Positions 1 to 64,000 of a stretch of 64,000 bases of DNA are shown in pieces. Source of the stretch: an uncultured Candidatus Saccharibacteria bacterium (GTDB lineage Bacteria; Patescibacteriota; Minisyncoccia; Phycocordibacterales; PALSA-1337). Location: the NCBI GenBank assembly GCA_964358005.1, contig CAYHNH010000001.1, forward strand, positions 78,775-142,774, in the 5' to 3' direction. Both the position numbers and the translations under genes were made by a program. Within the stretch, counting starts at the first letter, position 1; every line of letters begins with the position of its first letter. The notes beneath the pieces were generated by a model, which searched no databases, was not told the origin of the DNA, and worked only from the letters and a program-made list of their open reading frames with translations.

Positions 1-926
1 GCATCGAGTAACGATTGATTTTCTCCAACATCGCTATTCTTTGTATCCACTTGGAAGACTTTCTTCTTTGGATCCACCAAGACATGTATCTGATTGAAGG
101 AATCAGAAAAGACTGACGACACTTTGAGGGTGTTTATAAGGTCTTGCTTGAGCATCACAGCTTCGGTCAGGAAGCCTTTTGGAATTATCTGGCGATAATC
201 AGGGAACACCCCGTCTATTATGCGGGAGGTAATGCGGACTCCACCGGCCTCAAATGACACCAGGTTCTTGTTTGAGCGCATTGTGACGGTAGGGCCGGCT
301 GATTCCAACATCCTCACAATTTCAACGCTGTTCTTGAATGGGATGAGCATGTCCTCTATGCTCGCGCCTTTTGGAAGAGTCGCCTTCTTCTCAGCTAGAC
401 GGAAAGAATCAGTAGCAGCAAAAACTGCCGTTTCTCCATCTCTGTATATGTATATGCTGGAAAGTTCTGGTTTCACGTTAGAGATCGCCGCGCTGTACCA
501 GACAGATTTGAAGCCTTTTATGAGAACTTCCGATGGAAAGTCGCTTGTTTTACCATCTGAAACAACCGGTATAGCTGGAAAATCTTCAAAAGGAAGGGTT
601 TTTACGACTCCTTTTGATTTTGAAAGTGTTATATGAAGATTCCCGGCATTGGTTTCCAATCTAACTATTTGTTCCTTACTGCCCACCTGCGCCAAAAAGG
701 AGGAGAGTGTGCGGGCAGGAACAGCAAAAACAGCCTCGCCATCAGATTTGATCGGGATTTCAACCTCGATTCCCACATCTAGGTTAGTGGCTCGGATAGT
801 GGCAGCGCCTTTCTTTATATCCAAAAGAAGGCAGGAAAGGATGGGGAGGGTGAGGTGACGGCCAGCCACCTTTTCGGTCAAGAATACGGCTTGCCTGAAT
901 TTTTCAAATTGTATCTCGCATCTCAT
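1..926 (-). CDS. dnaN: DNA polymerase III beta subunit (sliding clamp), 5' part; the gene runs off the window start
   Basis: Manual reverse-complement translation from the ATG at 926..924 gives MRCEIQFEKFRQAVFLTEKVAGRHLTLPILSCLLLD...SRIIDGVFPDYRQIIPK, the typical DnaN N-terminus and clamp motifs. It lies directly downstream of dnaA on the same strand. The ORF track missed it because it is truncated by the window edge. Confidence 0.8.
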   Translation of the reverse strand, partial: MRCEIQFEKFRQAVFLTEKVAGRHLTLPILSCLLLDIKKGAATIRATNLDVGIEVEIPIKSDGEAVFAVPARTLSSFLAQVGSKEQIVRLETNAGNLHITLSKSKGVVKTLPFEDFPAIPVVSDGKTSDFPSEVLIKGFKSVWYSAAISNVKPELSSIYIYRDGETAVFAATDSFRLAEKKATLPKGASIEDMLIPFKNSVEIVRMLESAGPTVTMRSNKNLVSFEAGGVRITSRIIDGVFPDYRQIIPKGFLTEAVMLKQDLINTLKVSSVFSDSFNQIHVLVDPKKKVFQVDTKNSDVGENQSLLD

Positions 927-1153
927 AATTGTTTGTATATATGTATAAGAAGAAATTTATTATCACTATTAGCCCTGTGTATATGTGGTTAACTCGGAAA
1001 TAAACCCCTACAACTGGGTCCTAAGGGATTTTTAAAAAGGAGTGACTGTGTGTTTGGCATGATGGTTTGTGGGTAATTTTTTTAGTTTGTATTTTTGATC
1101 TGGTTTATCATTTTTTTACCACAAGCTATTCACAGGTTATCATCCCCCATAAA
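927..1153. promoter_or_regulatory. Candidate oriC: AT-rich dnaA-dnaN intergenic region carrying DnaA-box-like 9-mers
   Basis: TGTGGTTAA at 984..992, TGTGGGTAA at 1068..1076 and TTACCACAA at 1116..1124 are each within 1-2 mismatches of TGTGGATAA/TTATCCACA. AT-rich runs (tttttagtttgtatttttgatctggtttatcattttttt) could serve as an unwinding element. The position between dnaA and dnaN is the classical one. Confidence 0.4.
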
Positions 1154-2494
1154 CTATAGCATCGAACGCAGTTGAGTTATCTCCTGCGAAAGTATGGGAT
1201 TGGTCTTTACCTCCTCCTTCATTTTATTGTAGGAGTGTATGACTGTGGTGTGATCTCTTCCTCCCAGCTTCTCTCCTATTGAAGGGAAAGAAACATTGAA
1301 ATCCTCCCTAAGGATATACATGACCACCTGGCGTGGCTTAACCACCTCTTTTCTGCGGGTTTTGTTGTAGATGATATCTTCGGACAGGTTGTAAAATTCC
1401 GAGACAGTCTTGACCACGTCCTTCACAGAGAGGAGCTTTTTGGGCTTGGTGTTGTTCTTCAGGATGTTCCGGATCTCATTGAGCGACAATTCCCTGCTCT
1501 TGAACTGTGTTTGGCAGGCGATTATATTCACAACCCCCTCTATTTCACGGATGTTATCTTTTATTGTGGAAGCTATGAGCTCCACCGCCTCTACTCCAAG
1601 GGTTATGTTGTATGTACTGCATTTTGCCCTCGCTATGAACATGCGCGACTCGTGGTCGGGTTCAGGAATATCTAGTACCATACCGGCACTGAAACGACCT
1701 CGTAGGCGGTCCTCCAGTCCTGGGATGACGTTTGGGTGCTTGTCTGACGAGAAAACGAGCTGGCGTGATGTATCTACGTACATATTGAACAGGTGGAAGA
1801 ACTCTTCCTGGAATTTTTCCTTACCGGAGAAGAATTGCACGTCGTCCATGATGAGAACATCGTATTTCCTATACTTTTCCTTGAATTGCTGGGCCTTACC
1901 CTCCTGGAGAGCGGTCAAAAGCTCGTTACCGAAGCGCTCGGAGGTCAGATAGAAGACCTTTTTCTCTGGAAACTGTGCCTTAATCTTGTTGCCTACGGCT
2001 TGGATGAGGTGGGTCTTGCCTCGGCCAGTCTCTCCATATACGAAAAGCGGGTTGTAGGTCTTGCCTGGGCTGCTTATGACTGTCTGGGAGGCCGCAAAGG
2101 CCAGCTCGTTGTATGGACCTACGATGAAAGTCTCGAATGTGTAGCGTGGGTTGAGGTTGTCTTCTCTGTTGATGTAGAAATCCTGGAGCGGCATAGCCAT
2201 GGTCGGGGCTGGGGCGGCCTGTTTCCTAGCCGCATTGGCCTTTTCCTCCTTAACAATGACGTATTCAAGAGCTCTTATGCGGGCATCCATCTGTCGCAGG
2301 ATCCTCAAAATAGCGTTGTGGAACTTCTTTTGCATCCATTCCTGGGTAAAGGAGTTCGGGACGCCGAGATATATAGTGCCTTCCTCCTCCCTCAAAATAG
2401 CGGTTTCCTTGAACCAGGTGGAAAAGTTGGCCTGGGACACGGCGGTCTCGATCTCTACCAGGGCGGTCTGCCACATTTTTGAATAGTCGTGCAT
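1154..2494 (-). CDS. dnaA: Chromosomal replication initiator protein DnaA
   Basis: The 446-aa ORF has Walker A GETGRGKTHL, Walker B VLIMDDVQF and a C-terminal DNA-binding helix-turn-helix (VSFPSIGEKLGGRDHTTVIHS). It is divergent from rpmH. Confidence 0.95.
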   Translation of the reverse strand: MHDYSKMWQTALVEIETAVSQANFSTWFKETAILREEEGTIYLGVPNSFTQEWMQKKFHNAILRILRQMDARIRALEYVIVKEEKANAARKQAAPAPTMAMPLQDFYINREDNLNPRYTFETFIVGPYNELAFAASQTVISSPGKTYNPLFVYGETGRGKTHLIQAVGNKIKAQFPEKKVFYLTSERFGNELLTALQEGKAQQFKEKYRKYDVLIMDDVQFFSGKEKFQEEFFHLFNMYVDTSRQLVFSSDKHPNVIPGLEDRLRGRFSAGMVLDIPEPDHESRMFIARAKCSTYNITLGVEAVELIASTIKDNIREIEGVVNIIACQTQFKSRELSLNEIRNILKNNTKPKKLLSVKDVVKTVSEFYNLSEDIIYNKTRRKEVVKPRQVVMYILREDFNVSFPSIGEKLGGRDHTTVIHSYNKMKEEVKTNPILSQEITQLRSML

Positions 2495-2618
2495 AGAGTT
2501 TGGACGAAAATAAGTATATACCTGTTTCTAGTTCTGCATACTTGTGGAGTGAGAAAAACTATGTTGATAAGTTGTGGACATTTGTTTTTCCGTAAATTTC
2601 CTGTAATATCTATCCATC
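2495..2618. promoter_or_regulatory. dnaA/rpmH divergent promoter region with weak DnaA-box-like motifs
   Basis: TTGTGGAGT, TTGTGGACA and CTATCCATC are each about 2 mismatches from the DnaA-box consensus. This is the classical autoregulated dnaA promoter position. Confidence 0.3.
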
Positions 2619-2753
2619 ATGTCAATCACTTACCAACCAAAGAAGCGAAAGCGCGCGAAGTCCCACGGTTTCCGTGTCCGAATGAAGACTCCAGGTGGAA
2701 AGAGCGCTCTTTCTAGGCGCCGCGCCAAAGGACGGAAGCGCATAGCCGTATAA
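2619..2753 (+). CDS. rpmH: 50S ribosomal protein L34
   Basis: The 44-aa product [44 protein letters not shown] is below the ORF-track size cutoff and was found by reading the sequence. It is followed by rnpA. Confidence 0.9.
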
Positions 2754-2777
2754 CAGCCCACGCGCTATAATCGGCTG

Positions 2778-3116
2778 ATGCTCAAGCGCTCTCAGAGGCT
2801 GTCCGGAAGCCAATTCGATTTGGTTATAAAAAAGGGGCGAGTCCTGCACTCCCCTCTTTTTATTGCCCGGATACTTTCGGGGGAAAGGAGCTCGTCTCGT
2901 GTTGCCGGCGTGGCACCGGTAAAGGTAGCCAAGACCTCGGCAGCGAGGCATCTCGTGAGGCGCAGGATATACGAAGCCGCGCGCCCGCTCATGAGCGAGG
3001 TTGCCCCAGGCAACCTAATCATTCTTCTTGCTAAACAACCAGCTATTGGACGCAAGCCGACTGATCTCCGCCAAGATATAAGGTCGCTTTTTGTTAAAGC
3101 CAAGCTTTTGCGCTAG
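2778..3116 (+). CDS. rnpA: Ribonuclease P protein component
   Basis: A 112-aa basic protein directly downstream of rpmH, with the RnpA-like pattern RLxxSxFDLVIKKGRVLHSPLFIARI. Confidence 0.85.
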   Translation: MLKRSQRLSGSQFDLVIKKGRVLHSPLFIARILSGERSSSRVAGVAPVKVAKTSAARHLVRRRIYEAARPLMSEVAPGNLIILLAKQPAIGRKPTDLRQDIRSLFVKAKLLR

Positions 3117-3127
3117 TATTACCGCAC

Positions 3128-3868
3128 ATGTATAACGAACTCATATTCCGCCCTCTGTATAACGGTCTCATCGGCATCATGAACCTTCTTCCATGGATAG
3201 ACGTCGGTATAGCCGTCTTCATCTTTACCGTTATTGTGAAGGTCATCCTGTACCCCCTCTCCAAATCTGCGCTTTTGACTCAGGTTCGCATGAAGGACAT
3301 AGAGCCAGAGGCGGCCAAGATACGCTCCCAATACGCGAAGGACAAACAACTACAAGCTCAAAAAGTCATGGAGCTCTATAAGACCAAAGGGGTGAAGCCT
3401 TTTTCTGGAGTTCTGTTGCTCATCATTCAGTTACCTATCCTTTTCGCTCTCATATCAGTCTTCTACAAGATAATCCCGACCATAGACGCGACTATCCTGT
3501 ATAGCTTCGTTTCAGTTCCCGTTCTCAAGACCATGTTCTTGGGGTTCATCGATCTCACCCAGCCAAGCCTTTACTTGGCTCTGGCGACGGGTGTTATCCA
3601 ATATCTCCAACTCAAATATTCCCTAGCTTCACAGCAAGCTGCGCCACAGTCGAACACTGGAGGTATGGCTAACATAGCCAACTCGATGAATACGCAGATG
3701 AAATATGCTATCCCGGTTCTAGCGGTGGTATCTATATATTGGATCATTCCGGCTACCTTCCCAGGAGCTTCATCGATAATAGCTGTCTACTGGATGACCA
3801 GCTCGCTTATGACCTTCTTGCAAGAGCTTGTGATACGGAAGAAACATTTGAAGACCGCAAAGGCCTAG
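3128..3868 (+). CDS. yidC: Membrane protein insertase, short YidC/Oxa1 form
   Basis: A 246-aa polytopic membrane protein with hydrophobic core helices and a YidC-like amphipathic region (EPEAAKIRSQYAKDKQLQAQKVMELYKTKGVKPFSG). It completes the conserved rpmH-rnpA-yidC synteny. Confidence 0.85.
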   Translation: MYNELIFRPLYNGLIGIMNLLPWIDVGIAVFIFTVIVKVILYPLSKSALLTQVRMKDIEPEAAKIRSQYAKDKQLQAQKVMELYKTKGVKPFSGVLLLIIQLPILFALISVFYKIIPTIDATILYSFVSVPVLKTMFLGFIDLTQPSLYLALATGVIQYLQLKYSLASQQAAPQSNTGGMANIANSMNTQMKYAIPVLAVVSIYWIIPATFPGASSIIAVYWMTSSLMTFLQELVIRKKHLKTAKA

Positions 3869-3890
3869 TAAACCCAATCACTAGGAGACA

Positions 3891-5156
3891 CTATGGTCTG
3901 ACAAGATCGAGCGACCATAGCGATAGGTCGTTTTTGTTCATGAAGAACATGAATTTGTCCTTAGAGTCGAGGGTTGGATTGAATACGTTGAGTACCCTGT
4001 CAGCCTTATCGATGAGAGAGGAGATGAGCTTGGCTTCTCCCGTCGTTGCGTTGACCTGCCAAATCTTGTCAGTCGTCGAAACGCTTCCGAGGTACCAATC
4101 ATCGGGATAGATCCCGCTCGGGAGTTCGCTGGGCACTCCACAGTAGGCTAGTTCCCTGTACAGGTTGCCCCACACGCATTTGTCCGAGAGCGTGCGGAAG
4201 ACTGCATCGGTGGTGGTCGCAGCCGATACCGAATATACGCCGGTAGCGATGGTTCCGTCCTTAGTGGAAGAGTAGAGGACATGTTTGCCTGTCCGGCTGA
4301 CTGCTGCCGTAAGGCCGTAAATAGGGCCAAGGATCTTTGTCCAGGCGCCGCTCTTAGGGTTGACGAAGTAGAGGAATCCCCCATAGTTGGCCGAAGGCTT
4401 GGTAGTGATGGCGATGATGTCATCTGCCGGCCAGGATACGTTTATGTCAGTAAGCGGTGTGGTGAAGATGCGCGTTGGAGCCGAAGCGCTAAATGAAGAT
4501 AGGTACCCCGCACCGGTGCCGTTCTCGTTTACGATGACGATGACACGCGAGGTATCCGGCGAGGCCGCGTAACCTATGACATTTCCGGATATATTCCTTC
4601 CGCGCAGCTCGTAAGGCGAGAATTGCGCTGTAGTCGAGGCCTTTTTGCTGGGCACAATGTCCGTATAGACAGTAGTCGGGTATAGATTACCGTCCTCGAA
4701 CATGGAAGCGATGAATGCTGTCAGATTCCTATTCCACACGCTCCTCACGATCTTAGGTACGACAGTATTAGAGAGCGTAGTAATCGCGGCCGAATCATAA
4801 GTCGCCTGGTAGACGTTCCCTCTCCCCCTGTCCACCCAGAGCACCTTCGTGGTCGTAGCTGTCGTCGAAGCGCCGTATCCACCCACAGGAGAGTCGCTAA
4901 GCAATCGCAGTGCTGGAATGCGTGCCAGTGCGCCGGGCTGTTGTGTAGTAGTCGTGGCAGTGCTTGTGGCCATTCCAGGGCGGGTAGTTCCCGGAGTAGC
5001 GGGCCGTCCCAAGGGCTGGAAGCCGACAGGCGGTTCCTGTCCTTCCGGTCCTAGAGGCACCTGCACCGGGCTCATCAGGAAGTACCAATATGCCCAGCCT
5101 ACGGCGATGAGCAGTATGACTATGAGCAAGGAGATTATGATGTTTCGGATCTTCAT
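3891..5156 (-). CDS. Membrane-anchored protein with a Thr/Pro-rich linker and a beta-propeller-like C-terminal domain (hypothetical)
   Basis: There is one N-terminal TM helix (IIISLLIVILLIAVGWAYWYF), a low-complexity TTRPGMATSTATTTTQQP linker, then about 300 aa rich in predicted beta-strand (TolB/WD-like). Confidence 0.5.
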   Translation of the reverse strand: MKIRNIIISLLIVILLIAVGWAYWYFLMSPVQVPLGPEGQEPPVGFQPLGRPATPGTTRPGMATSTATTTTQQPGALARIPALRLLSDSPVGGYGASTTATTTKVLWVDRGRGNVYQATYDSAAITTLSNTVVPKIVRSVWNRNLTAFIASMFEDGNLYPTTVYTDIVPSKKASTTAQFSPYELRGRNISGNVIGYAASPDTSRVIVIVNENGTGAGYLSSFSASAPTRIFTTPLTDINVSWPADDIIAITTKPSANYGGFLYFVNPKSGAWTKILGPIYGLTAAVSRTGKHVLYSSTKDGTIATGVYSVSAATTTDAVFRTLSDKCVWGNLYRELAYCGVPSELPSGIYPDDWYLGSVSTTDKIWQVNATTGEAKLISSLIDKADRVLNVFNPTLDSKDKFMFFMNKNDLSLWSLDLVRP

Positions 5157-5161
5157 TTGTT

Positions 5162-6448
5162 TTATCGTCTTTCAAGGCCTGCTAGCATCGCATCGATCTG
5201 TATCTGCGTAGTCTGTCTAAATTCAGAGTTTCTAATGGATGCAATGACAGAAGATGTGTAATTTTTTATGTTGTTTACGGCAATGGCTTTGTAGCCAGCG
5301 AACTGCGAATCATTCGACACTGTTAAGATATTGGTAACTACAGCTCTTCCAAAGTTTCCACCAGCTACTGCACCCACGGCGGCTAGAGTTCCCCCGCTTA
5401 CTCCACCCCCGAACGCACCTAAGGTGACTCCGCCTATTATAGTTCCAGCTCTGATCTCCATATCCTGTAGTGCCGCATGGAACGGACCTATGGAGGCATC
5501 CCCTATAGCCTTAACAACTTGGCTTTGCGTGTATGCCATAACAGACGCGTAGCGTGCGTAATCATCGATAGACGTTTTTAATATCGGGTCGTTGCTTAAA
5601 GTGTCCAGTTCCTGATTATATTTTGTCCTGAATGCCAATATCATTCTTTGGCAGGTCTCGAATGTGGCGCCGGCCGAGCATTTTATGATCTCATCATTCA
5701 TCACACCGACGGCGACTTTCACGGCAATAATTATTTTCTCTTTTTTTACCTGGTCTAGTAGGTTCAACCTGTCTAAACATAACGCTTCTATAGCCTCATC
5801 ACCCTTCGGTTCCTCGTCATTACAATCAACCCCGCCTGTGAGGGTCGCGACCCTAGCGTTTATCTCATCCGCTTGCCTCTGCAGACCTGCTGCAGTAGCG
5901 CGCGCCACGGTCACATCGGCAAGGATTTTCCTATTTGCTTCTTTTGTCCTGTCCAGGACACTTGCCGTGCTGGTCTCCAACATGGCGAAGAAGTCTGCTG
6001 TAGTAGCGTACCTCTCATAATTTATCTTAAGCGGAGCGACAAGGGTCTTGGGGATGGCGACCAGTCTGGGGTCTATGGTGCGTAATATGAGGTATGAGCA
6101 GAGGACCAGGAGCAGGCCGTAGACTGCGTTCTTGACCTTGTCCAGACCGGTTTTCTTGTCCTGCCAGGAGTCGGTGGTCATATACTGTAGGCCGCCGAAT
6201 ACGATCATGAATACGGCCCCTGCCGCCGCGATAGCTATGATCAGGTTGAAAATATACTGTATATAGTCCTGGAAATTGAATGAGGACCGCCCTTTTGCCA
6301 ACTCATCGGCTGTGCAGGTCACACCGTTTCCGGGGATGCACGGCAACGGCTCTAGAGCGACGTATTGCTGGCTCTGCGCCCAACCGATCGATGGTAGGAT
6401 CATGATGGTCAGCATCAGTACTAGTGAGATTTTTGTTTTTATTGCCAT
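5162..6448 (-). CDS. VirB2/TrbC-like pilin domain fused to a roughly 300-aa coiled-coil and Gly-rich extension
   Basis: Signal peptide MAIKTKISLVLMLTIMILPSIGWAQ, then two closely spaced TM helices (IFNLIIAIAAAGAVFMIVFGG and AVYGLLLVLCSYLIL) joined by a short loop, the T4SS pilin architecture. The C-terminus is Gly-rich (GGVTLGAFGGGVSGGTLAAVGAVAGGNFG). Confidence 0.45.
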   Translation of the reverse strand: MAIKTKISLVLMLTIMILPSIGWAQSQQYVALEPLPCIPGNGVTCTADELAKGRSSFNFQDYIQYIFNLIIAIAAAGAVFMIVFGGLQYMTTDSWQDKKTGLDKVKNAVYGLLLVLCSYLILRTIDPRLVAIPKTLVAPLKINYERYATTADFFAMLETSTASVLDRTKEANRKILADVTVARATAAGLQRQADEINARVATLTGGVDCNDEEPKGDEAIEALCLDRLNLLDQVKKEKIIIAVKVAVGVMNDEIIKCSAGATFETCQRMILAFRTKYNQELDTLSNDPILKTSIDDYARYASVMAYTQSQVVKAIGDASIGPFHAALQDMEIRAGTIIGGVTLGAFGGGVSGGTLAAVGAVAGGNFGRAVVTNILTVSNDSQFAGYKAIAVNNIKNYTSSVIASIRNSEFRQTTQIQIDAMLAGLERR

Positions 6449-6454
6449 GATGAT

Positions 6455-7543
6455 TTAAAAGGTGATAGGCGAGCTGGAAGCTGCGGCAGTGAATACGGCG
6501 CGGAATGCACCATTAGCACTCTGTAGTATCGATGTTTTGTTCGTGATGCGCAGCTCTATCGCGGTAGAGCCGACGGATCCTTCTGGTGCTCTCAGGGTCA
6601 CGGTTTGGTTCGATACGAGCTCCGGCCGCGACCTCCCGTTTATCATCCAGGCCATGTTGAGGTCCCCCAGACCGGTGGCAGGGGCATTGAAGCCGTACGG
6701 GATGGCCAATACACCCGTCTCTCTCTGTGTGTTGAGATACAAGGCATTGTTTATGGCCGTGTCGTACAAGGGGCCGTACAGTGGGTCATTCTTATAGAAT
6801 TTTACGAAGGGAGCAACAGGGTTCACTGAAACAGAACCGGCGCCTTGGGCGCTGCCGTCCCGGGTACTTACGCTGACTGATATGACATATGGTCTGGGTA
6901 TCATGCCGCCAGGTATGATCAGAGATTGTTTTCCATACCCAGAAGATCCTTCGATGATGTCCCCATTCTGCTCCCATCTATAGAGGAGAGATTTAGGGTC
7001 GTATTCGGTGCCAGCTGAATTGGCCAGATGAGGAATAGCAGCTACTTTGACGTCGTTTTGGTATGCGGTCGCGATCTTGCCCTGGAATGTCGGGGGCTTA
7101 TGTCCGGCCGGCTCGACGATCATATCAACTGAGCCGGAAGTCAGGGTGAGCGAGCTCTGCAGTGATTCGCCGGAGGGAGTCACCGCGGAGATGTTGATTG
7201 AGAGCGATTTGCCCAAAGCTGGAGCCTTGACGGTTATGATATTGGATCCTATGCCCTTTTCCACGACCTTACTCGCGACCGACCAAGTAAGGTTGGCTGA
7301 ATATATATCTATGCTGTAACTCCTTGCTGTAATGGTGACGCTCTGACCTGGCGCCGGATTCGAGATAGATGGAGTCAGCTCTATCCCCCCGACAACCGGG
7401 GTGATGCCCTGGGCGCTCACAGAAATAGTCGCGCTGAGTAACAGACCTGATATGACCAATATAATCCTAGTCCAGCTAGTGCGGCGTTGCATTCCTGCCA
7501 TTTTATCATGGAAGTCGGCCGCTGGTTCAGGAGTTATCACCAA
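6455..7543 (-). CDS. Secreted protein with Ig-like/beta-rich repeats (hypothetical)
   Basis: N-terminal signal/anchor (WTRIILVISGLLLSATISVSAQG), then a Ser/Thr/Gly-rich beta-rich sequence. It sits inside the T4SS-like locus. Confidence 0.5.
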   Translation of the reverse strand: MVITPEPAADFHDKMAGMQRRTSWTRIILVISGLLLSATISVSAQGITPVVGGIELTPSISNPAPGQSVTITARSYSIDIYSANLTWSVASKVVEKGIGSNIITVKAPALGKSLSINISAVTPSGESLQSSLTLTSGSVDMIVEPAGHKPPTFQGKIATAYQNDVKVAAIPHLANSAGTEYDPKSLLYRWEQNGDIIEGSSGYGKQSLIIPGGMIPRPYVISVSVSTRDGSAQGAGSVSVNPVAPFVKFYKNDPLYGPLYDTAINNALYLNTQRETGVLAIPYGFNAPATGLGDLNMAWMINGRSRPELVSNQTVTLRAPEGSVGSTAIELRITNKTSILQSANGAFRAVFTAAASSSPITF

Positions 7544-8045
7544 AATGTTGGGTAGGCTGCCTTACCCCACCCACATTCAGAGGTTGCCTGCCAGCAGCGT
7601 GGTTTACACTTTCAGTGTCAGCCCGTCTTATTCCTCCTTGATTGAGCGGTGCATTGCCGGGCACAGACGCTTTTATTCCAGTCTTATCCTCTAGTCTGGA
7701 GAGGACTATGACTACGGCAATTCCTACGATGAGGAGTGGGAACTCTTGAATGACCGGAATCAGCTCCGTGGCCATCGATATAAGAGAAGTGGCGAGGCGC
7801 CGCGCATTCAAGATGCCGTGCCCTTTGAAGTACAGGTATATGCTGACGAGTACCCAGAATACGGGAGCTACGATATCGCCGGCGATAGGGATCAAAGTCA
7901 CGATGTCGGCAACTGTCGCAAAGAACAACAGTCCTACTACTGCTGTATTTTTCAGCCTATAGTTGGTGCCCTTGTCGGTCACCGCCTTAAGGACGGCTCT
8001 TACAGTTTCTTTTTTCTCACTATCGGTCTGTCCTGTCTGAGCCAT
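7527..8045 (-). CDS. Small polytopic membrane protein (hypothetical)
   Basis: 172 aa with 3-4 predicted TM helices (VVGLLFFATVADIVTLIPIAGDIVAPVFWVLVSIYLYF; LLIVGIAVVIVL). It is adjacent to VirB4. Confidence 0.4.
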   Translation of the reverse strand: MAQTGQTDSEKKETVRAVLKAVTDKGTNYRLKNTAVVGLLFFATVADIVTLIPIAGDIVAPVFWVLVSIYLYFKGHGILNARRLATSLISMATELIPVIQEFPLLIVGIAVVIVLSRLEDKTGIKASVPGNAPLNQGGIRRADTESVNHAAGRQPLNVGGVRQPTQHFGDNS

Positions 8046-8069
8046 AATAAACCATTATAGCATCGGCGC

Positions 8070-9887
8070 TTATGCCCCCGCCTGTTCTAGGTCGCGCTTG
8101 GCTTTCTCTATCTCCATGACCTGGGCCGGGTTAGTCGTGATGATCTGGTCCTCCGTGTACGAGGCGCGTATCTGGATAGCCACATGTTTCAGTCCTACGA
8201 AGAATATACCCTCGCCCACATCCGACTCGAGCAGGAGGTACTTCTCTTCGTCTGTCAGATTGAACGTCTGTTGGATATGATCGATGATGGTCGGAGACTG
8301 CTTGAGCAGGATCTGGATCGAGGAGTTGGTGAGGATCGGCAGGCCATAAGGCGATTTTAGGAAGTCGTCCACGTCTTGAGTGATAGTGGCCAAGCCCAGG
8401 AAGTATTTGCGGCCGCGCTTGGCCAAACTGTACAGGAATGAAGCCGTATCTTCGGATTTCATCATCCACCAGGCCTCGTCGATGACCAAGAGCCTCTTCT
8501 TGCGGATCTTTCGGATGGCATTCCATATATAGTGCGTGACTATGTACATGGCAACAGGCTTGAGCTCGTCTTCCATGTCGCGTAGGGAGAAGACGATGAA
8601 TTTGTTGTTAATGTCCACATTCGATGGGCGGTTTATGAAGCCCGACCATGTGCCCTTCGTATACTTGGTCAGTCTCTGGACTAGCGAGTCAGCGCCTTCC
8701 ATGCCAGCCAGCACCAGTTCGAAGTCGGACAATAGCGGGGGCTCGATATTGTGGAAATTTGATTCCGGGGAGATGTCTTTGAGGGCGTATGTCTCGGTGA
8801 TGGCTCGGTCGATGATAGCGTCCTCTTCTTGCGACAAACCACCTAGCATGATGCGGAAGAGTCCCACCAAGTTGATGATATTGGAGCGCAATACATCCGA
8901 GCTAGACTCGTCCTCCCCCACTATAGGCAGGTCGAAAGGATTTATGTGGTGCTCGGAGTTAAGCGAGATATTGAAATATTTTCCGCCGGTGGCTTCTGAC
9001 ATGTACTCGTACTCCTTTTCAGGGTCAATGACTATGACATCGCCATCGAACATGAGTGTGCGCAGGATTTCCAGCTTGGTGCAGTAGGACTTACCGGCGC
9101 CGGCCACCGCGAAGGTCACGGAGTTGTAGTTTGCCAGCGAATAACGGTCAAATAGCACCAGCGAGGAGTTGTGGCGGTTTATCCCATAGAGGATGCCCTT
9201 GTCTGATGTGAGGTCGAATGACACGAACGGAAAGACGCTCGAGAGCGGCGAGGAGTTGAGCTTGGAATGCACCATGAGCTGATCATCACAGATCGGAATG
9301 ACGCTCTTGAACCCAGGTTCCTGCTGGAACAGCGCCGGCTTGAGGTACACGAGCTTTGATTCGAGGATGGATTTTATCTCGGACTCGAGCTTATCGAGCT
9401 CGCTCTCATTGTCGGCAAAGATGGTGAGGTATACTCCGACGTCGAAGAGGTGTTCCTGGGCCTGCATGAGCTGATCGCGCAAGGTTTCTAGGTCCTGATA
9501 TGCGGTGTCTAGGGCCGGGTCGCGGACCAGTCCCTTCTCTTCTCTTCTCGATATCTGGCTCTGTACCTCGGCGACCTTTTTCTGGAAATGGCGCAGGATC
9601 CTGGCCGTATCTACGGGATGTATGAATATGGAGGCATTGAATACCTTGTCGAGATTGATGATGGGGGCGAACCAGCTCTCATCCAGGAAGCGCGGGTAGG
9701 ATATGACGAAGAGGGTCCTGCCGACTTTTTCACCCAGGTTAAGCTCCTTGGGGCTTATCTTCAGTGCCGATGGGGCGATGACGTCCTTGAGCTCCAGGAC
9801 TCCTGCCTGATATATCTCCTCCGGAAGTATGGAGATGATGGGCGATTGCTCGTCTTTTTTGCCGAATAGTTTGGATATGAAGCTCAT
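8070..9887 (-). CDS. virB4: Type IV secretion/conjugation ATPase VirB4/TrbE family, C-terminal 605-aa portion including the ATPase domain
   Basis: Walker A AVAGAGKS and Walker B RLLVIDEAWWM are present, plus a VirB4-like linker/membrane-proximal region (VIAPSALKISPKELNLGEKVGRTLFVISYPRFLDESWF). Confidence 0.85.
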   Translation of the reverse strand: MSFISKLFGKKDEQSPIISILPEEIYQAGVLELKDVIAPSALKISPKELNLGEKVGRTLFVISYPRFLDESWFAPIINLDKVFNASIFIHPVDTARILRHFQKKVAEVQSQISRREEKGLVRDPALDTAYQDLETLRDQLMQAQEHLFDVGVYLTIFADNESELDKLESEIKSILESKLVYLKPALFQQEPGFKSVIPICDDQLMVHSKLNSSPLSSVFPFVSFDLTSDKGILYGINRHNSSLVLFDRYSLANYNSVTFAVAGAGKSYCTKLEILRTLMFDGDVIVIDPEKEYEYMSEATGGKYFNISLNSEHHINPFDLPIVGEDESSSDVLRSNIINLVGLFRIMLGGLSQEEDAIIDRAITETYALKDISPESNFHNIEPPLLSDFELVLAGMEGADSLVQRLTKYTKGTWSGFINRPSNVDINNKFIVFSLRDMEDELKPVAMYIVTHYIWNAIRKIRKKRLLVIDEAWWMMKSEDTASFLYSLAKRGRKYFLGLATITQDVDDFLKSPYGLPILTNSSIQILLKQSPTIIDHIQQTFNLTDEEKYLLLESDVGEGIFFVGLKHVAIQIRASYTEDQIITTNPAQVMEIEKAKRDLEQAGA

Positions 9888-10525
9888 GTTAGTTGTATCG
9901 GCTTCTCTGTTTCGCCTGGGTTAAAGATCTTGTAGAACAATTCTACCACTTCCTCGGTGCCAAGCTCGGCCGTGCGGATGCCACAGCGCACCAGACCCTG
10001 CTCTACTACGGCCACTCTTTGCTCTAGCTGGCTCTTGTATTCCTGGAATTTCTCCTCGGCGGAGGCGGTCTCCTTTTGGGTGGCTTCCCTCTGGGGCATC
10101 ATCCTGGATATGGGGTTTTTGCCGGCGCCCATGATCGGCGGGTCGTAGGGCACGACCACAAAAAAGCCCTTGGACATGATGTTGGTTGTTTCGACGAACG
10201 TTTTTATGAATTCTATGTACTCTCGGACCTGTATCTTCATGAGCTCAGTAGGCTGTTCCTTGTATCTGTCCTCGAGGAGAGCTATGTACGGCCTGATATC
10301 TAGCTTTTTCGACTGTATGTATATCTGTATCGAGAAATCGAGCGAGTTCAGGAAGTTCTGGAACTGCAAAAGTATGGCGCTCTGTTCGTCTGAGGACTTC
10401 AGGGCGAAGTTTAGCGAAGTCGCGAGGACGAGCGCGCGCATGCCGCCGCTCTTCAAGATGACGACCCCATCGCGTATCTCCTGGATGGGAACGAAGTTCT
10501 GGGTTGTCTGGGTTTGTGAAGCCAT
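9884..10525 (-). CDS. VirB4 N-terminal domain encoded as a separate 213-aa ORF
   Basis: FVPIQEIRDGVVILKSGGMRALVLATSLNFALKSSDEQSAILLQFQNFLNSLDFSIQIYIQSKK matches the N-terminal domain pattern of Gram-positive-type VirB4 (PrgJ/TcpF/Orf16-like). Its stop overlaps the downstream start as ATGA at 9884..9887. Confidence 0.6.
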   Translation of the reverse strand: MASQTQTTQNFVPIQEIRDGVVILKSGGMRALVLATSLNFALKSSDEQSAILLQFQNFLNSLDFSIQIYIQSKKLDIRPYIALLEDRYKEQPTELMKIQVREYIEFIKTFVETTNIMSKGFFVVVPYDPPIMGAGKNPISRMMPQREATQKETASAEEKFQEYKSQLEQRVAVVEQGLVRCGIRTAELGTEEVVELFYKIFNPGETEKPIQLT

Positions 10526-10959
10526 CAGCGTTGGTCTTTGTTAGAGTATATGCTCTCCTTTATATCTAGGCTCCATGAGAGGTCCTTCAGTTTGCTGTCC
10601 GAGATCTTGGGGACCATTATCGAGGCGTAATTCTTGGCCTGCTTCACTGCCTCCGCGGTCGTCGGTGGCTGGGGTTTGGGCTCTTTCTTCCATATATATA
10701 GTTTGGCTCCGAGCCAGAACCTTATTGCCGCTTCTAGCACTCCGATGAGCGGCTTGTTGTTCACCTTGTAGAAGGCTAAGGAGAGCGATAGCGCCATGAC
10801 TATCACTATAGGCAGTAATGACAGGATTATGCTGTTCAGCATGAAGTAGATCACGAATGAGAGCCCTGCTCCTCCAGCGACGTAGATGAATTGCTTCAAC
10901 GTCAGTGGGCCAAAGATCTTGTCCTCTACTTCTATGAATTGAGGTACCTGAAATCGCAT
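10525..10959 (-). CDS. PrgI/VirB3-like small membrane protein
   Basis: 144 aa. The N-terminus MRFQVPQFIEVEDKIFGPLTLKQFIYVAGGAGLSFVIYF has the PrgI-family pattern (F.EKI.G.LT.RQ), followed by two TM helices. It sits immediately upstream of VirB4. Confidence 0.5.
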   Translation of the reverse strand: MRFQVPQFIEVEDKIFGPLTLKQFIYVAGGAGLSFVIYFMLNSIILSLLPIVIVMALSLSLAFYKVNNKPLIGVLEAAIRFWLGAKLYIWKKEPKPQPPTTAEAVKQAKNYASIMVPKISDSKLKDLSWSLDIKESIYSNKDQR

Positions 10960-11008
10960 CTAGGATATTATAGCGACAAGCGAGGACCAAAGCGAGCGCT
11001 TGCGCTCA

Positions 11009-11626
11009 CTAGACCAATGGTTCCCTGTAGGGGTCGCCGCTCGTCGAAGCTCCTGGTACTGCCGGGCTCGGCTTCTGTGTCACTTTTTCGGTAGGAACGG
11101 CGGTCGAACTGCGTAGGAGCTGTTCGACGAGGGATTCCCTTTTCTGTTCTGGTGCCGTGGTTGGTGCCTGCGGTGCGCTTCTAGGGGCCGTCGGTTGCGG
11201 GTTTTCGAGGCCTTCCAGCACGTCTTTGCGGTTTATCGGTACGATTGAGCCGTCATCAGCCTGGGGATTCCCAACGGCTGGCGTTTTCTCTATCGTGAAG
11301 TCGCCGGCCTGTTCGAGTGCCTTGTTGCCTTCGGTACTTGTAAGCTCGGTACCCTGTAGTTCCTCACGGAATACCTTTATGAGTTCTTCGTTCACGCTTT
11401 GGGTTATGCCATCTGCTGTTTCTGAATCAATTTTAAGTAAGTCGGTTATGTTCTGGGTGAAGTCTGCTGGTTGGCTCAAGCCCAAAAGGATCTTCTTTAT
11501 CTCTACGTCTAGCTCTCCCAATTGATCAAGGTTAAGACCGAACTTTTCACCAACGGATTCGACTGCCGTGTATATCCGGGGGTCCCGAGACAAGTTTTTT
11601 ATGCCGCCTATTGTTTGTGGGTTCAT
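11009..11626 (-). CDS. Acidic hypothetical protein within the T4SS-like locus
   Basis: A 205-aa ORF on the same strand, between the VirB6-like and PrgI-like genes. No recognisable motif. Confidence 0.4.
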   Translation of the reverse strand: MNPQTIGGIKNLSRDPRIYTAVESVGEKFGLNLDQLGELDVEIKKILLGLSQPADFTQNITDLLKIDSETADGITQSVNEELIKVFREELQGTELTSTEGNKALEQAGDFTIEKTPAVGNPQADDGSIVPINRKDVLEGLENPQPTAPRSAPQAPTTAPEQKRESLVEQLLRSSTAVPTEKVTQKPSPAVPGASTSGDPYREPLV

Positions 11627-11633
11627 ATTTTTA

Positions 11634-13571
11634 TCATAACCAATCGCTATTTGAAGGCTTGTTCACAAAGCCTTCTGCTTTGTGTGGGAGTCTCGGTCCT
11701 GCCGGACCAACTCGCCAGCCACTAATCTTGTTGCCGATGGCCTTCTTCAGAACAGTGTCGATGCCTTCATCCCCCATCGCCTTTAGCTGTCCTGCCGTAA
11801 GGTGCTCTATCACTTTTTCATCCTCAAGGAGAGATGGTCCAGGTACCCTGGAGGTGACATCCAGGAGGTCCTTTCCGTTCATTTCGCCCGTCATGTGCTT
11901 TATTTGCTCGGTCTCTTCCCTCGTTACGGAATCCTCAAGGGCCTTGCCTCTGAGATCCAATATCTTGTTCTTATCTTCATCAGAAATGTCCTCAGATTTT
12001 GCGATCGAGGCAAAATCTTCTCGGCTGGCGTGCTTGAGTATCTGCATGACTGCGTCATCGTCCTTTTCTTTTAGTTTTGCCGTTATCGCGCCAGTCTTTT
12101 CCTTGGTGCTCATGACGCTGACTACCGTCTTCAGGTCGGCGTGAGTGCCAGTACGAGCCATGACAGCATTGAGTTTGCTATTGAAGTTGTTCTTCCTATC
12201 GATGATCTTGCCCTCCTTGCTAACCTCCTTCTGCTCCTTCTGGCGTTCCTCATGCGATCTCATGCCACCCATCTTGCTCTTGGCCAGAGCGCCGGTGGTA
12301 GCTCCTCGTATGTCGCGTGCCAGGAGAGTGTTCCCGAGTTTTGTACCCGCCATTGCCTTGTCTAGCCTTGCTGCCCCAGCTCCGATTGTCTTGGTACCAG
12401 CATAGCCACCAATAGTGCTCCAGACCTTGCCGGCACCGAACTTATCTGCAGCCTTATTTAGTATCGATATAGTCTTGCCCGCTATGCTGGCCGCCGCAAC
12501 CAAGGGAAGGTTGAGCAGGAAAATGACGATGGTGGCATTGACTGCTAGGAGCATGTATTCTCTGTACCAAGGAGCCGCGCTCACGGCTGCCGTCGTGCTT
12601 TGCGGGTCGAACATCGGCGTGGTCGTGAGGACATTCAAGGCCAGATACATGAGTAGCAGGTACACGGGCATGAACAGCAGCATGCTCTTGTAGAGATCCC
12701 ACCACTTGCCAGCGTAGGTTTTCACCTCTGGGGCCAAGAAAGAGATGAAATATACTGGCGAGAATGCCAAGAGGAACAGCAGGATGACGAATCGGGCGAT
12801 GAAGGCAAATGCCGCGGCGGCAAAGCTTATCGTAGCCACGAATTCTATGATGATGCCTATTATACCGACCATGATTATTTTGAAAGTATCGTTGAACAGT
12901 CCAGTGGTACCGTTGCTCGATCCTAGCCCGGATGCCGCGTTGCTGGCCGAGAAGTCATAGAGCTTGGTTATCTTCAGTGAGTTCATGAATATATCGGAAA
13001 GGCCGCCGTCTCGTATGAGAACGCCGTTTTCGAGGCCAATCTGCTCGTTGCCGAGAGCCATCCCACCGGTTGCCGTATTCGCTGGAGCGATAGCGTTGTA
13101 GAGCTGCATGGAAACTATGTTCGACGCGTCTATGCCGAGACCCGTGAGGAAGAAGCTGAAGTTGATCAGGATGCCGGCCATGACGATGTTCTTTATGAGC
13201 TCCTTGAACTTCGGATCCTGCAGTCCGAGGATGAGCTGGACGGAGGCGTAGAGCAGGAAGAAGATTATGAATATGCCGCTTATGTCCCGGATCGCCTTCC
13301 AGGTCGTATATATGGCTGGCGCATTGTCTACGAAAGCTTTTATATTGAGCGTGAGCCTGATCGAAACGTTGAGGAGGAAGCCGGCGATGGCCAATATCCA
13401 GCTCATTATCTTTAGTCCTGTGTTGAAGAACATGGCGACGAGCTCATTGAAGGTGCCGTATGCGATATTGAAGAGGCTCCACTGCGCATGTGCCTGGTGG
13501 GTGGTCGCCACGAAGACAACAAATGCCAGGAGTAGGACGGCGCCGATTTTTATGAGGTGTTTCTTCTTCAT
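11634..13571 (-). CDS. VirB6/TrbL-like polytopic membrane protein with a long hydrophilic C-terminal tail
   Basis: Likely start MKKKHLIKIGAVLLLAFVVFV (signal/anchor), then at least 6 TM helices and a charged C-terminal region of about 250 aa. Architecture and position match VirB6-family channel proteins. Confidence 0.55.
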   Translation of the reverse strand: MKKKHLIKIGAVLLLAFVVFVATTHQAHAQWSLFNIAYGTFNELVAMFFNTGLKIMSWILAIAGFLLNVSIRLTLNIKAFVDNAPAIYTTWKAIRDISGIFIIFFLLYASVQLILGLQDPKFKELIKNIVMAGILINFSFFLTGLGIDASNIVSMQLYNAIAPANTATGGMALGNEQIGLENGVLIRDGGLSDIFMNSLKITKLYDFSASNAASGLGSSNGTTGLFNDTFKIIMVGIIGIIIEFVATISFAAAAFAFIARFVILLFLLAFSPVYFISFLAPEVKTYAGKWWDLYKSMLLFMPVYLLLMYLALNVLTTTPMFDPQSTTAAVSAAPWYREYMLLAVNATIVIFLLNLPLVAAASIAGKTISILNKAADKFGAGKVWSTIGGYAGTKTIGAGAARLDKAMAGTKLGNTLLARDIRGATTGALAKSKMGGMRSHEERQKEQKEVSKEGKIIDRKNNFNSKLNAVMARTGTHADLKTVVSVMSTKEKTGAITAKLKEKDDDAVMQILKHASREDFASIAKSEDISDEDKNKILDLRGKALEDSVTREETEQIKHMTGEMNGKDLLDVTSRVPGPSLLEDEKVIEHLTAGQLKAMGDEGIDTVLKKAIGNKISGWRVGPAGPRLPHKAEGFVNKPSNSDWL

Positions 13572-13575
13572 GTTT

Positions 13576-15096
13576 TTACAGGCGGTCACATGCTGTCTGG
13601 AATGCGGCGGCATCGGCGGTGAATGTTACTACGCGACCTCTGACATAGTTCAGGTCTGACTGGGAGGAGGTAACCAATGCCGCGACGTTCGATCCAGATA
13701 GGAATTGGCTGAGGCCATTGACCTGAGTGTTTATGTTTTGAGCTACCTGATCGATCGGATTATTTCCAATTACAGACGGTGGTGTGGATAGACGAATGAC
13801 TATGTAATCTCGCCTACTGGTCAATTCGTTAATAAAACTGCCCACCTCGTATTGTTGTGTCGCTATCAGGCTGAGGTTTGTCTGGGCGTCTTGTATCTTC
13901 TGTTGGGTCTGGCTGATGCCTAGTTTTCCTGTAAAGCACGCCTGTGCTTGGCTGTATTTGGTGTAGGCTTCGTTTACCAGGACGATGGCGTCATCGTAGT
14001 TTCTCTTAGCCATGCTTAAAGCACCCGCATCTGGATTGGAGCCATCGCCTGTCCCTCCTGTTGGGGTTAACGTGTTCGCATATACCTGTTGTAGGTACAA
14101 TCTCCCGCTTCCAGGTCCAGATGATCCGGAGCTCATAGCGTAAAGTCCTCTTTGCAGAGTCTTGGTTACAAGTTGCGATACGAGCGCGCTCACCACAGCG
14201 TTTATGTTGTCAGCGAGCTCGAGCTGTCTTGCCGGAGACTGGAGAGAGCTGTTCAATGATGCTTCTATGACAGAGCCAGGTGTTTTGTATTGGCACTTCT
14301 GCAGGTGGCCGTCCGGTCCGTCCTTGTAGGCTACACCGCCCGAGGAAGTCCCCCTGTAATTTCCGGCCTCTTCATCGGATATCCCGGCGTCTTCACATGA
14401 TTCCCATGAGAGAAAGCCTTTTCCCTGTATAAGGTCGCTCTGCACAAAGGCTTTCTTTTGTGAGACAGCGAACATCTGGTCGCTCCTTGCCATAAGGATG
14501 GTTCCTATCGGATTGTTCTGGTCCTCTGTTGTTAACGCAATGAAGGCTGGCCAGCCACCCTGCTTGAAATCTCCTTTTATGAAGCCGTCTATGCTCGCGC
14601 CGTTGACGTAACTGCCCTGATAGTTGTCTATGACGGTGCTTAGAGTGCAGGTATATTTTCGACGATTTGGCATACCGTCACCGGGGGTTTCAAGCTGTTG
14701 GATAGCTAGGGCGACCTTTATGTCTACGCTCCAAGGCGAGCACAGCCTTTTGAGCGGGCCGCTGTCTGAGATGAATTGACCGGTGAGCTGGTCAGCCGCG
14801 TCTAGGAAAAATCCTTCAGGATTAGTGAGGAATGAAGGCTTGCCCTTGAAGCCAGTGTTGATCCAATTAACCACGGACACTGTCATCTGATTCAGGACCT
14901 GCTTGGCTGCCATGTAGGCTAGTCTATCGCCGAGGAAATCCTTCCAGTTTCTCGCCTGATTAAAAAAGGCGTTGGCGATACCTGTCGGGCTAGTATCGCC
15001 GACCTGGAGGGTGGCGAGCTGCGCGTTTGCGATCTGCGAATTGGTTGTAAAAATAATACAGGAAATAATCAAAAACACCGTTGCGAGGTATTTCAT
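13576..15096 (-). CDS. Secreted hypothetical protein (likely start MKYLATVFLIISCIIFTTNSQIANAQ)
   Basis: Signal peptide, then a soluble Gly/Ser/Thr-rich domain with several Cys. Same strand, between the VirB6-like gene and rsmA. Confidence 0.5.
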   Translation of the reverse strand: MKYLATVFLIISCIIFTTNSQIANAQLATLQVGDTSPTGIANAFFNQARNWKDFLGDRLAYMAAKQVLNQMTVSVVNWINTGFKGKPSFLTNPEGFFLDAADQLTGQFISDSGPLKRLCSPWSVDIKVALAIQQLETPGDGMPNRRKYTCTLSTVIDNYQGSYVNGASIDGFIKGDFKQGGWPAFIALTTEDQNNPIGTILMARSDQMFAVSQKKAFVQSDLIQGKGFLSWESCEDAGISDEEAGNYRGTSSGGVAYKDGPDGHLQKCQYKTPGSVIEASLNSSLQSPARQLELADNINAVVSALVSQLVTKTLQRGLYAMSSGSSGPGSGRLYLQQVYANTLTPTGGTGDGSNPDAGALSMAKRNYDDAIVLVNEAYTKYSQAQACFTGKLGISQTQQKIQDAQTNLSLIATQQYEVGSFINELTSRRDYIVIRLSTPPSVIGNNPIDQVAQNINTQVNGLSQFLSGSNVAALVTSSQSDLNYVRGRVVTFTADAAAFQTACDRL

Positions 15097-15136
15097 GGGT
15101 GCACGGGGTTTTCTGTTTTGTATATTTACCATGTGT

Positions 15137-15976
15137 TTACGAGCCTATTCGGACTCCTGCCATCAGTAGATAGTCGTTAACCTCATAAAGAAGGCTGGCT
15201 ATATTCTGCATCGCTGCCACCCCGAGGCTGATTCCAGCTAATCCGCTTACAGGGTCTGTGTCTATGCGCCTTATCGCTTCAGCGTTGTGAATCGCCAGAC
15301 TTACGTTGTTCATCAGCTCCAGATGATATTTGGCAAGAGGGATCGGGGTATTTATAGTCTTGAGCGAAGCCAGGAGACTCTTGTAGTCTTCGATGATGGG
15401 GTCGATCTTTTTTAAGATGAGCATGTCGTTGGTCGTAAGCGCCTCCGTAGCTATCTGTGCCTCATTCTCTTTCGGCATGTGAGAACCAAATGTATTTGTT
15501 AAGACTTTGCCATAGTCATTCAATGCTACTGTGGTGCTCGCCGATAGTTTGATGTCTGAGATCGAAAATGTTTTAGGTAAAGGCAGTTTTGCTAGCGCTT
15601 CGGCCGTGACTTGACCCATGATGCTTGCAACGGAATCGGCGTCCGCGATAAGCCCTGATTGTTGTAACTCTTCATATTTGGTGAGGAATGATCGTCCGAG
15701 AAGGTCGGTGGCTGTAAGTTTTTCCGGTTCATTCGGCGTGGCCTTTGCCGGGCTCTTAAAAGTCGTGCTAGTAGAGTTTTTGTCTATGAATTGTTGCCGC
15801 CAGTTCGTATTTTCTGGAAGAGCTTCCGGCGTCGCCAGTGATATGCCGACGAGCTCGCTGCCTATCGGTGCTTTTATTCCTGATGAATCACCGCGGACGT
15901 AGAAAGCCACGCCTCCCACAGCGAGGATGCATACGACAAGAATCACGACGGTTTGCTTGCGTGGGTATACGGCCAT
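15137..15976 (-). CDS. Membrane-anchored hypothetical protein
   Basis: Single N-terminal TM helix (VVILVVCILAVGGVAFYV) and an extracytoplasmic alpha-rich domain. It is the first gene of the T4SS-like block. Confidence 0.5.
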   Translation of the reverse strand: MAVYPRKQTVVILVVCILAVGGVAFYVRGDSSGIKAPIGSELVGISLATPEALPENTNWRQQFIDKNSTSTTFKSPAKATPNEPEKLTATDLLGRSFLTKYEELQQSGLIADADSVASIMGQVTAEALAKLPLPKTFSISDIKLSASTTVALNDYGKVLTNTFGSHMPKENEAQIATEALTTNDMLILKKIDPIIEDYKSLLASLKTINTPIPLAKYHLELMNNVSLAIHNAEAIRRIDTDPVSGLAGISLGVAAMQNIASLLYEVNDYLLMAGVRIGS

Positions 15977-16023
15977 ATTCCTGGGGGAATTATAGCAAGA
16001 TTGGCTTGAAATAAGGCCGAAAG

Positions 16024-16812
16024 TTATTCACACAACAAGTCGAACCACTGCTTGAGAGTGAGATCTTCAGCCCGGACCTTCGGGTTGAGGTAAATTTTTG
16101 CAAATTTTTGATCGATTTTGTCCAAGTCCATCTCTTTCAGGTTGCTTATCAGGAGTTTTCTCTTATGCGCAAACCCGGCCTTTACGATATCGAAGAATCT
16201 CCTTATTTCTAGGCCTTTTTCGGTAAACAAGCGGTCAGATATGTCCTCGATGGACAGTATCGCCGAGTCCACGTTTGGCGGCGGATTGAATGCTCCCCTT
16301 GGGACCTTCGCGGCTATACGGGGCGTCCCGAAGGCCTTGACCGAGATCGAGAGGATGCTTTCCTTGCCGTTTCTCGCAACGATCCTATCAGCCACTTCCT
16401 TCTGGACTAATAGCACCATCCTGTTCGGTCGTGGACCGTATTCTAGGAATGATTCCAGAATAGCTCCTGTTATGTAGTAAGGAATATTCGCGACCACTGC
16501 GTATCCTCCCTCTTCGAAGCCCATCTTTGCTCGGTCCGTCTCCAGGATATCCGCAGAGTGGACCGTCAGGTTGCCCGAGGCGATCTCGGAAGCGAATTTT
16601 TCCCTGAGCAGGACGTTTGCGCGGTCATCTTTTTCCACAGCTATCACTTTTACTCCGCTTTTTAGCAGTGCACCGGTTAGCACACCTGTACCCGGACCGA
16701 TCTCGAGCACAACCTCCCCATTTTTCAGGTTGGCCGTCTCGATGATCTTCGCCAGCGCTGAAGGCGAATTGAGAAAATGTTGTCCCAGAGATTTTTTTGG
16801 TTGAAGATGCAT
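16024..16812 (-). CDS. rsmA: 16S rRNA (adenine1518-N6/adenine1519-N6)-dimethyltransferase
   Basis: LGQHFLNSPSALAKII, VLEIGPGTGVLT (SAM motif) and ANIPYYIT (NIPY substrate motif). Confidence 0.9.
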   Translation of the reverse strand: MHLQPKKSLGQHFLNSPSALAKIIETANLKNGEVVLEIGPGTGVLTGALLKSGVKVIAVEKDDRANVLLREKFASEIASGNLTVHSADILETDRAKMGFEEGGYAVVANIPYYITGAILESFLEYGPRPNRMVLLVQKEVADRIVARNGKESILSISVKAFGTPRIAAKVPRGAFNPPPNVDSAILSIEDISDRLFTEKGLEIRRFFDIVKAGFAHKRKLLISNLKEMDLDKIDQKFAKIYLNPKVRAEDLTLKQWFDLLCE

Positions 16813-16819
16813 GTGCGTG

Positions 16820-17566
16820 TTAAAAATCTATGAAAATAGCCTTGGCTCCAGTCGGTTTGGGAGGGATGCTGTCCTCGATGAGGTTCTTTTCGATGTCCTC
16901 GATGAACTCTGAAGGGGTATTGACCCTCTCGGTGCCGTAGATTTTCCTGACGAGCGAGTAGCTCAAGTGGATTTTTTTCCGAGCACGGGTCAGAGCTACA
17001 TAGAACAGTCTCCGTTCCTCCTCTGCCTCGTGCTGGCTCATGTCCCCGTCATCGGAATGCTTGAATGGGAAAAGGTCTTGTTCCAGTCCGGCTATGAACA
17101 CGTGGTCGAACTCGAGGCCTTTGGCCGCGTGCACGGTCATCAGTTTGACTGAGTCGGTATTCTCGTTGAGCTCGTCCTGATCGGTGGCGAGCGCCGCGTT
17201 CGTCAGGAATGCCTCGATGCCTTCCTCTGGCTTCAGGTGGTCGTACTGCGATGCTACGGAGACGAGCTCACGGACGTTAAGCAGGCGATCCTCATCCTCC
17301 ATATCTCCAGAAAGCAAAATCTTCTCAATGCCGCTTTCCTGGATGATGAAACGGATGACATCCGATGCCTTCTTTTCCTTTATCTCCTCGCGTATGTCAG
17401 AGAGGAGCTTCCTGAAATCGGCTATCTTGTCGCGCATGCCCGGAGGGAGAGAGTCCTCTTCCCCGCCGACGATCTTCGCTAGCGTCACCTTGCCGATGCC
17501 TCGAGGTGGCACGTTTATTATACGGCTAATGTCAGCCACGCTTTCTGGATTTAAGGATGCCTTCAC
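16820..17566 (-). CDS. uvrD: UvrD/PcrA-family helicase, C-terminal fragment (2B/2A domains); starts at a GTG three nt after an in-frame TAA
   Basis: ISRIINVPPRGIGKVTLAKI, VKLMTVHAAKGLEFDHVFIAGLEQDLFP and RRLFYVALTRARKKIHLSY are the conserved helicase motifs V/VI region. Confidence 0.7.
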   Translation of the reverse strand: MKASLNPESVADISRIINVPPRGIGKVTLAKIVGGEEDSLPPGMRDKIADFRKLLSDIREEIKEKKASDVIRFIIQESGIEKILLSGDMEDEDRLLNVRELVSVASQYDHLKPEEGIEAFLTNAALATDQDELNENTDSVKLMTVHAAKGLEFDHVFIAGLEQDLFPFKHSDDGDMSQHEAEEERRLFYVALTRARKKIHLSYSLVRKIYGTERVNTPSEFIEDIEKNLIEDSIPPKPTGAKAIFIDF

Positions 17567-17569
17567 GTA

Positions 17570-18751
17570 TTATAGGACGTCCTTCACCTCCTTCCTTTCG
17601 AAGAATTTCACCCCCAGCAATTGGTATGGGATGTTCTTCTTGATGAAGGCTTCTTCGAGCACGCGGGATTGGAAGTTTGTCCGGTATAGGACGGCGATCT
17701 CCCTAGGAGACAGGCCGGTCTCGATGAGATCCCGGGCGGAGTCAGCTATGGCTCGGGCTTCCTCGGTTTCAGAGTAGGAAGCCGAGAGGGATATCTTCTC
17801 ACCGGCAACATTGTCGGTATACAGGGTCTTCTTCTTGCGCATGGAGTTCTTCTCGATCACGGCATTGGCTGCCGCAAGAATAGTTTTCGTCGAGCGATAG
17901 TTCTTTTCGAGAGTGATCACGGTGGTGTTGGGATAGTCCTTTTCGAAATGGAGGATATTCTCTATCGTCGCCCCGCGCCAGCTGTAGATATTCTGGTCCG
18001 CGTCCCCGACGGCGCAGATATTGTTATGCGCTGCGGCTAGATGGTTGGCGATCTTGTATTGGACCTTGTTTGTGTCCTGGTATTCGTCTATGTGTATGTA
18101 CTTCCAGACCTTGGCGTAGCGTTCCCTGATATCCGCCCTCTCCAACAAGTGGGCCGTCTTTGCCAAGAGGTCATCGAAGTCTAGAGCTTTTTCCTTGAAT
18201 AGGATGGCGTCATATCTTTCCCACACCTCTGCTGTCATCTCCTGCATAAAATCCCTGGCCGCGTCCTTGTACTGGAGCGGATTATGCCCATCGCCCTTGG
18301 CTCGGGAGATGAGATTGAGGAATAGTCCCGGGTCGTATTTTTTCGGGTCGATGTTGCGCGAGAGCATGGCTTCTTTGACTGCCCGCTTCGAGTCGCCGCG
18401 ATCATATATCGTAAAATACCTGGTGAGGCCGAGCAGGTGGGCGTTTTCTTTTATTATGTGCACGCCGAGGGCGTGGAAAGTGCTTACGAACGGCTTTTCA
18501 TTGATGGAGATTGGGCGGTTTATTCCGTTGTCCACCGAAAGCAGGCTTGTCACCCTGTCGCGCATTTCCTTGGCCGCCTTGTTGGTGAAAGTTATTGCCA
18601 ATATCTCATGCGGAGCTACCCCGGACCGGACCAGATTGAGGATTCTATGGGCTATGACCCTAGTTTTGCCCGAACCAGCACCAGCGACTATGAGCAAGGG
18701 GCCGTTTTTGGTCTCGACGGCTCTTTTCTGGGCTTCGTTGAGAGTGTTCAC
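17570..18751 (-). CDS. uvrD: UvrD/PcrA-family helicase, N-terminal fragment (1A/1B domains), ending at an in-frame TAA
   Basis: LLIVAGAGSGKTRVIAHR (Walker A), ILAITFTNKAAKEM, HIDEYQDTN (motif II) and the KFFERKEVKDVL end. It is in frame with the downstream fragment. Confidence 0.7.
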   Translation of the reverse strand: MNTLNEAQKRAVETKNGPLLIVAGAGSGKTRVIAHRILNLVRSGVAPHEILAITFTNKAAKEMRDRVTSLLSVDNGINRPISINEKPFVSTFHALGVHIIKENAHLLGLTRYFTIYDRGDSKRAVKEAMLSRNIDPKKYDPGLFLNLISRAKGDGHNPLQYKDAARDFMQEMTAEVWERYDAILFKEKALDFDDLLAKTAHLLERADIRERYAKVWKYIHIDEYQDTNKVQYKIANHLAAAHNNICAVGDADQNIYSWRGATIENILHFEKDYPNTTVITLEKNYRSTKTILAAANAVIEKNSMRKKKTLYTDNVAGEKISLSASYSETEEARAIADSARDLIETGLSPREIAVLYRTNFQSRVLEEAFIKKNIPYQLLGVKFFERKEVKDVL

Positions 18752-18945
18752 CGGGACATACTACCATAAAGACCATGTTCATATCGCGTTTGACTTCGGG
18801 TCAAAAAATGATATCCTTGGGCCACATATCCAATCTTTATGTTTTTGACATTCACGGCTCTATATAGCCATGAATACATAGGGACAGGATCACAGGACGG
18901 CTGATATTACCTTTACGGATGCTTGACAGGAGGGGCACATCCATT

Positions 18946-20037
18946 ATGCACTCAAACCAGTCCGAAAAAAATCAATACCCTGCCTTTTTTAGGTTCAAGC
19001 GCCTCATCCCGGCATTGGTCATTTCAGTGGCCGTCACATCTTCCATATTTGTCTTTTCCAAGACCGCCAATGCCGGTCTTGTGTCTTTTTTGAACATGCT
19101 CATGGGTAATCAGCAAGCTTCTGCCAAGCTCATGATCCCGAGAGCCGCGGATTCGCAAATCCTGCCCACTATCGTCCTCATGGCTGCCGGCAACCCGATC
19201 CTTCTGGCCCAGGCATCCCAGACCCCGCCTATAGAGGGCGAGACTACCCTTTCGCCGGACATAGCGCGCATGAATGCGACTTCAACCGAAGAGATAAACA
19301 CCCAGATCAGCATATATGTGGTCAGACCGGGTGACACCATATCATCTGTGGCAAAGATGTTCAGCGTGTCTGTGAGCACAGTCCTCTGGGCGAATGACCT
19401 AACGAGCAAATCCCTGCTACAGCCGGGACAGACTCTGGTCATACTTCCAGTTACGGGCATAACTCACAAGGTTATGAGTGGAGACACCATCCAAAGCATC
19501 GCAAAGAAATACAATGCCGACATAGAGGACATCCTCAATTACAATGATCGGACATTGGCCTCGGTTCTGAAGGCTGGAGAAGAGATATTGATACCGAACG
19601 CGGAGATTCCTACGCTGACGGTTTCGCCGGCACGCAATCCTGCCAAGCCTGCAAGCGGACCTCTGATATCAGGCTACTATTCATGCCCTTTGCCAGGGTC
19701 CAAAGTCACCCAGCGTTTGCATGGACATAACGGAGTCGATCTAGGAGCTCCTAGCGGCACGCCCATACGGGCGGCAGCGGGCGGGACGGTCATCATCAAT
19801 CGCTCCAACGGTGCATGGAACGGCGGATACGGGAATTTCATCGTAGTGCTCCATTCTAACGGGACACAGAGTCTCTATTCCCACATGTCCAGGAGCACAG
19901 TCCAGGCTGGAGAGGTCGTCTCGAAGAATCAGACTATCGGCTATGTTGGCATGACCGGCCTTACGACGGGTCCACACCTACATCTCGAAATCCGCGGCGC
20001 TCAGAATCCATTCACTGATCAGGGTCTTTGCCGGTAG
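18946..20037 (+). CDS. LysM-domain (x2) M23-family murein endopeptidase
   Basis: Two LysM repeats (YVVRPGDTISSVAKMFSVSVSTVLWAN and HKVMSGDTIQSIAKKYNADIEDILNYN). The C-terminal M23 motifs are HNGVDLGAPSGTPIRAAAGGTV and YVGMTGLTTGPHLHLEI. The start is taken at MHSNQSEK, preceded by GGAGG. Confidence 0.8.
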   Translation: MHSNQSEKNQYPAFFRFKRLIPALVISVAVTSSIFVFSKTANAGLVSFLNMLMGNQQASAKLMIPRAADSQILPTIVLMAAGNPILLAQASQTPPIEGETTLSPDIARMNATSTEEINTQISIYVVRPGDTISSVAKMFSVSVSTVLWANDLTSKSLLQPGQTLVILPVTGITHKVMSGDTIQSIAKKYNADIEDILNYNDRTLASVLKAGEEILIPNAEIPTLTVSPARNPAKPASGPLISGYYSCPLPGSKVTQRLHGHNGVDLGAPSGTPIRAAAGGTVIINRSNGAWNGGYGNFIVVLHSNGTQSLYSHMSRSTVQAGEVVSKNQTIGYVGMTGLTTGPHLHLEIRGAQNPFTDQGLCR

Positions 20038-21568
20038 AGCAGTCGTCCATTTTTTGCCGGTATTGGAGCGCTTCCAATACATGCCTCTGCTGGATGACCT
20101 CTACGCAGGCGAGATCTGCTAGGGTTCTGGCCACTTTTATTACCCTGTGGAATGAACGACCAGACAATGACAGTTTTTGTCCGGCGACTTTGGCAGTTTT
20201 GCGCGCATTATCAGTGATCTGGACGCATCGTTCGATATCATCGGCGTCCATTTCGCTATTGAATCTTTTTTTCAGGCCGAAACTCCTGAATCTGTCTAGT
20301 TGGATTTTTCTGGCGTTCGCTACGCGGGCTTTTATCGCGGCAGAAGGCTCCGACAGCGAGCATTTCTCGGCCAGCTTCTCGTAGTCTATCTTGCTCACGT
20401 TCACCCATATATCTAGTCTGTCCAATATCGGGCCAGAGATCCTCCTTCTGTAGGTTCTCACCAGGTGCTCTCTGCAGTCACAGCCATTATTGCGGCCTTT
20501 GCCGCAGGGGCAGGGATTCATCGAGGCGACGAGGATACATTGCGCGGGGAATGTCACACTGCCTCTCGCGCGCGAGACCGTGATGGACCTTTCTTCCAGA
20601 GGCTGACGGAGAGCTTCTATGACGGTCCGGTCGAATTCGGGGAATTCATCCATGAAAAGGATGCCTCTATGTGCCAGGGTTATCTCTCCTGGATGTGGGA
20701 AGGCTCCGCCACCGACGATGGAGGGATATGAGGCGGTATGATGCGGCGCCCGGAAGGGTGGATGCCTCACAAGGCCGCTCCTTAGCACGTTTGCGGCAGA
20801 GTGTATGCCGGTCACTTCTATGGCTTCTTCCTGCGACAGCGTCGGCAGGATGGAGGGGAGGCTCTGAGCGAGCATAGTTTTGCCGGTGCCCGCAGGCCCG
20901 AACATCAGGATGTTGTGTGCGCCAGCCGCAGCTATCTCCAGTCCGCGCTTGGCCATCTCATTTCCACGAATTGTGCGCATGTCTGGTGCTTGGAGGTTGC
21001 CCGCTGCTTGCTCGTCGATTTCTCGCGGCTTCAGTGGCTCGATGGACGATCTGCCATTCAGGGCTGATATGATCTCCGAGAGCGAATCTATAGCGAATAC
21101 CTCTATATCCGCGTACAGCGAGGCCTCCTCAGAGTTGTCTTTGGGTATGAAAACAGTTTTGAAGCCGCGGCTTTTTGCCTGGCACATGAGCGGCAGTATG
21201 CCGCTTACGGGTCTGACCTTTCCTTCCAGAGAAAGCTCGCCTAGGAATAAACTAGCCTCCGACCCATCCTGGATATCGCCGCTCGCCATGAGATATGAGA
21301 CCGCGATGGCCAAGTCGAAGGAAGGGCCTTCCTTACGCGCGTGAGCCGGAGCCAGTGAGATCACCACTTTTTGGTTCTTTTGCTTGGGTGAGACGTATCC
21401 TGAATTTTTGATGGCCGCGGAAACCCGGTCCTTGGCCTCTTCTACTGCCCGATCGCCCAAGCCGACTATCGAGACAGCATTAAGGCCGTTCGAGATATCG
21501 ACTTCTACGGTGACGACCTCTATTGAGAGGCCGACTAGTTGCGCGCTGTAGCATTTTGCTATGCTCAC
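20012..21568 (-). CDS. comM: Mg-chelatase-like AAA+ ATPase, YifB/ComM family
   Basis: N-terminal Lon-like domain, Walker A MFGPAGTGKTMLAQ, Walker B ILFMDEFPEF and a C4 cluster (CPCGKGRNNGCDC). Confidence 0.85.
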   Translation of the reverse strand: MSIAKCYSAQLVGLSIEVVTVEVDISNGLNAVSIVGLGDRAVEEAKDRVSAAIKNSGYVSPKQKNQKVVISLAPAHARKEGPSFDLAIAVSYLMASGDIQDGSEASLFLGELSLEGKVRPVSGILPLMCQAKSRGFKTVFIPKDNSEEASLYADIEVFAIDSLSEIISALNGRSSIEPLKPREIDEQAAGNLQAPDMRTIRGNEMAKRGLEIAAAGAHNILMFGPAGTGKTMLAQSLPSILPTLSQEEAIEVTGIHSAANVLRSGLVRHPPFRAPHHTASYPSIVGGGAFPHPGEITLAHRGILFMDEFPEFDRTVIEALRQPLEERSITVSRARGSVTFPAQCILVASMNPCPCGKGRNNGCDCREHLVRTYRRRISGPILDRLDIWVNVSKIDYEKLAEKCSLSEPSAAIKARVANARKIQLDRFRSFGLKKRFNSEMDADDIERCVQITDNARKTAKVAGQKLSLSGRSFHRVIKVARTLADLACVEVIQQRHVLEALQYRQKMDDCSTGKDPDQ

Positions 21569-21665
21569 GCTAGCATTTTACGCGAATGCAGATAAAATCC
21601 GCATCAAAAAAAGTTCAAATTTCAATGAAGAAATCTTAAATTACTTATGAAGTTTCACCAAAAAG

Positions 21666-22019
21666 CTATTTTAACGAGTATCGGGCGGACGGGTTGGCCT
21701 GCAATCTCTCCATCTCGATCGGTTTACCAGTCTTCTCACAGGTGCCGTAGGTGCCAGAATCCATCCTTTCAAGGGCGGAAACAACTTCTTTTAACTGGTT
21801 TTCAAGGTTGGATACGATACCGCTGTTCTCCTCTATCTCCTCGAGCTTGTCGGCGACCTCGTTTTCGTCTGCCGAGTCGACTTCCATGTTGCCGCTAGTA
21901 GCGTCCCAGCCGCCAGCCTTGGAGCTGTCCCTCTTGCCTATTCCGGCCAGCTCCTTCTCCAATAGAGCTTTTTCCTCCAGAAGCCTCTTCTTAAAGTTGT
22001 CCAGATCTTTTTTATTCAT
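21666..22019 (-). CDS. DksA/TraR-family C4-type zinc-finger protein
   Basis: 117 aa with an N-terminal coiled coil and a C-terminal GTYGTCEKTGKPIEMERLQANPSARYSL motif, as in DksA/TraR. Confidence 0.7.
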   Translation of the reverse strand: MNKKDLDNFKKRLLEEKALLEKELAGIGKRDSSKAGGWDATSGNMEVDSADENEVADKLEEIEENSGIVSNLENQLKEVVSALERMDSGTYGTCEKTGKPIEMERLQANPSARYSLK

Positions 22020-22029
22020 TGCTATGATT

Positions 22030-23544
22030 TTATCTCACAAAAGCCTTGTTTTCAAGCCGTGATATGACAGCAGCGAGCGCTTCAGTATTTGCGGCAACCA
22101 CCAGCGTCGAATTGTCTACGAATGAATAGACCAGAGCTGTCCGTTCATTGTCTGTAATAAACGCTCTGACGTCCTTATTTCTTACAATCTGGTCCTTGAA
22201 TGTCCCTCGCAGAGGGGGGCTCGAGGATTTGTCGCTGGCATCTGTCAGGATGTCTTTGATCTCAGCTGGCAGGGACGATTCCCAGCCGAGCATGCCAGCA
22301 AATGCATTCTGGAACAGGTTAGTGTTGGCGATCACAAAGGCGGTCTTCTCGTCCTTGCCTGCATAGACGCCAAGCATCCATTCGTGGGTCAGCGAGCGCG
22401 ATATTATGTCAGGCATAGCCATTCCCATCAGATTCGACATCTCGGTGGCGGACACCCTGTAGGTCTGCTCCTCTTTGATCTCTGTCATCACGATCTCCCT
22501 TATATTTCCTGGTGTTAGGGTTTTTGCTATCTCTACGCGGACCTTCCTTATCAAGTCCTGTCTGGTCTGGCCATCAGTCGCGATGACGGACTGGGTCTCG
22601 TATGGGATGAGTGCGGGAGGAGTCTTGGGCCTGGTCACGGCAGGCGGCTTGGCACCGACGGCGCTCTGCGAGTATAGGTAGTATCCAGCGATCATTCCTC
22701 CGGCTATGAGCAGGAGCGATATGACGACGATTACCGTATTTCTTACAAAATGGGATTTTTCTGCCGATATACCATCGGCGCCTGAGGTCACGATGCTCGG
22801 GCCGCTGTTAGATAGAGTCTCGCCTTCCCCCTTGCGTGCATTCTCTGCGATAGCTATCGAGGCTCTGGTGGTATTTCTTTGGGCCAAGACGTCAGCCACG
22901 TCGCTCTCGTATGTACGGATGTTCTTCAGGGTGGGACTTGTGGCGGCAGTCGGGAACGGTTTTAGTACGAACCCGTGAGTCGCAACTGGAGGTATCTGGG
23001 CGGGGATTGCTGGGGAAGGTGTTTTTGTTGGGTTTGTAACAGGGGCCGAAGGCGGGATGGGCGTAGGGGCTTTGAATATCGGAGGTACTGGTGTGGCCGC
23101 AATCGGACGGGGAGGAGGCGTGACGGGAGGCGTTGCGACGGGTATCGGGGGGAGAGTGATGGCAGGTGGCGGTACTGCCGGTGGTACAGGGACGACTGCG
23201 GCCGCGGTCGGGGCCACCTGAACGCTAGGAACTGGCTTGTTCAAAGGGATCTCCTGTTCTGCCGGCATGGCCCCGGGCAATCCTTCGGGGGCGAGGGAGC
23301 TCACAACAGAGCTGTCATCGGCGGTTTTGATGATTGGGTCAGGCTTGAAAGGGTTGACGGGGCTAGGACTCGAGGATACCGAGGGTATTGATGGAGGCAT
23401 CGAGGGCACTGGTGGTGGCACTGGTGCGGATACTGGCGATGGTCCCGGTGTGGGCGCCGTGGGTGCCACTGGTGGAGGAACAGGCTTTGGGATGTCCTGT
23501 TTGGAGTCATCGGTTATTTCTCCGTTCCTACCAATGAGTATCAT
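22030..23544 (-). CDS. Proline-rich membrane-anchored protein (hypothetical)
   Basis: 504 aa. The first roughly 200 aa are nearly pure P/A/V/T low complexity, followed by one TM helix (VIVVISLLLIAGGMIAGYYLY) and a globular C-terminal domain of about 230 aa. Confidence 0.5.
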   Translation of the reverse strand: MILIGRNGEITDDSKQDIPKPVPPPVAPTAPTPGPSPVSAPVPPPVPSMPPSIPSVSSSPSPVNPFKPDPIIKTADDSSVVSSLAPEGLPGAMPAEQEIPLNKPVPSVQVAPTAAAVVPVPPAVPPPAITLPPIPVATPPVTPPPRPIAATPVPPIFKAPTPIPPSAPVTNPTKTPSPAIPAQIPPVATHGFVLKPFPTAATSPTLKNIRTYESDVADVLAQRNTTRASIAIAENARKGEGETLSNSGPSIVTSGADGISAEKSHFVRNTVIVVISLLLIAGGMIAGYYLYSQSAVGAKPPAVTRPKTPPALIPYETQSVIATDGQTRQDLIRKVRVEIAKTLTPGNIREIVMTEIKEEQTYRVSATEMSNLMGMAMPDIISRSLTHEWMLGVYAGKDEKTAFVIANTNLFQNAFAGMLGWESSLPAEIKDILTDASDKSSSPPLRGTFKDQIVRNKDVRAFITDNERTALVYSFVDNSTLVVAANTEALAAVISRLENKAFVR

Positions 23545-23561
23545 TCGTTATAGTATACAGC

Positions 23562-25778
23562 CTAAAAGCGTTTTCTAAAATCTTTTCTAGGACCACCGTG
23601 TCCCTCGCCGAAAGGCCTAGGCGGCCTAGGCGTCTCCTCTTTCTTCGTGAAGAATTCTGGCTTCGCCTGTTTTATGGACAGGTTGATGCGACCCTTCTCA
23701 TCGATTTCCTTCACCGCAACCGGCACTTTATCGCCCTCTTTTACATAGGTTTCTACCCTCTCGACCCTGAATGGGGCCATTTCAGAGACATGTACCAGTC
23801 CCTCGGCGTTGGGGCCGATCTTGACGAAGAATCCGAAATCCATGAGCCTGGTCACCTCCCCCTCGAACCTTTCGCCGGGCATATATTCCCGGGTCATGTT
23901 GTATATGATTTCTCGTGCTTTTTCAGCAGTGCCAGCCTTTCCGGTTATGAATACCGACCCATCATCCTCTATGGTTATGTCCTCGACGTGCGTGACGTCG
24001 CGGATCTCGTTTATCGTTTTGCCGCCGGAGCCGATGACCAAGCCGATTTGGTCGGGCTTTATCTTCATGGCGATGATCTCTGGCGCGTTGGGTGATATCG
24101 TCGCTCTGTGCTCGGGTATCTCCTTCTCTATGAGATCTAGGATCTTGAAGCGCGCGACCTTGGCCTTTTCGAAGGCTTCCGAGAGGATTTTCAATGGTAT
24201 CCCTCCAACTTTCACGTCCATCTGGACTGCTGTGACGCCCGCGCGCGTGCCGGCGACTTTAAAATCCATGTCGCCGTGATGATCCTCGGGCCCTTGGATG
24301 TCGGTCAGTATCTTGTATTCGATCTTTTCGCCGCCAAATGCTCCTTTTTTACCCAGGCGCATCATGAGGCCTGAAGCGATGCCGGCCACCGGCGCCTTTA
24401 TCGGGACGCCGCCGTCCATGAGTGCCAGCGTCGATCCGCACACTGATCCCATCGAGGTGGAGCCATTGGATGCGAAGGCTTCTGATACTAGACGGATAGT
24501 GTACGGGAATTTATCCTTGTCAGGAATGACTGGCAGTAGCGCTTTTTCTGCCAGCGCGCCGTGGCCGATCATGCGGCGGTTGGTCCCACCGATCTTGCCT
24601 GTCTCCCCCGTCGAGAATGGCGGAAAGTTGTAGTGATGCATGAAGCGCTTGTTCTCAGTCATGTTGACGCCTTCTATGACTAGGGCGTCCCCAGGCGAGC
24701 CTAGAGTCAATATGGAAAGAACGTGTGTTCCGCCTCTATAAAATACGCCTGTACCGTGCAGTATCGAAGATACTCTGCCGGCTTGCACATACAGCGGCCT
24801 GATCTCGTCCATGCCGCGGCCGTCGGCGCGAAGGCCCTTGTCTATGGCGTATGTGTGGATCAGACTGTTCACCGATTCCTCGAATATTTCCATGGCCATA
24901 GCCGCGTTTCCTTCGGGGAATTTCTCATTGAATACAGCCATCCATTTTTCGATGACTTCGTTATATTTTGTCTTGCTGTTTGGAGCCGGGATGTCTTTGT
25001 GGAATATATGATCCGGCAAGAGCGGCGCTATCTCCGCATCGAAAAGCTCCTTTGTGCCAGGCGTAGCTTTTGGCAATGCGACTTCAGCCTTCTCTCTGCC
25101 CACCTTTTTGATTATTTCCTCCTGCCATTTCTGGACTTTTTCTATCTCGGCAGAAGCGAGCTTCAGGCCCTCGTTGAGATCGGCCTCGGACACTTCCTTG
25201 CTCCCCACCTCTATCATGTTTATCATCCCATCTTTGCCGCAGGCTATCATGTCTAGCGAAACTCCGGCCTCTTCGCGCTGTTTGAAATCTGGATTCACCA
25301 GCCATTCGCTGTTCTTTCCGATTCGGACGGAGGATACCGGTCCATTCCACGGGATATCCGAAGTCCCCAGAGCGAGAGAAGCTGCGATGACTGCCACCAT
25401 GTCCGGGTCATCCTGGTCTATGGCGATGGTAGTGACTACTACTTGCACCTCGTTGCGCATCTTCTGGTCGAAAAGCGGGCGAATGGTGCGGTCTACTATG
25501 CGGCCGGAGAGTATGGCTTCGGTCGAAGGCCGGCCCTCCCTGCGCATGAACCTAGATCCGAGTATCTTGCCAGTGGCGTAGAAGCGCTCCTCGTAGTCGA
25601 CAGTCAGCGGAAAAAAATCGCCATCACGGAGTTTCCCCATGACAGCCGTTGCTAGTACCACAGTATTCCCATAGCGGACCATCACGGCACCGTTGGCCTG
25701 GTCGGCTAGGTCATTGAATTCGGCGGTCAAGGTCTTGTCGCCGATCTCGAGGGAGAATTCTTTCTTTTTCATGCACAC
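23562..25778 (-). CDS. pnp: Polyribonucleotide nucleotidyltransferase (PNPase)
   Basis: 738 aa with two RNase PH domains, a KH domain (IGLVIGSGGKTINEI) and an S1 domain (GERFEGEVTRLMDFGFFVKI). It is downstream of rpsO. Confidence 0.95.
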   Translation of the reverse strand: MCMKKKEFSLEIGDKTLTAEFNDLADQANGAVMVRYGNTVVLATAVMGKLRDGDFFPLTVDYEERFYATGKILGSRFMRREGRPSTEAILSGRIVDRTIRPLFDQKMRNEVQVVVTTIAIDQDDPDMVAVIAASLALGTSDIPWNGPVSSVRIGKNSEWLVNPDFKQREEAGVSLDMIACGKDGMINMIEVGSKEVSEADLNEGLKLASAEIEKVQKWQEEIIKKVGREKAEVALPKATPGTKELFDAEIAPLLPDHIFHKDIPAPNSKTKYNEVIEKWMAVFNEKFPEGNAAMAMEIFEESVNSLIHTYAIDKGLRADGRGMDEIRPLYVQAGRVSSILHGTGVFYRGGTHVLSILTLGSPGDALVIEGVNMTENKRFMHHYNFPPFSTGETGKIGGTNRRMIGHGALAEKALLPVIPDKDKFPYTIRLVSEAFASNGSTSMGSVCGSTLALMDGGVPIKAPVAGIASGLMMRLGKKGAFGGEKIEYKILTDIQGPEDHHGDMDFKVAGTRAGVTAVQMDVKVGGIPLKILSEAFEKAKVARFKILDLIEKEIPEHRATISPNAPEIIAMKIKPDQIGLVIGSGGKTINEIRDVTHVEDITIEDDGSVFITGKAGTAEKAREIIYNMTREYMPGERFEGEVTRLMDFGFFVKIGPNAEGLVHVSEMAPFRVERVETYVKEGDKVPVAVKEIDEKGRINLSIKQAKPEFFTKKEETPRPPRPFGEGHGGPRKDFRKRF

Positions 25779-25856
25779 ACTTTAGCATGCCGGACTTTCC
25801 GATAGTAATTAACAGAGGTGTATAAGGTTTTTCACTCAATATGGGGCTGAATAGTA

Positions 25857-26378
25857 TTACCTCTTCCCTCCCGTCCTCAATAGATACTTGTTAGGTGCCT
25901 GGTCGAGGTCCATGAAATGGTCAGTGGCCTCGATGAGCTTGGCTGAAGTGGATTTGCCGAATGAAACGACTTCTACCTGACAGCCTTCGTTGGTCTGGAG
26001 GTATTCGACGAGCGGCACGAAGTCGCCGTCGCCTGTCACTAGGATGATCGCGTCTAGTTTCGGGGCCATCTTCACGGCGTCTATGGCCATGCCGACATCC
26101 CAGTCAGCCTTCTTGGCGCCGGAACTGAAGATCTGGAGGTCTTTGACCTTGGTCTCTATGCCCGCCTTTTCGAGTGCGTCGAAAAATGCGCTCTCCTCGC
26201 CTGATTCCGTGGATATGACATAGGCCATGACGCGGACTAGCTTCCTGCCGTCGAGTGCGTCCTTGACGATGGCGCCGAAATTGACCTTGGAGTGATATAG
26301 ATTCTTGCCGCTATGATAGAGATTCTGCGCGTCTATGAAAATTCCGACGCGCTGTTCCTTATGTTTTATTACTGACAT
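25857..26378 (-). CDS. NYN/LabA-like PIN-fold domain protein
   Basis: VGIFIDAQNLYHS...VMAYVISTE...DWDVGMAIDAV...IILVTGDGDFVPLVE matches the NYN-domain acidic residue pattern. Confidence 0.7.
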   Translation of the reverse strand: MSVIKHKEQRVGIFIDAQNLYHSGKNLYHSKVNFGAIVKDALDGRKLVRVMAYVISTESGEESAFFDALEKAGIETKVKDLQIFSSGAKKADWDVGMAIDAVKMAPKLDAIILVTGDGDFVPLVEYLQTNEGCQVEVVSFGKSTSAKLIEATDHFMDLDQAPNKYLLRTGGKR

Positions 26379-26404
26379 TCTTTATTGCGCTTGCGCGCGG
26401 TTAG

Positions 26405-26671
26405 TTATTTCTTGAGCTCGAGCTTCTTTATGATGGATGAGTATCTGCGAGGAAAATTCTTCTGGAGATACACGAGATGCGTCTGGCGGTCGGCGACCAT
26501 GCCGAGAAGACCGCGCCTCGAGTGGTGGTCTTTCTTGTGCTTCTTCAGATGTTCGGTTAGTTCGGCGATTTGCTTGCTGAGGAGCGCTATCTGAACCTCC
26601 GGCGAGCCAGTATCCTTGTCGTGTATGCCGGTTTCCTTGATAACGCGTGTTTTTTGTCTCGTGGTTAACAT
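26405..26671 (-). CDS. rpsO: 30S ribosomal protein S15
   Basis: Start taken at MLTTRQKTRVIKE. TGSPEVQIALLSKQIAELTEHLKKHKKDHHSRRGLLGMV is the canonical S15 signature. It is followed by pnp. Confidence 0.9.
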   Translation of the reverse strand: MLTTRQKTRVIKETGIHDKDTGSPEVQIALLSKQIAELTEHLKKHKKDHHSRRGLLGMVADRQTHLVYLQKNFPRRYSSIIKKLELKK

Positions 26672-26727
26672 GGGCGATATATTAGCACTAAAGCCGTTTT
26701 TCGGCAACATTTTGCTATAATAATGCC

Positions 26728-27651
26728 ATGTCGCACAATATCTCCGATATGAAGCAGAAGTTCCTGGAATACGTGGAGATAGAGAGGGGCCGCTCGGTCC
26801 TGACTGTCAGGAATTATGACCAGTATCTATCGCGTTTCATACAATTCGCCAAAGTAAAGAACGCTGAGGATATCACGGCAGAGTCCGTGCGTGAATTCAG
26901 GTTGTGGCTCAACCGCTTGCCCTCCGGCAACAGAGACGCTCCCGGCGCTACGCTGAAGAAAAAGACCCAGAATTACTATTTGATAGCTATACGCTCCTTC
27001 CTGAAATTCCTAGCCAAACGCGGTATAAAGTCGCTCTCCCCCGAACAGATCGAACTCGCCAAGGTAGGCGAACGCCACCTCGATCTCATCTCTAGTGACG
27101 AGTTGGATAGGTTAATGAGCGCGCCGGACGGTAAAGACCTCAGAAACCTTCGTGATAAAGCCATTTTGGAGCTGCTTTTTTCTACTGGATTGCGCGTGTC
27201 CGAACTCTGTTCCCTCACCCGCGATGTCGATTTTGATGCTGACAGCTTCTCCATCCGCGGCAAAGGCGAGAAGATACGGGTCGTTTTCATATCTGATGAA
27301 GCTCGCAAGGCGGTCAAAGCCTATGTAGACAAGCGCACTGACGTCGATGACGCCCTGTTCGTCAGGGTGAGCCGCGAAGCAAGCTCAAAAAGGTCAGACT
27401 TGGCCTTGGATCCTCGCTCTGTACAGCGTCTCGTCAAATATTGGGCCATCAAGGCCGGCATCTCCAAGAAAGTGACTCCTCACGTGGTGCGGCACTCCTT
27501 TGCCACAGATCTCCTGCATAACGGGGCTGATCTACGTGCCGTCCAACTTCTCCTGGGCCATTCGAGCATAAGCACGACACAGGTCTATACCCATGTGGCT
27601 GATAGCGAACTCAAGCGCATCCACAAGCAGTTTCACAATAAAAGAAAATAG
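26728..27651 (+). CDS. Tyrosine recombinase, XerC/XerD family
   Basis: N-terminal SAM-like domain (FLEYVEIERGRSVLTVRNYDQYL) and a catalytic domain with RHSFATDLLHNGADLRAVQLLLGHSSISTTQVYTHV (R...H-x-x-R...Y). Confidence 0.85.
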   Translation: MSHNISDMKQKFLEYVEIERGRSVLTVRNYDQYLSRFIQFAKVKNAEDITAESVREFRLWLNRLPSGNRDAPGATLKKKTQNYYLIAIRSFLKFLAKRGIKSLSPEQIELAKVGERHLDLISSDELDRLMSAPDGKDLRNLRDKAILELLFSTGLRVSELCSLTRDVDFDADSFSIRGKGEKIRVVFISDEARKAVKAYVDKRTDVDDALFVRVSREASSKRSDLALDPRSVQRLVKYWAIKAGISKKVTPHVVRHSFATDLLHNGADLRAVQLLLGHSSISTTQVYTHVADSELKRIHKQFHNKRK

Positions 27652-27672
27652 ATTCCCTGTTATACTCTGTCC

Positions 27673-28467
27673 ATGAAAATCATCTCATGGAATGTGAATG
27701 GCATCAGATCCGTAATCAAAAAGGACATCTTTGTTCCTTTCATGGACAAATACCAGCCAGACATTCTCTGCCTCCAAGAGACAAAGGCCGAAAAAGGACA
27801 AGCCATCATAGACATGCCGGAGTACGAGGAGTATTGGAACTCTGCCGAGAAAAAAGGATATTCTGGAACGGCCATATTTACTAAGGTAAAACCGATAAGC
27901 GTCATAAATGGTCTGCCTGACAAGGTTTGCCAGAAATACGGCTTAATTGCAGACAAATACGGTGATCCGCGAACGGAAGGACGTGTCATCGCGGCAGAAT
28001 TCGATGATTTTTATCTAGTCACTGTCTATACGCCAAATGCCAAGGACGACCTGAGCCGCATCCCTTTGCGTCATAGACAGTGGGACCCGGCCTTTCTGGC
28101 GTATTGCAAGGAACTGGAGAAAAAGAAGCCTGTCATCTTCTGTGGTGATTTGAACGTCGCTCACACACCGGATGACCTGGCTCGTCCCAAGGAGAATGAA
28201 GGACTGAAAGGTTTCACCCAGGAAGAACGCGCGGGTTTTGACAACTTTATAAAAGCGGGATTTATTGACACATTTCGCATGTTCCACAAAGGCGCCGGCT
28301 TCTATACCTGGTGGTCGAATTTTTCGAATGCCCGGGGGCGCAATATCGGTTGGAGGATAGACTACTTTTTAGTATCGGAGAGCCTCAAGAATAGGGTCAA
28401 ATCAGCCTCCATTTTGGATGAACAAATGGGCTCAGACCATTGCCCTGTCGAGTTAGTTATTAGGTGA
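27673..28467 (+). CDS. xth: Exodeoxyribonuclease III (AP endonuclease, ExoIII/APE1 family)
   Basis: MKIISWNVNGIRS, ILCLQETK, IFCGDLNVAHTPDDL, WWSNFSNARGRNIGWRIDY and SDHCPV are the conserved EEP-family motifs. Confidence 0.9.
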   Translation: MKIISWNVNGIRSVIKKDIFVPFMDKYQPDILCLQETKAEKGQAIIDMPEYEEYWNSAEKKGYSGTAIFTKVKPISVINGLPDKVCQKYGLIADKYGDPRTEGRVIAAEFDDFYLVTVYTPNAKDDLSRIPLRHRQWDPAFLAYCKELEKKKPVIFCGDLNVAHTPDDLARPKENEGLKGFTQEERAGFDNFIKAGFIDTFRMFHKGAGFYTWWSNFSNARGRNIGWRIDYFLVSESLKNRVKSASILDEQMGSDHCPVELVIR

Positions 28468-28471
28468 TTCG

Positions 28472-28497
28472 TACGGCCTATTTTGGCCGTATTTAGT
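28472..28497 (+). terminator. Rho-independent terminator after xth
   Basis: Stem TACGGCC / GGCCGTA with loop TATTTT, followed by TTTAGT. It begins 5 nt after the xth stop. Confidence 0.5.
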
Positions 28498-28984
28498 AAA
28501 AAAGTTAGCATTATTTCGGCATAAAAAATCCAGAAAAAGAAAAGCCGCGTTTTTATCGTGGTTTCCAGGAGAAAAATTTGGAAACCGCGAACGCGGCTTT
28601 ATGAAGCTAAGCAAACAAGAGCTAGCCACTATCCAAACTGTTACTGAAAACGATAATCGTTTTTAGGTGCCGACGTGCGCTGTCTAGCTAAATTGTGCTC
28701 TCCCGGAAGGAGGCAGTGAGAAATTGTGACAACTTTCGTCAACAGTCCTAGCAACAGAAGGACGGGCAATCCCCAAGATTGTCCTGGGGACAAAAATGGT
28801 TTGCATGAGCTTCGTGAGTTTGAAGGCCTACCCTAGATCCTTCAAAAAGTTTTGTAAGGAGCGTAATCCGCTCTACTTGCAAGTCTCTCGACTTACCGAA
28901 CCTCGGAAGCGGACAAGGTCTACCAAGGAGTGTATATCTTATAAAGGACAGAGTAAAGGACACAATGGGGATAACCTGTTGAGA

Positions 28985-30472
28985 CTATTGGACAAAGTAT
29001 TTTTTCCTTATGTCGCCTAGGTTTTTTGCCTCTTCCTGCTCCTGTTTGTCCTTTCCCTTTTCACCCAATACAGCCAAGGCTTTATCGCTTAGTTTGCATA
29101 GTTCGACAGCCCTCTTCTCGAGATGTTCTTTAGAATTCAGCCTCGGGTCATCAAGGACTTCGTTGAATAGCGCATGCAGTATATTCCCTACCTTGGGTCC
29201 TGGAGGGATGCCTGTGACGTCCATAAGCCTTTTGCCGTCGATGTTCAGCATGGATACAGATATGGGGTCATGGAGAGCTTCCTCGATCATTGCCTTGTAT
29301 TTGCGGAGGCGATACGGGTTTTCCTTAGGCCTGCCGGTGCCTATACGGTCACAGACCCTGACATTCATCAGGTCCCAGATGTTTTCACGCCCAACATTCA
29401 CGATCATGCGTCTTACGGCCGCTAGGGTTATCGTCTCTGTATCAGAGAAAAACATATGCCATCTGACGAGCTTTGTGACTTTTTCGATCGTTGCACGTGA
29501 AAACTTCATCCTTTCCAGGATTTTACGTGTTTCACGTGAACCTTTTACTTCGTGACCATAGAAGGTCACCTGCTTTGTTTCACGTGACACGTCCTTGGTT
29601 GCCGGCTTAGAAATGTCGTGAAATAGTGCAGAAAGCCTTATTTCTAGGCCCCATTCCTTGTCTGCCGCGTGTTGGAGGCTCCTAAGTAGGTGCTCCCAGA
29701 CATCATAAGTATGTGCCTGTGTCTGTGTAACACCGATCCCGGCCTCTAATTCTGGGATTATATGCTTCAAAATACCCGTTTCGTGAAGCAATTCAAGGCC
29801 TTTTTTGGGCTGGGGGGACAGTAAAATCTTAGCGAATTCGTCCCTAATCCTTTCACATGAAACGTCCTTAATAAGCCAGTTTTGGCTATTTATGGCCGTT
29901 AGAGTCTCTTTTTCGATATCAAAGCCCAATACAACAGAAAGCCGGACTGCCCGCATCAATCGCAGGGCATCTTCGCCGAATCTGTCCGATGGGTTGCCCA
30001 CGGTTCTTATGAGCTTACTCTTCAGATCAGCGAACCCAGCGTACAGGTCTATTATGTCCTTTATGGCACCGCCAGAAAGGCTAGCAGCCATGGCGTTTAT
30101 GGTGAAATCGCGCCTTTTAAGGTCATCTTCTATCTTGTCGCTGAATTTGACGCTGTCGGGGTGTCTGCGGTCGGAATATGTGGACTCTATGCGATAGGGA
30201 GTTATCTCTATGTTCCTGAGGGTCTCGTTTTCAGTGTTTTCATTTATGACGGCGACTGTTCCGAAGTCGTTTTCATAGACGGTCTTCGGAAATAGTTTCA
30301 TGATCTGTTCCGGTCGGGCATTCGTGGTGAAATCCCAGTCCTTGGGCTCTTTGCCTAGGAGTAGATCCCGGAGGCATCCACCGACGATATAGGCCTCAAA
30401 ACCGGCCTTTTCAAGGGCTGTAGCAACATTTACCACTTCCGCGGGGATAGGGCTATTTTGAGCCATTTTCAT
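28985..30472 (-). CDS. cca: CCA-adding tRNA nucleotidyltransferase with a C-terminal HD domain
   Basis: GGCLRDLLLGKEPKDWDFTT (pol-beta nucleotidyltransferase motif), RRDFTINAMA and ALFHDISKP...HE (HD). Confidence 0.85.
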   Translation of the reverse strand: MKMAQNSPIPAEVVNVATALEKAGFEAYIVGGCLRDLLLGKEPKDWDFTTNARPEQIMKLFPKTVYENDFGTVAVINENTENETLRNIEITPYRIESTYSDRRHPDSVKFSDKIEDDLKRRDFTINAMAASLSGGAIKDIIDLYAGFADLKSKLIRTVGNPSDRFGEDALRLMRAVRLSVVLGFDIEKETLTAINSQNWLIKDVSCERIRDEFAKILLSPQPKKGLELLHETGILKHIIPELEAGIGVTQTQAHTYDVWEHLLRSLQHAADKEWGLEIRLSALFHDISKPATKDVSRETKQVTFYGHEVKGSRETRKILERMKFSRATIEKVTKLVRWHMFFSDTETITLAAVRRMIVNVGRENIWDLMNVRVCDRIGTGRPKENPYRLRKYKAMIEEALHDPISVSMLNIDGKRLMDVTGIPPGPKVGNILHALFNEVLDDPRLNSKEHLEKRAVELCKLSDKALAVLGEKGKDKQEQEEAKNLGDIRKKYFVQ

Positions 30473-30552
30473 TGAAATATCTTACTACAATTTCCGGTTT
30501 TATTCTATGTGCGCTACTATGCATGGCACGGTACTGAACAATTATAGCTACT

Positions 30553-30624
30553 GCCCTCGTGGTGAAATGGATATCATTCTTGTCTTCGGAACAAGCGTTG
30601 GGGGTTCGAATCCCTCCGAGGGCA
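30553..30624 (+). tRNA. tRNA-Arg (anticodon TCG)
   Basis: Hand-folded cloverleaf: acceptor GCCCTCG/CGAGGGC, D-stem GTGA/TCAT, anticodon stem CTTGT/ACAAG with loop CTTCGGA, T-arm GGGGG-TTCGAAT-CCCTC, discriminator A. CCA is not encoded. Confidence 0.75.
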
Positions 30625-30688
30625 CTTTCTTCCAAAACATAAAGAACTAAGTTATACTCTTTTGACTTGTGTTTTGAAGGTGCGTGTT

Positions 30689-30759
30689 GCGGGTATGGTT
30701 TAATGGTAGGACGCGTCCTTGCCAAGGACGAGGTGGGAGTTCGATTCTCCCTACCCGCA
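30689..30759 (+). tRNA. tRNA-Gly (anticodon GCC)
   Basis: Acceptor GCGGGTA/TACCCGC, anticodon stem CGTCC/GGACG with loop TTGCCAA, T-arm GGGAG-TTCGATT-CTCCC, discriminator A. Confidence 0.85.
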
Positions 30760-30797
30760 CAAGTCAGTTTATCAGAGCTAGCATTCCAAAAAGAGGT

Positions 30798-30840
30798 GAT
30801 AGGTCGATCACATGTCTTTTTTGGTCTTTAGAATTAAAAA
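30798..30840 (+). terminator. Hairpin plus T-run after the tRNA-Arg/tRNA-Gly pair
   Basis: CCAAAAAGA...TCTTTTTGG (9-bp stem) encloses the GTGAT...ATCAC sub-stem, and the 3' arm is itself T-rich (tcttttttggtcttt). Confidence 0.4.
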
Positions 30841-31007
30841 CGGCTTAATTTCGGTGTTTGGAGTGTACGTTTACACGTGAAACCTGGGGATAACACTGTG
30901 AACACGGTTGATAAAAGACACAAAATAGGCCTAATTCTCGTCGTTTTGACCGATTAACAGAGTCCTTAACGTGCCACGGCCTTACGAGGCTATTTTTCAA
31001 GTACAAA

Positions 31008-31388
31008 ATGCATAATCGACAAAAAGGGGACTTGGGCGAGAGTATTGCCTGTGCGCGTTTGATCAAGGAGGGTTTTGTTATCAAGGCTAGGAACTATATG
31101 AAGAAATGGGGCGAGATAGATATCATTGCCGAAAAGGACGACACGGTTCATTTTGTTGAAGTAAAAAGCGTGATGGTCCATAAAGGCCAGTCTTTTAGGG
31201 ATTCCCATGTTCCAGAGGAGAACGTTCATCCCTGGAAAACTCTCCATATTCGCAGGATGGTCAAGACCTATTTTGCCGAGAAAGGGGAGAATGGTGAAAC
31301 AGAGTTTCAGTTTCATATTTTTTGCGTGTATATCGACATGAAAGCCAGAAAAGCTCGCATTAAATGGCTAAAGAACATAATTCTGTGA
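31008..31388 (+). CDS. yraN: YraN/UPF0102-family endonuclease-like protein
   Basis: GDLGESIACARLIKEGFVIKARNYMKKWGEIDIIAEKDDTVHFVEVK is the hallmark YraN motif (GExxA...GEIDIIA...FVEVK). Confidence 0.75.
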   Translation: MHNRQKGDLGESIACARLIKEGFVIKARNYMKKWGEIDIIAEKDDTVHFVEVKSVMVHKGQSFRDSHVPEENVHPWKTLHIRRMVKTYFAEKGENGETEFQFHIFCVYIDMKARKARIKWLKNIIL

Positions 31389-31443
31389 TAATATGCCATT
31401 GTCCGCCGGACTGCCGCCTTGCTGGCAGGCAGGGCAGGACATC

Positions 31444-31516
31444 CGGAGCGTGGTGTAACGGCTAACATCCCTGTTTTGGGTACAGGTGACTCCGGGTTCG
31501 AATCCCGGCGCTCCGA
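31444..31516 (+). tRNA. tRNA-Pro (anticodon TGG)
   Basis: Acceptor CGGAGCG/CGCTCCG (7 Watson-Crick pairs), anticodon stem CCTGT/ACAGG with loop TTTGGGT (G37), T-arm CCGGG-TTCGAAT-CCCGG, discriminator A. Confidence 0.85.
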
Positions 31517-31524
31517 CAAGCAAA

Positions 31525-31956
31525 ATGAAGAAAACACTAGAATTCTTTGATCATCTCGAGGACAAAGTGCGCGGACACTTGAGCCGCTACCCGATCGTAT
31601 ATACGATGATCGGAGCAGTTGCTATAGTCCTGTTTTGGCGAGGAGTTTGGCACACAGCGGATATCCTACAGGCGAAGGGAGGTTGGCTCGGCTGGGTATT
31701 CTATGAGCCGACCAACCTGGTCATCGTCCTGGTGATCCTTCTAGCGACCGGCCTGTTCGTCTCATATTTCATCGGGGATACGATACTCCTGAGCGGCCTC
31801 AAAAAAGAAAAGAAGGTCGCCGAAAGGACCGAAAGGGAGGTTAAGGAAGAGGATGAGAAGATATCTGAGCTTCGCACCACGATCAAGGAGATGAAAAAGG
31901 AGGTGGACCAGATAAAAGAGATCGTGGTAGAGGAGCACAAGTTACATCATTCATGA
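31525..31956 (+). CDS. Small membrane protein with a C-terminal coiled coil (hypothetical)
   Basis: Start taken at MKKTLEFF, just after tRNA-Pro. Two TM helices (IVYTMIGAVAIVLFW; LVIVLVILLATGLFVSYFI), then a KE-rich coiled coil. Confidence 0.5.
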   Translation: MKKTLEFFDHLEDKVRGHLSRYPIVYTMIGAVAIVLFWRGVWHTADILQAKGGWLGWVFYEPTNLVIVLVILLATGLFVSYFIGDTILLSGLKKEKKVAERTEREVKEEDEKISELRTTIKEMKKEVDQIKEIVVEEHKLHHS

Positions 31957-31978
31957 TAGGATGTTGCTGTCCGAAAAA

Positions 31979-32049
31979 GCGGGATTAGTTTATCGGTAAA
32001 ATAACAGTTTTCCAAACTGTGGTGGCGGGTTCGACTCCCGCATCCCGCA
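31979..32049 (+). tRNA. tRNA-Gly (anticodon TCC)
   Basis: Acceptor GCGGGAT/ATCCCGC, anticodon stem ACAGT/ACTGT with loop TTTCCAA, T-arm GCGGG-TTCGACT-CCCGC, discriminator A. Confidence 0.85.
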
Positions 32050-32050
32050 C

Positions 32051-32623
32051 ATGATAATAGGCGTAGATTTGGATGATGTGCTGCTGGATTTTTTCGGCAC
32101 ATTTTGCGATTTCATAAACGAAAAGAATGGCACGAAATACGACAGGAACAGCCTGACTGATTTTTATCTTGAAAAATCTTGGGGCTGGACGAAAGAGGCC
32201 GCCTCGCAGGCGATCACGGACTTCTATGCATCCGCCAAGCATGTGGGTGCTGCTCCCGTAAAAGGCGCAGTGGAAGCGGTAAGCACGCTTTCGAAGGGCA
32301 ATACTCTGCACATCATAACTTCCAAGCCGGACTCTCTGCGGGAAATTACTGAGAAGTGGGTGTATAAAAATTACCCGGGGATGTTCGCCGGCATTCATTT
32401 CATGAATCAATACCACAGCAAAGGCGAGAAACGCCTTAAGGCCGATGTCTGCAAAGAGCTGGGCGCCACGATATTGATCGAGGATTCCCTGGAGCAGGCG
32501 CAGAGCGCGGACGCCAAGGGTATCCGCGTCTTGATGCTGGACGCTCCCTGGAACCAGAAAGATGTGCGGACATCTATAACCAGGGTGAAGTCATGGAACG
32601 AGATTGTCACTTTACTTTCTTAG
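32051..32623 (+). CDS. HAD-superfamily 5'(3')-deoxyribonucleotidase-like hydrolase
   Basis: HAD motif I at the extreme N-terminus (MIIGVDLDDVLLDF), then LHIITSKP (motif II-like) and ILIEDS (motif IV-like). The ATG lies 2 nt after the tRNA-Gly 3' end. Confidence 0.6.
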   Translation: MIIGVDLDDVLLDFFGTFCDFINEKNGTKYDRNSLTDFYLEKSWGWTKEAASQAITDFYASAKHVGAAPVKGAVEAVSTLSKGNTLHIITSKPDSLREITEKWVYKNYPGMFAGIHFMNQYHSKGEKRLKADVCKELGATILIEDSLEQAQSADAKGIRVLMLDAPWNQKDVRTSITRVKSWNEIVTLLS

Positions 32624-33376
32624 AGAGATATCCCAGAGGGTCTTGAAGTGCATGAGCTGCAGCTTGGCGAACTCCTCGCTCTGTACTATGAACCCAAAGG
32701 GCTTCTCGCTGGAGGATACGAAAGCGACTTTGTCTGCATATATCCAGTAGCTGATCTCGAAATGCATGGATTTCGGAGTGTAGCGTATCTCCCGCAAGTC
32801 GTCTTTCCTAGTGCCCATGTAGGGATATTTTTTGAAGTTTATCTTTCTGGAATCGTGGCGACGTAGGGCCTTCAAGCTTACATTATTGGCGATACGCCTC
32901 TTGTTGTGCCACTCCAAATATTCTGTGCCTAGGATATCCATCATCTTATGAGTCGGCCAGAGGGAATAGGTCTCTATATTCTTGTAAAAAAGGGCATCGT
33001 TAAAGATCCTTTGTATACCTTCCTGACCAGCGAAAAATCGGATCTGCGGCTCGACCGTCTTGGTCCTCTTTCTTAAAGAGGGAAGGGCTTCCTTCAATAA
33101 TTTTTTTCCGTGCTCGATTACGGCTGTCTGCTGGTCTAGGAGCTGGGTCAGAGTATCTGGATCGCTTGCTCCGAATATGGTTTTCGAATCCTCGATCTTC
33201 GATACGACCAGACCCTTATTCATGAGGTCGTTCAGGCCGTCATATACAGTGGGGCGGGGCATGCTCAATCTCTGCGAGATCATCCGGGCTGATGCCGCGC
33301 CAGATCCCAGGAGATCCAGGTATATACGCTGGGTGCCGCCCTCCACGCCCAGTACTTTTAGGATATCTTCTATCAC
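32612..33376 (-). CDS. TrmB-family transcriptional regulator, copy 1
   Basis: N-terminal winged HTH (LKVLGVEGGTQRIYLDLLGSGAASARMISQRLSMPRPTVYDGLNDLMNKGLVV). It is divergent from an SBP gene. Confidence 0.7.
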   Translation of the reverse strand: MIEDILKVLGVEGGTQRIYLDLLGSGAASARMISQRLSMPRPTVYDGLNDLMNKGLVVSKIEDSKTIFGASDPDTLTQLLDQQTAVIEHGKKLLKEALPSLRKRTKTVEPQIRFFAGQEGIQRIFNDALFYKNIETYSLWPTHKMMDILGTEYLEWHNKRRIANNVSLKALRRHDSRKINFKKYPYMGTRKDDLREIRYTPKSMHFEISYWIYADKVAFVSSSEKPFGFIVQSEEFAKLQLMHFKTLWDISLRK

Positions 33377-33449
33377 GGGCTCATTCTAGCAGGATTGTCG
33401 CTTTTTGACGACAGATAGACAACTTTGTTGACTGCGCTAGGCTGTCTGC

Positions 33450-34550
33450 ATGAAAACCAAGAATATCATTTTGGCTCTAATAGCGATCGCCCTAGCAGCC
33501 ATTATCATAACCAGGGCGGTTAGGCCCAATAATAGCTCCTCTATACGAGTTGCGGGCATATTCTCCCTGACCGGCAATGCTGCTGTCTATGGAGAGCCGG
33601 CCAAGAATGGCATGATGCTCGCCATCGAGGACATAAATGCCAAGGGAGGCATAAACGGCAAGCTCGTGGAAGCAGTCTACGAGGATTCGCAATTCGATCC
33701 AAAGATCGCCATTTCTGCCTATCAAAAGGCGCGGGCAGAAGGCATCCGGCTCATCGTCAGCAATGGCTCCTCCGTTTCGCTGGCTCTCCAGAAGCCCGTA
33801 GTCGACAATAAAGACCTGCAATTCGAAACTGGAGCAGTCACTCCGGCTTACAGCGATGGGGTACCAAATACCTGCAGGCTGACCCTCACTGCTCCGGTCG
33901 CTGGGAAGAGGCTGGGCGACTTTATTGCAGAAAAAATGAAGCCGCAATCATTCGCGGCATTGACCATCAATGACGATTTCGGCAGGTCCATGGCCGAGAA
34001 TGTCTCAAAAACCGTTTCCGGCTATGGGATAGCAGTCAAAGGAGCCGAATCATTCGACAAGAGTGCGGGAGACTTTAGGACACAGATAACTAAACTCGCC
34101 GCGATGAAACCAGACGTTCTCATGGTCATACCTCTGGGCGGCCAGGCGCCTGCTTTGCTGAAGCAATTGAAGGAGTTGAACTGGAAGGGCACGATGGTGA
34201 GCGACCATTGGACCATCATCAATGACAGCATCAAGGACTTGAGCCTGGTCGAGGGTATATATTTCGTGAACTATGATTGGGATGGCCTGTCGTGGCCGGC
34301 CTATATGGATAGATTCAAAACTTCGGCTCCTGCCATCGCGGCCAACGCCTACGACTCAATGCAGCTCATTGCCTACGGCATCAAGGGTGCCGGTACTGAA
34401 GACCCCGAGTCATTGGCGAAGTGGCTCATAGAAAATACCGAGGATTATCAGGGTATCACTGGCTCTATAACACTGAACCCTGACTGTGAGGCGTCTAGGA
34501 GCGCTGTTATTCAACAGGTTAAGGATGGAAAATTTGTGACGGTGGAGTGA
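33450..34550 (+). CDS. Membrane-anchored periplasmic-binding-protein type I (Leu/Ile/Val-binding-like) substrate-binding protein, copy 1
   Basis: N-terminal TM anchor (IILALIAIALAAIIIT), then IRVAGIFSLTGNAAVYGEPAKNGMMLAIEDINAKGGINGKLVEAVYEDSQFDP, the PBP1/LivJ-like signature. Confidence 0.8.
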   Translation: MKTKNIILALIAIALAAIIITRAVRPNNSSSIRVAGIFSLTGNAAVYGEPAKNGMMLAIEDINAKGGINGKLVEAVYEDSQFDPKIAISAYQKARAEGIRLIVSNGSSVSLALQKPVVDNKDLQFETGAVTPAYSDGVPNTCRLTLTAPVAGKRLGDFIAEKMKPQSFAALTINDDFGRSMAENVSKTVSGYGIAVKGAESFDKSAGDFRTQITKLAAMKPDVLMVIPLGGQAPALLKQLKELNWKGTMVSDHWTIINDSIKDLSLVEGIYFVNYDWDGLSWPAYMDRFKTSAPAIAANAYDSMQLIAYGIKGAGTEDPESLAKWLIENTEDYQGITGSITLNPDCEASRSAVIQQVKDGKFVTVE

Positions 34551-34567
34551 TCAGAAAGCACCCATTA

Positions 34568-35338
34568 CTACTGTTTTGCCGGCTCTAGCGTCTCCCAAAG
34601 TATCTCGAACACTGATTTGAAGACGTCTACCATCGGCGGTATCTCTATGACCACGGCCATAGCCTTTAATTCAGGGCCTACGATGAAGATCTTGTCATCG
34701 TAGATGTCTATCGTGCTTCGAAAGAAGTATTTTGCTGGCATGTATTTAAAGGCTCGCAATAGGGAAGGGTCGTTCTGGCCGATCTCCTTGCGAGAATCGT
34801 CAGACATTATGAGCTTAACCTTGATGTTGTTGGCAGCCCGGCGTTTTCTGTACTCGATGAGAAAATCTCGGTCTATATTGAGGAAGCCTGAGGCGCTGCC
34901 GATGATGTAATACTCGCGACCTTTGTATTCGTGGAGCACATTCTCATAAAAAAGCTCAAACTCTTTTTTTGACCTGATAAAACGCACCCCATATAGTTCA
35001 CCAGTCTTTCCTTCGAGTGCTTCAAGCTTGGGGATGATGCTGTTCAAGGCCTCGATCTTTCGGCTGTAGAGAGTCGAAAGACCCGACGGCTTGATTGCCC
35101 TGAAGAATTTCTTACGGCCTGAGTCGTAAATAGTCACTAAGCCCTGGGAGATCAACCTTTCTATTATCGGATAGACGGTCGTTCGTTTTATGTCGATCTT
35201 TTTCGCCAAGGTCGTGGCGTCGGCACCGCCTGTTTTTAGCAGTCCCAAATAGACATTCGTTTCCATTTCAGAAAGGCCGATTTCCTTTAGTACAGTTGTA
35301 ATATTTGATATTTCCATGTTGTCATTTTTTAACAACAA
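34568..35338 (-). CDS. TrmB-family transcriptional regulator, copy 2
   Basis: HTH LKEIGLSEMETNVYLGLLKTGGADATTLAKKIDIKRTTVYPIIERLISQGLV. It is divergent from SBP copy 2. Confidence 0.7.
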   Translation of the reverse strand: MLLKNDNMEISNITTVLKEIGLSEMETNVYLGLLKTGGADATTLAKKIDIKRTTVYPIIERLISQGLVTIYDSGRKKFFRAIKPSGLSTLYSRKIEALNSIIPKLEALEGKTGELYGVRFIRSKKEFELFYENVLHEYKGREYYIIGSASGFLNIDRDFLIEYRKRRAANNIKVKLIMSDDSRKEIGQNDPSLLRAFKYMPAKYFFRSTIDIYDDKIFIVGPELKAMAVVIEIPPMVDVFKSVFEILWETLEPAKQ

Positions 35339-35442
35339 ACTATGTAAATAGTGTAATATTCCTTTAAATATAAGTCAATACGTTTGATAGCTGTTAAAAT
35401 TACTTGACAATACATTTATGATTCTGTATACTTACCCTCATT

Positions 35443-36561
35443 ATGAAAAATACCAAACTTTGGGTTGGAGCCATTATCCTAGTGGTGATCGTTGCCCTCA
35501 GCATCGTTTTTGGACGTTCTACGCAAACGGTCAAAATAGGGGCGATGTTCCCGCTAACTGGCGGTCTGGCTTCGTATGGCGAATTGGCCAGGAACATGGC
35601 CGCGCTTGCAGTTGAGGAAATAAATTCCACTGGCGGCATCAATGGCCGGCAATTGGAGCTCATAATAGATGATCACAAATGCGATCCGAAGCAAGCTATT
35701 GCGGTATTCGAAAAACAAGCCAGCGTGGATGATGTTCACATCTTCACTTCTGTTGCTTGTACGGGGACAGTATTGAGCATCGCTTCTCAATTAGAGGCAA
35801 AGAACGCTGTTCTTCTCGGTACGATCACTAGCGGTAACAAACTTACCGGCGTTTCGCCGAACTTTTTCAGAAATTGGGCCTCTGATAGACAGGAATCGCG
35901 CCTTCTCGCTGATGAGATAATCAAAAAGGGCTACAAGAGTGTTGCGGCGATTTACGAGGAGACTGATTATGCCAAGGGTCTCGTGATATCCTTGCAGGAA
36001 TTCCTGAAAGATAGCGGCGTCGAGCTGTCCACCGAGTCTTTTGCCGTGAATGCGACGGATGTGCGGTCCCAGTTGACGAAATTGTCCGCGCTCAAAGCGG
36101 ATCTGCTCTTTGTGAGCGTGCAAACTGTCACTACCGGCGAAACGGTGCTCACACAGATGGAACAATTGAAGTTCCAGCCGAATAACCTCTTCGTGAGCGA
36201 CAACATCCTAAAGACTCAGACCCTGCTCACTGACCACAGCAGACTCCTCGAGGGCGCGATCGGTGCTGACTATGTCATCCCCGTGAATTCTAGGCTCGAG
36301 GATGTCATGCTCAAATATAAAGAAAAGTACGGTTCTGATTGTCTACAGATAAATCTGTGTGCAGCTGAATACGATGCAGCTCGTCTCTTGGCTGAGGCGA
36401 TGAAAAATACCGACGGATCAACCTTGTCTGTCCGCAACTACTTGAAGGTGGTGAACTATGACGGCGTGAGCGGACAGGTCAGCTTTGACAGCAATAACGA
36501 CAGAGCTAATGCGGCTTATTCGTTGTTTAAAATAAGTGCTGGCAAGGCGGGGATTAAGTAG
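35443..36561 (+). CDS. Membrane-anchored PBP1-type substrate-binding protein, copy 2
   Basis: TM anchor (LWVGAIILVVIVALSIVF), then VKIGAMFPLTGGLASYGELARNMAALAVEEINSTGGINGRQLELIIDDHKCDP. Confidence 0.8.
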   Translation: MKNTKLWVGAIILVVIVALSIVFGRSTQTVKIGAMFPLTGGLASYGELARNMAALAVEEINSTGGINGRQLELIIDDHKCDPKQAIAVFEKQASVDDVHIFTSVACTGTVLSIASQLEAKNAVLLGTITSGNKLTGVSPNFFRNWASDRQESRLLADEIIKKGYKSVAAIYEETDYAKGLVISLQEFLKDSGVELSTESFAVNATDVRSQLTKLSALKADLLFVSVQTVTTGETVLTQMEQLKFQPNNLFVSDNILKTQTLLTDHSRLLEGAIGADYVIPVNSRLEDVMLKYKEKYGSDCLQINLCAAEYDAARLLAEAMKNTDGSTLSVRNYLKVVNYDGVSGQVSFDSNNDRANAAYSLFKISAGKAGIK

Positions 36562-37704
36562 CTATCTAGCCACTTTCACCTTACCATCCTCTATGACATG
36601 CATGACTGACGGTCGGCTGACTTCGCAGTCGGAATTGAATTTGAGTGTGCCGCCCACGGCTTCATAAGGCCCCATCCTAGTGGTCATATAATCGGAAACG
36701 GCCGCCGGAGTTATATCACCGGCGTTCTGCATCGCTTGTGCGACTACCATGACCGAATCGTAACCGTTGACTGCAGCCGCGAGAGGGTAGCCGCCGTATT
36801 TTTTAAAGAATGACCTTTTGAACTCTGCGAGAATCGGCGAATCATCTGATTGCGGCTCTGCCACGAATGGATAGTCAACAAATACGACGCCATTAGCCAG
36901 TGCCAGGTCCTTCATGGCGGGATTTACGATCGTAAAGAGGTCAGCCACGATCTGTTTCATGTAACCGAGCTGCTTCAGCTGTTTGAGCATGGCCTCTATG
37001 GAGTTGGTCGCGTTTATGATCACGAGCGCGTCGGTCTTGTCCTGGAGCGCCTTCAACTTTGTGACCTGTGTTCTAAAGTCGCTAGCAGTTTGGTCATAGC
37101 TTTCCGTTGCCACTATGGTCCCACCGTGCTCTTCAACAAAGTCCTCTATCGATGTGCGCGCCGTGTTACCGTACTCGTTTGCCGTTACAAGGAATGCCAC
37201 GCGGGCGTTCGGGAATTTTTCCATCGCATATCCACCGATGGAACGTGAGAAATCCTTTGCCGTCAGAGCGATACGGCAGGTTTTTGGATTTCCATCGAAG
37301 TATGTTCCGTGGATGCCGATCGGGACCATGCCAAAATCACCGTTTTTTCTAAGCAAAGGAGCGACTGGAACAATGCCATTGCCGCCGTCAACAAAAATAA
37401 ATTCAATGCCACGCTGTTTCAGCGCCTCGTATGCTGAAATGACCTTCTTTGAATCGCTAGCGTAGTCTTCTGTGACAAGTTCGAGCCTTTTGCCCTTGAT
37501 GCCGCCATCGGAATTGACCTTCGAAACTGCCATCTGCATACCGTTGTATTCTTGCTCACCCAATGCCGCCAGGGGACCGGTCATGAATAGGATGTTGCCT
37601 ATTTTTATCGAATCTTTTGAGTCAGAGTTATGCTGTGTGGCCAAAACAAATACTAAAACGCCCACTACAACAAAAACTGTTATGCCTATGATTTTATTTT
37701 TCAT
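36562..37704 (-). CDS. Membrane-anchored PBP1-type substrate-binding protein, copy 3
   Basis: TM anchor (IIGITVFVVVGVLVFVLA), then IKIGNILFMTGPLAALGEQEYNGMQMAVSKVNSDGGIKGKRLELVTEDYASD. Confidence 0.8.
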   Translation of the reverse strand: MKNKIIGITVFVVVGVLVFVLATQHNSDSKDSIKIGNILFMTGPLAALGEQEYNGMQMAVSKVNSDGGIKGKRLELVTEDYASDSKKVISAYEALKQRGIEFIFVDGGNGIVPVAPLLRKNGDFGMVPIGIHGTYFDGNPKTCRIALTAKDFSRSIGGYAMEKFPNARVAFLVTANEYGNTARTSIEDFVEEHGGTIVATESYDQTASDFRTQVTKLKALQDKTDALVIINATNSIEAMLKQLKQLGYMKQIVADLFTIVNPAMKDLALANGVVFVDYPFVAEPQSDDSPILAEFKRSFFKKYGGYPLAAAVNGYDSVMVVAQAMQNAGDITPAAVSDYMTTRMGPYEAVGGTLKFNSDCEVSRPSVMHVIEDGKVKVAR

Positions 37705-37821
37705 CCAGCAATTCTGCTACACAGTCAAGGATATGTCATATTTGTCGACAAACTTGTCACAATTGACTATTAACGCCATATAAATTAAGCTTTAGTTGTT
37801 GACGAAATACTCGACAAATTA

Positions 37822-38565
37822 GTGAAAACCAACCAATTAACAGCGGTGTTGCAGGACTTGGGCCTCACGGAAAACGAATCAAAAGTCTACTTTTCCAGCC
37901 TCTCACTAGGCCCGTCAGCCATACTCAAGATCGCCCAGGCGGCCGAATTGAAGCGTACGACTGTGTATTCGGTCATCGACGCACTCAAGCAGAAAGGCCT
38001 GATGAATATCCAGGTTGCTGGCTTCAAGAAAAAGTTCGTGGCGGAGGACCCAAACAAGCTTGAGGCAATATTGGAGACGCGCCGGCAGAGGCTACGCGAT
38101 GTTCTGCCTGAATTCTCGGCGCTATACAGTCTCCAGGGAGGTGAGGCGTTCATAAAATACTACGAAGGGCTCGAATCGGTGAAAGGCGTCTACGAGGGTC
38201 TGATCAAAGGTATAAAGCCTCATGAGGATTACCTGGTCATGGGCAACGTAGATCATTGGATCAAGCTCGACAAGGAATTTTTCTCGGATTTTTCCTACAG
38301 ACGGGCAAAATTGCCCATAAACATCCGTCTTCTAGTTCAAGATACCGAGATTGGGCGAGAATGGCTGGCTCTCGAGAAGAATTTCAACTCAAAAGTGAGG
38401 TTGCTGCCGAAAGAGACTCAGCTCACGACCAATCTGGTCATCACGCCAGAGAAAGTCCTCATCCACCAGCTGACTCCGCCTGTCCTCGGCATAGTCATTG
38501 AGAACAAGAACGTCATCCGCATGCACAGGGAGATGTATGAGATAGCGTGGGGAGCTAGTCAATAA
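37822..38565 (+). CDS. TrmB-family transcriptional regulator, copy 3
   Basis: HTH LQDLGLTENESKVYFSSLSLGPSAILKIAQAAELKRTTVYSVIDALKQKGLM. It is divergent from SBP copy 3. Confidence 0.7.
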   Translation: MKTNQLTAVLQDLGLTENESKVYFSSLSLGPSAILKIAQAAELKRTTVYSVIDALKQKGLMNIQVAGFKKKFVAEDPNKLEAILETRRQRLRDVLPEFSALYSLQGGEAFIKYYEGLESVKGVYEGLIKGIKPHEDYLVMGNVDHWIKLDKEFFSDFSYRRAKLPINIRLLVQDTEIGREWLALEKNFNSKVRLLPKETQLTTNLVITPEKVLIHQLTPPVLGIVIENKNVIRMHREMYEIAWGASQ

Positions 38566-38592
38566 AAAAACGGCAGGAAGGGGTTCCTGCCG
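38564..38592 (-). terminator. Rho-independent terminator for the minus-strand high-GC gene
   Basis: Stem CGGCAGGAA / TTCCTGCCG with loop GGGG. On the minus strand it is followed by TTTTTTT. Confidence 0.5.
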
Positions 38593-38621
38593 TCGAGGGA
38601 TCGGAATCGGCCTGCGGCCGA

Positions 38622-39335
38622 TTACATGTGCCGGCGGAGGCCGCCGAGGGCCACCAGGCGACCGAGCGCGGAAATCAGCCCACGCGGGTCGTGCTGCTCA
38701 CCGTCACCGTTATCGCCATCGTCGTCCTTGTCGAACGGGTCGGACTTCTGCTCGGCCAGTTCCTCCTTCTCCTTGGAGGCCAGGTGGCGCGCGATGAAGA
38801 CCTGCGCCTCCTCGCTCTCCGTGGTGCCGTAGCGCTCCTCGGCGTGCGCACGGACCTGATCCTCGTAATCCGGCTTCCGGACCAGGACCCAGCCGTCGCT
38901 GACCCCGAGACTTCCGCGTTCGCCCTGACCAGGGAATTCGTCGTGGATGAAGTCCCAGGCGAGCTTCTCAGCCTGCTCAGAGAGGCGCTTGAGCGTGACG
39001 GAGTCGCGCTTGTAGCGCCCGATGTCGGCCAGCTTGCGCGGATACGGGAGTTGCAGCGCCAGCGCGTGGTATTCGGTGTGCAGCGAGAGGAACTCGCGCG
39101 CCTTCGGGTCAGTGATGACGCCGATGACGGTCACCCGGCTCGGATCCGCGTTGAGGAGCGGCTGGAACAGCTTTTCCTCCGGCGTGATCTCGCCGCGCAT
39201 GATGGCGGCGACACGATTGGTGAACTGCCCGTAGACGCTCTTCGGCGCGGGGGCCGTGGTTCCATCAGATGTCCCGGTCGCTTCCGAAGCGCCACGGTGT
39301 GCCGTGGCGCTGATGCTAGCATTCGATGTTTTCAT
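38622..39335 (-). CDS. Hypothetical protein with a GC-content outlier (about 65% GC against about 50% in flanking genes); likely start MKTSNASISATAH
   Basis: Continuous ORF with a dedicated terminator. The product has an acidic C-terminal tail (DKDDDGDNGDGEQHD) and no recognised motif. GC counts in 60-nt samples were 63-67%. Confidence 0.5.
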   Translation of the reverse strand: MKTSNASISATAHRGASEATGTSDGTTAPAPKSVYGQFTNRVAAIMRGEITPEEKLFQPLLNADPSRVTVIGVITDPKAREFLSLHTEYHALALQLPYPRKLADIGRYKRDSVTLKRLSEQAEKLAWDFIHDEFPGQGERGSLGVSDGWVLVRKPDYEDQVRAHAEERYGTTESEEAQVFIARHLASKEKEELAEQKSDPFDKDDDGDNGDGEQHDPRGLISALGRLVALGGLRRHM

Positions 39336-39461
39336 GGTGCTGAACGTTTTTCTGTTTTTGGGTTCTTGACTTGAGGCGGTTTCTAACCGAATCAAAGAGT
39401 TTTTGAGCACTGCGCACGAGCCGCAGTCTGGCGGAAACCTTAACACTAGGTTCAGGGGGTG

Positions 39462-39914
39462 TCAAGGTTTCGTCGTCGGACTGACATTCTCATGCGCGAT
39501 CACCAGTTTCAGATAGTCGCTCATCTCGACGATGATCCGTGCTCGGATCTCGGAGCGAGAGATGATGCCGACGAGCTCCTTGCCACCCCTTGTGACTAGG
39601 AGCCGACGGATGCCGTGATTCTTCATGAGGCGCCAGGCTGTATCGAGAGAATCATCGTGATCGATAGGGATGATGATCTTGGACATCAGATTCCGGACAT
39701 GCTGTTCGGTAGCCGGCTTCGTCGGATCTATGCGCAAAGTTATGTCTCGGTCAGTTATGACGCCGACAAGCTTGCCGGCGGCGTTGGTCACGGGCAGGCT
39801 CCCGTATTTATCATTCTTCATGACCTCGATCGTCTCGGCGATCGTATCAGATTCGAGGACGCAGGCCGGGTCTGGAGTCATTACTTGGCTCACCGTGGTG
39901 TTTGTGTATATCAT
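39462..39914 (-). CDS. CBS-pair domain protein
   Basis: 150 aa with two CBS repeats (VSQVMTPDPACVLESDTIAETIEVM...GSLPVTNAAGKLVGVITDRDI and IPIDHDDSLDTAWRLMKNHGIRRLLVTRGGKELVGIISRSEI). Confidence 0.75.
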   Translation of the reverse strand: MIYTNTTVSQVMTPDPACVLESDTIAETIEVMKNDKYGSLPVTNAAGKLVGVITDRDITLRIDPTKPATEQHVRNLMSKIIIPIDHDDSLDTAWRLMKNHGIRRLLVTRGGKELVGIISRSEIRARIIVEMSDYLKLVIAHENVSPTTKP

Positions 39915-40035
39915 TTTGAAAGAAGGTTCATGCCCAGACTAGCACTAGGTTTAGGTATGTCAAACAAAAACCGCCCTAGAAAGGCGGCTTTTGTATTCAT
40001 GCCTGGCTTACGGCCAGGCCGAATGAGAAACGGGC

Positions 40036-40308
40036 TTATTTCACTGCGTCCTTCAGGGCCTTGGCGGCGCGGAACTTCGGAACCTTCATGGCCGGGACCT
40101 TGATGGCCTCACCGGTGCGAGGGTTGCGAGCTTCACGGGCTGCGCGCTGCTTGACCGAGAAGATGCCGAGACCAGCGATAGAGACCTCATCACCCTTCTT
40201 CAAGGAGTCGATAATTGTGTTAATCATAGTCTCGACCGCTTGTTCGGCCTGTACCTTCGTACCGCCGAGAACGCCATGAACTGCATCAACAATGCTAGCT
40301 TTGTTCAT
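40036..40308 (-). CDS. hup: HU-family DNA-binding protein
   Basis: 90 aa matching the HU signature: MNKASIVDAVH...GDEVSIAGLGIFSVKQRAAREARNPRTGEAIKVPA. Confidence 0.85.
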   Translation of the reverse strand: MNKASIVDAVHGVLGGTKVQAEQAVETMINTIIDSLKKGDEVSIAGLGIFSVKQRAAREARNPRTGEAIKVPAMKVPKFRAAKALKDAVK

Positions 40309-40566
40309 TGTGTATTGTTAATTCTTATAAATTTGGTCTCGGCGCCGACGCGTCGAGCTTGCGAACTACGGAGTTATTATACTTTAAGCCATTTTTTAGG
40401 CAATGGGCACGAAAGTTAGCTGTGGATTGACTGTGGATTGCCAAAAAAGATGAAATATGGGCCTATTTTAGAGAAAAAATGGCTATTTCTGGTGATGAGC
40501 ATGCCAAACAAATAAAAAGCCGCACAGCTCACTGTACGGCGGAAAGAACTGGGGGACTCATCCCCA

Positions 40567-41115
40567 TTACACGCGGAAATTCGGCAGGCCGATCAACCGC
40601 AACTCCAGCGAGCAATTGCCGATCACGCTCCGGAAGAACCACGGCGCGAAGAGGGCAAAGAAGCTGTTTCCTGCCAGATGCCACAAGGTGAAGGGTATTT
40701 GACCAATGGCTGCCACGCTGAGAGGTGTCCCATGGATCGGTGCCAGGAGCACTCCTGTCACGAGATCGAAGAAAAGAGTCCCAACCACGCTGGCGCCGAC
40801 GTAGTGGCGCACAGTAATGGGTCGATTCTTGAGGTAATAGCCTCCGGCTACCCCCACGATGGCGTAGCAAATTGAGGTTGCGATGGTCCAAGGACCCAAC
40901 GCATTCGTGCATGCATCCAGCATGATCATCCCAAGGAAGCCGTATAGGCCTGCGACCCAGGGGCCGTAAGCGCGGGCGCCGGCAAGCTCGGTTGCCATGA
41001 GCGGAGCGACGTTCGGCAGGCCGAGGAGCGGCGTTACCAAACGGAATAGGAGCGTAATGAAGCCAGCCAATGCGAACTTCGCGAGGCCGACAGACCAAAC
41101 GATGGGATCTTTCAT
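40567..41115 (-). CDS. Small 5-6 TM membrane protein, ECF S-component / BtuM-CbrT-like (candidate vitamin transporter)
   Basis: 182 aa, wholly hydrophobic with short loops, in the size and topology class of solitary S components. It is preceded by a candidate cobalamin riboswitch. Confidence 0.45.
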   Translation of the reverse strand: MKDPIVWSVGLAKFALAGFITLLFRLVTPLLGLPNVAPLMATELAGARAYGPWVAGLYGFLGMIMLDACTNALGPWTIATSICYAIVGVAGGYYLKNRPITVRHYVGASVVGTLFFDLVTGVLLAPIHGTPLSVAAIGQIPFTLWHLAGNSFFALFAPWFFRSVIGNCSLELRLIGLPNFRV

Positions 41116-41124
41116 GTTTTTAAC

Positions 41125-41295
41125 GAGCTAATCACACAGCTGCTAAGGAGATTCGTGGCGAAAACCGATCGCCAGGGCCTGCCTCGGGCAAATCCGGGTC
41201 GGGTGACCCGGGGTTTACGAGATCGGACTATACCGTTGCGGGACAGTGAGGGAATCACACCCTCTTCATCGTAAACGCTGTATGTAAGGGCCAGT
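41125..41295 (-). ncRNA. Candidate cobalamin (B12) riboswitch in the 5' leader of the membrane-protein gene
   Basis: The minus strand reads ...GAAGAGGGUGUGAUUCCCUCACUGUCCCGCAACGGUAUAGUCCG...CCCCGGGUCACCCGACCCGG...GCCCGAGGCAGGCCCUGG. This matches, from memory, the cobalamin-riboswitch core (GGUG.GAAUCC...CUG.CCCGCAAC.GUAA) and a downstream CCCGAG.CAGG segment. Confidence 0.35.
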
Positions 41296-41441
41296 CTAGC
41301 AAACGTTATAGAAAAAACAAATTTCCATGAGAATAAGCCAATGAAAAAGGGCGACCGGTGTTTGTTCCCACCGGCCGCCCTTGGGCGTAATGTCAGTCAA
41401 CAACTTCCTGACTAACTGTAATAAAGATACACCCCTCTTTC

Positions 41442-42971
41442 TTATCTTGCAAACTCGATGGAGCGAGTCTCGCGGATGACTGTGACCTTTATTTCGCCTG
41501 GATATTTCAGGTCTTTCTCTATCTTAAGGGCTATCTCGCGGGCAAGATTCTTGGCCTCCATATCGCCCATAGCCTCCGGCTTGACGAAGACGCGTATCTC
41601 GCGGCCAGCCTGCAGAGCGTATGACTTCTCGATGCCGGGGAAGGAGTTGGCGGTGGCTTCTAGGTCGCCCAGACGCTTGAGGTAATTCTCGACATTGTCA
41701 CGACGGGCACCAGGACGGGCACCAGATATGGCGTCAGCCGTCTGGACTATGCGCGACTCGACGGTCTCGTACGGATATTCCTCGTGATGTGCCTGCATAG
41801 CTTTGACTATCTCTTCTGGAGCCCCGAATTTCTGGAGTATGCGTCGGCCTATCTCGACGTGGGTGCCGGCGACCTCGTGATCAAGCGCTTTGCCTAGGTC
41901 ATGCAAGAGGGCGCCAGCCTTGGCTACTTGAACGTTTGCGCCGAGCTCCTCGGCTATCATGCCCGCGATGTGGGACATCTCTATCGAGTGCTGGAGGACA
42001 TTCTGGCCATAACTGGTGCGGAAATGCAGGCGACCGAGAATGAGCAGTATCCTGGGGTCTAGGCCGAGCACACCGCATTCGTAAGCAGCCTGTTCGCCCT
42101 TCTCCTTGATGGTCTTGTTCGATTCCTGGCGGGCCTTTTCTACCACTTGCTCGATGCGGGCTGGCTGGACGCGACCGTCCTTGATGAGCTCGCGCAAGGC
42201 TATGCCGGCCACGTGTCGGCGGACCGGGTCAAAAGACGAGATGGTTATGGCTCCTGGGGTGTCATCGACGAGAACTTCGACGCCGGTCGAGCGCTCGAAG
42301 GCCTTGATGTTGCGGCCTTCCTTGCCGATTATCTTGCCCTTTACGTCATCACTCGGTATCTCGACTGTGGAAGACATGAAATCCGAGGCGACGGATGAAG
42401 CCAGGCGCTGAATGGACACGGCCAATATGTCCTTGGCCTTCTGTTCGAGCATATCCTCGCCTTGAGTCTCGAGCTTCTTCATGCGGACGAGGAAATCAGC
42501 CTCGTTCTTCTTTTCGAGCATCTTTATGATCTCGTTCTTGGCGTCTTCGGCCGAGAGATTTGCGGCTTTTTCGAGTGCCGCTAGGCGGTCCTGCTCCAAT
42601 TTGTCGGCTTTTTCCCTTATGGCCCTTATCTCATTGGCCTTTATCTTGATGAGCTCGACCTCTTTGTCTATGTCGGCCTGCCTCTTATCGAGCAGGTCCT
42701 CCTTCTTGATCAGACGATCTTCTGTATTTCGAGCTTTGTCCTCCTTTTCCTTTATTTCCACGCGCTTTGCCTCCGCCATTTCAGCGGCTTTCTTCTCGGC
42801 TTCGGTGGTGATCTTCTTGCCCTCTTCTTTGGCGGCTAGGAGCATCTCTTTGACTTCGAGCTCCATCGAACCTTTTTTACCCAAGGTGATCAGGTATCGG
42901 AGGTAGTAACCGATTGCTATGCCCAAGACTCCTGCGATGGAGAGGTATAGCGCAACTAATTTTAATGACAT
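41442..42971 (-). CDS. rny: Ribonuclease Y
   Basis: N-terminal TM helix, a long coiled coil, a KH domain (KGKIIGKEGRNIKAFE) and an HD domain (HSIEMSHIAGMIAEELGANVQVAKAGALLHDLGKA). Confidence 0.9.
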   Translation of the reverse strand: MSLKLVALYLSIAGVLGIAIGYYLRYLITLGKKGSMELEVKEMLLAAKEEGKKITTEAEKKAAEMAEAKRVEIKEKEDKARNTEDRLIKKEDLLDKRQADIDKEVELIKIKANEIRAIREKADKLEQDRLAALEKAANLSAEDAKNEIIKMLEKKNEADFLVRMKKLETQGEDMLEQKAKDILAVSIQRLASSVASDFMSSTVEIPSDDVKGKIIGKEGRNIKAFERSTGVEVLVDDTPGAITISSFDPVRRHVAGIALRELIKDGRVQPARIEQVVEKARQESNKTIKEKGEQAAYECGVLGLDPRILLILGRLHFRTSYGQNVLQHSIEMSHIAGMIAEELGANVQVAKAGALLHDLGKALDHEVAGTHVEIGRRILQKFGAPEEIVKAMQAHHEEYPYETVESRIVQTADAISGARPGARRDNVENYLKRLGDLEATANSFPGIEKSYALQAGREIRVFVKPEAMGDMEAKNLAREIALKIEKDLKYPGEIKVTVIRETRSIEFAR

Positions 42972-43172
42972 ATGCGGTAATGACCCGCTTTTTGAGGACT
43001 AGGGTGAAATCAAGATATGATCGTTGTCGGAAAGGGTAGGATAATTCATAAATTGGGTGTCACGGATCTTCAAATGCGCTGTCGCAATTAATATTGAGTA
43101 ACAAAAACATCATATACCCCTCTTTACTTTTGCGCAACAGCGCGATATATTTCGCAAACAACCAACAAAATC

Positions 43173-43754
43173 ATGCTTATACCCACAGTCATCGAGAAAT
43201 CTAGCTTTGGCGAGCGCGCCTATGACATTTACTCGCGTCTCCTCAAGGAGAACGTCATATTTTTGGGCGGCCCGATAGACGATCATGTGGCTAACCTTAT
43301 CATCGCCCAGCTCCTTTTCCTGCAGACGGAGGATTCGAAGAAAGAGATAAGTCTGTATATCAACTCTCCAGGAGGCTCGGTTTCGGCGGGAATGGCCATC
43401 GTCGACACGATGCAACACATCAAGAACGATGTTTCCACTGTTTGTGTCGGTATCGCGGCTTCCATGGGGGCGGTCATACTCTCGGCTGGCACGAAGGGAA
43501 AGAGGATGGCGCTTCCAAATGCAGAGATAATGATCCATCAACCCCTCGGTGGAGTAGAGGGACAGGCCTCGGACATAGAGATCAGCGCTAAACACATCCT
43601 GAAGATGCGCGCTAACCTGAACAAGATGCTGGCCAAGAACACCGGACAGACTGTCGCCAAGATAGAGAAGGACGTCGATCGAGATTTCTTCATGGATGCT
43701 GATGAGGCCAAGAAATACGGTATCATCGACCAGGTTGTCGCCAACAAGAAATAG
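43173..43754 (+). CDS. clpP: ATP-dependent Clp protease proteolytic subunit
   Basis: [33 protein letters not shown] (catalytic Ser) and MIHQPLGG (His). Confidence 0.95.
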
Positions 43755-43784
43755 ATCTCACGCAGGGCCTCTCAAACCGCTCAA

Positions 43785-44489
43785 ATGCGCCTACACAGAT
43801 TTTTCATAGATGAGGCTATCGGCTCCAAAAAGGAGGTACTGGTTGCTTCGCCTGAACTCGCGAATCAGATATCGCGGGTTTTTCGTTTGAAGCGGGGTGA
43901 CAGAGTCATACTGTTCGATGGCTCTGGTTCTGACTATGAGTCCGAGGTCACAGAAGCTAGCAAGGGGTCTGTGCTTTTCCGCGTCCTGTCCGCCACCCAC
44001 AGCCGCTACATGCCGGAACGCAAAATATATCTCTGCGCGGCCGTGGTCAAAAAAGACAACTTCGAGCTCATCGTTGAAAAGGCCACGGAATTGGGCGTGA
44101 CCGACATCGTTCCCGTATTGGCGGAGCATTCAGAAAAGAAGTCCTTGAATGAGGGGCGGCTAAAAAAGATTGCCATCGAGGCCAGCGAACAGTCCGGACG
44201 TGGAGATGTGCCGAGGATATGCGCTATAAAAAGCCTTGAAGAAGCGCTAAGTTCCTTGGTGGAAGTAGACTCCATAGTTTTCCACACCGAAGGGAACTCT
44301 TTTGAAAGGCAAAATGTTACGCGGAGCGATGATATCGCTATTTTTATAGGTCCAGAAGGCGGGTGGTCCAGGAATGAATTGGACCTGTTTCACAAGAATA
44401 AGATACCTGTCGTATGTCTTGGGCCACAGGTTCTGAGGGCCGAAACAGCCGTAGTTGCCGCCCTTTCTCAGGTGGTCTTTGCCGCGTAG
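43785..44489 (+). CDS. rsmE: 16S rRNA (uracil1498-N3)-methyltransferase
   Basis: MRLHRFFIDE N-terminus, PUA-like domain, and C-terminal SPOUT motifs (IFIGPEGGWSRNEL; CLGPQVLRAETA). Confidence 0.85.
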   Translation: MRLHRFFIDEAIGSKKEVLVASPELANQISRVFRLKRGDRVILFDGSGSDYESEVTEASKGSVLFRVLSATHSRYMPERKIYLCAAVVKKDNFELIVEKATELGVTDIVPVLAEHSEKKSLNEGRLKKIAIEASEQSGRGDVPRICAIKSLEEALSSLVEVDSIVFHTEGNSFERQNVTRSDDIAIFIGPEGGWSRNELDLFHKNKIPVVCLGPQVLRAETAVVAALSQVVFAA

Positions 44490-44606
44490 CCTATTTCAGA
44501 TAGCGGGTTGTTTCACGGGAGGGTGAGTGACGTGGTGATGGGGCCCTGCTTCCCAACCTCGTTTCTAAAACCATGGCGAATAGTCAAAAGTACTTTGCTT
44601 TTGTAA

Positions 44607-44653
44607 ACAAAAAAGTCCGCCTTGCGACGAACTTGTTTCTGTCGCGAGCGGAC
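44607..44653 (-). terminator. Imperfect long hairpin plus T-tract, terminator for the minus-strand gene ending at 44692
   Basis: GTCCGCCTTGCGAC...GTCGCGAGCGGAC; on the minus strand the stem is followed by TTTTTTGTTT. Confidence 0.4.
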
Positions 44654-44691
44654 GTGGACCTAGCCGCAGGTCACTGATGTCGACACCCTAG

Positions 44692-45279
44692 TCAGGGTTT
44701 CCAAGGAACTACGGCTATATCTAGAAACACCGGTAGGGCGGGCAGACCATGTCGTTGCCGTAGATACTCGTCAAACGGCTGGTGTGAAATTTTCCCGGTG
44801 CGGACATGAGTGACCTTGTAGACTGCGAAGAGCGACAAGAGCACTTCTTGAGGAGGGGGAGTTGGCGGTCCTTCGCCTCGGATATTCAACATCTTGAAAA
44901 GCATTCTACCGATTCGGATCGCGCCATCAGAGAAATTTTCCCCTTTGTGCAGCTTCCAGAATGCGTCCATGCTTCCGTGGCGGATGAAGCCTTCTTCTTT
45001 TGCGCCGGCCGCTTCCAGGGTTTCAGCGAAGCTCATGCTCCACAACCCGCCTCGTTGTTCTGTCGGGAGGAGGTTCTCATTGATGTCGATGAAAACGACT
45101 CGATCCGGCCCGAAATGCTTTATGGGATTGTCGACCGAATGGATGGAAAGCGACGATACACAAAACTTTTTCAGATCCGGGTTTGATTCTTTCGCGTTCA
45201 CGTCTGCCCAGATGTAGCGATTGCCTGGGAACAGATGGTCAAAGTCCCAGTGAATGACAACTGTGTCTATGTATTTCAT
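44692..45279 (-). CDS. Hypothetical protein
   Basis: A 195-aa ORF with its own terminator. It has a VVIHWDFDH motif but no confident family assignment. Confidence 0.45.
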   Translation of the reverse strand: MKYIDTVVIHWDFDHLFPGNRYIWADVNAKESNPDLKKFCVSSLSIHSVDNPIKHFGPDRVVFIDINENLLPTEQRGGLWSMSFAETLEAAGAKEEGFIRHGSMDAFWKLHKGENFSDGAIRIGRMLFKMLNIRGEGPPTPPPQEVLLSLFAVYKVTHVRTGKISHQPFDEYLRQRHGLPALPVFLDIAVVPWKP

Positions 45280-45380
45280 TTTGGAGAGCTGTTATGGAAC
45301 TCGCGCACCATGCTTGAGTAATTGGTATAGATGACCAATTTTGTTGAACAGCTGGGCTCAAACTACAGCAATATCACCTT

Positions 45381-46385
45381 TTAGGCAATTTCGCCTTCTT
45401 TTCCCTTGCTCCCCACAGGCTCCTCGTTTGTTGATTCCAAAAACTCAAACACCTTCTCGTTCGTGAGGACAGTCTCGGCATAGATAGAGGCGCGCTCGCG
45501 ATCGGCATCCTTATAGTGTTCTACGATGTGATTCGTTTCGGCCTCTATCTCGGCAGGGGACGGCTTGATGTTCTCCAGCCGGGAGATCTCATTGAGGATC
45601 AGTTGCAGCTTGGCCTTTTTCTCGGCGTGGGGCAGCCATTCCTTGCGAATCTCCTCGAGGGTTTTCTTTGCATGTTTCAGATAGTCGTCCAATTTCACTC
45701 CCATCCGCTGTATGTCATTCTCGAATTGCGACTGGGTGCGGTTGAGCTCGCTCTCGATCATCACGTTCGGCAGCTCGACTATGGTCTCTGCTGCTATGGC
45801 ATCGGCGATAGAGAGCCTGACCTTTTCCTTAGCGGCAGTCCTCTTGTCCTCAGATAGCATGGTGGAGAGCTGTTCCCTCGGTATTACCGGGGGATTGGGC
45901 ATCTTCTTTATGCGCTCCTCGGCCTCAGCTATCTCCTTGTCAGAAACAGACGTATCAGGCTGGCCGGCTTTCTTCACCTGCTCGCCGGCGAGCTTCTTGT
46001 AGTCAGGCAGCTTTATCTCCGGAACTACGGCAGTGACGGCTTTGAACTCCAGATCATTGCCTTTGGCTAGCTTGGTCACGCTTATCTCCGGCCGACCTAT
46101 GGCGTCGATCTTCTGATCTATGAGTATTTCCATGTAGGCCTTTGGGAGCGCCAACTCGGCCATCTCCTCGAGTATGACCATGTCTCCGACCTTGGCGACC
46201 AGCACATTCTCCGGAATGTTGCCCTTGCGGAAGCCGTCGATAGTGACTGTATCGTTGATGTTCTTCAATGCGGCGGCGCGGAACTGTTCCCACGTCTCCA
46301 CGGGCACGGAACCAACTATCTCGACCTGTGATTTGTCGAGCTTTTTAATGGAAGCAGATGCATATGATTTAGAAGTTTTGTTCAT
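45381..46385 (-). CDS. tig: Trigger factor-like chaperone (short form)
   Basis: N-terminal ribosome-binding signature GFRKGNIP, then a helical C-terminal arm domain. At 334 aa it is shorter than canonical Tig and a PPIase domain is not evident. Confidence 0.7.
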   Translation of the reverse strand: MNKTSKSYASASIKKLDKSQVEIVGSVPVETWEQFRAAALKNINDTVTIDGFRKGNIPENVLVAKVGDMVILEEMAELALPKAYMEILIDQKIDAIGRPEISVTKLAKGNDLEFKAVTAVVPEIKLPDYKKLAGEQVKKAGQPDTSVSDKEIAEAEERIKKMPNPPVIPREQLSTMLSEDKRTAAKEKVRLSIADAIAAETIVELPNVMIESELNRTQSQFENDIQRMGVKLDDYLKHAKKTLEEIRKEWLPHAEKKAKLQLILNEISRLENIKPSPAEIEAETNHIVEHYKDADRERASIYAETVLTNEKVFEFLESTNEEPVGSKGKEGEIA

Positions 46386-46674
46386 TCAATCCATCCGTTG
46401 AGGCGTTGAGCTCGGCCTCTAGGCCGCTCAAGTCATCTGTTCCTGCATTTCCGACTGCTGCTGGCTGCGTGGCTAGGTTGTTCTCGACAGGCGCTGGCTG
46501 GTTGATCTTGGAAGCGAATAGGTAAAGGACGGCTATTATTATGATGATGACTATTATCAAAGACGCGACTATAGGTCCGACCTTCCTTTCGGTCTGGGGA
46601 GGGGTTACGGCCGCTGGGGCCGGAGCTGGGGTCGGTGCCGGAGCTGAGACTGGAACTTGGTTATTTTGGTCCAT
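46369..46674 (-). CDS. Small single-TM protein with a Pro/Ala-rich N-terminus (hypothetical)
   Basis: TM helice IVASLIIVIIIIIAVLYLF. Confidence 0.4.
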   Translation of the reverse strand: MDQNNQVPVSAPAPTPAPAPAAVTPPQTERKVGPIVASLIIVIIIIIAVLYLFASKINQPAPVENNLATQPAAVGNAGTDDLSGLEAELNASTDGLNEQNF

Positions 46675-46696
46675 AAGTTTGTTAGTTATCCATTTA

Positions 46697-47518
46697 TTAA
46701 CGAGTCGTAGTAGTTGCCTGACGCGGATTGGCGGAGTCTTGTCCGGTTTTTAGCCCCATAGATGCGGCTATCGCTCGGACTACTTCTTGCAGGGACTGCC
46801 GAGCCTGGTTTGTGGCTTCGATGGCTTCTTTTCCTATCACCCTCGGTCCATCCAGAGTGATATTCATGGAGGCAGTCACATCAGCCTGCGATGATGAGGC
46901 GAGTGCCGGGGGCACATATGCGGCGAGCTTGGCTAGGGCCTGTTCTGCGGCCGATATCTTGGCATCTGCGGCGGCCAGTAGAGTCCTTGCCTCGGTCATC
47001 GTGCGACCCCTTTCCTCGGCAGACTCTATCCTGTCGCTAATCTTGTCTTGCAAGTCATTCAACTTACTGATCGCCTGTTCGTTCTGATCGAGCAGATTCT
47101 TGTGCATCTGGGCGAATTGGTCTAGGCGAGCCTCTTTCCGGTCTTCCCTCCGGTCCTTTCGGTCTTCCTTGCGATCTTCCATTCGGTCCTTGCGGTCTTC
47201 TTGCAGGGTAGATGAGGCTATCCTCTTCATCAGTTCAGGTGGCAGACGCTTTATGTTTATCCACCCAGGAGAAGTGGAGCTGGAAATCCTGGACTTCACT
47301 TCGGCCCGGATAGTCGCGGTCCGCTTGAGCTGTTCGTTCCTGACATTCAACTGCTCGTTCCTGATATCGCGGTTGTTCTCCGCGTTTTGCAGGCGGGTCT
47401 GGATAGGTGTTCTCTCCGGACGAGGTGTCTCGGTCTGGGCTTCTGAGAGGGATGGTGTGGCCACAGCTATTAAGCCGGCAACTGCCAAGGCAGCGCTATA
47501 TGTGTATATTTTGTTCAT
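46697..47518 (-). CDS. Secreted coiled-coil protein with a DRKEDRKDRRE tandem repeat (hypothetical)
   Basis: Signal peptide (YTYSAALAVAGLIAVATPSLSEAQ), then RKDRMEDRKEDRKDRREDRKEAR encoded by cggtcttcc-type nucleotide repeats at 47130-47230. Confidence 0.5.
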   Translation of the reverse strand: MNKIYTYSAALAVAGLIAVATPSLSEAQTETPRPERTPIQTRLQNAENNRDIRNEQLNVRNEQLKRTATIRAEVKSRISSSTSPGWINIKRLPPELMKRIASSTLQEDRKDRMEDRKEDRKDRREDRKEARLDQFAQMHKNLLDQNEQAISKLNDLQDKISDRIESAEERGRTMTEARTLLAAADAKISAAEQALAKLAAYVPPALASSSQADVTASMNITLDGPRVIGKEAIEATNQARQSLQEVVRAIAASMGLKTGQDSANPRQATTTTR

Positions 47519-47539
47519 GCGTAGATTGTACCATTCCTT

Positions 47540-49537
47540 CTAGAATAGGTGCCAGGCGGTGACGAAAGAGACTATAAGCAGAGCCACGATATTGAGGATC
47601 TTGATCATAGGATTGATGGCTGGGCCTGCCGTATCCTTGTACGGGTCTCCGACGGTGTCGCCCGTGACTGCGGCCTTGTGAGCATCGGAGCCCTTGCCGC
47701 CATGAGCGCCTTGCTCGATGTGCTTCTTGGCATTGTCCCAAGCACCGCCGCCAGATGTCATGGAGATGGCTACGAAGAGACCGGTGACGATAGAGCCGAC
47801 CAGGAGGCCGCCTAGGGCGATCGGGCCGAGCAGGAATCCGACCACGATCGGGGCGAGGACAGGGATGAGTGCCGGGACGATCATCTCCTTTATGGCTGCT
47901 GACGTGACTATGTCTACACAGCGCGCATAGTCAGGCTTAGCAGTGCCTTGCATGATGCCCTTGATCTCGCGGAATTGGCGTCGCACTTCCTCGACGACCT
48001 TGCCGGCGGCTTTGCCGACAGCTTCCATGGAGAGAGCGGCGAAATAGTAGGGGAGAAGACCGCCGATGAAGAGACCGACGATGACTTTAGGGTCTGACAG
48101 GTCGAATATCCCGCCCGGGACGAGGTGAGTGTATTCTGCGAAGAGAACAAGTGCGGCTAGAGCGGCAGAACCGATGGCATAGCCCTTGGTGACGGCCTTG
48201 GTGGTGTTGCCGACTGCGTCGAGAGGGTCTGTGACATCGCGGACTTCCTTGGGGAGTTCGGCCATCTCGGCGATGCCTCCGGCGTTATCAGTGATAGGTC
48301 CGTAGGCGTCGATTGCGACGATGATGCCGGCCATGGAGAGCATGCTCATGGCGGCTACAGCGATGCCGTAGAGTCCGCCGAAATAGTATGAAGCCAGGAT
48401 ACCGACGACGATAGTGATGAGCGGCCAAGCGGTGGCTTTCATCGAGATCGCCAAGCCCTGGATGATGTTGGTACCGTGTCCGGATGCCGAGGCGTTAGCG
48501 ATGGACTTCACCGGGTGGTATTTCGTGGAAGTGTAGTATTCCGTGATGATGACTAGGAGCGCTGTGACGATGAGACCTACTAGCGTGGCTCCATAGAGCG
48601 ACGCAGTGGAATATGTGCCATTATCGCCCATGATCCATTTCGTGAGAGGGTAGAAAGCGATAGCAGAGAGGACACCGGCTACAGTGAGGCCTTTGTACAT
48701 GGCACCCATGATGTTCTGGGACTTTCCCATGCGCACGAACCAGGTACCGATGATGGAAGCGATGATGGCTATGCCACCGAGCGCGAGAGGGTATATGATG
48801 GCGCCGTCGAAGCCCTTGAATACAGACACTCCCAACATCATGGCGGCGATGGTCGTAACGGCGTAAGTCTCGAATAGGTCAGCGGCCATGCCTGCGCAGT
48901 CGCCGACGTTATCTCCGACGTTGTCAGCAATGACGCCTGGATTCCTCGGATCGTCTTCAGGGATTCCTGCCTCTACCTTACCTACGAGGTCAGTGCCGAC
49001 GTCTGCGGCCTTAGTAAATATGCCACCGCCTAGGCGGGCGAATACTGAAATAAGGCTGGCTCCGAAGGCTAGGCCTATGAGCGAGCCCACATCCTGGGTG
49101 ATCGCATAGAATCCAGTGACGCCGAGGAGGGCGAGGCCGACCACGAGGAGTCCGGTGACAGCGCCACCCTGGAAGGCGAGCGTGAGAGCCGGAGCGAGGC
49201 CTCTGCGCGCAGCTTCGGCTGTGCGAACGTTGGTCCGTACTGACACATTCATGCCGATGAAGCCGGTGAGAGCCGAGAGGACGGCGCCGACGAGGAATCC
49301 TAGGGCGATCGTCCAGCCGAGGGCGAAGCCGAGGATGACGAAAAGGATGACCGCTATGATCGCAATGGTGCGGTATTGGCGGTTCAGATAGGCCTTTGCG
49401 CCGGCCTGAATGGCCGCGGCTATCTCCTGCATGCGAGCGTTGCCGGCCGGCTTCTTCATTATGGAAGAGGCGAGCAGTGCGCCGTAGGCGATAGCGATCA
49501 CGGAGCTGATAAGAGCGAAAATGATGTATGTATTCAT
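47540..49537 (-). CDS. hppA: Membrane-bound proton-translocating pyrophosphatase (H+-PPase)
   Basis: 665-aa polytopic protein with [38 protein letters not shown] and [12 protein letters not shown], the V-PPase signature motifs. Confidence 0.95.
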
Positions 49538-49617
49538 AATGTGAGAGATTCTAGCAAGAAATGGCTCAAATTATAGTCTTGACAGTATCTTCTGGGTGTT
49601 ATTAGATAAGAGTAGAT

Positions 49618-50013
49618 ATGCATATCCTAAAATTGATTTGTGTCACCAACGGGAACCTCGGTCTGACCCCCGAGGCTCTGCAGAAAAGCCTTGGAAGTCA
49701 GGAAAGCCTGCCCATTGCTCGTTCGGCGAATCCTTCAGATCTCGCGGTTTCGAAAAATGGGTTGTTTCAGATCATTCATTTCGCAGACGCGGAGTTTGAT
49801 GGCCACCCCGGGAGGACATTCCTGTTGATCGAGATGACCAACGGTATCGGCAGAATCCTCGCCCGCGGCCATGCCCAGGAGATTCATCGGACGATGATGG
49901 CGCCGGAGGTTGTCACTTTTCGGGGATACAGTGAAAGGATCGGCCACTTTAACTTTGTCTGCCAAAACAAGTTCGTCGAGTCTTCCATGGCCATGGAGCT
50001 TTCTCCCCCCTGA
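49618..50013 (+). CDS. Hypothetical 131-aa protein
   Basis: ORF followed 30 nt later by a clean rho-independent terminator. No recognised motif. Confidence 0.4.
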   Translation: MHILKLICVTNGNLGLTPEALQKSLGSQESLPIARSANPSDLAVSKNGLFQIIHFADAEFDGHPGRTFLLIEMTNGIGRILARGHAQEIHRTMMAPEVVTFRGYSERIGHFNFVCQNKFVESSMAMELSPP

Positions 50014-50043
50014 ACTCCAAGCCGCCTGTCTTTTTCGCAAATC

Positions 50044-50068
50044 CCGACCCTCACCGGTCGGGCTTTTT
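50044..50068 (+). terminator. Rho-independent terminator
   Basis: Stem CCCGACC / GGTCGGG with loop TCACC, followed by CTTTTT. Confidence 0.6.
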
Positions 50069-50137
50069 ATGCGATAAGCTTAATCATGCTAACTATAGTA
50101 TGTAGAACTATGATAGGCTCGCTTTTATTATATAGAC

Positions 50138-50359
50138 ATGACCAATCTAACCAGGCAATTTCAGATACTTTTGGGCCAAAAGATCCGCTCTGAGCGCGAA
50201 AAGAAAGGTATTTCTCAGGAAAAATTTGGCGAACTAGCAAAAGTTCACCGTACCTATGTCGGTATGATAGAAAGAGGCGAGAAGAATATTACTCTCCAAA
50301 ATATGGCGAAATTCGCCAAAGCCTTGAATTTGAATGTGCGTGATCTCATCGACTTCTAG
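50138..50359 (+). CDS. XRE-family (Cro/CI-type) helix-turn-helix transcriptional regulator
   Basis: 73 aa with LLGQKIRSEREKKGISQEKFGELAKVHRTYVGMIERGEKNITLQNMAKFAKAL, the canonical HTH_XRE. Confidence 0.75.
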   Translation: MTNLTRQFQILLGQKIRSEREKKGISQEKFGELAKVHRTYVGMIERGEKNITLQNMAKFAKALNLNVRDLIDF

Positions 50360-50483
50360 ACAAACCCGAAAATATGTTAGCTAACTATAATTAGCTATTG
50401 ACGTTTATGTGCTAGTATACGATACTCATAGTTAGCGCTAATCAAGATTAGCACAGTACACAAAAAATAAAGGATCCCATACC

Positions 50484-51029
50484 ATGAGCTCATCGATCGA
50501 ACCTCCGACCCTTGGCGTAGCCCAGAGCCCCGCACGGATTGTCTCCGTAACCACAGGCGACTTCAGCGTCGCCTCGCATCTCACCCATAGGGGCAAAACC
50601 CTGGCGGATGTGATGGCCTACAGAAATCCGCACGTCGTAGCCCGTCTGGCCAAAGAAGAGGATATGAGCATCGAGGAGGCCGAGTCGGCCTTAAGCGATG
50701 CACTGCTCTTCCTTTGGCTCGGCAATCGTGTCAAAGAGCCGCTTGCTCCGGCTTTGAAGATCGATCTCGCCTGGCACGCCTTCCTCTTGTTTACGAAGGA
50801 CTATCGGGAGTTTTGCACCGAATACTTCGGGGGATTCATCGATCATCATCCTCGCCGTCTCACTGATGAACCCGACGGTGGCCGCGTGGTTGCTCGTTCC
50901 TGGCAGCATGCCGAGACGGTCCTGATTGGCGAGCTCGGCCTATCGCTGTCGCGGAACTGGATTTACGAGCGCTTGCAGCGTTCGGCCGAATGTTGCGGCA
51001 ACTGTGGCCAGGGCTGCTGTAGCCGTTAG
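50484..51029 (+). CDS. Hypothetical protein with a cysteine-rich C-terminal tail (AECCGNCGQGCCSR)
   Basis: 181 aa at about 58% GC. Six Cys fall in the last 12 residues. The conserved-looking core is DLAWHAFLLFTKDYREFCTEYFGGFIDHHP. Confidence 0.5.
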   Translation: MSSSIEPPTLGVAQSPARIVSVTTGDFSVASHLTHRGKTLADVMAYRNPHVVARLAKEEDMSIEEAESALSDALLFLWLGNRVKEPLAPALKIDLAWHAFLLFTKDYREFCTEYFGGFIDHHPRRLTDEPDGGRVVARSWQHAETVLIGELGLSLSRNWIYERLQRSAECCGNCGQGCCSR

Positions 51030-51088
51030 CGAATCATCGGTGCAAGCCTCGGGCAGGAGATCGCTTCTCCTGCCCATTTTTATAGCTT

Positions 51089-51589
51089 ATGAAACTTTAT
51101 GAATATCTGAACAAAAACAGGATATTGCCGCCGCCGGGGACGCTTATTATCGACCTCGGTTGTGGAGATGGCAGAGTACTCGGACCTTTTTATCGTGAAG
51201 GTTATGCCGTTTTGGGGGTAGACATGGATGCGGGAAGGGTCTCAGTCGCTCAGGGCCATATGACCGAAGGGGTATTCGGCGTACAGGATCTCAGGCTTTT
51301 CACTGTACCGAAAGGCGGCTTCATGATCCTGCGCAACGTGCTACCGTTCTTTAGATCAAAAGAAGAAGTCCGGGGGTTCCTGAATAAACATCCTGATCAC
51401 ACGATATATTTTACGCTTTTTGGTAAGAATGATGAGATGGCCGATAAGGCCTTGATTTGGAGTAGGGAAGAAGTCGATTCCATCTGCAGTAATGTTGGGG
51501 CTATAATCATAGAGGTGCAAGATGGTCCGGGGCATTCTCTTTCCGGAGATTCCAGGCGCTGCCATATATTCCATTGTCTCAAGATGTAG
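51089..51589 (+). CDS. Class I SAM-dependent methyltransferase
   Basis: Motif I LIIDLGCGDGRVL, with an acidic residue after beta-2 (LGVDMD). Confidence 0.65.
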   Translation: MKLYEYLNKNRILPPPGTLIIDLGCGDGRVLGPFYREGYAVLGVDMDAGRVSVAQGHMTEGVFGVQDLRLFTVPKGGFMILRNVLPFFRSKEEVRGFLNKHPDHTIYFTLFGKNDEMADKALIWSREEVDSICSNVGAIIIEVQDGPGHSLSGDSRRCHIFHCLKM

Positions 51590-51610
51590 AGGCTCTATCG
51601 TTGAGATTTT

Positions 51611-52033
51611 TTGATAATTGTATATGCTATAGATATGTACGTGAAGACTTTTTCAAATCAGGTTATTGAGATGGCAAAGGTGGATCAGGACCTGCGCTTT
51701 GCCGCGGTACGCTCGCAAAAAGGCAAGAGGCCTGGCACATTGTCTGTCGAGAACTATCTCATTTATGTAGTCGACTGGGTGCACGGTCAAAGAATTCGGA
51801 AACTCATCGATAAACACGGCTATCCTACCGTGAAAGCCTTTGGGAAGAAGGCCATGGATGCGTTTTGGCTGCTCATCCAACATCAGGATTATGATACCGA
51901 GCTACAGAAAGACTGCCTGAAAAATTGTTCTTTCTCGAAGACGCAATTCGAGCATTTGACGGATCGAATTTTGCTGAATGAGGGCAAGCCACAGAGATAC
52001 GGCACACAGTTCAAAAGAAAAATCCGCCAGTAG
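51611..52033 (+). CDS. Hypothetical 140-aa protein
   Basis: ORF only. Same strand, immediately downstream of the methyltransferase. Confidence 0.35.
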   Translation: MIIVYAIDMYVKTFSNQVIEMAKVDQDLRFAAVRSQKGKRPGTLSVENYLIYVVDWVHGQRIRKLIDKHGYPTVKAFGKKAMDAFWLLIQHQDYDTELQKDCLKNCSFSKTQFEHLTDRILLNEGKPQRYGTQFKRKIRQ

Positions 52034-52061
52034 CGGATTTTTCCTGTCCTTACGCTGATCG

Positions 52062-53270
52062 TTATTCCTTCGCGGGTTCTTTAGTCGCAATCGGCTGTTC
52101 CGTTCCAGGCTCGGTCTCGATGATGTCCTCCTCTGGATCTTCCTCATCAACAGTCTCGCCAGCGGACTTGATATCTATCTTCCAGCCAGTGAGCTTGGCT
52201 GCCAAGCGCACATTCTGGCCGCCTTTGCCGATAGCGAGAGACTGTTCGTCCTCGGTCACGGTGACTATGGCGCGGTGTTCCTCGTCTATGAGCTCTATGG
52301 AGACGACCTCAGCAGGTGAAAGGGCCTCCTCTATGAACAGAGCAGGGTCCTCGTTCCACTCGATGATGTCTATCTTCTCTCCAGAAAGCTCGCTCGTGAC
52401 TGTAGACACGCGTACGCCGCGCTGGCCGACTAGAGAGCCTATCGGGTCGATATGCGCATCATGGGAGACGACTGCGACCTTCGAACGGGAACCCGCCTCG
52501 CGGGCGATGGCTTTGACCTCGACTACGCCCTGGGCAATCTCGGGGGCTTCGGTCTCGAACAGCTTGGCTAGGAATTTGGGGTGAGCTCGAGAGAGCTTGA
52601 GCACGATGCCACGAGGAGTTTCCTCCACCGCATAAAGATACGCGCGGATGCGGTCGCCCGTCTTCCAGCGCTCGCTCGGTATCTGCTCTTCGTAAGGGAT
52701 GACGCCGACGGCACGGCCCATGTCTATGTAAACGACGCCTCGCTCGACGCGCTCGACTGTTCCGGCGACTATCTCGCCCTCCTTCTCGCCGTATTCGCCC
52801 ATGACCGAGACCTTCTCGGCTTCGCGGATCTTCTGGATGATGACCTGTTTTGCGGTCTGGGCGGCGATGCGGCCGAAGTCAGCCTTGGCCTCGAGAGGGA
52901 ATACCAGCTCGTCGCCGATCTGGGCGTCGCGCTTTATCTTCTTGGCGTCATCGATGAGCATGTGCTGTTCCGGATTGAATCGAATCTTGATGTCTTCGAC
53001 GTCGGCATGCTTGAGCTCCTCGTGGGCCATCTCCTCGTCGCCTTCCATGATGACCTGACTGCGATCGACGACGATCTTTACCTGCCAGAATTCCACCTGG
53101 CCAGAAGCCTGGTCGAACGAGGCGCGGACGATCTGGCCTTTCTTGCCGTATTCTTTCTTGTACGCAGTCGCGAAGGCCATAGCTATAGCCTCGAGGGTCT
53201 TGTCTTTGGGTATGCCGCGCTCCTCTTCGAGCTCGCGAACTACCGTGTTTATCGTTTTAAGGTCGAACAT
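52062..53270 (-). CDS. nusA: Transcription termination/antitermination protein NusA
   Basis: N-terminal NTD (MFDLKTINTVVRELEEERGIPKD), an S1 domain and two KH domains (IAREAGSRSKVAVVS; AIGKGGQNVRLAAKLTGWKIDI). Confidence 0.9.
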   Translation of the reverse strand: MFDLKTINTVVRELEEERGIPKDKTLEAIAMAFATAYKKEYGKKGQIVRASFDQASGQVEFWQVKIVVDRSQVIMEGDEEMAHEELKHADVEDIKIRFNPEQHMLIDDAKKIKRDAQIGDELVFPLEAKADFGRIAAQTAKQVIIQKIREAEKVSVMGEYGEKEGEIVAGTVERVERGVVYIDMGRAVGVIPYEEQIPSERWKTGDRIRAYLYAVEETPRGIVLKLSRAHPKFLAKLFETEAPEIAQGVVEVKAIAREAGSRSKVAVVSHDAHIDPIGSLVGQRGVRVSTVTSELSGEKIDIIEWNEDPALFIEEALSPAEVVSIELIDEEHRAIVTVTEDEQSLAIGKGGQNVRLAAKLTGWKIDIKSAGETVDEEDPEEDIIETEPGTEQPIATKEPAKE

Positions 53271-53350
53271 ATATGTGATTGTTATTCAGTTGTTATTAAA
53301 TTTTAACTTGGAAATAATATACCACATAGTTGGATAAAATCAAATGTCGG

Positions 53351-53380
53351 AATAAAAATGGCCCCGCGCGGGAGCGGGGC
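53351..53380 (-). terminator. Rho-independent terminator for the minus-strand membrane-protein gene
   Basis: GCCCCGC-GCGGGA-GCGGGGC hairpin; on the minus strand it is followed by CATTTTTATT. Confidence 0.55.
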
Positions 53381-53409
53381 ACTAGGGGGTCTTCGGACCG
53401 GGCTTGTCG

Positions 53410-53940
53410 TCAGGGTTTCCTGACCCCGGGGATGTCGGGCGGCTCGGCGACTGTGGGCACCATCGGAGACGCGGGGATGGGTGTGATCGCGGAATCGTTC
53501 CGCTTACCCGATAAAAGGCTCCAACCGAGCGGCGCCGAGAAGCCGGCTCCGACCAGGATGAGCAGGGCAACCAGCGACCTTACGTCTTGGCCGAGTGTGA
53601 CGTAGGGCGGGAAGGCGAGTCTGATAGCCATCCCACAGATGAGCAAACCGAGCACTGCGAGGATGTATCTGGCGTTACGGTCGCACCAGGCTACGTTGTC
53701 GGTGCTGGCGGTGATGCCCCACAAAAGTGTGAGGAAGGCGCCGGTAACGAGCAAGGTCTGCAGGATCCAGCCTTGAGTGAACCCGGCGATTCCGACCATG
53801 AGCGCGAACACGAAGGTGAGCGTCGGACCTCCTTGCGGCTGGTATTTCGCACGATCCTTGTTGGTGATCATCATGACCCAGGCGAGCAGGGCTATCATGG
53901 TGACTGCGAACTCTACGTAATTGAACCATCTGAAGTTCAT
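53410..53940 (-). CDS. Polytopic membrane protein (hypothetical); start taken at MNFRWFNYVEF
   Basis: 4-5 TM helices; about 58% GC. Confidence 0.45.
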   Translation of the reverse strand: MNFRWFNYVEFAVTMIALLAWVMMITNKDRAKYQPQGGPTLTFVFALMVGIAGFTQGWILQTLLVTGAFLTLLWGITASTDNVAWCDRNARYILAVLGLLICGMAIRLAFPPYVTLGQDVRSLVALLILVGAGFSAPLGWSLLSGKRNDSAITPIPASPMVPTVAEPPDIPGVRKP

Positions 53941-54082
53941 AGTGATACAGGTTTTGAGGGTTGACCCCATTCAACGAGCTGTCTTATGGGCTGTCCTCAA
54001 AACTACATCAAGCATGAGGATTGTCAAGAATAGTTTGCGGGCGTTCTTTATTTGCTGTACTGTGTGATCAGCCAATCACTTT

Positions 54083-54412
54083 ATGTTCCCCAAAACTTCT
54101 GTATCACAGCAAATGGGCATTATGCGCTCGCTCGTCTGGTGCGGCGAAGTCGTGGATTCCAATCAGGACGGCATCTGGAAAACGACGACCAATCTCATCA
54201 AGGTCTTCGCGGCCGATCATGCGACCTTGGTCACCATCGATCTCGCGCAACTGCGGTTCGTCGACAGCTCCGGCGCCGCTCTCATGATGAAGCTCAAGGA
54301 ATGGTCTCGGACACTGCGTCTCGAGATCATCTTCGTCAATACTCGCCCAACGGTCCGCAATATCCTACGACTGACTGCTGTAGATCAGCTGGTCCTCGAA
54401 GGCGGGCAGTGA
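54083..54412 (+). CDS. STAS-domain protein (SpoIIAA-like anti-sigma-factor antagonist)
   Basis: 109 aa. TIDLAQLRFVDSSGAALMMKLKEWSRTLRLEIIFVNTRPTVRNILRLTAVDQLV is the STAS fold signature (phosphorylatable Ser in DSSG). Confidence 0.65.
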   Translation: MFPKTSVSQQMGIMRSLVWCGEVVDSNQDGIWKTTTNLIKVFAADHATLVTIDLAQLRFVDSSGAALMMKLKEWSRTLRLEIIFVNTRPTVRNILRLTAVDQLVLEGGQ

Positions 54413-54485
54413 AGGGCAAGCCTGAAGGTTCTATCCGCGCACTGTGCCTACGGTGCGCTTTTTTGCATGGTATAATTGTGGTGAC

Positions 54486-56237
54486 ATGCTCGTCGAAGAC
54501 ACACAGCTCTACAAATTCATCCTCGACTCGGGGCTCGTTACCAAGGCCGATCTCGAAGATGCCAAGAAAGAGGCCGACGAGAAGAGCAAAAGGCTGGGAG
54601 ATGTCCTGGTCGGCGCTGGCAAGATCACGGCTGACAATCTCCGCCGTATGCAGGCCTATATTTTGGGCATACCTTTCGTCGACCTCAAGAGCAAGAAGAT
54701 ACCTTTCGAGACCCTCTCTCTCATTCCGGAGCCTATAGCCCGTTCGCATTCCATAGTTGCATTCAAGAAGTCCGATGTGGCTCTCGAAGTAGCGATGCTG
54801 GACGTGAATGATCTTTCAGCCATCGATTTCATAAAGAAGAAGGTCAATCTCAAGATACTCCCCCGCCTCACGGATGCGGACTCCATAAAAGAAGTTCTCA
54901 TCCAATACCAGAAGAGCCTCAAGGCTGAATTCGGGGACATCATCCAGAAGGAGACCGAGTCCCTCAAGATGATCGCTTCGGAAGGCAAGGGCGACACAGC
55001 TACAGAGGCAGACCTGAAGAAGATCGCCGAAGACCTGCCGGTGGTCCGCATCGTCGACACTCTCATCAAACATGCCATCATCCAGAATGCTTCCGATATC
55101 CACATCGAACCTATGGAAGAGCAGGTCCTGGTCCGCTATCGCATAGATGGACTCTTGCACGATGCCATGGTCCTACCGAAGCATGCCGGAACATCCATAT
55201 CTGCGCGTATAAAAGTGCTTTCGAACCTGAAGCTAGACGAGAAGCGCCTGCCGCAGGACGGCCGCTTCAAGGTGGACGCTAATAACGAGAAGGTTTCATT
55301 CCGCGTTTCCATACTGCCCACCTACTATGGCGAGAAGCTGGTGATGAGGCTCCTGCGCGAGAATATCTCCGGTTTTACGCTCGAATATCTGCATTTCCAC
55401 GGCGAATCCCTCGAGCGGATACATAAGGCGCTCAATCTCTCGACTGGAATGATCCTGACCACTGGACCTACAGGTTCAGGAAAGACGACTTCGCTGTATA
55501 CCATGCTCGATATCCTGAACCAGCCGGACGTCAATATCTCTACTATAGAGGACCCTATCGAATATCAGATGGCCAGGATAAACCAGACCAATGTCCGTCC
55601 AGAGATCGGCTTCAGCTTCGCCCAGGGCATTCGCACTCTGGTTCGTCAGGACCCGGACATCATCATGGTTGGTGAGATCCGCGACAACGAGACCGCCGCT
55701 CTGGCGGTGAACGCGGCCTTGACCGGCCACCTAGTGCTCTCGACTTTGCATACGAACTCGGCCGCCGGTGCCATTCCTCGCCTGCTCGACATGAAGGTGG
55801 AACCGTTTTTGCTGGCATCCACTCTGGATATCGTCATCGGACAAAGGCTCGTCCGCGAACTGACAGAGGCGAAGGTCGCTTACTACCTGACCAAGGATGA
55901 GCTAGCCCAGCTCGGCAAGTCCGTCGACCTCGGAAAAGTCATGGAGGCGCTCAAGGCTGAAAAAGTCGTGAATGCTGATGCCGTCTGGGAGACGATGCCT
56001 TTCTACAAACCATCCCCGGGTGTAGATGACGATGGATACAAGGGGCGTCTCGGCATACATGAGGTCTTGAAGATGAGCCAAGCCGTCAGAGATCTCATCA
56101 TGAAGAATGCCACCACTTCTGACCTCGAGGTCCAGGCCAGGAAGGAGGGCATGCTCACTATGCTCGAAGATGGCATATTCAAGTGTGTCCAGGGCATCAC
56201 TACCATCGAGGAGGTCCTCCGCGTAGTCTCGGAATAA
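54486..56237 (+). CDS. pilB: Type IV pilus assembly ATPase PilB (GspE family) with N-terminal T2SSE_N domains
   Basis: Walker A LTTGPTGSGKTTSLY, Asp box IEDPIEY, Walker B DPDIIMVGEIRD and His box LVLSTLHTNSAAGAI. Tetracysteine positions are partly replaced. Start taken at MLVEDTQLYKF. Confidence 0.9.
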   Translation: MLVEDTQLYKFILDSGLVTKADLEDAKKEADEKSKRLGDVLVGAGKITADNLRRMQAYILGIPFVDLKSKKIPFETLSLIPEPIARSHSIVAFKKSDVALEVAMLDVNDLSAIDFIKKKVNLKILPRLTDADSIKEVLIQYQKSLKAEFGDIIQKETESLKMIASEGKGDTATEADLKKIAEDLPVVRIVDTLIKHAIIQNASDIHIEPMEEQVLVRYRIDGLLHDAMVLPKHAGTSISARIKVLSNLKLDEKRLPQDGRFKVDANNEKVSFRVSILPTYYGEKLVMRLLRENISGFTLEYLHFHGESLERIHKALNLSTGMILTTGPTGSGKTTSLYTMLDILNQPDVNISTIEDPIEYQMARINQTNVRPEIGFSFAQGIRTLVRQDPDIIMVGEIRDNETAALAVNAALTGHLVLSTLHTNSAAGAIPRLLDMKVEPFLLASTLDIVIGQRLVRELTEAKVAYYLTKDELAQLGKSVDLGKVMEALKAEKVVNADAVWETMPFYKPSPGVDDDGYKGRLGIHEVLKMSQAVRDLIMKNATTSDLEVQARKEGMLTMLEDGIFKCVQGITTIEEVLRVVSE

Positions 56238-56238
56238 T

Positions 56239-57459
56239 ATGTCTACTTTTAGCTATACCGGAAAAAAACCGACGGGGGAGAGATTCACGGCCAGACAGGA
56301 AGCGGCCGATCGTTTCGAGCTGTACCGCATCATCAAAGAGCATGGCGACGAGCTCCTGGAATACAAGGAGAGATCGACAGGTAAGGCCGTGAGCCTGAAT
56401 ATGACCCTGTCCTTCTTGAGCAGGATAAACACCACGGAAAAGATCAATTTCGCGCGCAATCTCGGCCTAATGCTCGAGTCGGGGCTCTCGCTCGCCCGGT
56501 CGCTGTCTGTCATCGAGCGCCAGTCGAAGAACAAGATGCTGAAGGACGTCATCAAACAGCTCCTAGAAGAGGTGAACAAAGGCTCGACGTTCGCGGAAGC
56601 CCTAGCCAAGCATGAGAAGGTCTTTCCTCCCATATTTGTCTCGATGGTCCATGCCGGTGAACAGAGCGGCACCCTGTCAGGATCGCTCAAATCCGTGGCC
56701 AATCAGACCGAAAGCGCCTACACACTGACGAGGAGAGTTCGCGGGGCGCTCATGTATCCGGGCGTCATATTAGGCGTGATGATCACTATCGGCGTCCTGA
56801 TGTTCATATTCGTGGTCCCGACTCTGACCAAGGTTTTCATCGAGCTCAAGGTTGAATTGCCGCTCACCACCAAGATCATCGTGGGCATAAGCGACGCCAT
56901 CCAATACCACGGCATCTTGGTGCTCATATTGATAGCTATCGTAGTCGCCGCGATCATCTTCTGGTCCAAGAAGCCGTCTGGCAAGAATTTCCTGCACGCT
57001 CTGGTACTTAAGCTGCCGCTCATCGGCGGCCTGGTCCAGGAGGTCAATTCCGCCAGGACTGCTAGGACGCTTTCTTCTCTCATCTCCGCCGGAGTTGATG
57101 TAGTCGAGTCTGTTTCCATAACTGGTACGGTCGTGCAGAACGTCCATTTCCAGAGAGTCCTAGCGCGCGCCGGAGAGGCCATAAAAAAAGGCGACCTCAT
57201 GTCCAAAGTTTTCAGCGAGGAGGTCGCTCTGTACCCGATATTTTTCGCTGAGATGCTGTCGGTGGGGGAGGAGACGGGCAAGATAGGCGAGATGCTAGGA
57301 AATGTCTCCAACTATTACGAATCCGATGTCGAACAGAAGACCAAGAACCTGTCCACTATCATCGAACCTCTGCTCATGGTGGTCATAGGAGCGGCAGTCG
57401 GCTTCTTCGCTGTGTCGATGATATCCCCGATATACTCCTTAGTTAACGCGATAAATTAG
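56239..57459 (+). CDS. pilC: Type IV pilus inner-membrane platform protein PilC (GspF family)
   Basis: Two GspF repeats (LARSLSVIERQ...LSGSLKSVA and SARTARTLSSLISAGVDVVESV...GEMLGNVSNYYE) and 3 TM segments. Confidence 0.9.
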   Translation: MSTFSYTGKKPTGERFTARQEAADRFELYRIIKEHGDELLEYKERSTGKAVSLNMTLSFLSRINTTEKINFARNLGLMLESGLSLARSLSVIERQSKNKMLKDVIKQLLEEVNKGSTFAEALAKHEKVFPPIFVSMVHAGEQSGTLSGSLKSVANQTESAYTLTRRVRGALMYPGVILGVMITIGVLMFIFVVPTLTKVFIELKVELPLTTKIIVGISDAIQYHGILVLILIAIVVAAIIFWSKKPSGKNFLHALVLKLPLIGGLVQEVNSARTARTLSSLISAGVDVVESVSITGTVVQNVHFQRVLARAGEAIKKGDLMSKVFSEEVALYPIFFAEMLSVGEETGKIGEMLGNVSNYYESDVEQKTKNLSTIIEPLLMVVIGAAVGFFAVSMISPIYSLVNAIN

Positions 57460-59216
57460 TCCTCCTTCCAGCTATTTACTATGAAGCCTCCAGAAGGGCC
57501 GCCCTGGAATTCTGGGCTGGCCAAGCCCTGGTCGTAGGTGACCTCGCCGCCACCGCCGATCACTATGGTGTTCGCCACTATCGCGTTTATGTCGGCGCCG
57601 CCGTTTAGAGTGATCGTTCCTGACTGCGCGTTTGCGGCTATGGCCCCGGCTCCGCCGGATATAGTTATTGCGCTTGCCCCTCCGCAATTGATGTCATTTG
57701 GGCATCTGCTGGTCGAGACCACGAAAAGGTAACTGTCACTCGAGCCGGAGCCTGCCGAACCGCCGCCGGATATGTTGATCCAGCCGTCAGCTATGATAGT
57801 GCCGCTGTAGTCTCCGAAGCCGGATGGCAATTTTATCTTTCCGCCGCCATTCACAGTCACTGTGCCCTGGACCCACAAGGTTCCATTCAAGGTTAGTGTT
57901 CCGCCGCCGTTCACTGTTAGATTACCGGTTATCTTTTTTGGTCCGAGAGAGGCCCCCTGCCAGCCGACAGTATAGTTGCCTGAGATGGTCCCACCTGCGG
58001 CGGCCTCGTCCTTCCAGTCTTGGATGTTGTCGTCAGTAAACGGCAGGGGAACGGCTGGAGGACTGCCACGGGATGTGTCACAGCTTTTGTTGTTATAGCT
58101 TCCGGTCGTGCAGTATATGGTCCCCTCGACGCTGGTACCCTTCACGTTCGTAGCCCAGGCATCGCCCACCCCGCCGGTCCCTATCTGGAGCCCTCCAACG
58201 TAGTTCGCTCGGCCAATGGTGGAAGTGATACCGCCGGCATAGAGTATGAAATATCCGTCATAGGTGTTTGCCGTCCAGCTTCCGGAATAGGCGCCGGTTT
58301 TGGCGGCTCCTGTGGCGTATGAGCTGTTTGCTCCTATGACGTAGTAATTGTTCGAATTCTGGGAACTGCTATCTATGACCACCCAGTAGGTAGTCCCTGG
58401 CACTAGAGCGGGTTTGGTAGTAAAGACTACGTCCACCCAGCTGTAGCTGGTTGTGACCGAACTAGCTACGAGCGACACGCTCCCGGTCGGTATCTCGGTA
58501 GTGCTCGGGGATCCGGCATTGTTCGCTACAATGCGCACTGTGGCATTGGCCGGAGCGCCGACCTTGCGGATATAGAATCGAATCTTATTGATCGCTGTAG
58601 ACGTGCCGGCCACGAAGCTCTGCGCAAAATCCTGCGAAGCCGAGGCATTCCTGAAGGTTATAGAGTTTGGCGGGGTGCTCGGCGAGGAGTTGCTCTGATC
58701 GGCCGCTAAGGGATAGCTGTCCGCGGCTATGGCCGACCCTGTGATAGTTGAGCTTATGGCGTCGATATTGCCATTTGAATAGACATTGCCGCGTATGGTG
58801 GAGCCGCCATCCATTATCACGCCGCCGTTGCCGGCCTGTAGCCCGTAATTGAAGGCAATGCCGCTGCCGTAGCTGACGCTGGCGCTGAAATTCCTATGAT
58901 AAGAGCTTTGTGAGCTGGTCACCGCGATGCTCTTGCCGCCAGGAACAGTCGTGGTCGTCACGACCGCCGAGCTCGTAGCCAGGGTGATCGTGACGGAAGA
59001 AGGCAGGTTCATGCCGTTCTTAAGCCTATATATGGCTTCGCTCACGCCGCTATTCGAAGCCAGGAGCGCTTGCTTAGAATACCCGTATCCCTGGATCGAG
59101 GAATAATGCGAGACTATTGGAACTGCTCCACCGAGGACTAGGATGAGGCCGAGTGCCGAGAATAGCACTGCCAGAGTGATGACCGCGTAGCCTCTATTGT
59201 GATGATGTATTCGCAT
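57456..59216 (-). CDS. Large Gly/Thr/Ser-rich pilus-associated protein with a pilin-like hydrophobic N-terminus (candidate tip adhesin/minor pilin)
   Basis: 586 aa. N-terminus RGYAVITLAVLFSALGLILVLGG. The C-terminus has beta-helix-like repeats (GNLTVNGGGTLTLNGTLWVQGTVTVNGGGKIKL). It is the first gene of the minus-strand pilin operon. Confidence 0.5.
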   Translation of the reverse strand: MRIHHHNRGYAVITLAVLFSALGLILVLGGAVPIVSHYSSIQGYGYSKQALLASNSGVSEAIYRLKNGMNLPSSVTITLATSSAVVTTTTVPGGKSIAVTSSQSSYHRNFSASVSYGSGIAFNYGLQAGNGGVIMDGGSTIRGNVYSNGNIDAISSTITGSAIAADSYPLAADQSNSSPSTPPNSITFRNASASQDFAQSFVAGTSTAINKIRFYIRKVGAPANATVRIVANNAGSPSTTEIPTGSVSLVASSVTTSYSWVDVVFTTKPALVPGTTYWVVIDSSSQNSNNYYVIGANSSYATGAAKTGAYSGSWTANTYDGYFILYAGGITSTIGRANYVGGLQIGTGGVGDAWATNVKGTSVEGTIYCTTGSYNNKSCDTSRGSPPAVPLPFTDDNIQDWKDEAAAGGTISGNYTVGWQGASLGPKKITGNLTVNGGGTLTLNGTLWVQGTVTVNGGGKIKLPSGFGDYSGTIIADGWINISGGGSAGSGSSDSYLFVVSTSRCPNDINCGGASAITISGGAGAIAANAQSGTITLNGGADINAIVANTIVIGGGGEVTYDQGLASPEFQGGPSGGFIVNSWKED

Positions 59217-59220
59217 TTAT

Positions 59221-59739
59221 TTATTGATATGACTGGCGGAGCACTGCCATTCCGCTATATGTGGCGGTGCTGGTCCCGCTCCTCGTCCTATAGTCGATGC
59301 TTATCTCCGCGCGGACCGAGGACGAAACTGCTGTCGTCAGCTTTTTTACGTAAAATCCCGAGATCCACATGTCTGCGGCCGTGAGGGTCGTTGTCGCGGA
59401 CGAGTTCACCTTCTGCTTTAGGGCGCCTCCTTCCAAGGAATACACTGTCGTCGTCGAAACTCCTGCGCCGCTCGTTGTGAGCGATGTCGCGCCATATTGA
59501 TTGTTATATATGCTTCCTGCATCATTCGCGGTATCTGCGCCCCTCACATCGCTAAGCACTCTGTTTATGAGAGAAATGCCGACCTGGTCCGTACGCGTGG
59601 TCACCGTGGCGCTTCTATACCAGTCATATAGATAGAAAATGAATGTGACGATGCCCGCAAGAATGACCAGTAGGCCTGCGGCATATGTCAGGGTCTCTAC
59701 TAGTGTGAAGCCGGAGCTTTTAGTTGCTGAATACGTCAT
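59221..59739 (-). CDS. Type IV prepilin / pseudopilin
   Basis: Class III signal and N-methylation site KSSG|FTLVETL, followed by a hydrophobic alpha-1 helix. Confidence 0.7.
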   Translation of the reverse strand: MTYSATKSSGFTLVETLTYAAGLLVILAGIVTFIFYLYDWYRSATVTTRTDQVGISLINRVLSDVRGADTANDAGSIYNNQYGATSLTTSGAGVSTTTVYSLEGGALKQKVNSSATTTLTAADMWISGFYVKKLTTAVSSSVRAEISIDYRTRSGTSTATYSGMAVLRQSYQ

Positions 59740-60211
59740 GGATCAATGTTTGGGCTTGTACGATGGGGGCAGTGGTGGTGCTTGAATTCGGGTAGATGCT
59801 GATGGTGGCTAGCCTGGTCCCCGGATCATTCGTGCCTGATGAAGAGATGTTGGATGAAGCATCGCGGTTCACGGATCTTAGGGATATTATCCGGGTATAG
59901 GCGTTGTTTATGATAGTCGGCGTCGTCGTGAGCACATAATCCGAACCGTCCCAGACTAGGTAATAGCTCGTATTCAGAGCGAGCGGAGCTATGTTGGCAT
60001 CCCAGCCCTTGTCTCGGATATATTGTAGAGCCTCGCCAGCCTCTTCGATGAGTAGGTCAGCCTGCGTCATCCTGGTGCTCTGGCCGGCCAGCTTGAGATA
60101 GAACTGCCAGGCGGTAGCGACTCCCGTCACCACGACAGCTATGATAGCCGCGCCTATGACTATCTCCGTGACGGAGAAGCCTAGGCACTTTTTTTGTAGA
60201 GCGTCCCTCAT
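59720..60211 (-). CDS. Type IV prepilin / pseudopilin
   Basis: KKCLG|FSVTEIVIGAAIIAVVV prepilin motif. Confidence 0.7.
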   Translation of the reverse strand: MRDALQKKCLGFSVTEIVIGAAIIAVVVTGVATAWQFYLKLAGQSTRMTQADLLIEEAGEALQYIRDKGWDANIAPLALNTSYYLVWDGSDYVLTTTPTIINNAYTRIISLRSVNRDASSNISSSGTNDPGTRLATISIYPNSSTTTAPIVQAQTLIHDVFSN

Positions 60212-60217
60212 GCTCCG

Positions 60218-60688
60218 CTATTTTATCACACTTATGTCGCCGGATTGTCCTACGATTATGCTGTCTGTGAGAGAGGGGTCCTGGATACTGCTTATCGTGA
60301 CTGTGGCCATGTTCTGTGGCACACCGGTGAGCCGCCCGAAGACGATGGAGGAGCCGCCACCCTGCACTGTTACGCTGAGGCTCCAGCCGGAAGGTACTGT
60401 AGCGGTCTTATTATCTGGATCTCCAGCCACATAGGTAGAGCCGGGGAAGATGTGATAGGCGCTAGGCTCGATATAGACACCGAAGCTCGAGCCATCCTTG
60501 CCAGCCATTGCCTCGGATTTGGCTCGTTCCAGGGCTATGTCCACTCCGTCAGTTATGGTTTCCAGAGACTTCGTGGATTTCGACGAATAGAAGGACGTGA
60601 GGCCTATCGCCGAGAGGAGGATCAATATGGCTATCGATATGACAGCTTCAGTGAGCGTAAATCCTCGGCGCGATATCCTATATGTCAT
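60218..60688 (-). CDS. Type IV prepilin / pseudopilin
   Basis: SRRG|FTLTEAVISIAILILL prepilin motif. Confidence 0.7.
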   Translation of the reverse strand: MTYRISRRGFTLTEAVISIAILILLSAIGLTSFYSSKSTKSLETITDGVDIALERAKSEAMAGKDGSSFGVYIEPSAYHIFPGSTYVAGDPDNKTATVPSGWSLSVTVQGGGSSIVFGRLTGVPQNMATVTISSIQDPSLTDSIIVGQSGDISVIK

Positions 60689-60724
60689 GTATCGATTTTA
60701 GCATGCCATGCTAGAATTGTGGGC

Positions 60725-61486
60725 ATGGCAAAAAGGCTAGTCATAGGCAATTGGAAGATGAACCCGGAGACATTCGAGGCCGCCAAGGCGATCGCTCGCA
60801 AGACGCGAGCTGTCTGCGCGAGGCTGAATAATACAGAGGTGGTCGTCTGTCCGCCGTTCCCGTTCATTTCGGCTGCCACTTCTAGGAAGGAGATATCAGG
60901 TTTTCACATAGGCGCGCAGTCGGTCTCTCTTGAAGCAGCTGGTCCGCATACTGGTCAGGTGAATTCACAGATGCTCAAGAGCCTGGGCGTAGAATTCGTG
61001 ATAGCTGGTCACTCGGAGGAACGCGCCGCGGGGGTTATCAATGCCGATATTTCCAGAAAAGTCTCCATGATCCTCGACGCTGGCCTTACGGCTGTCGTCT
61101 GTTTCGGGGAAAAGGCACGGGACGAGAGCGGCACTCACCTGGATTTTTTGAAGTCGCAGATAAAGGAGACGTTCGCAAATGTCCAAGCAGAAAAGGTTCG
61201 CAACATCGTCCTGGCCTATGAGCCAGTCTGGGCGATAGGTGCCAAGGAAGCGATGCAACCAGAGCTGGTCTATGAGATGTCGCTCTTCGTGAAGAAAGTG
61301 TTCTCGGATGTCTTCGGCCAGGAGGCTGGCCACAAGGTCAGGGTCCTATATGGCGGCTCGGTCAACTTCCGCAATGCCAGCGATATCGTGAAGATCGGCA
61401 AGGTAGACGGCCTATTAGTCGGCCGTGAGAGCGTGAATATGCCTGGGTTCAAGGAACTGATAAAGGCGGTTGACGCCATATCCTAA
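60725..61486 (+). CDS. tpiA: Triosephosphate isomerase
   Basis: Start at MAKRLVIGNWKMN, with catalytic motifs NWKMN, AGHSEER-like (IAGHSEER) and YEPVWAIG. The ORF-track entry 60245..61486 is a 5' over-extension. Confidence 0.9.
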   Translation: MAKRLVIGNWKMNPETFEAAKAIARKTRAVCARLNNTEVVVCPPFPFISAATSRKEISGFHIGAQSVSLEAAGPHTGQVNSQMLKSLGVEFVIAGHSEERAAGVINADISRKVSMILDAGLTAVVCFGEKARDESGTHLDFLKSQIKETFANVQAEKVRNIVLAYEPVWAIGAKEAMQPELVYEMSLFVKKVFSDVFGQEAGHKVRVLYGGSVNFRNASDIVKIGKVDGLLVGRESVNMPGFKELIKAVDAIS

Positions 61487-62608
61487 ATGAAGACTCTCCG
61501 AGACATAGAAAATCTGCAGGGGGTGAGAGTCTTCCTGCGCGCCGCCTTCGACGTTCCCATAAAAAATGGCGTTGTGGTGGATGATTTCCGTATTAGGGCC
61601 GCTCTGCCCACTATTGAGTATCTGCGGAGCCGCGGGGCCAAGGTTCTCATGGTGAGCCACGTCGAAGTCATACAGGGCGAAAGGGCCTCTCTCGAACCGG
61701 TCGCTGTTGCGCTCGGTAAGTTAGGTGTTCCGGTCAAGTTCGTCAAAGACTATAAGAAGGCTTTTGGCATGATGGAGAATGAGATCAAGGACGGCGAATG
61801 CATATTGCTCGAAAATCTACGGGCCTGGGAAGGCGAGAAGGGGAACGACAAGAAATTTGCCCGGGAATTGGCCTCGCTCGCTGACATCTATGTGAACGAT
61901 GCATTCTCGGTCTGCCACCGCGAACACGCTTCGATCGTCGGTGTTCCGCAATTCATTCCTGGCTATGCTGGCTTGCAAATAGAGCAGGAGGTGGCCAATC
62001 TTTCTAAAGCTTTCGATCCGGCTCATCCGTTCCTTTTTATCCTAGGTGGCGCGAAGTTCGAGACGAAACTGCCGTTGGTCAACAGATTTCTCGGTATAGC
62101 TGACACGATCTTCATAGGCGGTGCACTTGCTAATGATTTCTTCAAAGCCAAGGGTTATGAGATAGGCCGATCTCTGCTTTCCAAGGGAGATTTTGACCTC
62201 GCTCCTCTTTTAAACGACCCCAAGATACTCATTCCTGTGGACGTTGCTACCGAGAGCGGCGAGAATAAGAAGGCTGATGCTCTAGCCAAGGCCGACAAGA
62301 TCATGGATATAGGCGCGGAGTCTGTGAAGATCATAAAGGGCAAGATAGAGAGCGCCAAGTTCATCCTCTGGAATGGGCCTATGGGTCTGTACGAGGACGG
62401 CTACAGGGGACCGACGCTGGATATCGCGAAGATGATAGGCGATGCGACACAGCGCAGGGCCACCACGATAGTCGGTGGCGGCGATACGATCGCGGCTATA
62501 GCTACGCTCAAGCTTGAAGACGGATTTACTTTCATATCTACTGCCGGCGGTGCGATGTTGGATTTCCTGGCCGAGGGGACTTTGCCGGGATTGGAGGCGC
62601 TCAAATAG
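61487..62608 (+). CDS. pgk: Phosphoglycerate kinase
   Basis: VRVFLRAAFDVP, MVSHV (hinge), FILGGAKFETK and GGGDT. The start ATG directly abuts the tpiA TAA (TAAATG). Confidence 0.95.
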   Translation: MKTLRDIENLQGVRVFLRAAFDVPIKNGVVVDDFRIRAALPTIEYLRSRGAKVLMVSHVEVIQGERASLEPVAVALGKLGVPVKFVKDYKKAFGMMENEIKDGECILLENLRAWEGEKGNDKKFARELASLADIYVNDAFSVCHREHASIVGVPQFIPGYAGLQIEQEVANLSKAFDPAHPFLFILGGAKFETKLPLVNRFLGIADTIFIGGALANDFFKAKGYEIGRSLLSKGDFDLAPLLNDPKILIPVDVATESGENKKADALAKADKIMDIGAESVKIIKGKIESAKFILWNGPMGLYEDGYRGPTLDIAKMIGDATQRRATTIVGGGDTIAAIATLKLEDGFTFISTAGGAMLDFLAEGTLPGLEALK

Positions 62609-62652
62609 TCTTTGCATTTAATGCACAAAACGAGTAAGCTCCGGTCAGAAAC

Positions 62653-62931
62653 ATGGAGATTCCTATGCCAAAAAACACGTCTGTTAAGCCACGTCCCGTC
62701 GCCAAGTGCGACGTTTGTCACAAGCCGGTGCCGAAGAAGACCCCCGAGCGCGACAAGCCCCGGCATACGTCCTGCGATGTTGCCGTGAGCAGGAGCACAA
62801 TCCGTCGGCTCCAGAACCATCTTCGCCGTTGGCCCCATGATCCGCTGACCGTCGGACTCCGCAATGCCGTCCTGGATCTTCGGCCCAGCCTCCTCACCAG
62901 GCTGTTGCGGGGCGATGAGTGCTCTGACTAG
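62653..62931 (+). CDS. Small basic hypothetical protein with a possible Cys/His Zn-ribbon (CDVCHK...HTSCD)
   Basis: 92-aa ORF at about 60% GC, followed by a terminator. No recognised family. Weak. Confidence 0.3.
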   Translation: MEIPMPKNTSVKPRPVAKCDVCHKPVPKKTPERDKPRHTSCDVAVSRSTIRRLQNHLRRWPHDPLTVGLRNAVLDLRPSLLTRLLRGDECSD

Positions 62932-62988
62932 CAGACGCTTTACTGTGGTAAAGTGCCTTGCGACCGAAACATCCTCGAAATACCCCTC

Positions 62989-63016
62989 GGCCGGCAGGAT
63001 TCTACCGGCCTTTTTT
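62989..63016 (+). terminator. Rho-independent terminator
   Basis: GGCCGG...CCGGCC stem followed by TTTTTT. Confidence 0.5.
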
Positions 63017-63035
63017 GTAATCTGATTCCTTACGA

Positions 63036-63395
63036 TTAGAGTTCTGCCGCTACCCTGTTCTTATTCCCCTCAAAGTCTTTCTTGTCGCCTTTGACGCCGC
63101 TGTTAGGGAAGACCCAGATGTGGGCATGGGGCACTTCATCGCCGACGATGCGGCTCAAGATGAAGTCAGTATCGAACGCCTTGCGCTGGGCTTGCGCGAT
63201 CTTCCGGCAAACCTCGAAATACGCGCCGACATTCGGCACATCCCAGACCCAGCGATGATGGGCCTTCGGTATTACCTGCGTGTGGCCCGGTGACTGGGGA
63301 TTAATATCGAGGAACGCCAGAAAATCTGTGTCCTCATAGACGATGCTGGCCGGGATCTCTTTGGCTACGATTTTGCAGAAGACGCAATCTGTCAT
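63036..63395 (-). CDS. HIT-family (histidine-triad-like) nucleotide hydrolase/transferase
   Basis: N-terminal [44 protein letters not shown] and C-terminal HAHIWVF. Confidence 0.75.
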
Positions 63396-63427
63396 GGCTT
63401 GTCCGCATAGTATACAATACTCTGACT

Positions 63428-64000
63428 CATGCCCTCATATTCCACGCGCCGACCGCTCGAAACTGGAGAAAAAGACGCTTTGCCTGGCTATTCTGATCTG
63501 TTGGCTCAGCTTTTGTTCCACAGAGGAATCCTCGACACTGCATCGGCGGCGCGATTCATCCAGCCTGACTATGACCGAGACACTCATGACCCGCTCCTCT
63601 TGAAGGACGCCGACAAAGCTTCTGTCCGTATCATCGCGGCGATCGAGAATAAAGAAAAGATCGCGATATATTCGGATTACGACTGCGACGGCATACCGGG
63701 CGCGGCCATGTTCTATGATCTTTTCAGGAGGATAGGCTATACGAACTTTGTCATCTACATCCCTCATCGTCACAACGAGGGTTTTGGCGTGAATGCCGAG
63801 GCCATAGACGAGCTCGCCTCGCAGAGCGTGCAGCTCCTTATCACAGTCGACTGTGGCATATCAGACTATGCGGCCATCGATCATGCCCGCAAGAAGGGAA
63901 TAGAGGTCATCGTCACTGATCACCATGAGCCACCAGAAAAGCTTCCGCCAGCTATGGCAGTCATTGACCCCAAGCAGGCTGACTGTGGCTATCCAGACAA
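63428..64000 (+). CDS. recJ: Single-stranded-DNA-specific exonuclease RecJ, N-terminal DHH domain; the gene continues past the window end
   Basis: [17 protein letters not shown] (DHH motif I), [18 protein letters not shown] (motif III) and VIVTDHHEP (the DHH motif). Confidence 0.8.

Follow-up and report, generated by a model that had tools for sequence, protein, structure and literature searches.

We analysed a stretch of 64,000 nucleotides, hereafter called the window, that contains a gene for a PcrA/UvrD-family helicase interrupted by a single in-frame TAA. The gene lies on the minus strand and appears as two ORFs of 393 aa and 248 aa in the same frame, with the single codon TAC separating the TAA from a GTG at which the second ORF begins. 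Around the break the minus strand reads AAG GAC GTC CTA TAA TAC GTG AAG GCA, which translates as K D V L stop Y V K A, and the native junction between the 393-aa and the 248-aa ORF is UAAUACGUG. The window allele does not encode one polypeptide of ~640-730 aa, since its TAA follows codon 393. The features of the locus are listed below, with positions counted from the first letter of the window.

17573..18751, minus strand: N-terminal ORF of pcrA/uvrD, 393 aa, GTG start at 18751, stop at 17572..17570; domain content 1A, 1B, the initial portion of 2A and the opening residues of the helix after it, including Walker A and motifs II-IV
17570..17572, minus strand: in-frame TAA, occupying a nearly invariant Ser codon; its middle base is 17571
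17564..17566, minus strand: GTG, candidate re-initiation start, 3 nt past the TAA; Val in relatives
16820..17566, minus strand: C-terminal ORF of pcrA/uvrD, 248 aa, with a normal TAA stop at 16822..16820; domain content the remainder of 2B and the second portion of 2A, including motifs V and VI
17569..17574, minus strand: perfect TATAAT hexamer (cTATAATac) created by the stop, ending 2 nt before the GTG
18758..18763, minus strand: -10-like box TAGTAT, ending 6 nt before the GTG start of the gene
16024..16812, minus strand: downstream gene rsmA/ksgA (RrnaAD), beginning 7 nt past the pcrA stop

The minus-strand translation confirms the layout that an earlier note on this DNA had described, i.e. 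393 aa plus 248 aa, an in-frame TAA at 17570-17572 and the GTG. The same note had called both halves otherwise intact, with Walker A and motif II in the first and motifs V and VI in the second, and all of these can indeed be read in the translation. It had also named the gene as the only UvrD-family helicase in the window, in line with our finding that the window holds no second UvrD-like gene. Scans beyond the window, for its own genome or a UvrD paralogue, yielded relatives of at most 69% identity among genome contigs and no exact-pattern match in JGI metagenomes.

Family assignment and relatives

The N-terminal ORF matches the complete UvrD-helicase profile of Pfam (PF00580, positions 1-271 of 271, E 2e-82) and, in addition, positions 1-116 of UvrD_C (PF13361). 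The C-terminal ORF matches positions 211-348 of the same UvrD_C profile (E 1e-37), and this domain is thus divided between the two ORFs. The helicase motifs read in the translation are AGAGSGKT (Walker A), DEYQD (motif II), TVHAAKGLEF (motif V) and YVALTRARK (motif VI). When the two halves are joined, the protein aligns end to end with the PcrA of PDB entry 1PJR (E 5e-150), and likewise with UvrD (E 4e-114) and Rep. All helicase motifs are shared with the SF1A 3'-5' helicases of known structure, namely PcrA of G. stearothermophilus (1PJR, 3PJR), UvrD of E. coli (2IS1) and Rep (1UAA). Compared to PcrA, the window gene is ~80 aa shorter and its allele is cut by the TAA, which aligns on Ala397 in the segment 'KDILAYLRV' of 1PJR. 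Pfam detected no C-terminal Tudor-like extension in the window gene. On these alignments the two ORFs together read as one complete PcrA/UvrD-family helicase, and the family assignment of the earlier note was right in view of the Pfam domains and the end-to-end match to 1PJR.

The 120 best homologues, which are PcrA/UvrD proteins from Patescibacteria (Paceibacteria, 'Taylorbacteria'), are all uninterrupted and ~640-720 aa long, bar one partial sequence of 579 aa. The closest relative (P0001), with 94% amino acid identity, has TCC (Ser) at the site of the window's TAA, and two relatives at 81% identity have TCG there. Full-length matches at 94%, 81% and 77% identity with the same neighbours support orthology. 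The gene order ComM, LysM-M23 peptidase, pcrA, rsmA/ksgA is common to the window and these relatives, and the order LysM-M23 peptidase, pcrA, rsmA recurs with PcrA orthologues across Paceibacteria. In an alignment of 32 relatives, Ser at the site is at least 90% conserved and the Tyr that follows is invariant. The earlier note had placed the stop on the Ser/Ala of a conserved motif and had suggested a comparison with relatives. The residue proves to be a nearly invariant Ser, and the comparison found uninterrupted genes throughout. Apart from the interruption of the window allele, all features tested in sequence and neighbourhood are those of an ordinary PcrA/UvrD gene.

Genetic code and sister assemblies

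Within the window, TAA serves as terminator more often than either other stop codon and closes 26 of 66 ORFs. The genes for TIM and PilB end with it where their Pfam profiles run out, and rsmA and pcrA end with it where their homologues do. The window holds four tRNAs, all of them ordinary and none of them a suppressor. Moreover, we listed all cases in the window where just one in-frame stop lies between two long ORFs. The other in-frame pairs (integrase/ExoIII-like, TIM/PGK, ClpP/RsmE and H+-PPase/unknown) are distinct genes rather than split ones, which leaves pcrA as the sole interrupted gene among ~65. Uninterrupted genes include those for DnaA, a VirB4/TraG-like ATPase, ComM, PNPase, the CCA-adding enzyme and RNase Y, and likewise those for trigger factor, NusA, PilB and PilC. 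The use of TAA as a terminator, the uninterrupted neighbours and the ordinary tRNAs all indicate that the genetic code read from the window is standard. If the TAA were instead read as sense, be it by reassignment, by a suppressor tRNA or by programmed read-through, a full-length protein would result. All that speaks for this is that both halves are in frame and intact. It is hard to reconcile with 26 of 66 ORFs ending in TAA at the ends expected from homologues and profiles, with the lack of an in-frame stop in any other conserved gene of the window, with the lack of a suppressor among the window's four tRNAs and with a sister allele that simply has TCA (see below), and we consider it very improbable. 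Stop-codon reassignment, which had been thought unlikely in the earlier note, is excluded by the stop usage and by the intact conserved genes of the window. A U directly after UAA, as found here, makes for strong termination in E. coli.

The window matches contigs from 0.1 µm filters of the Hainich groundwater well H41. According to the study behind these data, sequencing (Illumina 2x150) and metaSPAdes assembly were done separately for each replicate filter (PMC8672522). An exact look-up of both halves led to the ENA contig Hain_H41_01um_R1_2692 (15.8 kb, coverage 3), which carries the TAA and matches the window except at position 15406, where R1 has a private difference that corresponds to I191L. 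The contigs of the other replicates were retrieved via the neighbour proteins KsgA and LysM peptidase, independently of the stop.

R2 contig 12262, coverage 3, spans window positions 13024-18350: TCA (Ser) at the site
R3 contig 21555, coverage 5, spans window positions 17557-21484: TCA (Ser) at the site

Each of these two contigs differs from the window at one base only, position 17571, which is C on their coding strand. Their pcrA ORFs are uninterrupted at the site and read ...KDVLSYVKA... Together they cover ~8.5 kb of the window, and 17571 is the sole difference. Contig R3_7057 and two single-run Logan contigs are also identical to the window, but they end before the site. By comparison with R2 and R3, the stop is a single C-to-A change on the coding strand that turned TCA (Ser) into TAA, exactly as the earlier note had proposed. 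Since the sister assemblies R2 and R3 carry TCA in the same well and the same campaign, the stop is not fixed in its own population. The 'very recent nonsense mutation' of the earlier note is thus the best fit among its three candidates, with the correction that two out of three replicate assemblies read TCA and that the mutation is unfixed. According to the same note, a sense codon at 17570-17572 would make the gene an ordinary intact uvrD. For the part of the population represented by the R2 and R3 assemblies, this is the case.

Age and recurrence of the stop

With the closest relative as reference, the N-terminal half has a dN/dS of 0.038 and the C-terminal half one of 0.034, and neither half contains an indel or a second lesion. 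With one of the relatives at 81% identity as the outgroup, the window lineage has 10 private amino acid changes and the lineage of the closest relative 14. For the C-terminal half alone the numbers are 3 and 5, respectively. The dS between the window and the closest relative is ~0.8. A C-terminal half evolving neutrally over the whole branch is calculated to have gained ~226 nonsynonymous changes. As only 3 are observed, the stop is no older than roughly 3%, i.e. a few percent, of the branch. The absence of decay is uninformative on function for a mutation so young. An old pseudogene, in which a dispensable pcrA is decaying in this lineage, would account for the one disabling mutation. However, dN/dS values of 0.034-0.038 in both halves, the lack of excess lineage-specific changes, of indels and of any further lesion, and an intact allele one base away over ~8.5 kb leave this explanation with next to no credibility.

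Searches with the C-terminal half returned many short PcrA pieces, and those inspected were either artefactual breaks or pieces with other start positions. The candidates for a similar split were rejected, because one is explained by a scaffold gap of Ns (L087), three by frameshifts in assemblies that look error-prone (L088-L090) and one by a contig edge (L091). The remaining short pieces that were inspected begin elsewhere, some apparently where a gene caller chose a nearby Met, Val or Leu codon. We also searched JGI metagenome contigs with a degenerate DNA pattern that put a stop (or Trp) codon into the peptide context of the site, and obtained 0 matches. The pattern itself was validated, as it matches the window and, in a relaxed form, matches the relatives. 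Across the sequences searched, the split is a one-off.

Translation across the break and fate of the TAA allele

The window is unusual in how its genes start. SD-like motifs precede only one of 65 starts in the window, compared to 10% of random positions. In 11 window genes, the distance from the end of a TAnnnT box to the start codon is exactly 6 nt, a spacing that is the sequence signature of leaderless mRNAs. The TAGTAT box 6 nt before the GTG start of pcrA matches this typical spacing. These features agree with the loss of the anti-SD motif described for a subgroup of Parcubacteria (PMC9297842). For leaderless translation in Patescibacteria we found no direct report in the literature, just the anti-SD loss in some Parcubacteria. 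Eleven same-strand junctions in the window, the pcrA break included, have stop-start spacers between -4 and +10 nt. Operon genes are joined by spacers of 0-7 nt, and examples are TIM and PGK (TAA directly followed by ATG), PilB and PilC (TAA-T-ATG), and pcrA and rsmA (TAA plus 7 nt before ATG). In E. coli and Haloferax, termination-reinitiation was shown experimentally to work at spacings of this order and to fade beyond 10-20 nt (PMC10666635). Known cases of this coupling likewise have a start within a few nt of a stop and no SD (Huber et al. 2019, PMC6728339; PMC10666635), as seen at many junctions of the window. The break in pcrA differs from them in that it is an accidental junction inside a gene and in that its start would be GUG.

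The GTG at 17566 lies 3 nt past the stop, inside the spacer range of the native SD-less junctions. With this spacer, UAA-UAC-GUG falls within the range that the genome itself uses, and re-initiation at the GUG may well occur. The GTG also pre-exists in the relatives, and it did not evolve for re-initiation. The start of rsmA has neither an SD nor a promoter box at the typical 6-nt spacing, and its 7-nt distance from the pcrA stop therefore suggests that rsmA is probably translationally coupled to pcrA. Two other ways of starting the C-terminal half were considered and rejected. The TATAAT created by the stop could act as a new internal promoter, but it lies 2 nt from the GTG as opposed to the 6 nt of leaderless genes, and we judge it coincidental; TATAAT is not avoided inside genes (21 observed versus 25 expected). 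An SD-driven internal start could use GGAGG and AAGGA, found 20 and 13 nt from the GTG, but the closest relative has both as well, and SD sites are not used in this genome.

Under the standard code, translation of the TAA allele would end after residue 393 at UAA-U. The N-terminal fragment would be without motifs V and VI and unable to work alone as a helicase. Re-initiation may then follow at the GUG, 3 nt further on, as apparently happens at internal operon genes of this genome. This would yield the 248-aa C-terminal fragment and would keep the downstream rsmA/ksgA translated. The AlphaFold2 model of the relative with 94% identity (mean pLDDT 74) has the site midway along a helix (residues 389-402). 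By the domain limits of Rep and UvrD, ~15 residues of domain 2B would precede it. Neither piece would contain Ser394 or the invariant Tyr395. From the break within a predicted helix and the loss of these two residues, it appears that the function of the TAA allele is probably lost. The allele would then most likely be loss-of-function or strongly weakened, in part of the population.

Our favoured reading, which we hold to be likely, is that the TAA is a real, extremely young and unfixed nonsense allele of an ordinary single-polypeptide PcrA/UvrD in a Paceibacteria (Parcubacteria) population of well H41, most likely one with lost or strongly weakened function. Such an allele resembles nonsense variants known to segregate in bacterial populations and pseudogenes of recent origin, among them mutator alleles in repair genes, which show the same one-base lesion in a conserved repair gene, an intact allele in the population and no secondary decay either. 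The present case differs from these in being known from assembly consensus sequences and not from reads. Judged by these consensus sequences, the variant is probably present in cells rather than only in assemblies, and we consider it very likely that the polymorphism is real, whether the allele is defective, as we favour, or functional, as in the rival reading discussed below. If instead all cells had TCA, the TAA would be a sequencing or assembly error, or a consensus of few reads, that entered both the R1 and the window assembly. Two of the three replicate assemblies, including the best covered one (5x), read TCA, the replicates are covered only 3-5x, where consensus errors do occur, and R1 has its further private difference at 15406, possibly also an error. 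Moreover, the change is G-to-T on the plus strand, and G-to-T changes also arise from oxidative damage during library preparation. Damage errors are scattered, however, and seldom become consensus. The TAA is also found in two assemblies that differ at 15406 and are hence not one and the same, although the two observations are not independent if the read set of the window shares reads with R1. The cluster record of the window's proteins lists a 205-kb contig, which implies far more coverage than the 3x of R1 and suggests that the window probably stems from none of the 3-5x replicate assemblies. Pooled H41 reads, in turn, would favour the TCA path by coverage, yet the window has TAA. Thus, the 'sequencing error' proposed in the earlier note retains some support from the low coverage and from the TCA of R2 and R3, but the recurrence of the TAA in two different assemblies makes an artefact unlikely.

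The other rival accepts the stop as real and regards the allele as nearly neutral, because re-initiation at the GUG would produce chains of 393 aa and 248 aa that assemble into an active two-piece PcrA. In favour of this, the 3-nt spacer falls both within the range of the SD-less junctions and within the range of efficient termination-reinitiation in the species tested, both halves are undamaged, and the allele is present at visible frequency despite the strong constraint on the gene. PDB entries 2PJR and 1QHH, moreover, list PcrA as several separate chains. We take these to result from proteolytic nicking, in which case PcrA would be able to hold together after being cut. Naturally split genes with reassembling products likewise consist of two adjacent in-frame ORFs that cover one enzyme. 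True split genes, however, are shared by relatives and tend to be divided between domains or in loops, whereas the split in the window is confined to some assemblies from a single population, interrupts a helix midway and costs an invariant residue. No relative is split at the site, the split is unfixed in its own population, and Ser394 and Tyr395 are missing from both pieces. We therefore find a working two-piece helicase improbable. Of the 'split enzyme re-initiating at the GTG' of the earlier note, re-initiation itself stands as plausible; an evolved split does not, as the state is unconserved, unfixed, placed mid-helix and without the Tyr. In so strongly constrained a gene (dN/dS ~0.04), one would not quite expect a null allele to reach visible frequency, and an allele that still functions would fit better. 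It is conceivable, with a rather slim chance, that the TAA allele persists because SD-less re-initiation gives a tolerated two-piece PcrA with rsmA expressed, or that a PcrA-null persists as a mutator or hyper-recombination variant.

On our favoured reading of a young nonsense allele, the interruption is an ordinary nonsense SNP, and it introduces no new type of gene, code or mechanism. It also calls for caution, since the metagenome-assembled genome froze one allele of a polymorphic site in a population that also has the intact gene, and since public records hold the helicase as two proteins of 393 and 248 aa, which is likely a mis-annotation. For this ultra-small bacterium from groundwater, it points to standing loss-of-function variation in a helicase that serves repair and replication and is strongly conserved. 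In such a genome, nonsense mutations could have milder polar effects owing to leaderless, SD-less starts and very short junctions within operons. Should the two-piece or the mutator reading be true, the locus would be a natural example of SD-less translation buffering nonsense mutations.

Gene starts and same-strand junctions

We surveyed the gene starts of the whole window for signals of translation initiation. A Shine-Dalgarno (SD) motif precedes just one of the 65 starts, compared to a background of 10%. The end of a -10-like TAnnnT box lies 3-16 nt ahead of the start codon at 30 of the 65 starts (background, 13%), and in 11 genes it lies exactly 6 nt 5' of the start codon. Examples are:

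2766-2771, start-associated -10-like box
26716-26721, start-associated -10-like box
8054-8059 (-), start-associated -10-like box
18758-18763 (-), start-associated -10-like box

The scarcity of SD motifs, together with the spacing of the TAnnnT boxes, suggests that the mRNAs of the window are mostly leaderless, which agrees with a published finding that some Parcubacteria have lost the anti-SD (PMC9297842). Moreover, at 11 of the 41 same-strand gene junctions, a count that includes the break in the pcrA helicase gene itself, the spacer measures between -4 and +10 nt. Such junctions include:

15132-15139, short-spacer same-strand junction
16812-16822, short-spacer same-strand junction
56235-56241, short-spacer same-strand junction
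59216-59223, short-spacer same-strand junction
61484-61489, short-spacer same-strand junction

These short spacers suggest that internal cistrons are translated by termination-reinitiation. One listed start is doubtful, since the TIM domain of the following ORF begins only at residue 165:

60245-61486 (+), TIM ORF, 413 aa as listed

The true start is probably located far downstream of the listed one; alternatively, the 5' part may overlap with the opposite-strand genes at 59720-60688.

Gene clusters, replication and a candidate riboswitch

A long cluster at 3891-15132 (-), with all genes on one strand, encodes a T4SS-pilin-domain protein, several large proteins without Pfam matches and the following ATPase:

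8070-9887 (-), TraG/VirB4-like P-loop ATPase

PrgI- and TraC-like genes are found at the corresponding place in the relative whose PcrA is 81% identical to that of the window. The cluster appears to encode an apparatus for type IV secretion or a conjugation-like process. At 32612-37704, three paralogous periplasmic-binding-protein genes (Peripla_BP_6) are interspersed with two TrmB-family regulators. Two further features are:

1154-2494 (-), dnaA
41214-41275 (-), AdoCbl-II (cobalamin) riboswitch, Rfam match

Because it contains dnaA, the window may be near the replication origin; its cumulative GC skew rises steadily throughout, with no turning point. The riboswitch candidate scores barely over the gathering threshold (39.5 versus 36.5 bits) and lies upstream of an ORF at about 40529-41115 (-), for which a Pfam search gave no match.

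Variation among sister assemblies and PcrA of relatives

Position 15406 is the second site at which the sister assemblies from Hainich well H41 differ by a single base, with G in replicate R1 and T in the window, R2 and R3. The substitution changes Ile191 to Leu in a 279-aa hypothetical protein (15137-15976 (-)), and reflects either micro-diversity or a low-coverage error. P0135, the C-terminal PcrA piece of a relative on a 31.5-kb NCBI contig, has an unrelated stretch of about 60 aa, low-complexity in appearance, inserted within domain 2B. In three further relatives (L088, L089 and L090; public assemblies), one of whose contigs is named contig_..._np1212, pcrA is disrupted by frameshifts, and in L089 rsmA is frameshifted as well. 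These three loci call for caution, as assembly errors are the source of many "split" helicases in databases.

Follow-up and report, generated by a model that had tools for sequence, protein, structure and literature searches.

Organization of the locus

Six genes at positions 32612-38565 of the window, by which the whole 64-kb stretch of DNA analysed is meant, form three pairs, each consisting of a gene for a substrate-binding protein (SBP) and a divergently transcribed gene for a regulator. In the first pair, R1 (32612-33376, minus strand) encodes a short TrmB-family regulator of the TrmBL2 type (254 aa; PF01978, 42.0 bits), and S1 (33450-34550, plus strand) a HAAT-family, LivJ-like SBP with a predicted N-terminal anchor (366 aa; PF13458, E = 5e-49). 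The second pair comprises R2 (34568-35338, minus strand; 256 aa as called; PF01978, 60.9 bits) and S2 (35443-36561, plus strand; 372 aa; PF13458, E = 8e-46), and the third comprises S3 (36562-37704, minus strand; 380 aa; PF13458, E = 3e-53) and R3 (37822-38565, plus strand; 247 aa, GTG start; PF01978, 48.9 bits); R2 and R3 are again short TrmB-family regulators, and S2 and S3 HAAT-family SBPs with a predicted anchor. The original prediction had called the six ORFs at exactly these positions and had their divergent pairing right. The start codon of R2 is probably Met8 (ATG at 35317) rather than the start of the ORF as called, since a conserved operator-like element lies within the first seven codons of the latter; the R2 orthologs in the related loci L005 and L010 are ~60% identical, with 246 and 245 aa, respectively. 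R3 and its L010 ortholog have a normalised similarity of 0.77.

Paralogy within both sets, as originally proposed, is real by pairwise alignment (19-26% identity among the regulators and 27-32% among the SBPs). The description of the block as tandemly amplified is, however, misleading: the paralogs are ancient, being only 19-32% identical, and the same three cassettes are syntenic in a 522 kb contig of a relative, together with genes for ECF-S, HU, RNase Y, trigger factor and H+-PPase, so the block is no recent amplification. Compared with its orthologs, the third cassette lies in the opposite orientation. Synteny breaks at the left flank of the block, where there are four tRNA genes and, nearby, a tyrosine recombinase. 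An Rfam scan of the cassette leaders found no riboswitch or other ncRNA. Code-25 recoding was also rejected as the explanation of a split UvrD, the stop codon being TAA.

Substrate-binding proteins

S1, S2 and S3 match Peripla_BP_6 (PF13458), the LivJ-like family, over nearly its whole length (positions 1-343, 1-341 and 1-326 of the 343-position profile), in agreement with the predicted class. An SBP profile matched solved LivJ-type SBPs (4gnr, E = 9e-40; 1z15, E = 2e-29), and the best solved relatives of S1 are the amino-acid SBPs 3ip5 and 3ipc. All three are far from being LivJ equivalogs, as they score 79-98 bits against the NCBIfam LivJ model, whose cut-off is 477. In each, an N-terminal MKxK precedes a stretch of 16-19 hydrophobic residues without charge, a pattern shared by 54 of 55 homologs, and there is no lipobox. 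This fits a signal-anchor, the alternative being a cleavable signal peptide, so that an export signal or a membrane tether is predicted for each protein.

Two conserved and mutually exclusive cysteine pairs occur in these SBPs, a C143/C360-type pair in S1 and S3 and the LivJ-type C53/C78 pair in S2. The ligand contacts of LivJ are Y18, L77, C78, S79, A100, A101, T102, Y150, Y202 and F276 (PMC6983066), and this set is not conserved as a whole in any of the three proteins. In alignments at ~25% identity, on which all the pocket assignments rest, S2 retains five contacts (Y18, C78, T79, S102 and Y150) and S1 three (Y18, S79 and A101); S3 retains Y150 only and has L18, G79 and I102. The pocket of S2 thus appears to be the most LivJ-like and its ligand is likely to be an amino acid, while those of S1 and S3 look divergent, and the three paralogs would differ in their ligand pockets.

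Translocator genes in the window and in related loci

The absence of permease and ATPase genes from the window, noted in the original prediction, was confirmed in three ways. First, neither ABC_tran nor BPD_transp_2 was found by Pfam in the 40 other ORFs of the 64 kb. Second, the ABC signature motif is absent from all six frames of this stretch. Third, tblastn of the window with clade-specific LivF, LivG, LivM and LivH gave no real match (best E = 0.29). The contig from which the window comes (205,391 bp) also contributes none of the 120 closest relatives of the clade's LivF, and the closest LivF matches (P0141-P0143) come from other samples. The translocator genes would accordingly lie more than 25-32 kb from the block, and probably not on this 205 kb contig but on another one.

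A scan of genome contigs with S3 alone gave no match; relatives of S3 were found with an ortholog alignment (A1) as the query, and all of them belong to the Patescibacteria. Arrays in the related loci comprise 3-9 SBP paralogs, some accompanied by TrmB partners and some not, and in 11 of the 14 non-redundant Patescibacteria loci the homologous SBP genes adjoin or interleave with LivH/M/G/F-type genes. In L018, a complete chromosome, LivH, LivM, LivG and LivF lie directly upstream of five R/S pairs, and in L014 the same four genes are interleaved with the SBP array; LivG, LivF or both occur in L011, L012, L015, L017, L020, L023, L025 and L028. LivG-LivF and the orthologous triple are 9 kb apart in the closest relative, with an inserted restriction/methylase (RM) island between them. 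Across the clade, the LivF ATPases share 77-89% identity. Given the linkage to Liv genes, a shared HAAT-type translocator, encoded elsewhere, is most likely what the SBPs of the window serve. The original prediction had offered two roles for them. The linkage in the relatives strongly favours the first, service to an unlinked shared transporter, while the second, that of surface sensors or ligand scavengers, gained no positive support.

The second role can be stated in a stronger form, in which LivHMGF has been lost, the anchored SBPs are surface receptors, scavengers or host-contact proteins independent of any translocator, and their TrmB-like partners only set expression. Such a reading would account for the lack of ABC components in the 64 kb and of a LivF from the 205 kb contig, and for three related loci, namely L013 and L016, which have single S3-like SBPs and lack a Liv gene within 10 kb of them, and L010, a 13 kb contig with several cassettes and no Liv gene. 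It is nevertheless unlikely, because Liv genes are physically linked to the homologous SBPs at those 11 of 14 loci and LivG and LivF have been kept 9 kb away in the closest relative, because MAGs are usually incomplete, and because no signalling partner is encoded nearby; intact ORFs and conserved promoters and operators also favour an ancestral transport role. Somewhat more doubtful still is the idea of a lineage whose Liv translocator was lost or never linked, and in which anchored, individually regulated SBPs work without an ABC partner. If it were true, the SBPs could, for example, be surface receptors that capture host metabolites or mediate contact between episymbiont and host, and the TrmBL2-type regulators a bacterial ligand-responsive switchboard choosing which receptor is displayed.

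Regulators

R1, R2 and R3 match PF01978 with their N-termini only and above its gathering score of 25.6 bits, and 25 of 26 clade homologs match it as well, which bears out the prediction of R1-R3 as proteins of ~250 aa with a TrmB winged helix-turn-helix (wHTH). A profile of the 26 homologs, R1 included, aligned end to end with TrmBL2 (5bpd; positions 5-248 on 5-263, E = 1.4e-9) and through its N-terminal half with TrmB (3qph; positions 5-156, E = 2.8e-13), to which R2 alone gave a weak match over residues 12-169. The sugar-binding subdomain PF11495 was not matched by any of the 26 homologs; R1-R3 score 15-34 bits against the NCBIfam TrmB and TrmBL1 equivalogs, whose cut-offs are 500-650, and are 247-256 aa long, whereas the sugar-sensing TrmB and TrmBL1 proteins have ~340 aa. 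They thus belong to the TrmB family in the broad sense, with a wHTH followed by a predicted dimerisation helix and C-terminal alpha/beta domain, and, as to the sugar-binding subdomain, fall outside the sugar-sensing TrmB/TrmBL1 subgroup. The originally drawn analogy with sugar-sensing TrmB therefore holds for the family but is imprecise for the architecture, which is the short TrmBL2 type; TrmBL2 also lacks the sugar-binding subdomain (PMC4877046). An AF2 model of R2, for which the alignment consisted of the three window paralogs, was poor (pLDDT 59.5). At this low confidence it contains, besides the wHTH, a long helix (84-108) and an alpha/beta domain, and the definition of the effector domain accordingly comes only from the sequence profile. 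The bacterial family is large, with 2,220 clusters (50% identity) at E <= 1e-10.

Regulators and SBPs do not appear to have diversified strictly together. An R3-like regulator is paired with an S2-like SBP in L021, and similar regulators flank dissimilar SBPs in L018, which speaks against ligand sensing by each regulator on behalf of its own partner SBP. Strict co-evolution was rejected, as the Mantel correlation (r = 0.68) is driven by orthologs and the best partners agree in only 6 of 20 cassettes.

A candidate operator in the divergent intergenic regions

A candidate palindromic operator shared by the divergent intergenic regions, for which the original prediction had suggested a search, was found in the form of the inverted repeat TGTC-N9/10-GACA (site coordinates are given without strand). 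Only two exact matches exist in the 64 kb, one with each spacing, and both fall within the 294 bp of R/S intergenic DNA. Across the loci, the density of the motif is 2.8 per kb versus 0.024 per kb, a ~115-fold enrichment, and in an unbiased scan it came first of 3,584 inverted-repeat combinations, with its occurrence limited to spacings 9 and 10. With their short arms, the candidate sites in IG1 and IG2 escaped a generic inverted-repeat finder.

IG1, between R1 and S1, has only one recognisable site, O1 (33396-33413; TGTCGCTTTTTGACGACA, TGTC-N10-GACA), which lies 20 nt from the R1 start codon and, in a promoter scan, overlaps the -35 box and spacer of the predicted R1 promoter; a similar element is present in L010. 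Each of the two candidate sites of the second cassette has one mismatch. The R2-proximal site (35320-35337; TGTCATTTTTTAACAACA) is the counterpart of the element TGTTAAAAAATTACGACA beside the R2 orthologs of L005 and L010. The S2-proximal site (35392-35409; TGTTAAAATTACTTGACA) overlaps the -35 box of the predicted S2 promoter (TTGACA-17-TATACT, 35404-35432), which scores 11/12, and its footprint, the block TGTTAAAAT-N3-TTGACAA, is invariant in the window, L005 and L010. In the third cassette, the S3-proximal site (37734-37750; TGTCATATTTGTCGACA, TGTC-N9-GACA) overlaps the -35 box of the predicted S3 promoter and is part of a 19-nt block that does not vary among three genomes; the R3-proximal site (37800-37816; TGACGAAATACTCGACA), with one mismatch, is 5 nt upstream of the R3 GTG, at the position of exact sites beside the L005 R3 ortholog and the R genes of L021 and L028. 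The half-sites vary by cassette type (TGTCG..CGACA, TGTTA..TGACA and TGTCA..TGACG). Being enriched, conserved and placed over predicted -35 boxes, the element is a candidate target of the regulators. Known operators of the TrmB family are inverted repeats of the same span, such as TGM (TATCAC-N5-GTGATA), and autoregulation has been reported for some members (PMC4158304).

These sites bear on the view that the TrmB-like proteins are general nucleoid or global regulators, and that their pairing with SBPs is a legacy of joint duplication. Archaeal TrmBL2 is an abundant chromatin protein of low sequence specificity (PMC4877046), and the full-length similarity to it, the shared lack of the sugar-binding subdomain, the imperfect co-diversification of R and S and the very large size of the family would all suit a general role. 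However, the repeat is confined to R/S intergenic regions (both window matches), its sites occupy fixed positions beside R start codons, and its half-sites differ by cassette type as expected for paralog-specific recognition, which makes a general role improbable.

A proposed model and its significance

With a probability of about 0.68, the block represents three self-contained cassettes of a multi-receptor HAAT (LivHMGF-type) ABC uptake system typical of an ultra-small Patescibacteria clade. Each SBP would be an extracytoplasmic type-I protein held on the membrane by its N-terminal hydrophobic anchor, and its partner a cytoplasmic, divergently transcribed regulator of the short TrmB type with a wHTH, a dimerisation helix and one alpha/beta domain. 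A dimer of this regulator most likely binds the 17-18 bp inverted repeat TGTC-N9/10-GACA. Because the candidate site adjoins the regulator's own start codon and in two cassettes covers the -35 box of the SBP promoter, the regulator may repress both itself and its partner SBP until released by an intracellular signal. The three SBPs would then share one LivHM/LivGF translocator, presumably encoded in the same genome, and supply it with different small nutrients. Decay of a remnant, severed from its transporter by a rearrangement beside the tRNA cluster and now being lost, would explain the left-flank breakpoint, the nearby recombinase and the inverted third cassette, but is very improbable, since all six ORFs are full-length with conserved anchors, cysteine pairs and wHTH domains, the promoter and operator blocks are conserved, and independent assemblies from the same site contain these sequences too.

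With tiny genomes and without most biosynthetic pathways, Patescibacteria (CPR) rely on imported metabolites. The cassette model suggests a modular form of import, in which one conserved Liv-type translocator is combined with a changeable set of 3-9 divergent membrane-anchored SBPs, many of them with their own short TrmB-type putative repressor and a recognisable candidate operator. These SBPs are candidate nutrient receptors, and their ligands would reveal what the organisms take from their hosts or surroundings. TGTC-N9/10-GACA is a new candidate operator and would provide a concrete, testable regulatory code for a large bacterial TrmB branch (>2,000 clusters at 50% identity). It is already known that SBPs can share a translocator, that SBP genes can be orphans and that TrmB can control genes of ABC transporters, so the finding overturns no principle and is a variation on known biology; no account of such an arrangement came to light in a search of the literature on CPR with TrmB and on Patescibacteria with arrays of Liv-type SBPs.

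Comparison with known systems

The LivJ/LivK-LivHMGF system of E. coli (HAAT) shares the SBP fold family PF13458 with S1-S3, and the relatives carry the same type of translocator set, with two BPD_transp_2 permeases and LivG- and LivF-like ATPases. As in Liv and other multi-SBP ABC importers, more than one SBP per translocator is found in the relatives. E. coli Liv has two close SBPs, whereas the relatives have 3-9 very divergent ones; moreover, unlike LivJ and LivK, the SBPs described here are predicted to be membrane-anchored, as expected for a cell without a periplasm, their genes often each have their own divergent regulator, and in the window's genome they appear to be unlinked from the translocator.

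Archaeal TrmB of the trehalose/maltose ABC operon (Thermococcus litoralis and Pyrococcus furiosus) is likewise a PF01978 regulator encoded with an SBP gene, and it represses the SBP promoter by binding a palindromic operator there (PMC4158304). It differs from R1-R3 in its length (~340 aa) and its C-terminal PF11495 sugar-binding subdomain, in its transporter family (sugar CUT1 versus HAAT), in its operator (TACT-N3-AGTA versus TGTC-N9/10-GACA) and in its archaeal rather than bacterial host. TrmBL1, a global sugar-responsive regulator, also has a sugar-binding domain, unlike R1-R3. TrmBL2 of Pyrococcus and Thermococcus (PDB 5bpd and 5box) resembles R1-R3 in length (~250-264 aa) and domain order; it is, however, single-copy and highly conserved, whereas one genome has several fast-diverging paralogs of the R1-R3 type, every one of them encoded next to an SBP gene and close to a specific inverted repeat. 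That candidate operator has the same span as the 17-bp inverted repeat recognized by TrmBL1/Tgr, the Thermococcales glycolytic motif (TGM), from which its consensus differs in having G/C rather than A/T at the second position of both half-sites, and a site in L018 (TATCAC-AAAAA-GTGACA) is identical to TGM at 11 of 12 positions.

Regulators and binding proteins of the cassettes

The six genes form three divergent cassettes, each pairing a short TrmB-type regulator with a Liv-type substrate-binding protein (SBP): R1 at 32612-33376(-) with S1 at 33450-34550(+), R2 at 34568-35338(-) with S2 at 35443-36561(+), and R3 at 37822-38565(+) with S3 at 36562-37704(-), exactly where the original prediction placed them. 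The predicted families are also borne out by Pfam: the regulators (254, 256 and 247 aa) match PF01978 (TrmB wHTH) within their N-terminal ~70 residues at 42-61 bits (cut-off 25.6 bits), and the SBPs (366, 372 and 380 aa) match the near-complete PF13458 profile (Peripla_BP_6) with E of about 1e-46 to 1e-53. LivJ-type and urea-type SBP models rank top for S1-S3 in NCBIfam, with scores far under their cut-offs. Regulators share 19-26% identity with one another and SBPs 27-32%. The proposed paralogy holds, but such low identities mark ancient paralogs rather than a recent amplification. The R2 start is probably Met8 rather than the TTG at 35338. For S3, the public gene call starts from Met41 (340 aa) and hence lacks the membrane anchor; the 380-aa form is probably correct, because its N-terminus is conserved in all orthologs.

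The TrmB sugar-binding domain has no match in any regulator homolog examined. A profile of 26 clade regulators aligns end to end with TrmBL2 (5bpd, 264 aa; E 1.4e-9), whereas it aligns with TrmB (3qph) only across the first ~155 residues (E 2.8e-13); the relationship between TrmBL2 and TrmB is set out directly in the literature (PMC4877046). An AlphaFold regulator model from three sequences reached a pLDDT of 59.5, too weak for use. The family comprises 2,220 clusters at 50% identity (E<=1e-10), mostly of 240-260 aa; relatives of 510-1,080 aa with two to seven matched stretches (P0190-P0199, P0227, P0322 and similar protein records) look like tandem fusions of the complete TrmBL2-like module.

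An S3-ortholog profile aligns over the full length of solved LivJ-type SBPs (4gnr, 9e-40; Escherichia coli LivJ 1z15, 2e-29), and the solved SBPs nearest to S1 are the Atu2422-type amino-acid SBPs 3ip5/3ipc. With LivJ numbering (sequence checked as identical to 1z15) and published contact residues (PMC6983066), the three pockets differ: S2 and its orthologs retain Y18, C78, S/T79, S/T102 and Y150, S1 retains Y18, S79 and A101, and S3 has L18, G79 and I102. These assignments are tentative because the alignments stand at ~25% identity. At the site of the predicted N-terminal anchor, 54 of 55 SBP homologs carry MKxK and then a hydrophobic segment free of charges (median 19 residues). None of the 55 has a genuine lipobox, the sole regex match lying in a likely over-extended ORF start, and the first beta-strand of the mature domain begins within ~10 residues after the segment, an arrangement that fits a signal-anchor in a cell lacking a periplasm. 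The conserved cysteines form two pairs, LivJ-type C53/C78 in S2 and C143/C360 in S1 and S3, which are mutually exclusive and fit extracytoplasmic disulfides.

Missing translocator genes and related loci

The predicted absence of permease and ATPase genes within 64 kb was confirmed in three ways. No ABC_tran or BPD_transp_2 protein occurs among the 40 other window ORFs (Pfam), the ABC signature motif is found zero times in all six frames, and tblastn of relatives' LivF, LivG, LivM and LivH against the window gives a best E of 0.29. Among the 40 ORFs, Pfam recognised housekeeping and envelope genes: DnaA, YidC, a T4SS-like cluster, PNPase, CCA-adding enzyme, RNase Y, trigger factor, H+-pyrophosphatase, type IV pilus PilB/PilC and an ECF S-component. 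Since no LivF cluster or member among the closest 120 is placed on a contig of 205,391 bp, the length of the parent contig, the translocator partner probably either sits on a different contig or is missing.

R-like, S-like and Liv-like ORFs were mapped across all fetched loci. Clade arrays hold 3-9 very divergent SBP paralogs, with regulators interleaved or not, and adjoin or interleave HAAT-type translocator genes in 11 of 14 non-redundant loci. On the complete 743-kb chromosome of L018, LivH, LivM, LivG and LivF lie directly upstream of five R/S pairs (Pfam BPD_transp_2 and ABC_tran; NCBIfam top ranks LivM, LivG and UrtE/LivF). L014 has LivH and LivM mid-array with LivG and LivF further along, and LivG and/or LivF lie amid SBP genes in L011, L012, L015, L017, L020, L023, L025 and L028; in several loci one or more SBP genes separate LivF from LivG. 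A PemK-like toxin gene has been inserted into the transporter locus, separating LivG from an SBP gene, at L025 4678-5118(-) and L026 214-654(-). Clade LivF proteins share 77-89% identity between distant members. The array-linked LivF/UrtE-like ATPase (e.g. L012 11492-12229, L021 10001-10720) is unusually conserved across Patescibacteria, its best 120 matches all being 74-99% identical while neighbouring SBPs reach only 25-45%.

In the closest relative, the orthologous triple is preceded at a distance of 9 kb by LivG (with a BCA_ABC_TP_C tail) and LivF; a restriction/modification and methyltransferase island lies in between, and additional R/S cassettes follow beyond. This island of ~9 kb (L021 10835-19480; also L005 1-3595) encodes a Type ISP/MmeI-like restriction-methylase, N6/N4 methyltransferases, a ParB-methyltransferase fusion and an HTH and M78 peptidase pair. 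Given the linkage of arrays to Liv genes in relatives, the window triple is most likely the distal portion of what was a larger Liv-type locus, cut off by rearrangement. Synteny with this relative breaks exactly at the left flank, where four tRNA genes (Arg-tcg, Gly-gcc, Pro-tgg, Gly-tcc; 30553-32050(+)) sit just left of the block; a tyrosine recombinase (26728-27651(+)) lies nearby.

We favour, at a probability of roughly 0.7, a multi-receptor HAAT-type importer: several SBPs, each encoded in an individually repressible cassette under its own short TrmB-type repressor, would serve one importer, and in this genome the translocator genes would sit apart from the cassettes. The unlinked shared transporter of the original prediction is strongly favoured in this form by the Liv linkage in relatives; the lack of a LivF match on a contig of the parent's length counts against it. 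That the SBPs instead work independently of a translocator, as their isolation in the window might suggest, is unlikely beside that linkage.

Candidate operator

The search for a shared palindrome in the divergent intergenic regions yielded a candidate inverted repeat, TGTC-N9/10-GACA, often TGTCG-N7/8-CGACA. The 64-kb window has one exact site per spacing variant, both inside the R/S intergenic DNA, which totals 294 bp. Across 23 non-redundant R/S intergenic regions the exact motif occurs at 2.8 per kb, compared with 0.024 per kb over the other ~292 kb. In an unbiased scan of 3,584 combinations (256 four-base inverted repeats x 14 spacings), TGTC-N9 ranks first (5 observed vs 0.01 expected), the TGTC repeat is present only at spacings 9 and 10, and four of the six next-ranked combinations represent this same element in a shifted register or at its other spacing. 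The sites lie 3-30 nt from the regulator start codon in most cassettes and overlap the -35 boxes of predicted R1, S2 and S3 promoters. Footprinting finds an invariant 19-nt block, TGTCGACAAATATGACATA, in S3-type regions of three genomes, and invariant TGTTAAAAT-N3-TTGACAA with a TATACT -10 box in S2-type regions. Orthologous sites are non-independent, yet their conservation within otherwise diverged spacers is informative in its own right. We infer regulator binding and repression at these sites. Global rather than local regulation by the R proteins, in the manner of TrmBL2, which they match end to end, is improbable beside sites so concentrated in R/S intergenic DNA, and a decaying remnant is a most improbable description of a block with such conserved spacer elements.

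Inheritance and occurrence

Across 20 cassettes, the R-R similarity matrix correlates with the S-S matrix (Mantel r 0.68, a value reached by 0 of 5,000 permutations); orthologs account for much of this correlation, and the best partners coincide for just six of the 20. An S2-like SBP accompanies one R3-like regulator, and genomes differ in the order of their cassettes. Over short distances cassettes are transmitted as units, over longer ones they are reshuffled, so a regulator need not sense the ligand of its partner SBP.

All detectable S3 relatives come from Patescibacteria MAGs labelled Saccharibacteria or Taylorbacteria, and short contigs from 0.1 µm filtrates of Hainich groundwater carry genes identical to those of the window. 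A related genome (contigs 522-701 kb) carries an S3 ortholog of 58% identity and three consecutive TrmB(-)/SBP(+) pairs, two of which are clearly orthologous to cassettes 2 and 3, cassette 3 being inverted in the window; the downstream neighbours ECF-S, HU, RNase Y, RsmE, trigger factor and H+-PPase are common to both.

Other features of the window

A strong hairpin terminator (38569-38594) separates R3 from a 274-aa ORF directly after it (38622-39446(-)), which has no Pfam match, an acidic C-terminus and a local GC of 56% vs 47-50% in the cassettes. An AdoCbl-II (cobalamin) riboswitch (RF01689, 41214-41275(-); 39.5 bits, gathering score 36.5) immediately precedes the gene for the ECF-transporter S-component (40567-41115(-)) and suggests a component of vitamin uptake under B12 control. 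The T4SS-like cluster (5162-15976(-)) includes a PF18895 pilin-domain protein and a TraG/VirB4-like ATPase; several large ORFs (205-659 aa) after these genes have no Pfam match. A UvrD/PcrA-type helicase (16820-18751(-)) is interrupted by one TAA stop (17570-17572), which leaves two in-frame ORFs of 393 and 248 aa; it may be a pseudogene, a genuinely split gene or the product of an assembly error.

Comparison with known systems

The candidate matches in span the operators known for the TrmB family, which are likewise inverted repeats (TGM, TATCAC-N5-GTGATA) (PMC4158304), and one L018 site agrees with TGM at 11 of 12 positions. No description of TrmBL2-type regulator/Liv-type SBP arrays in bacteria was found in the searchable literature. 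Several SBPs per translocator, orphan SBP genes and control of ABC-transporter genes by TrmB are each established already; the novelty lies in their combination in bacteria, with TrmBL2-type regulators associated one-to-one with Liv-type SBP genes, in large arrays and with a candidate operator.
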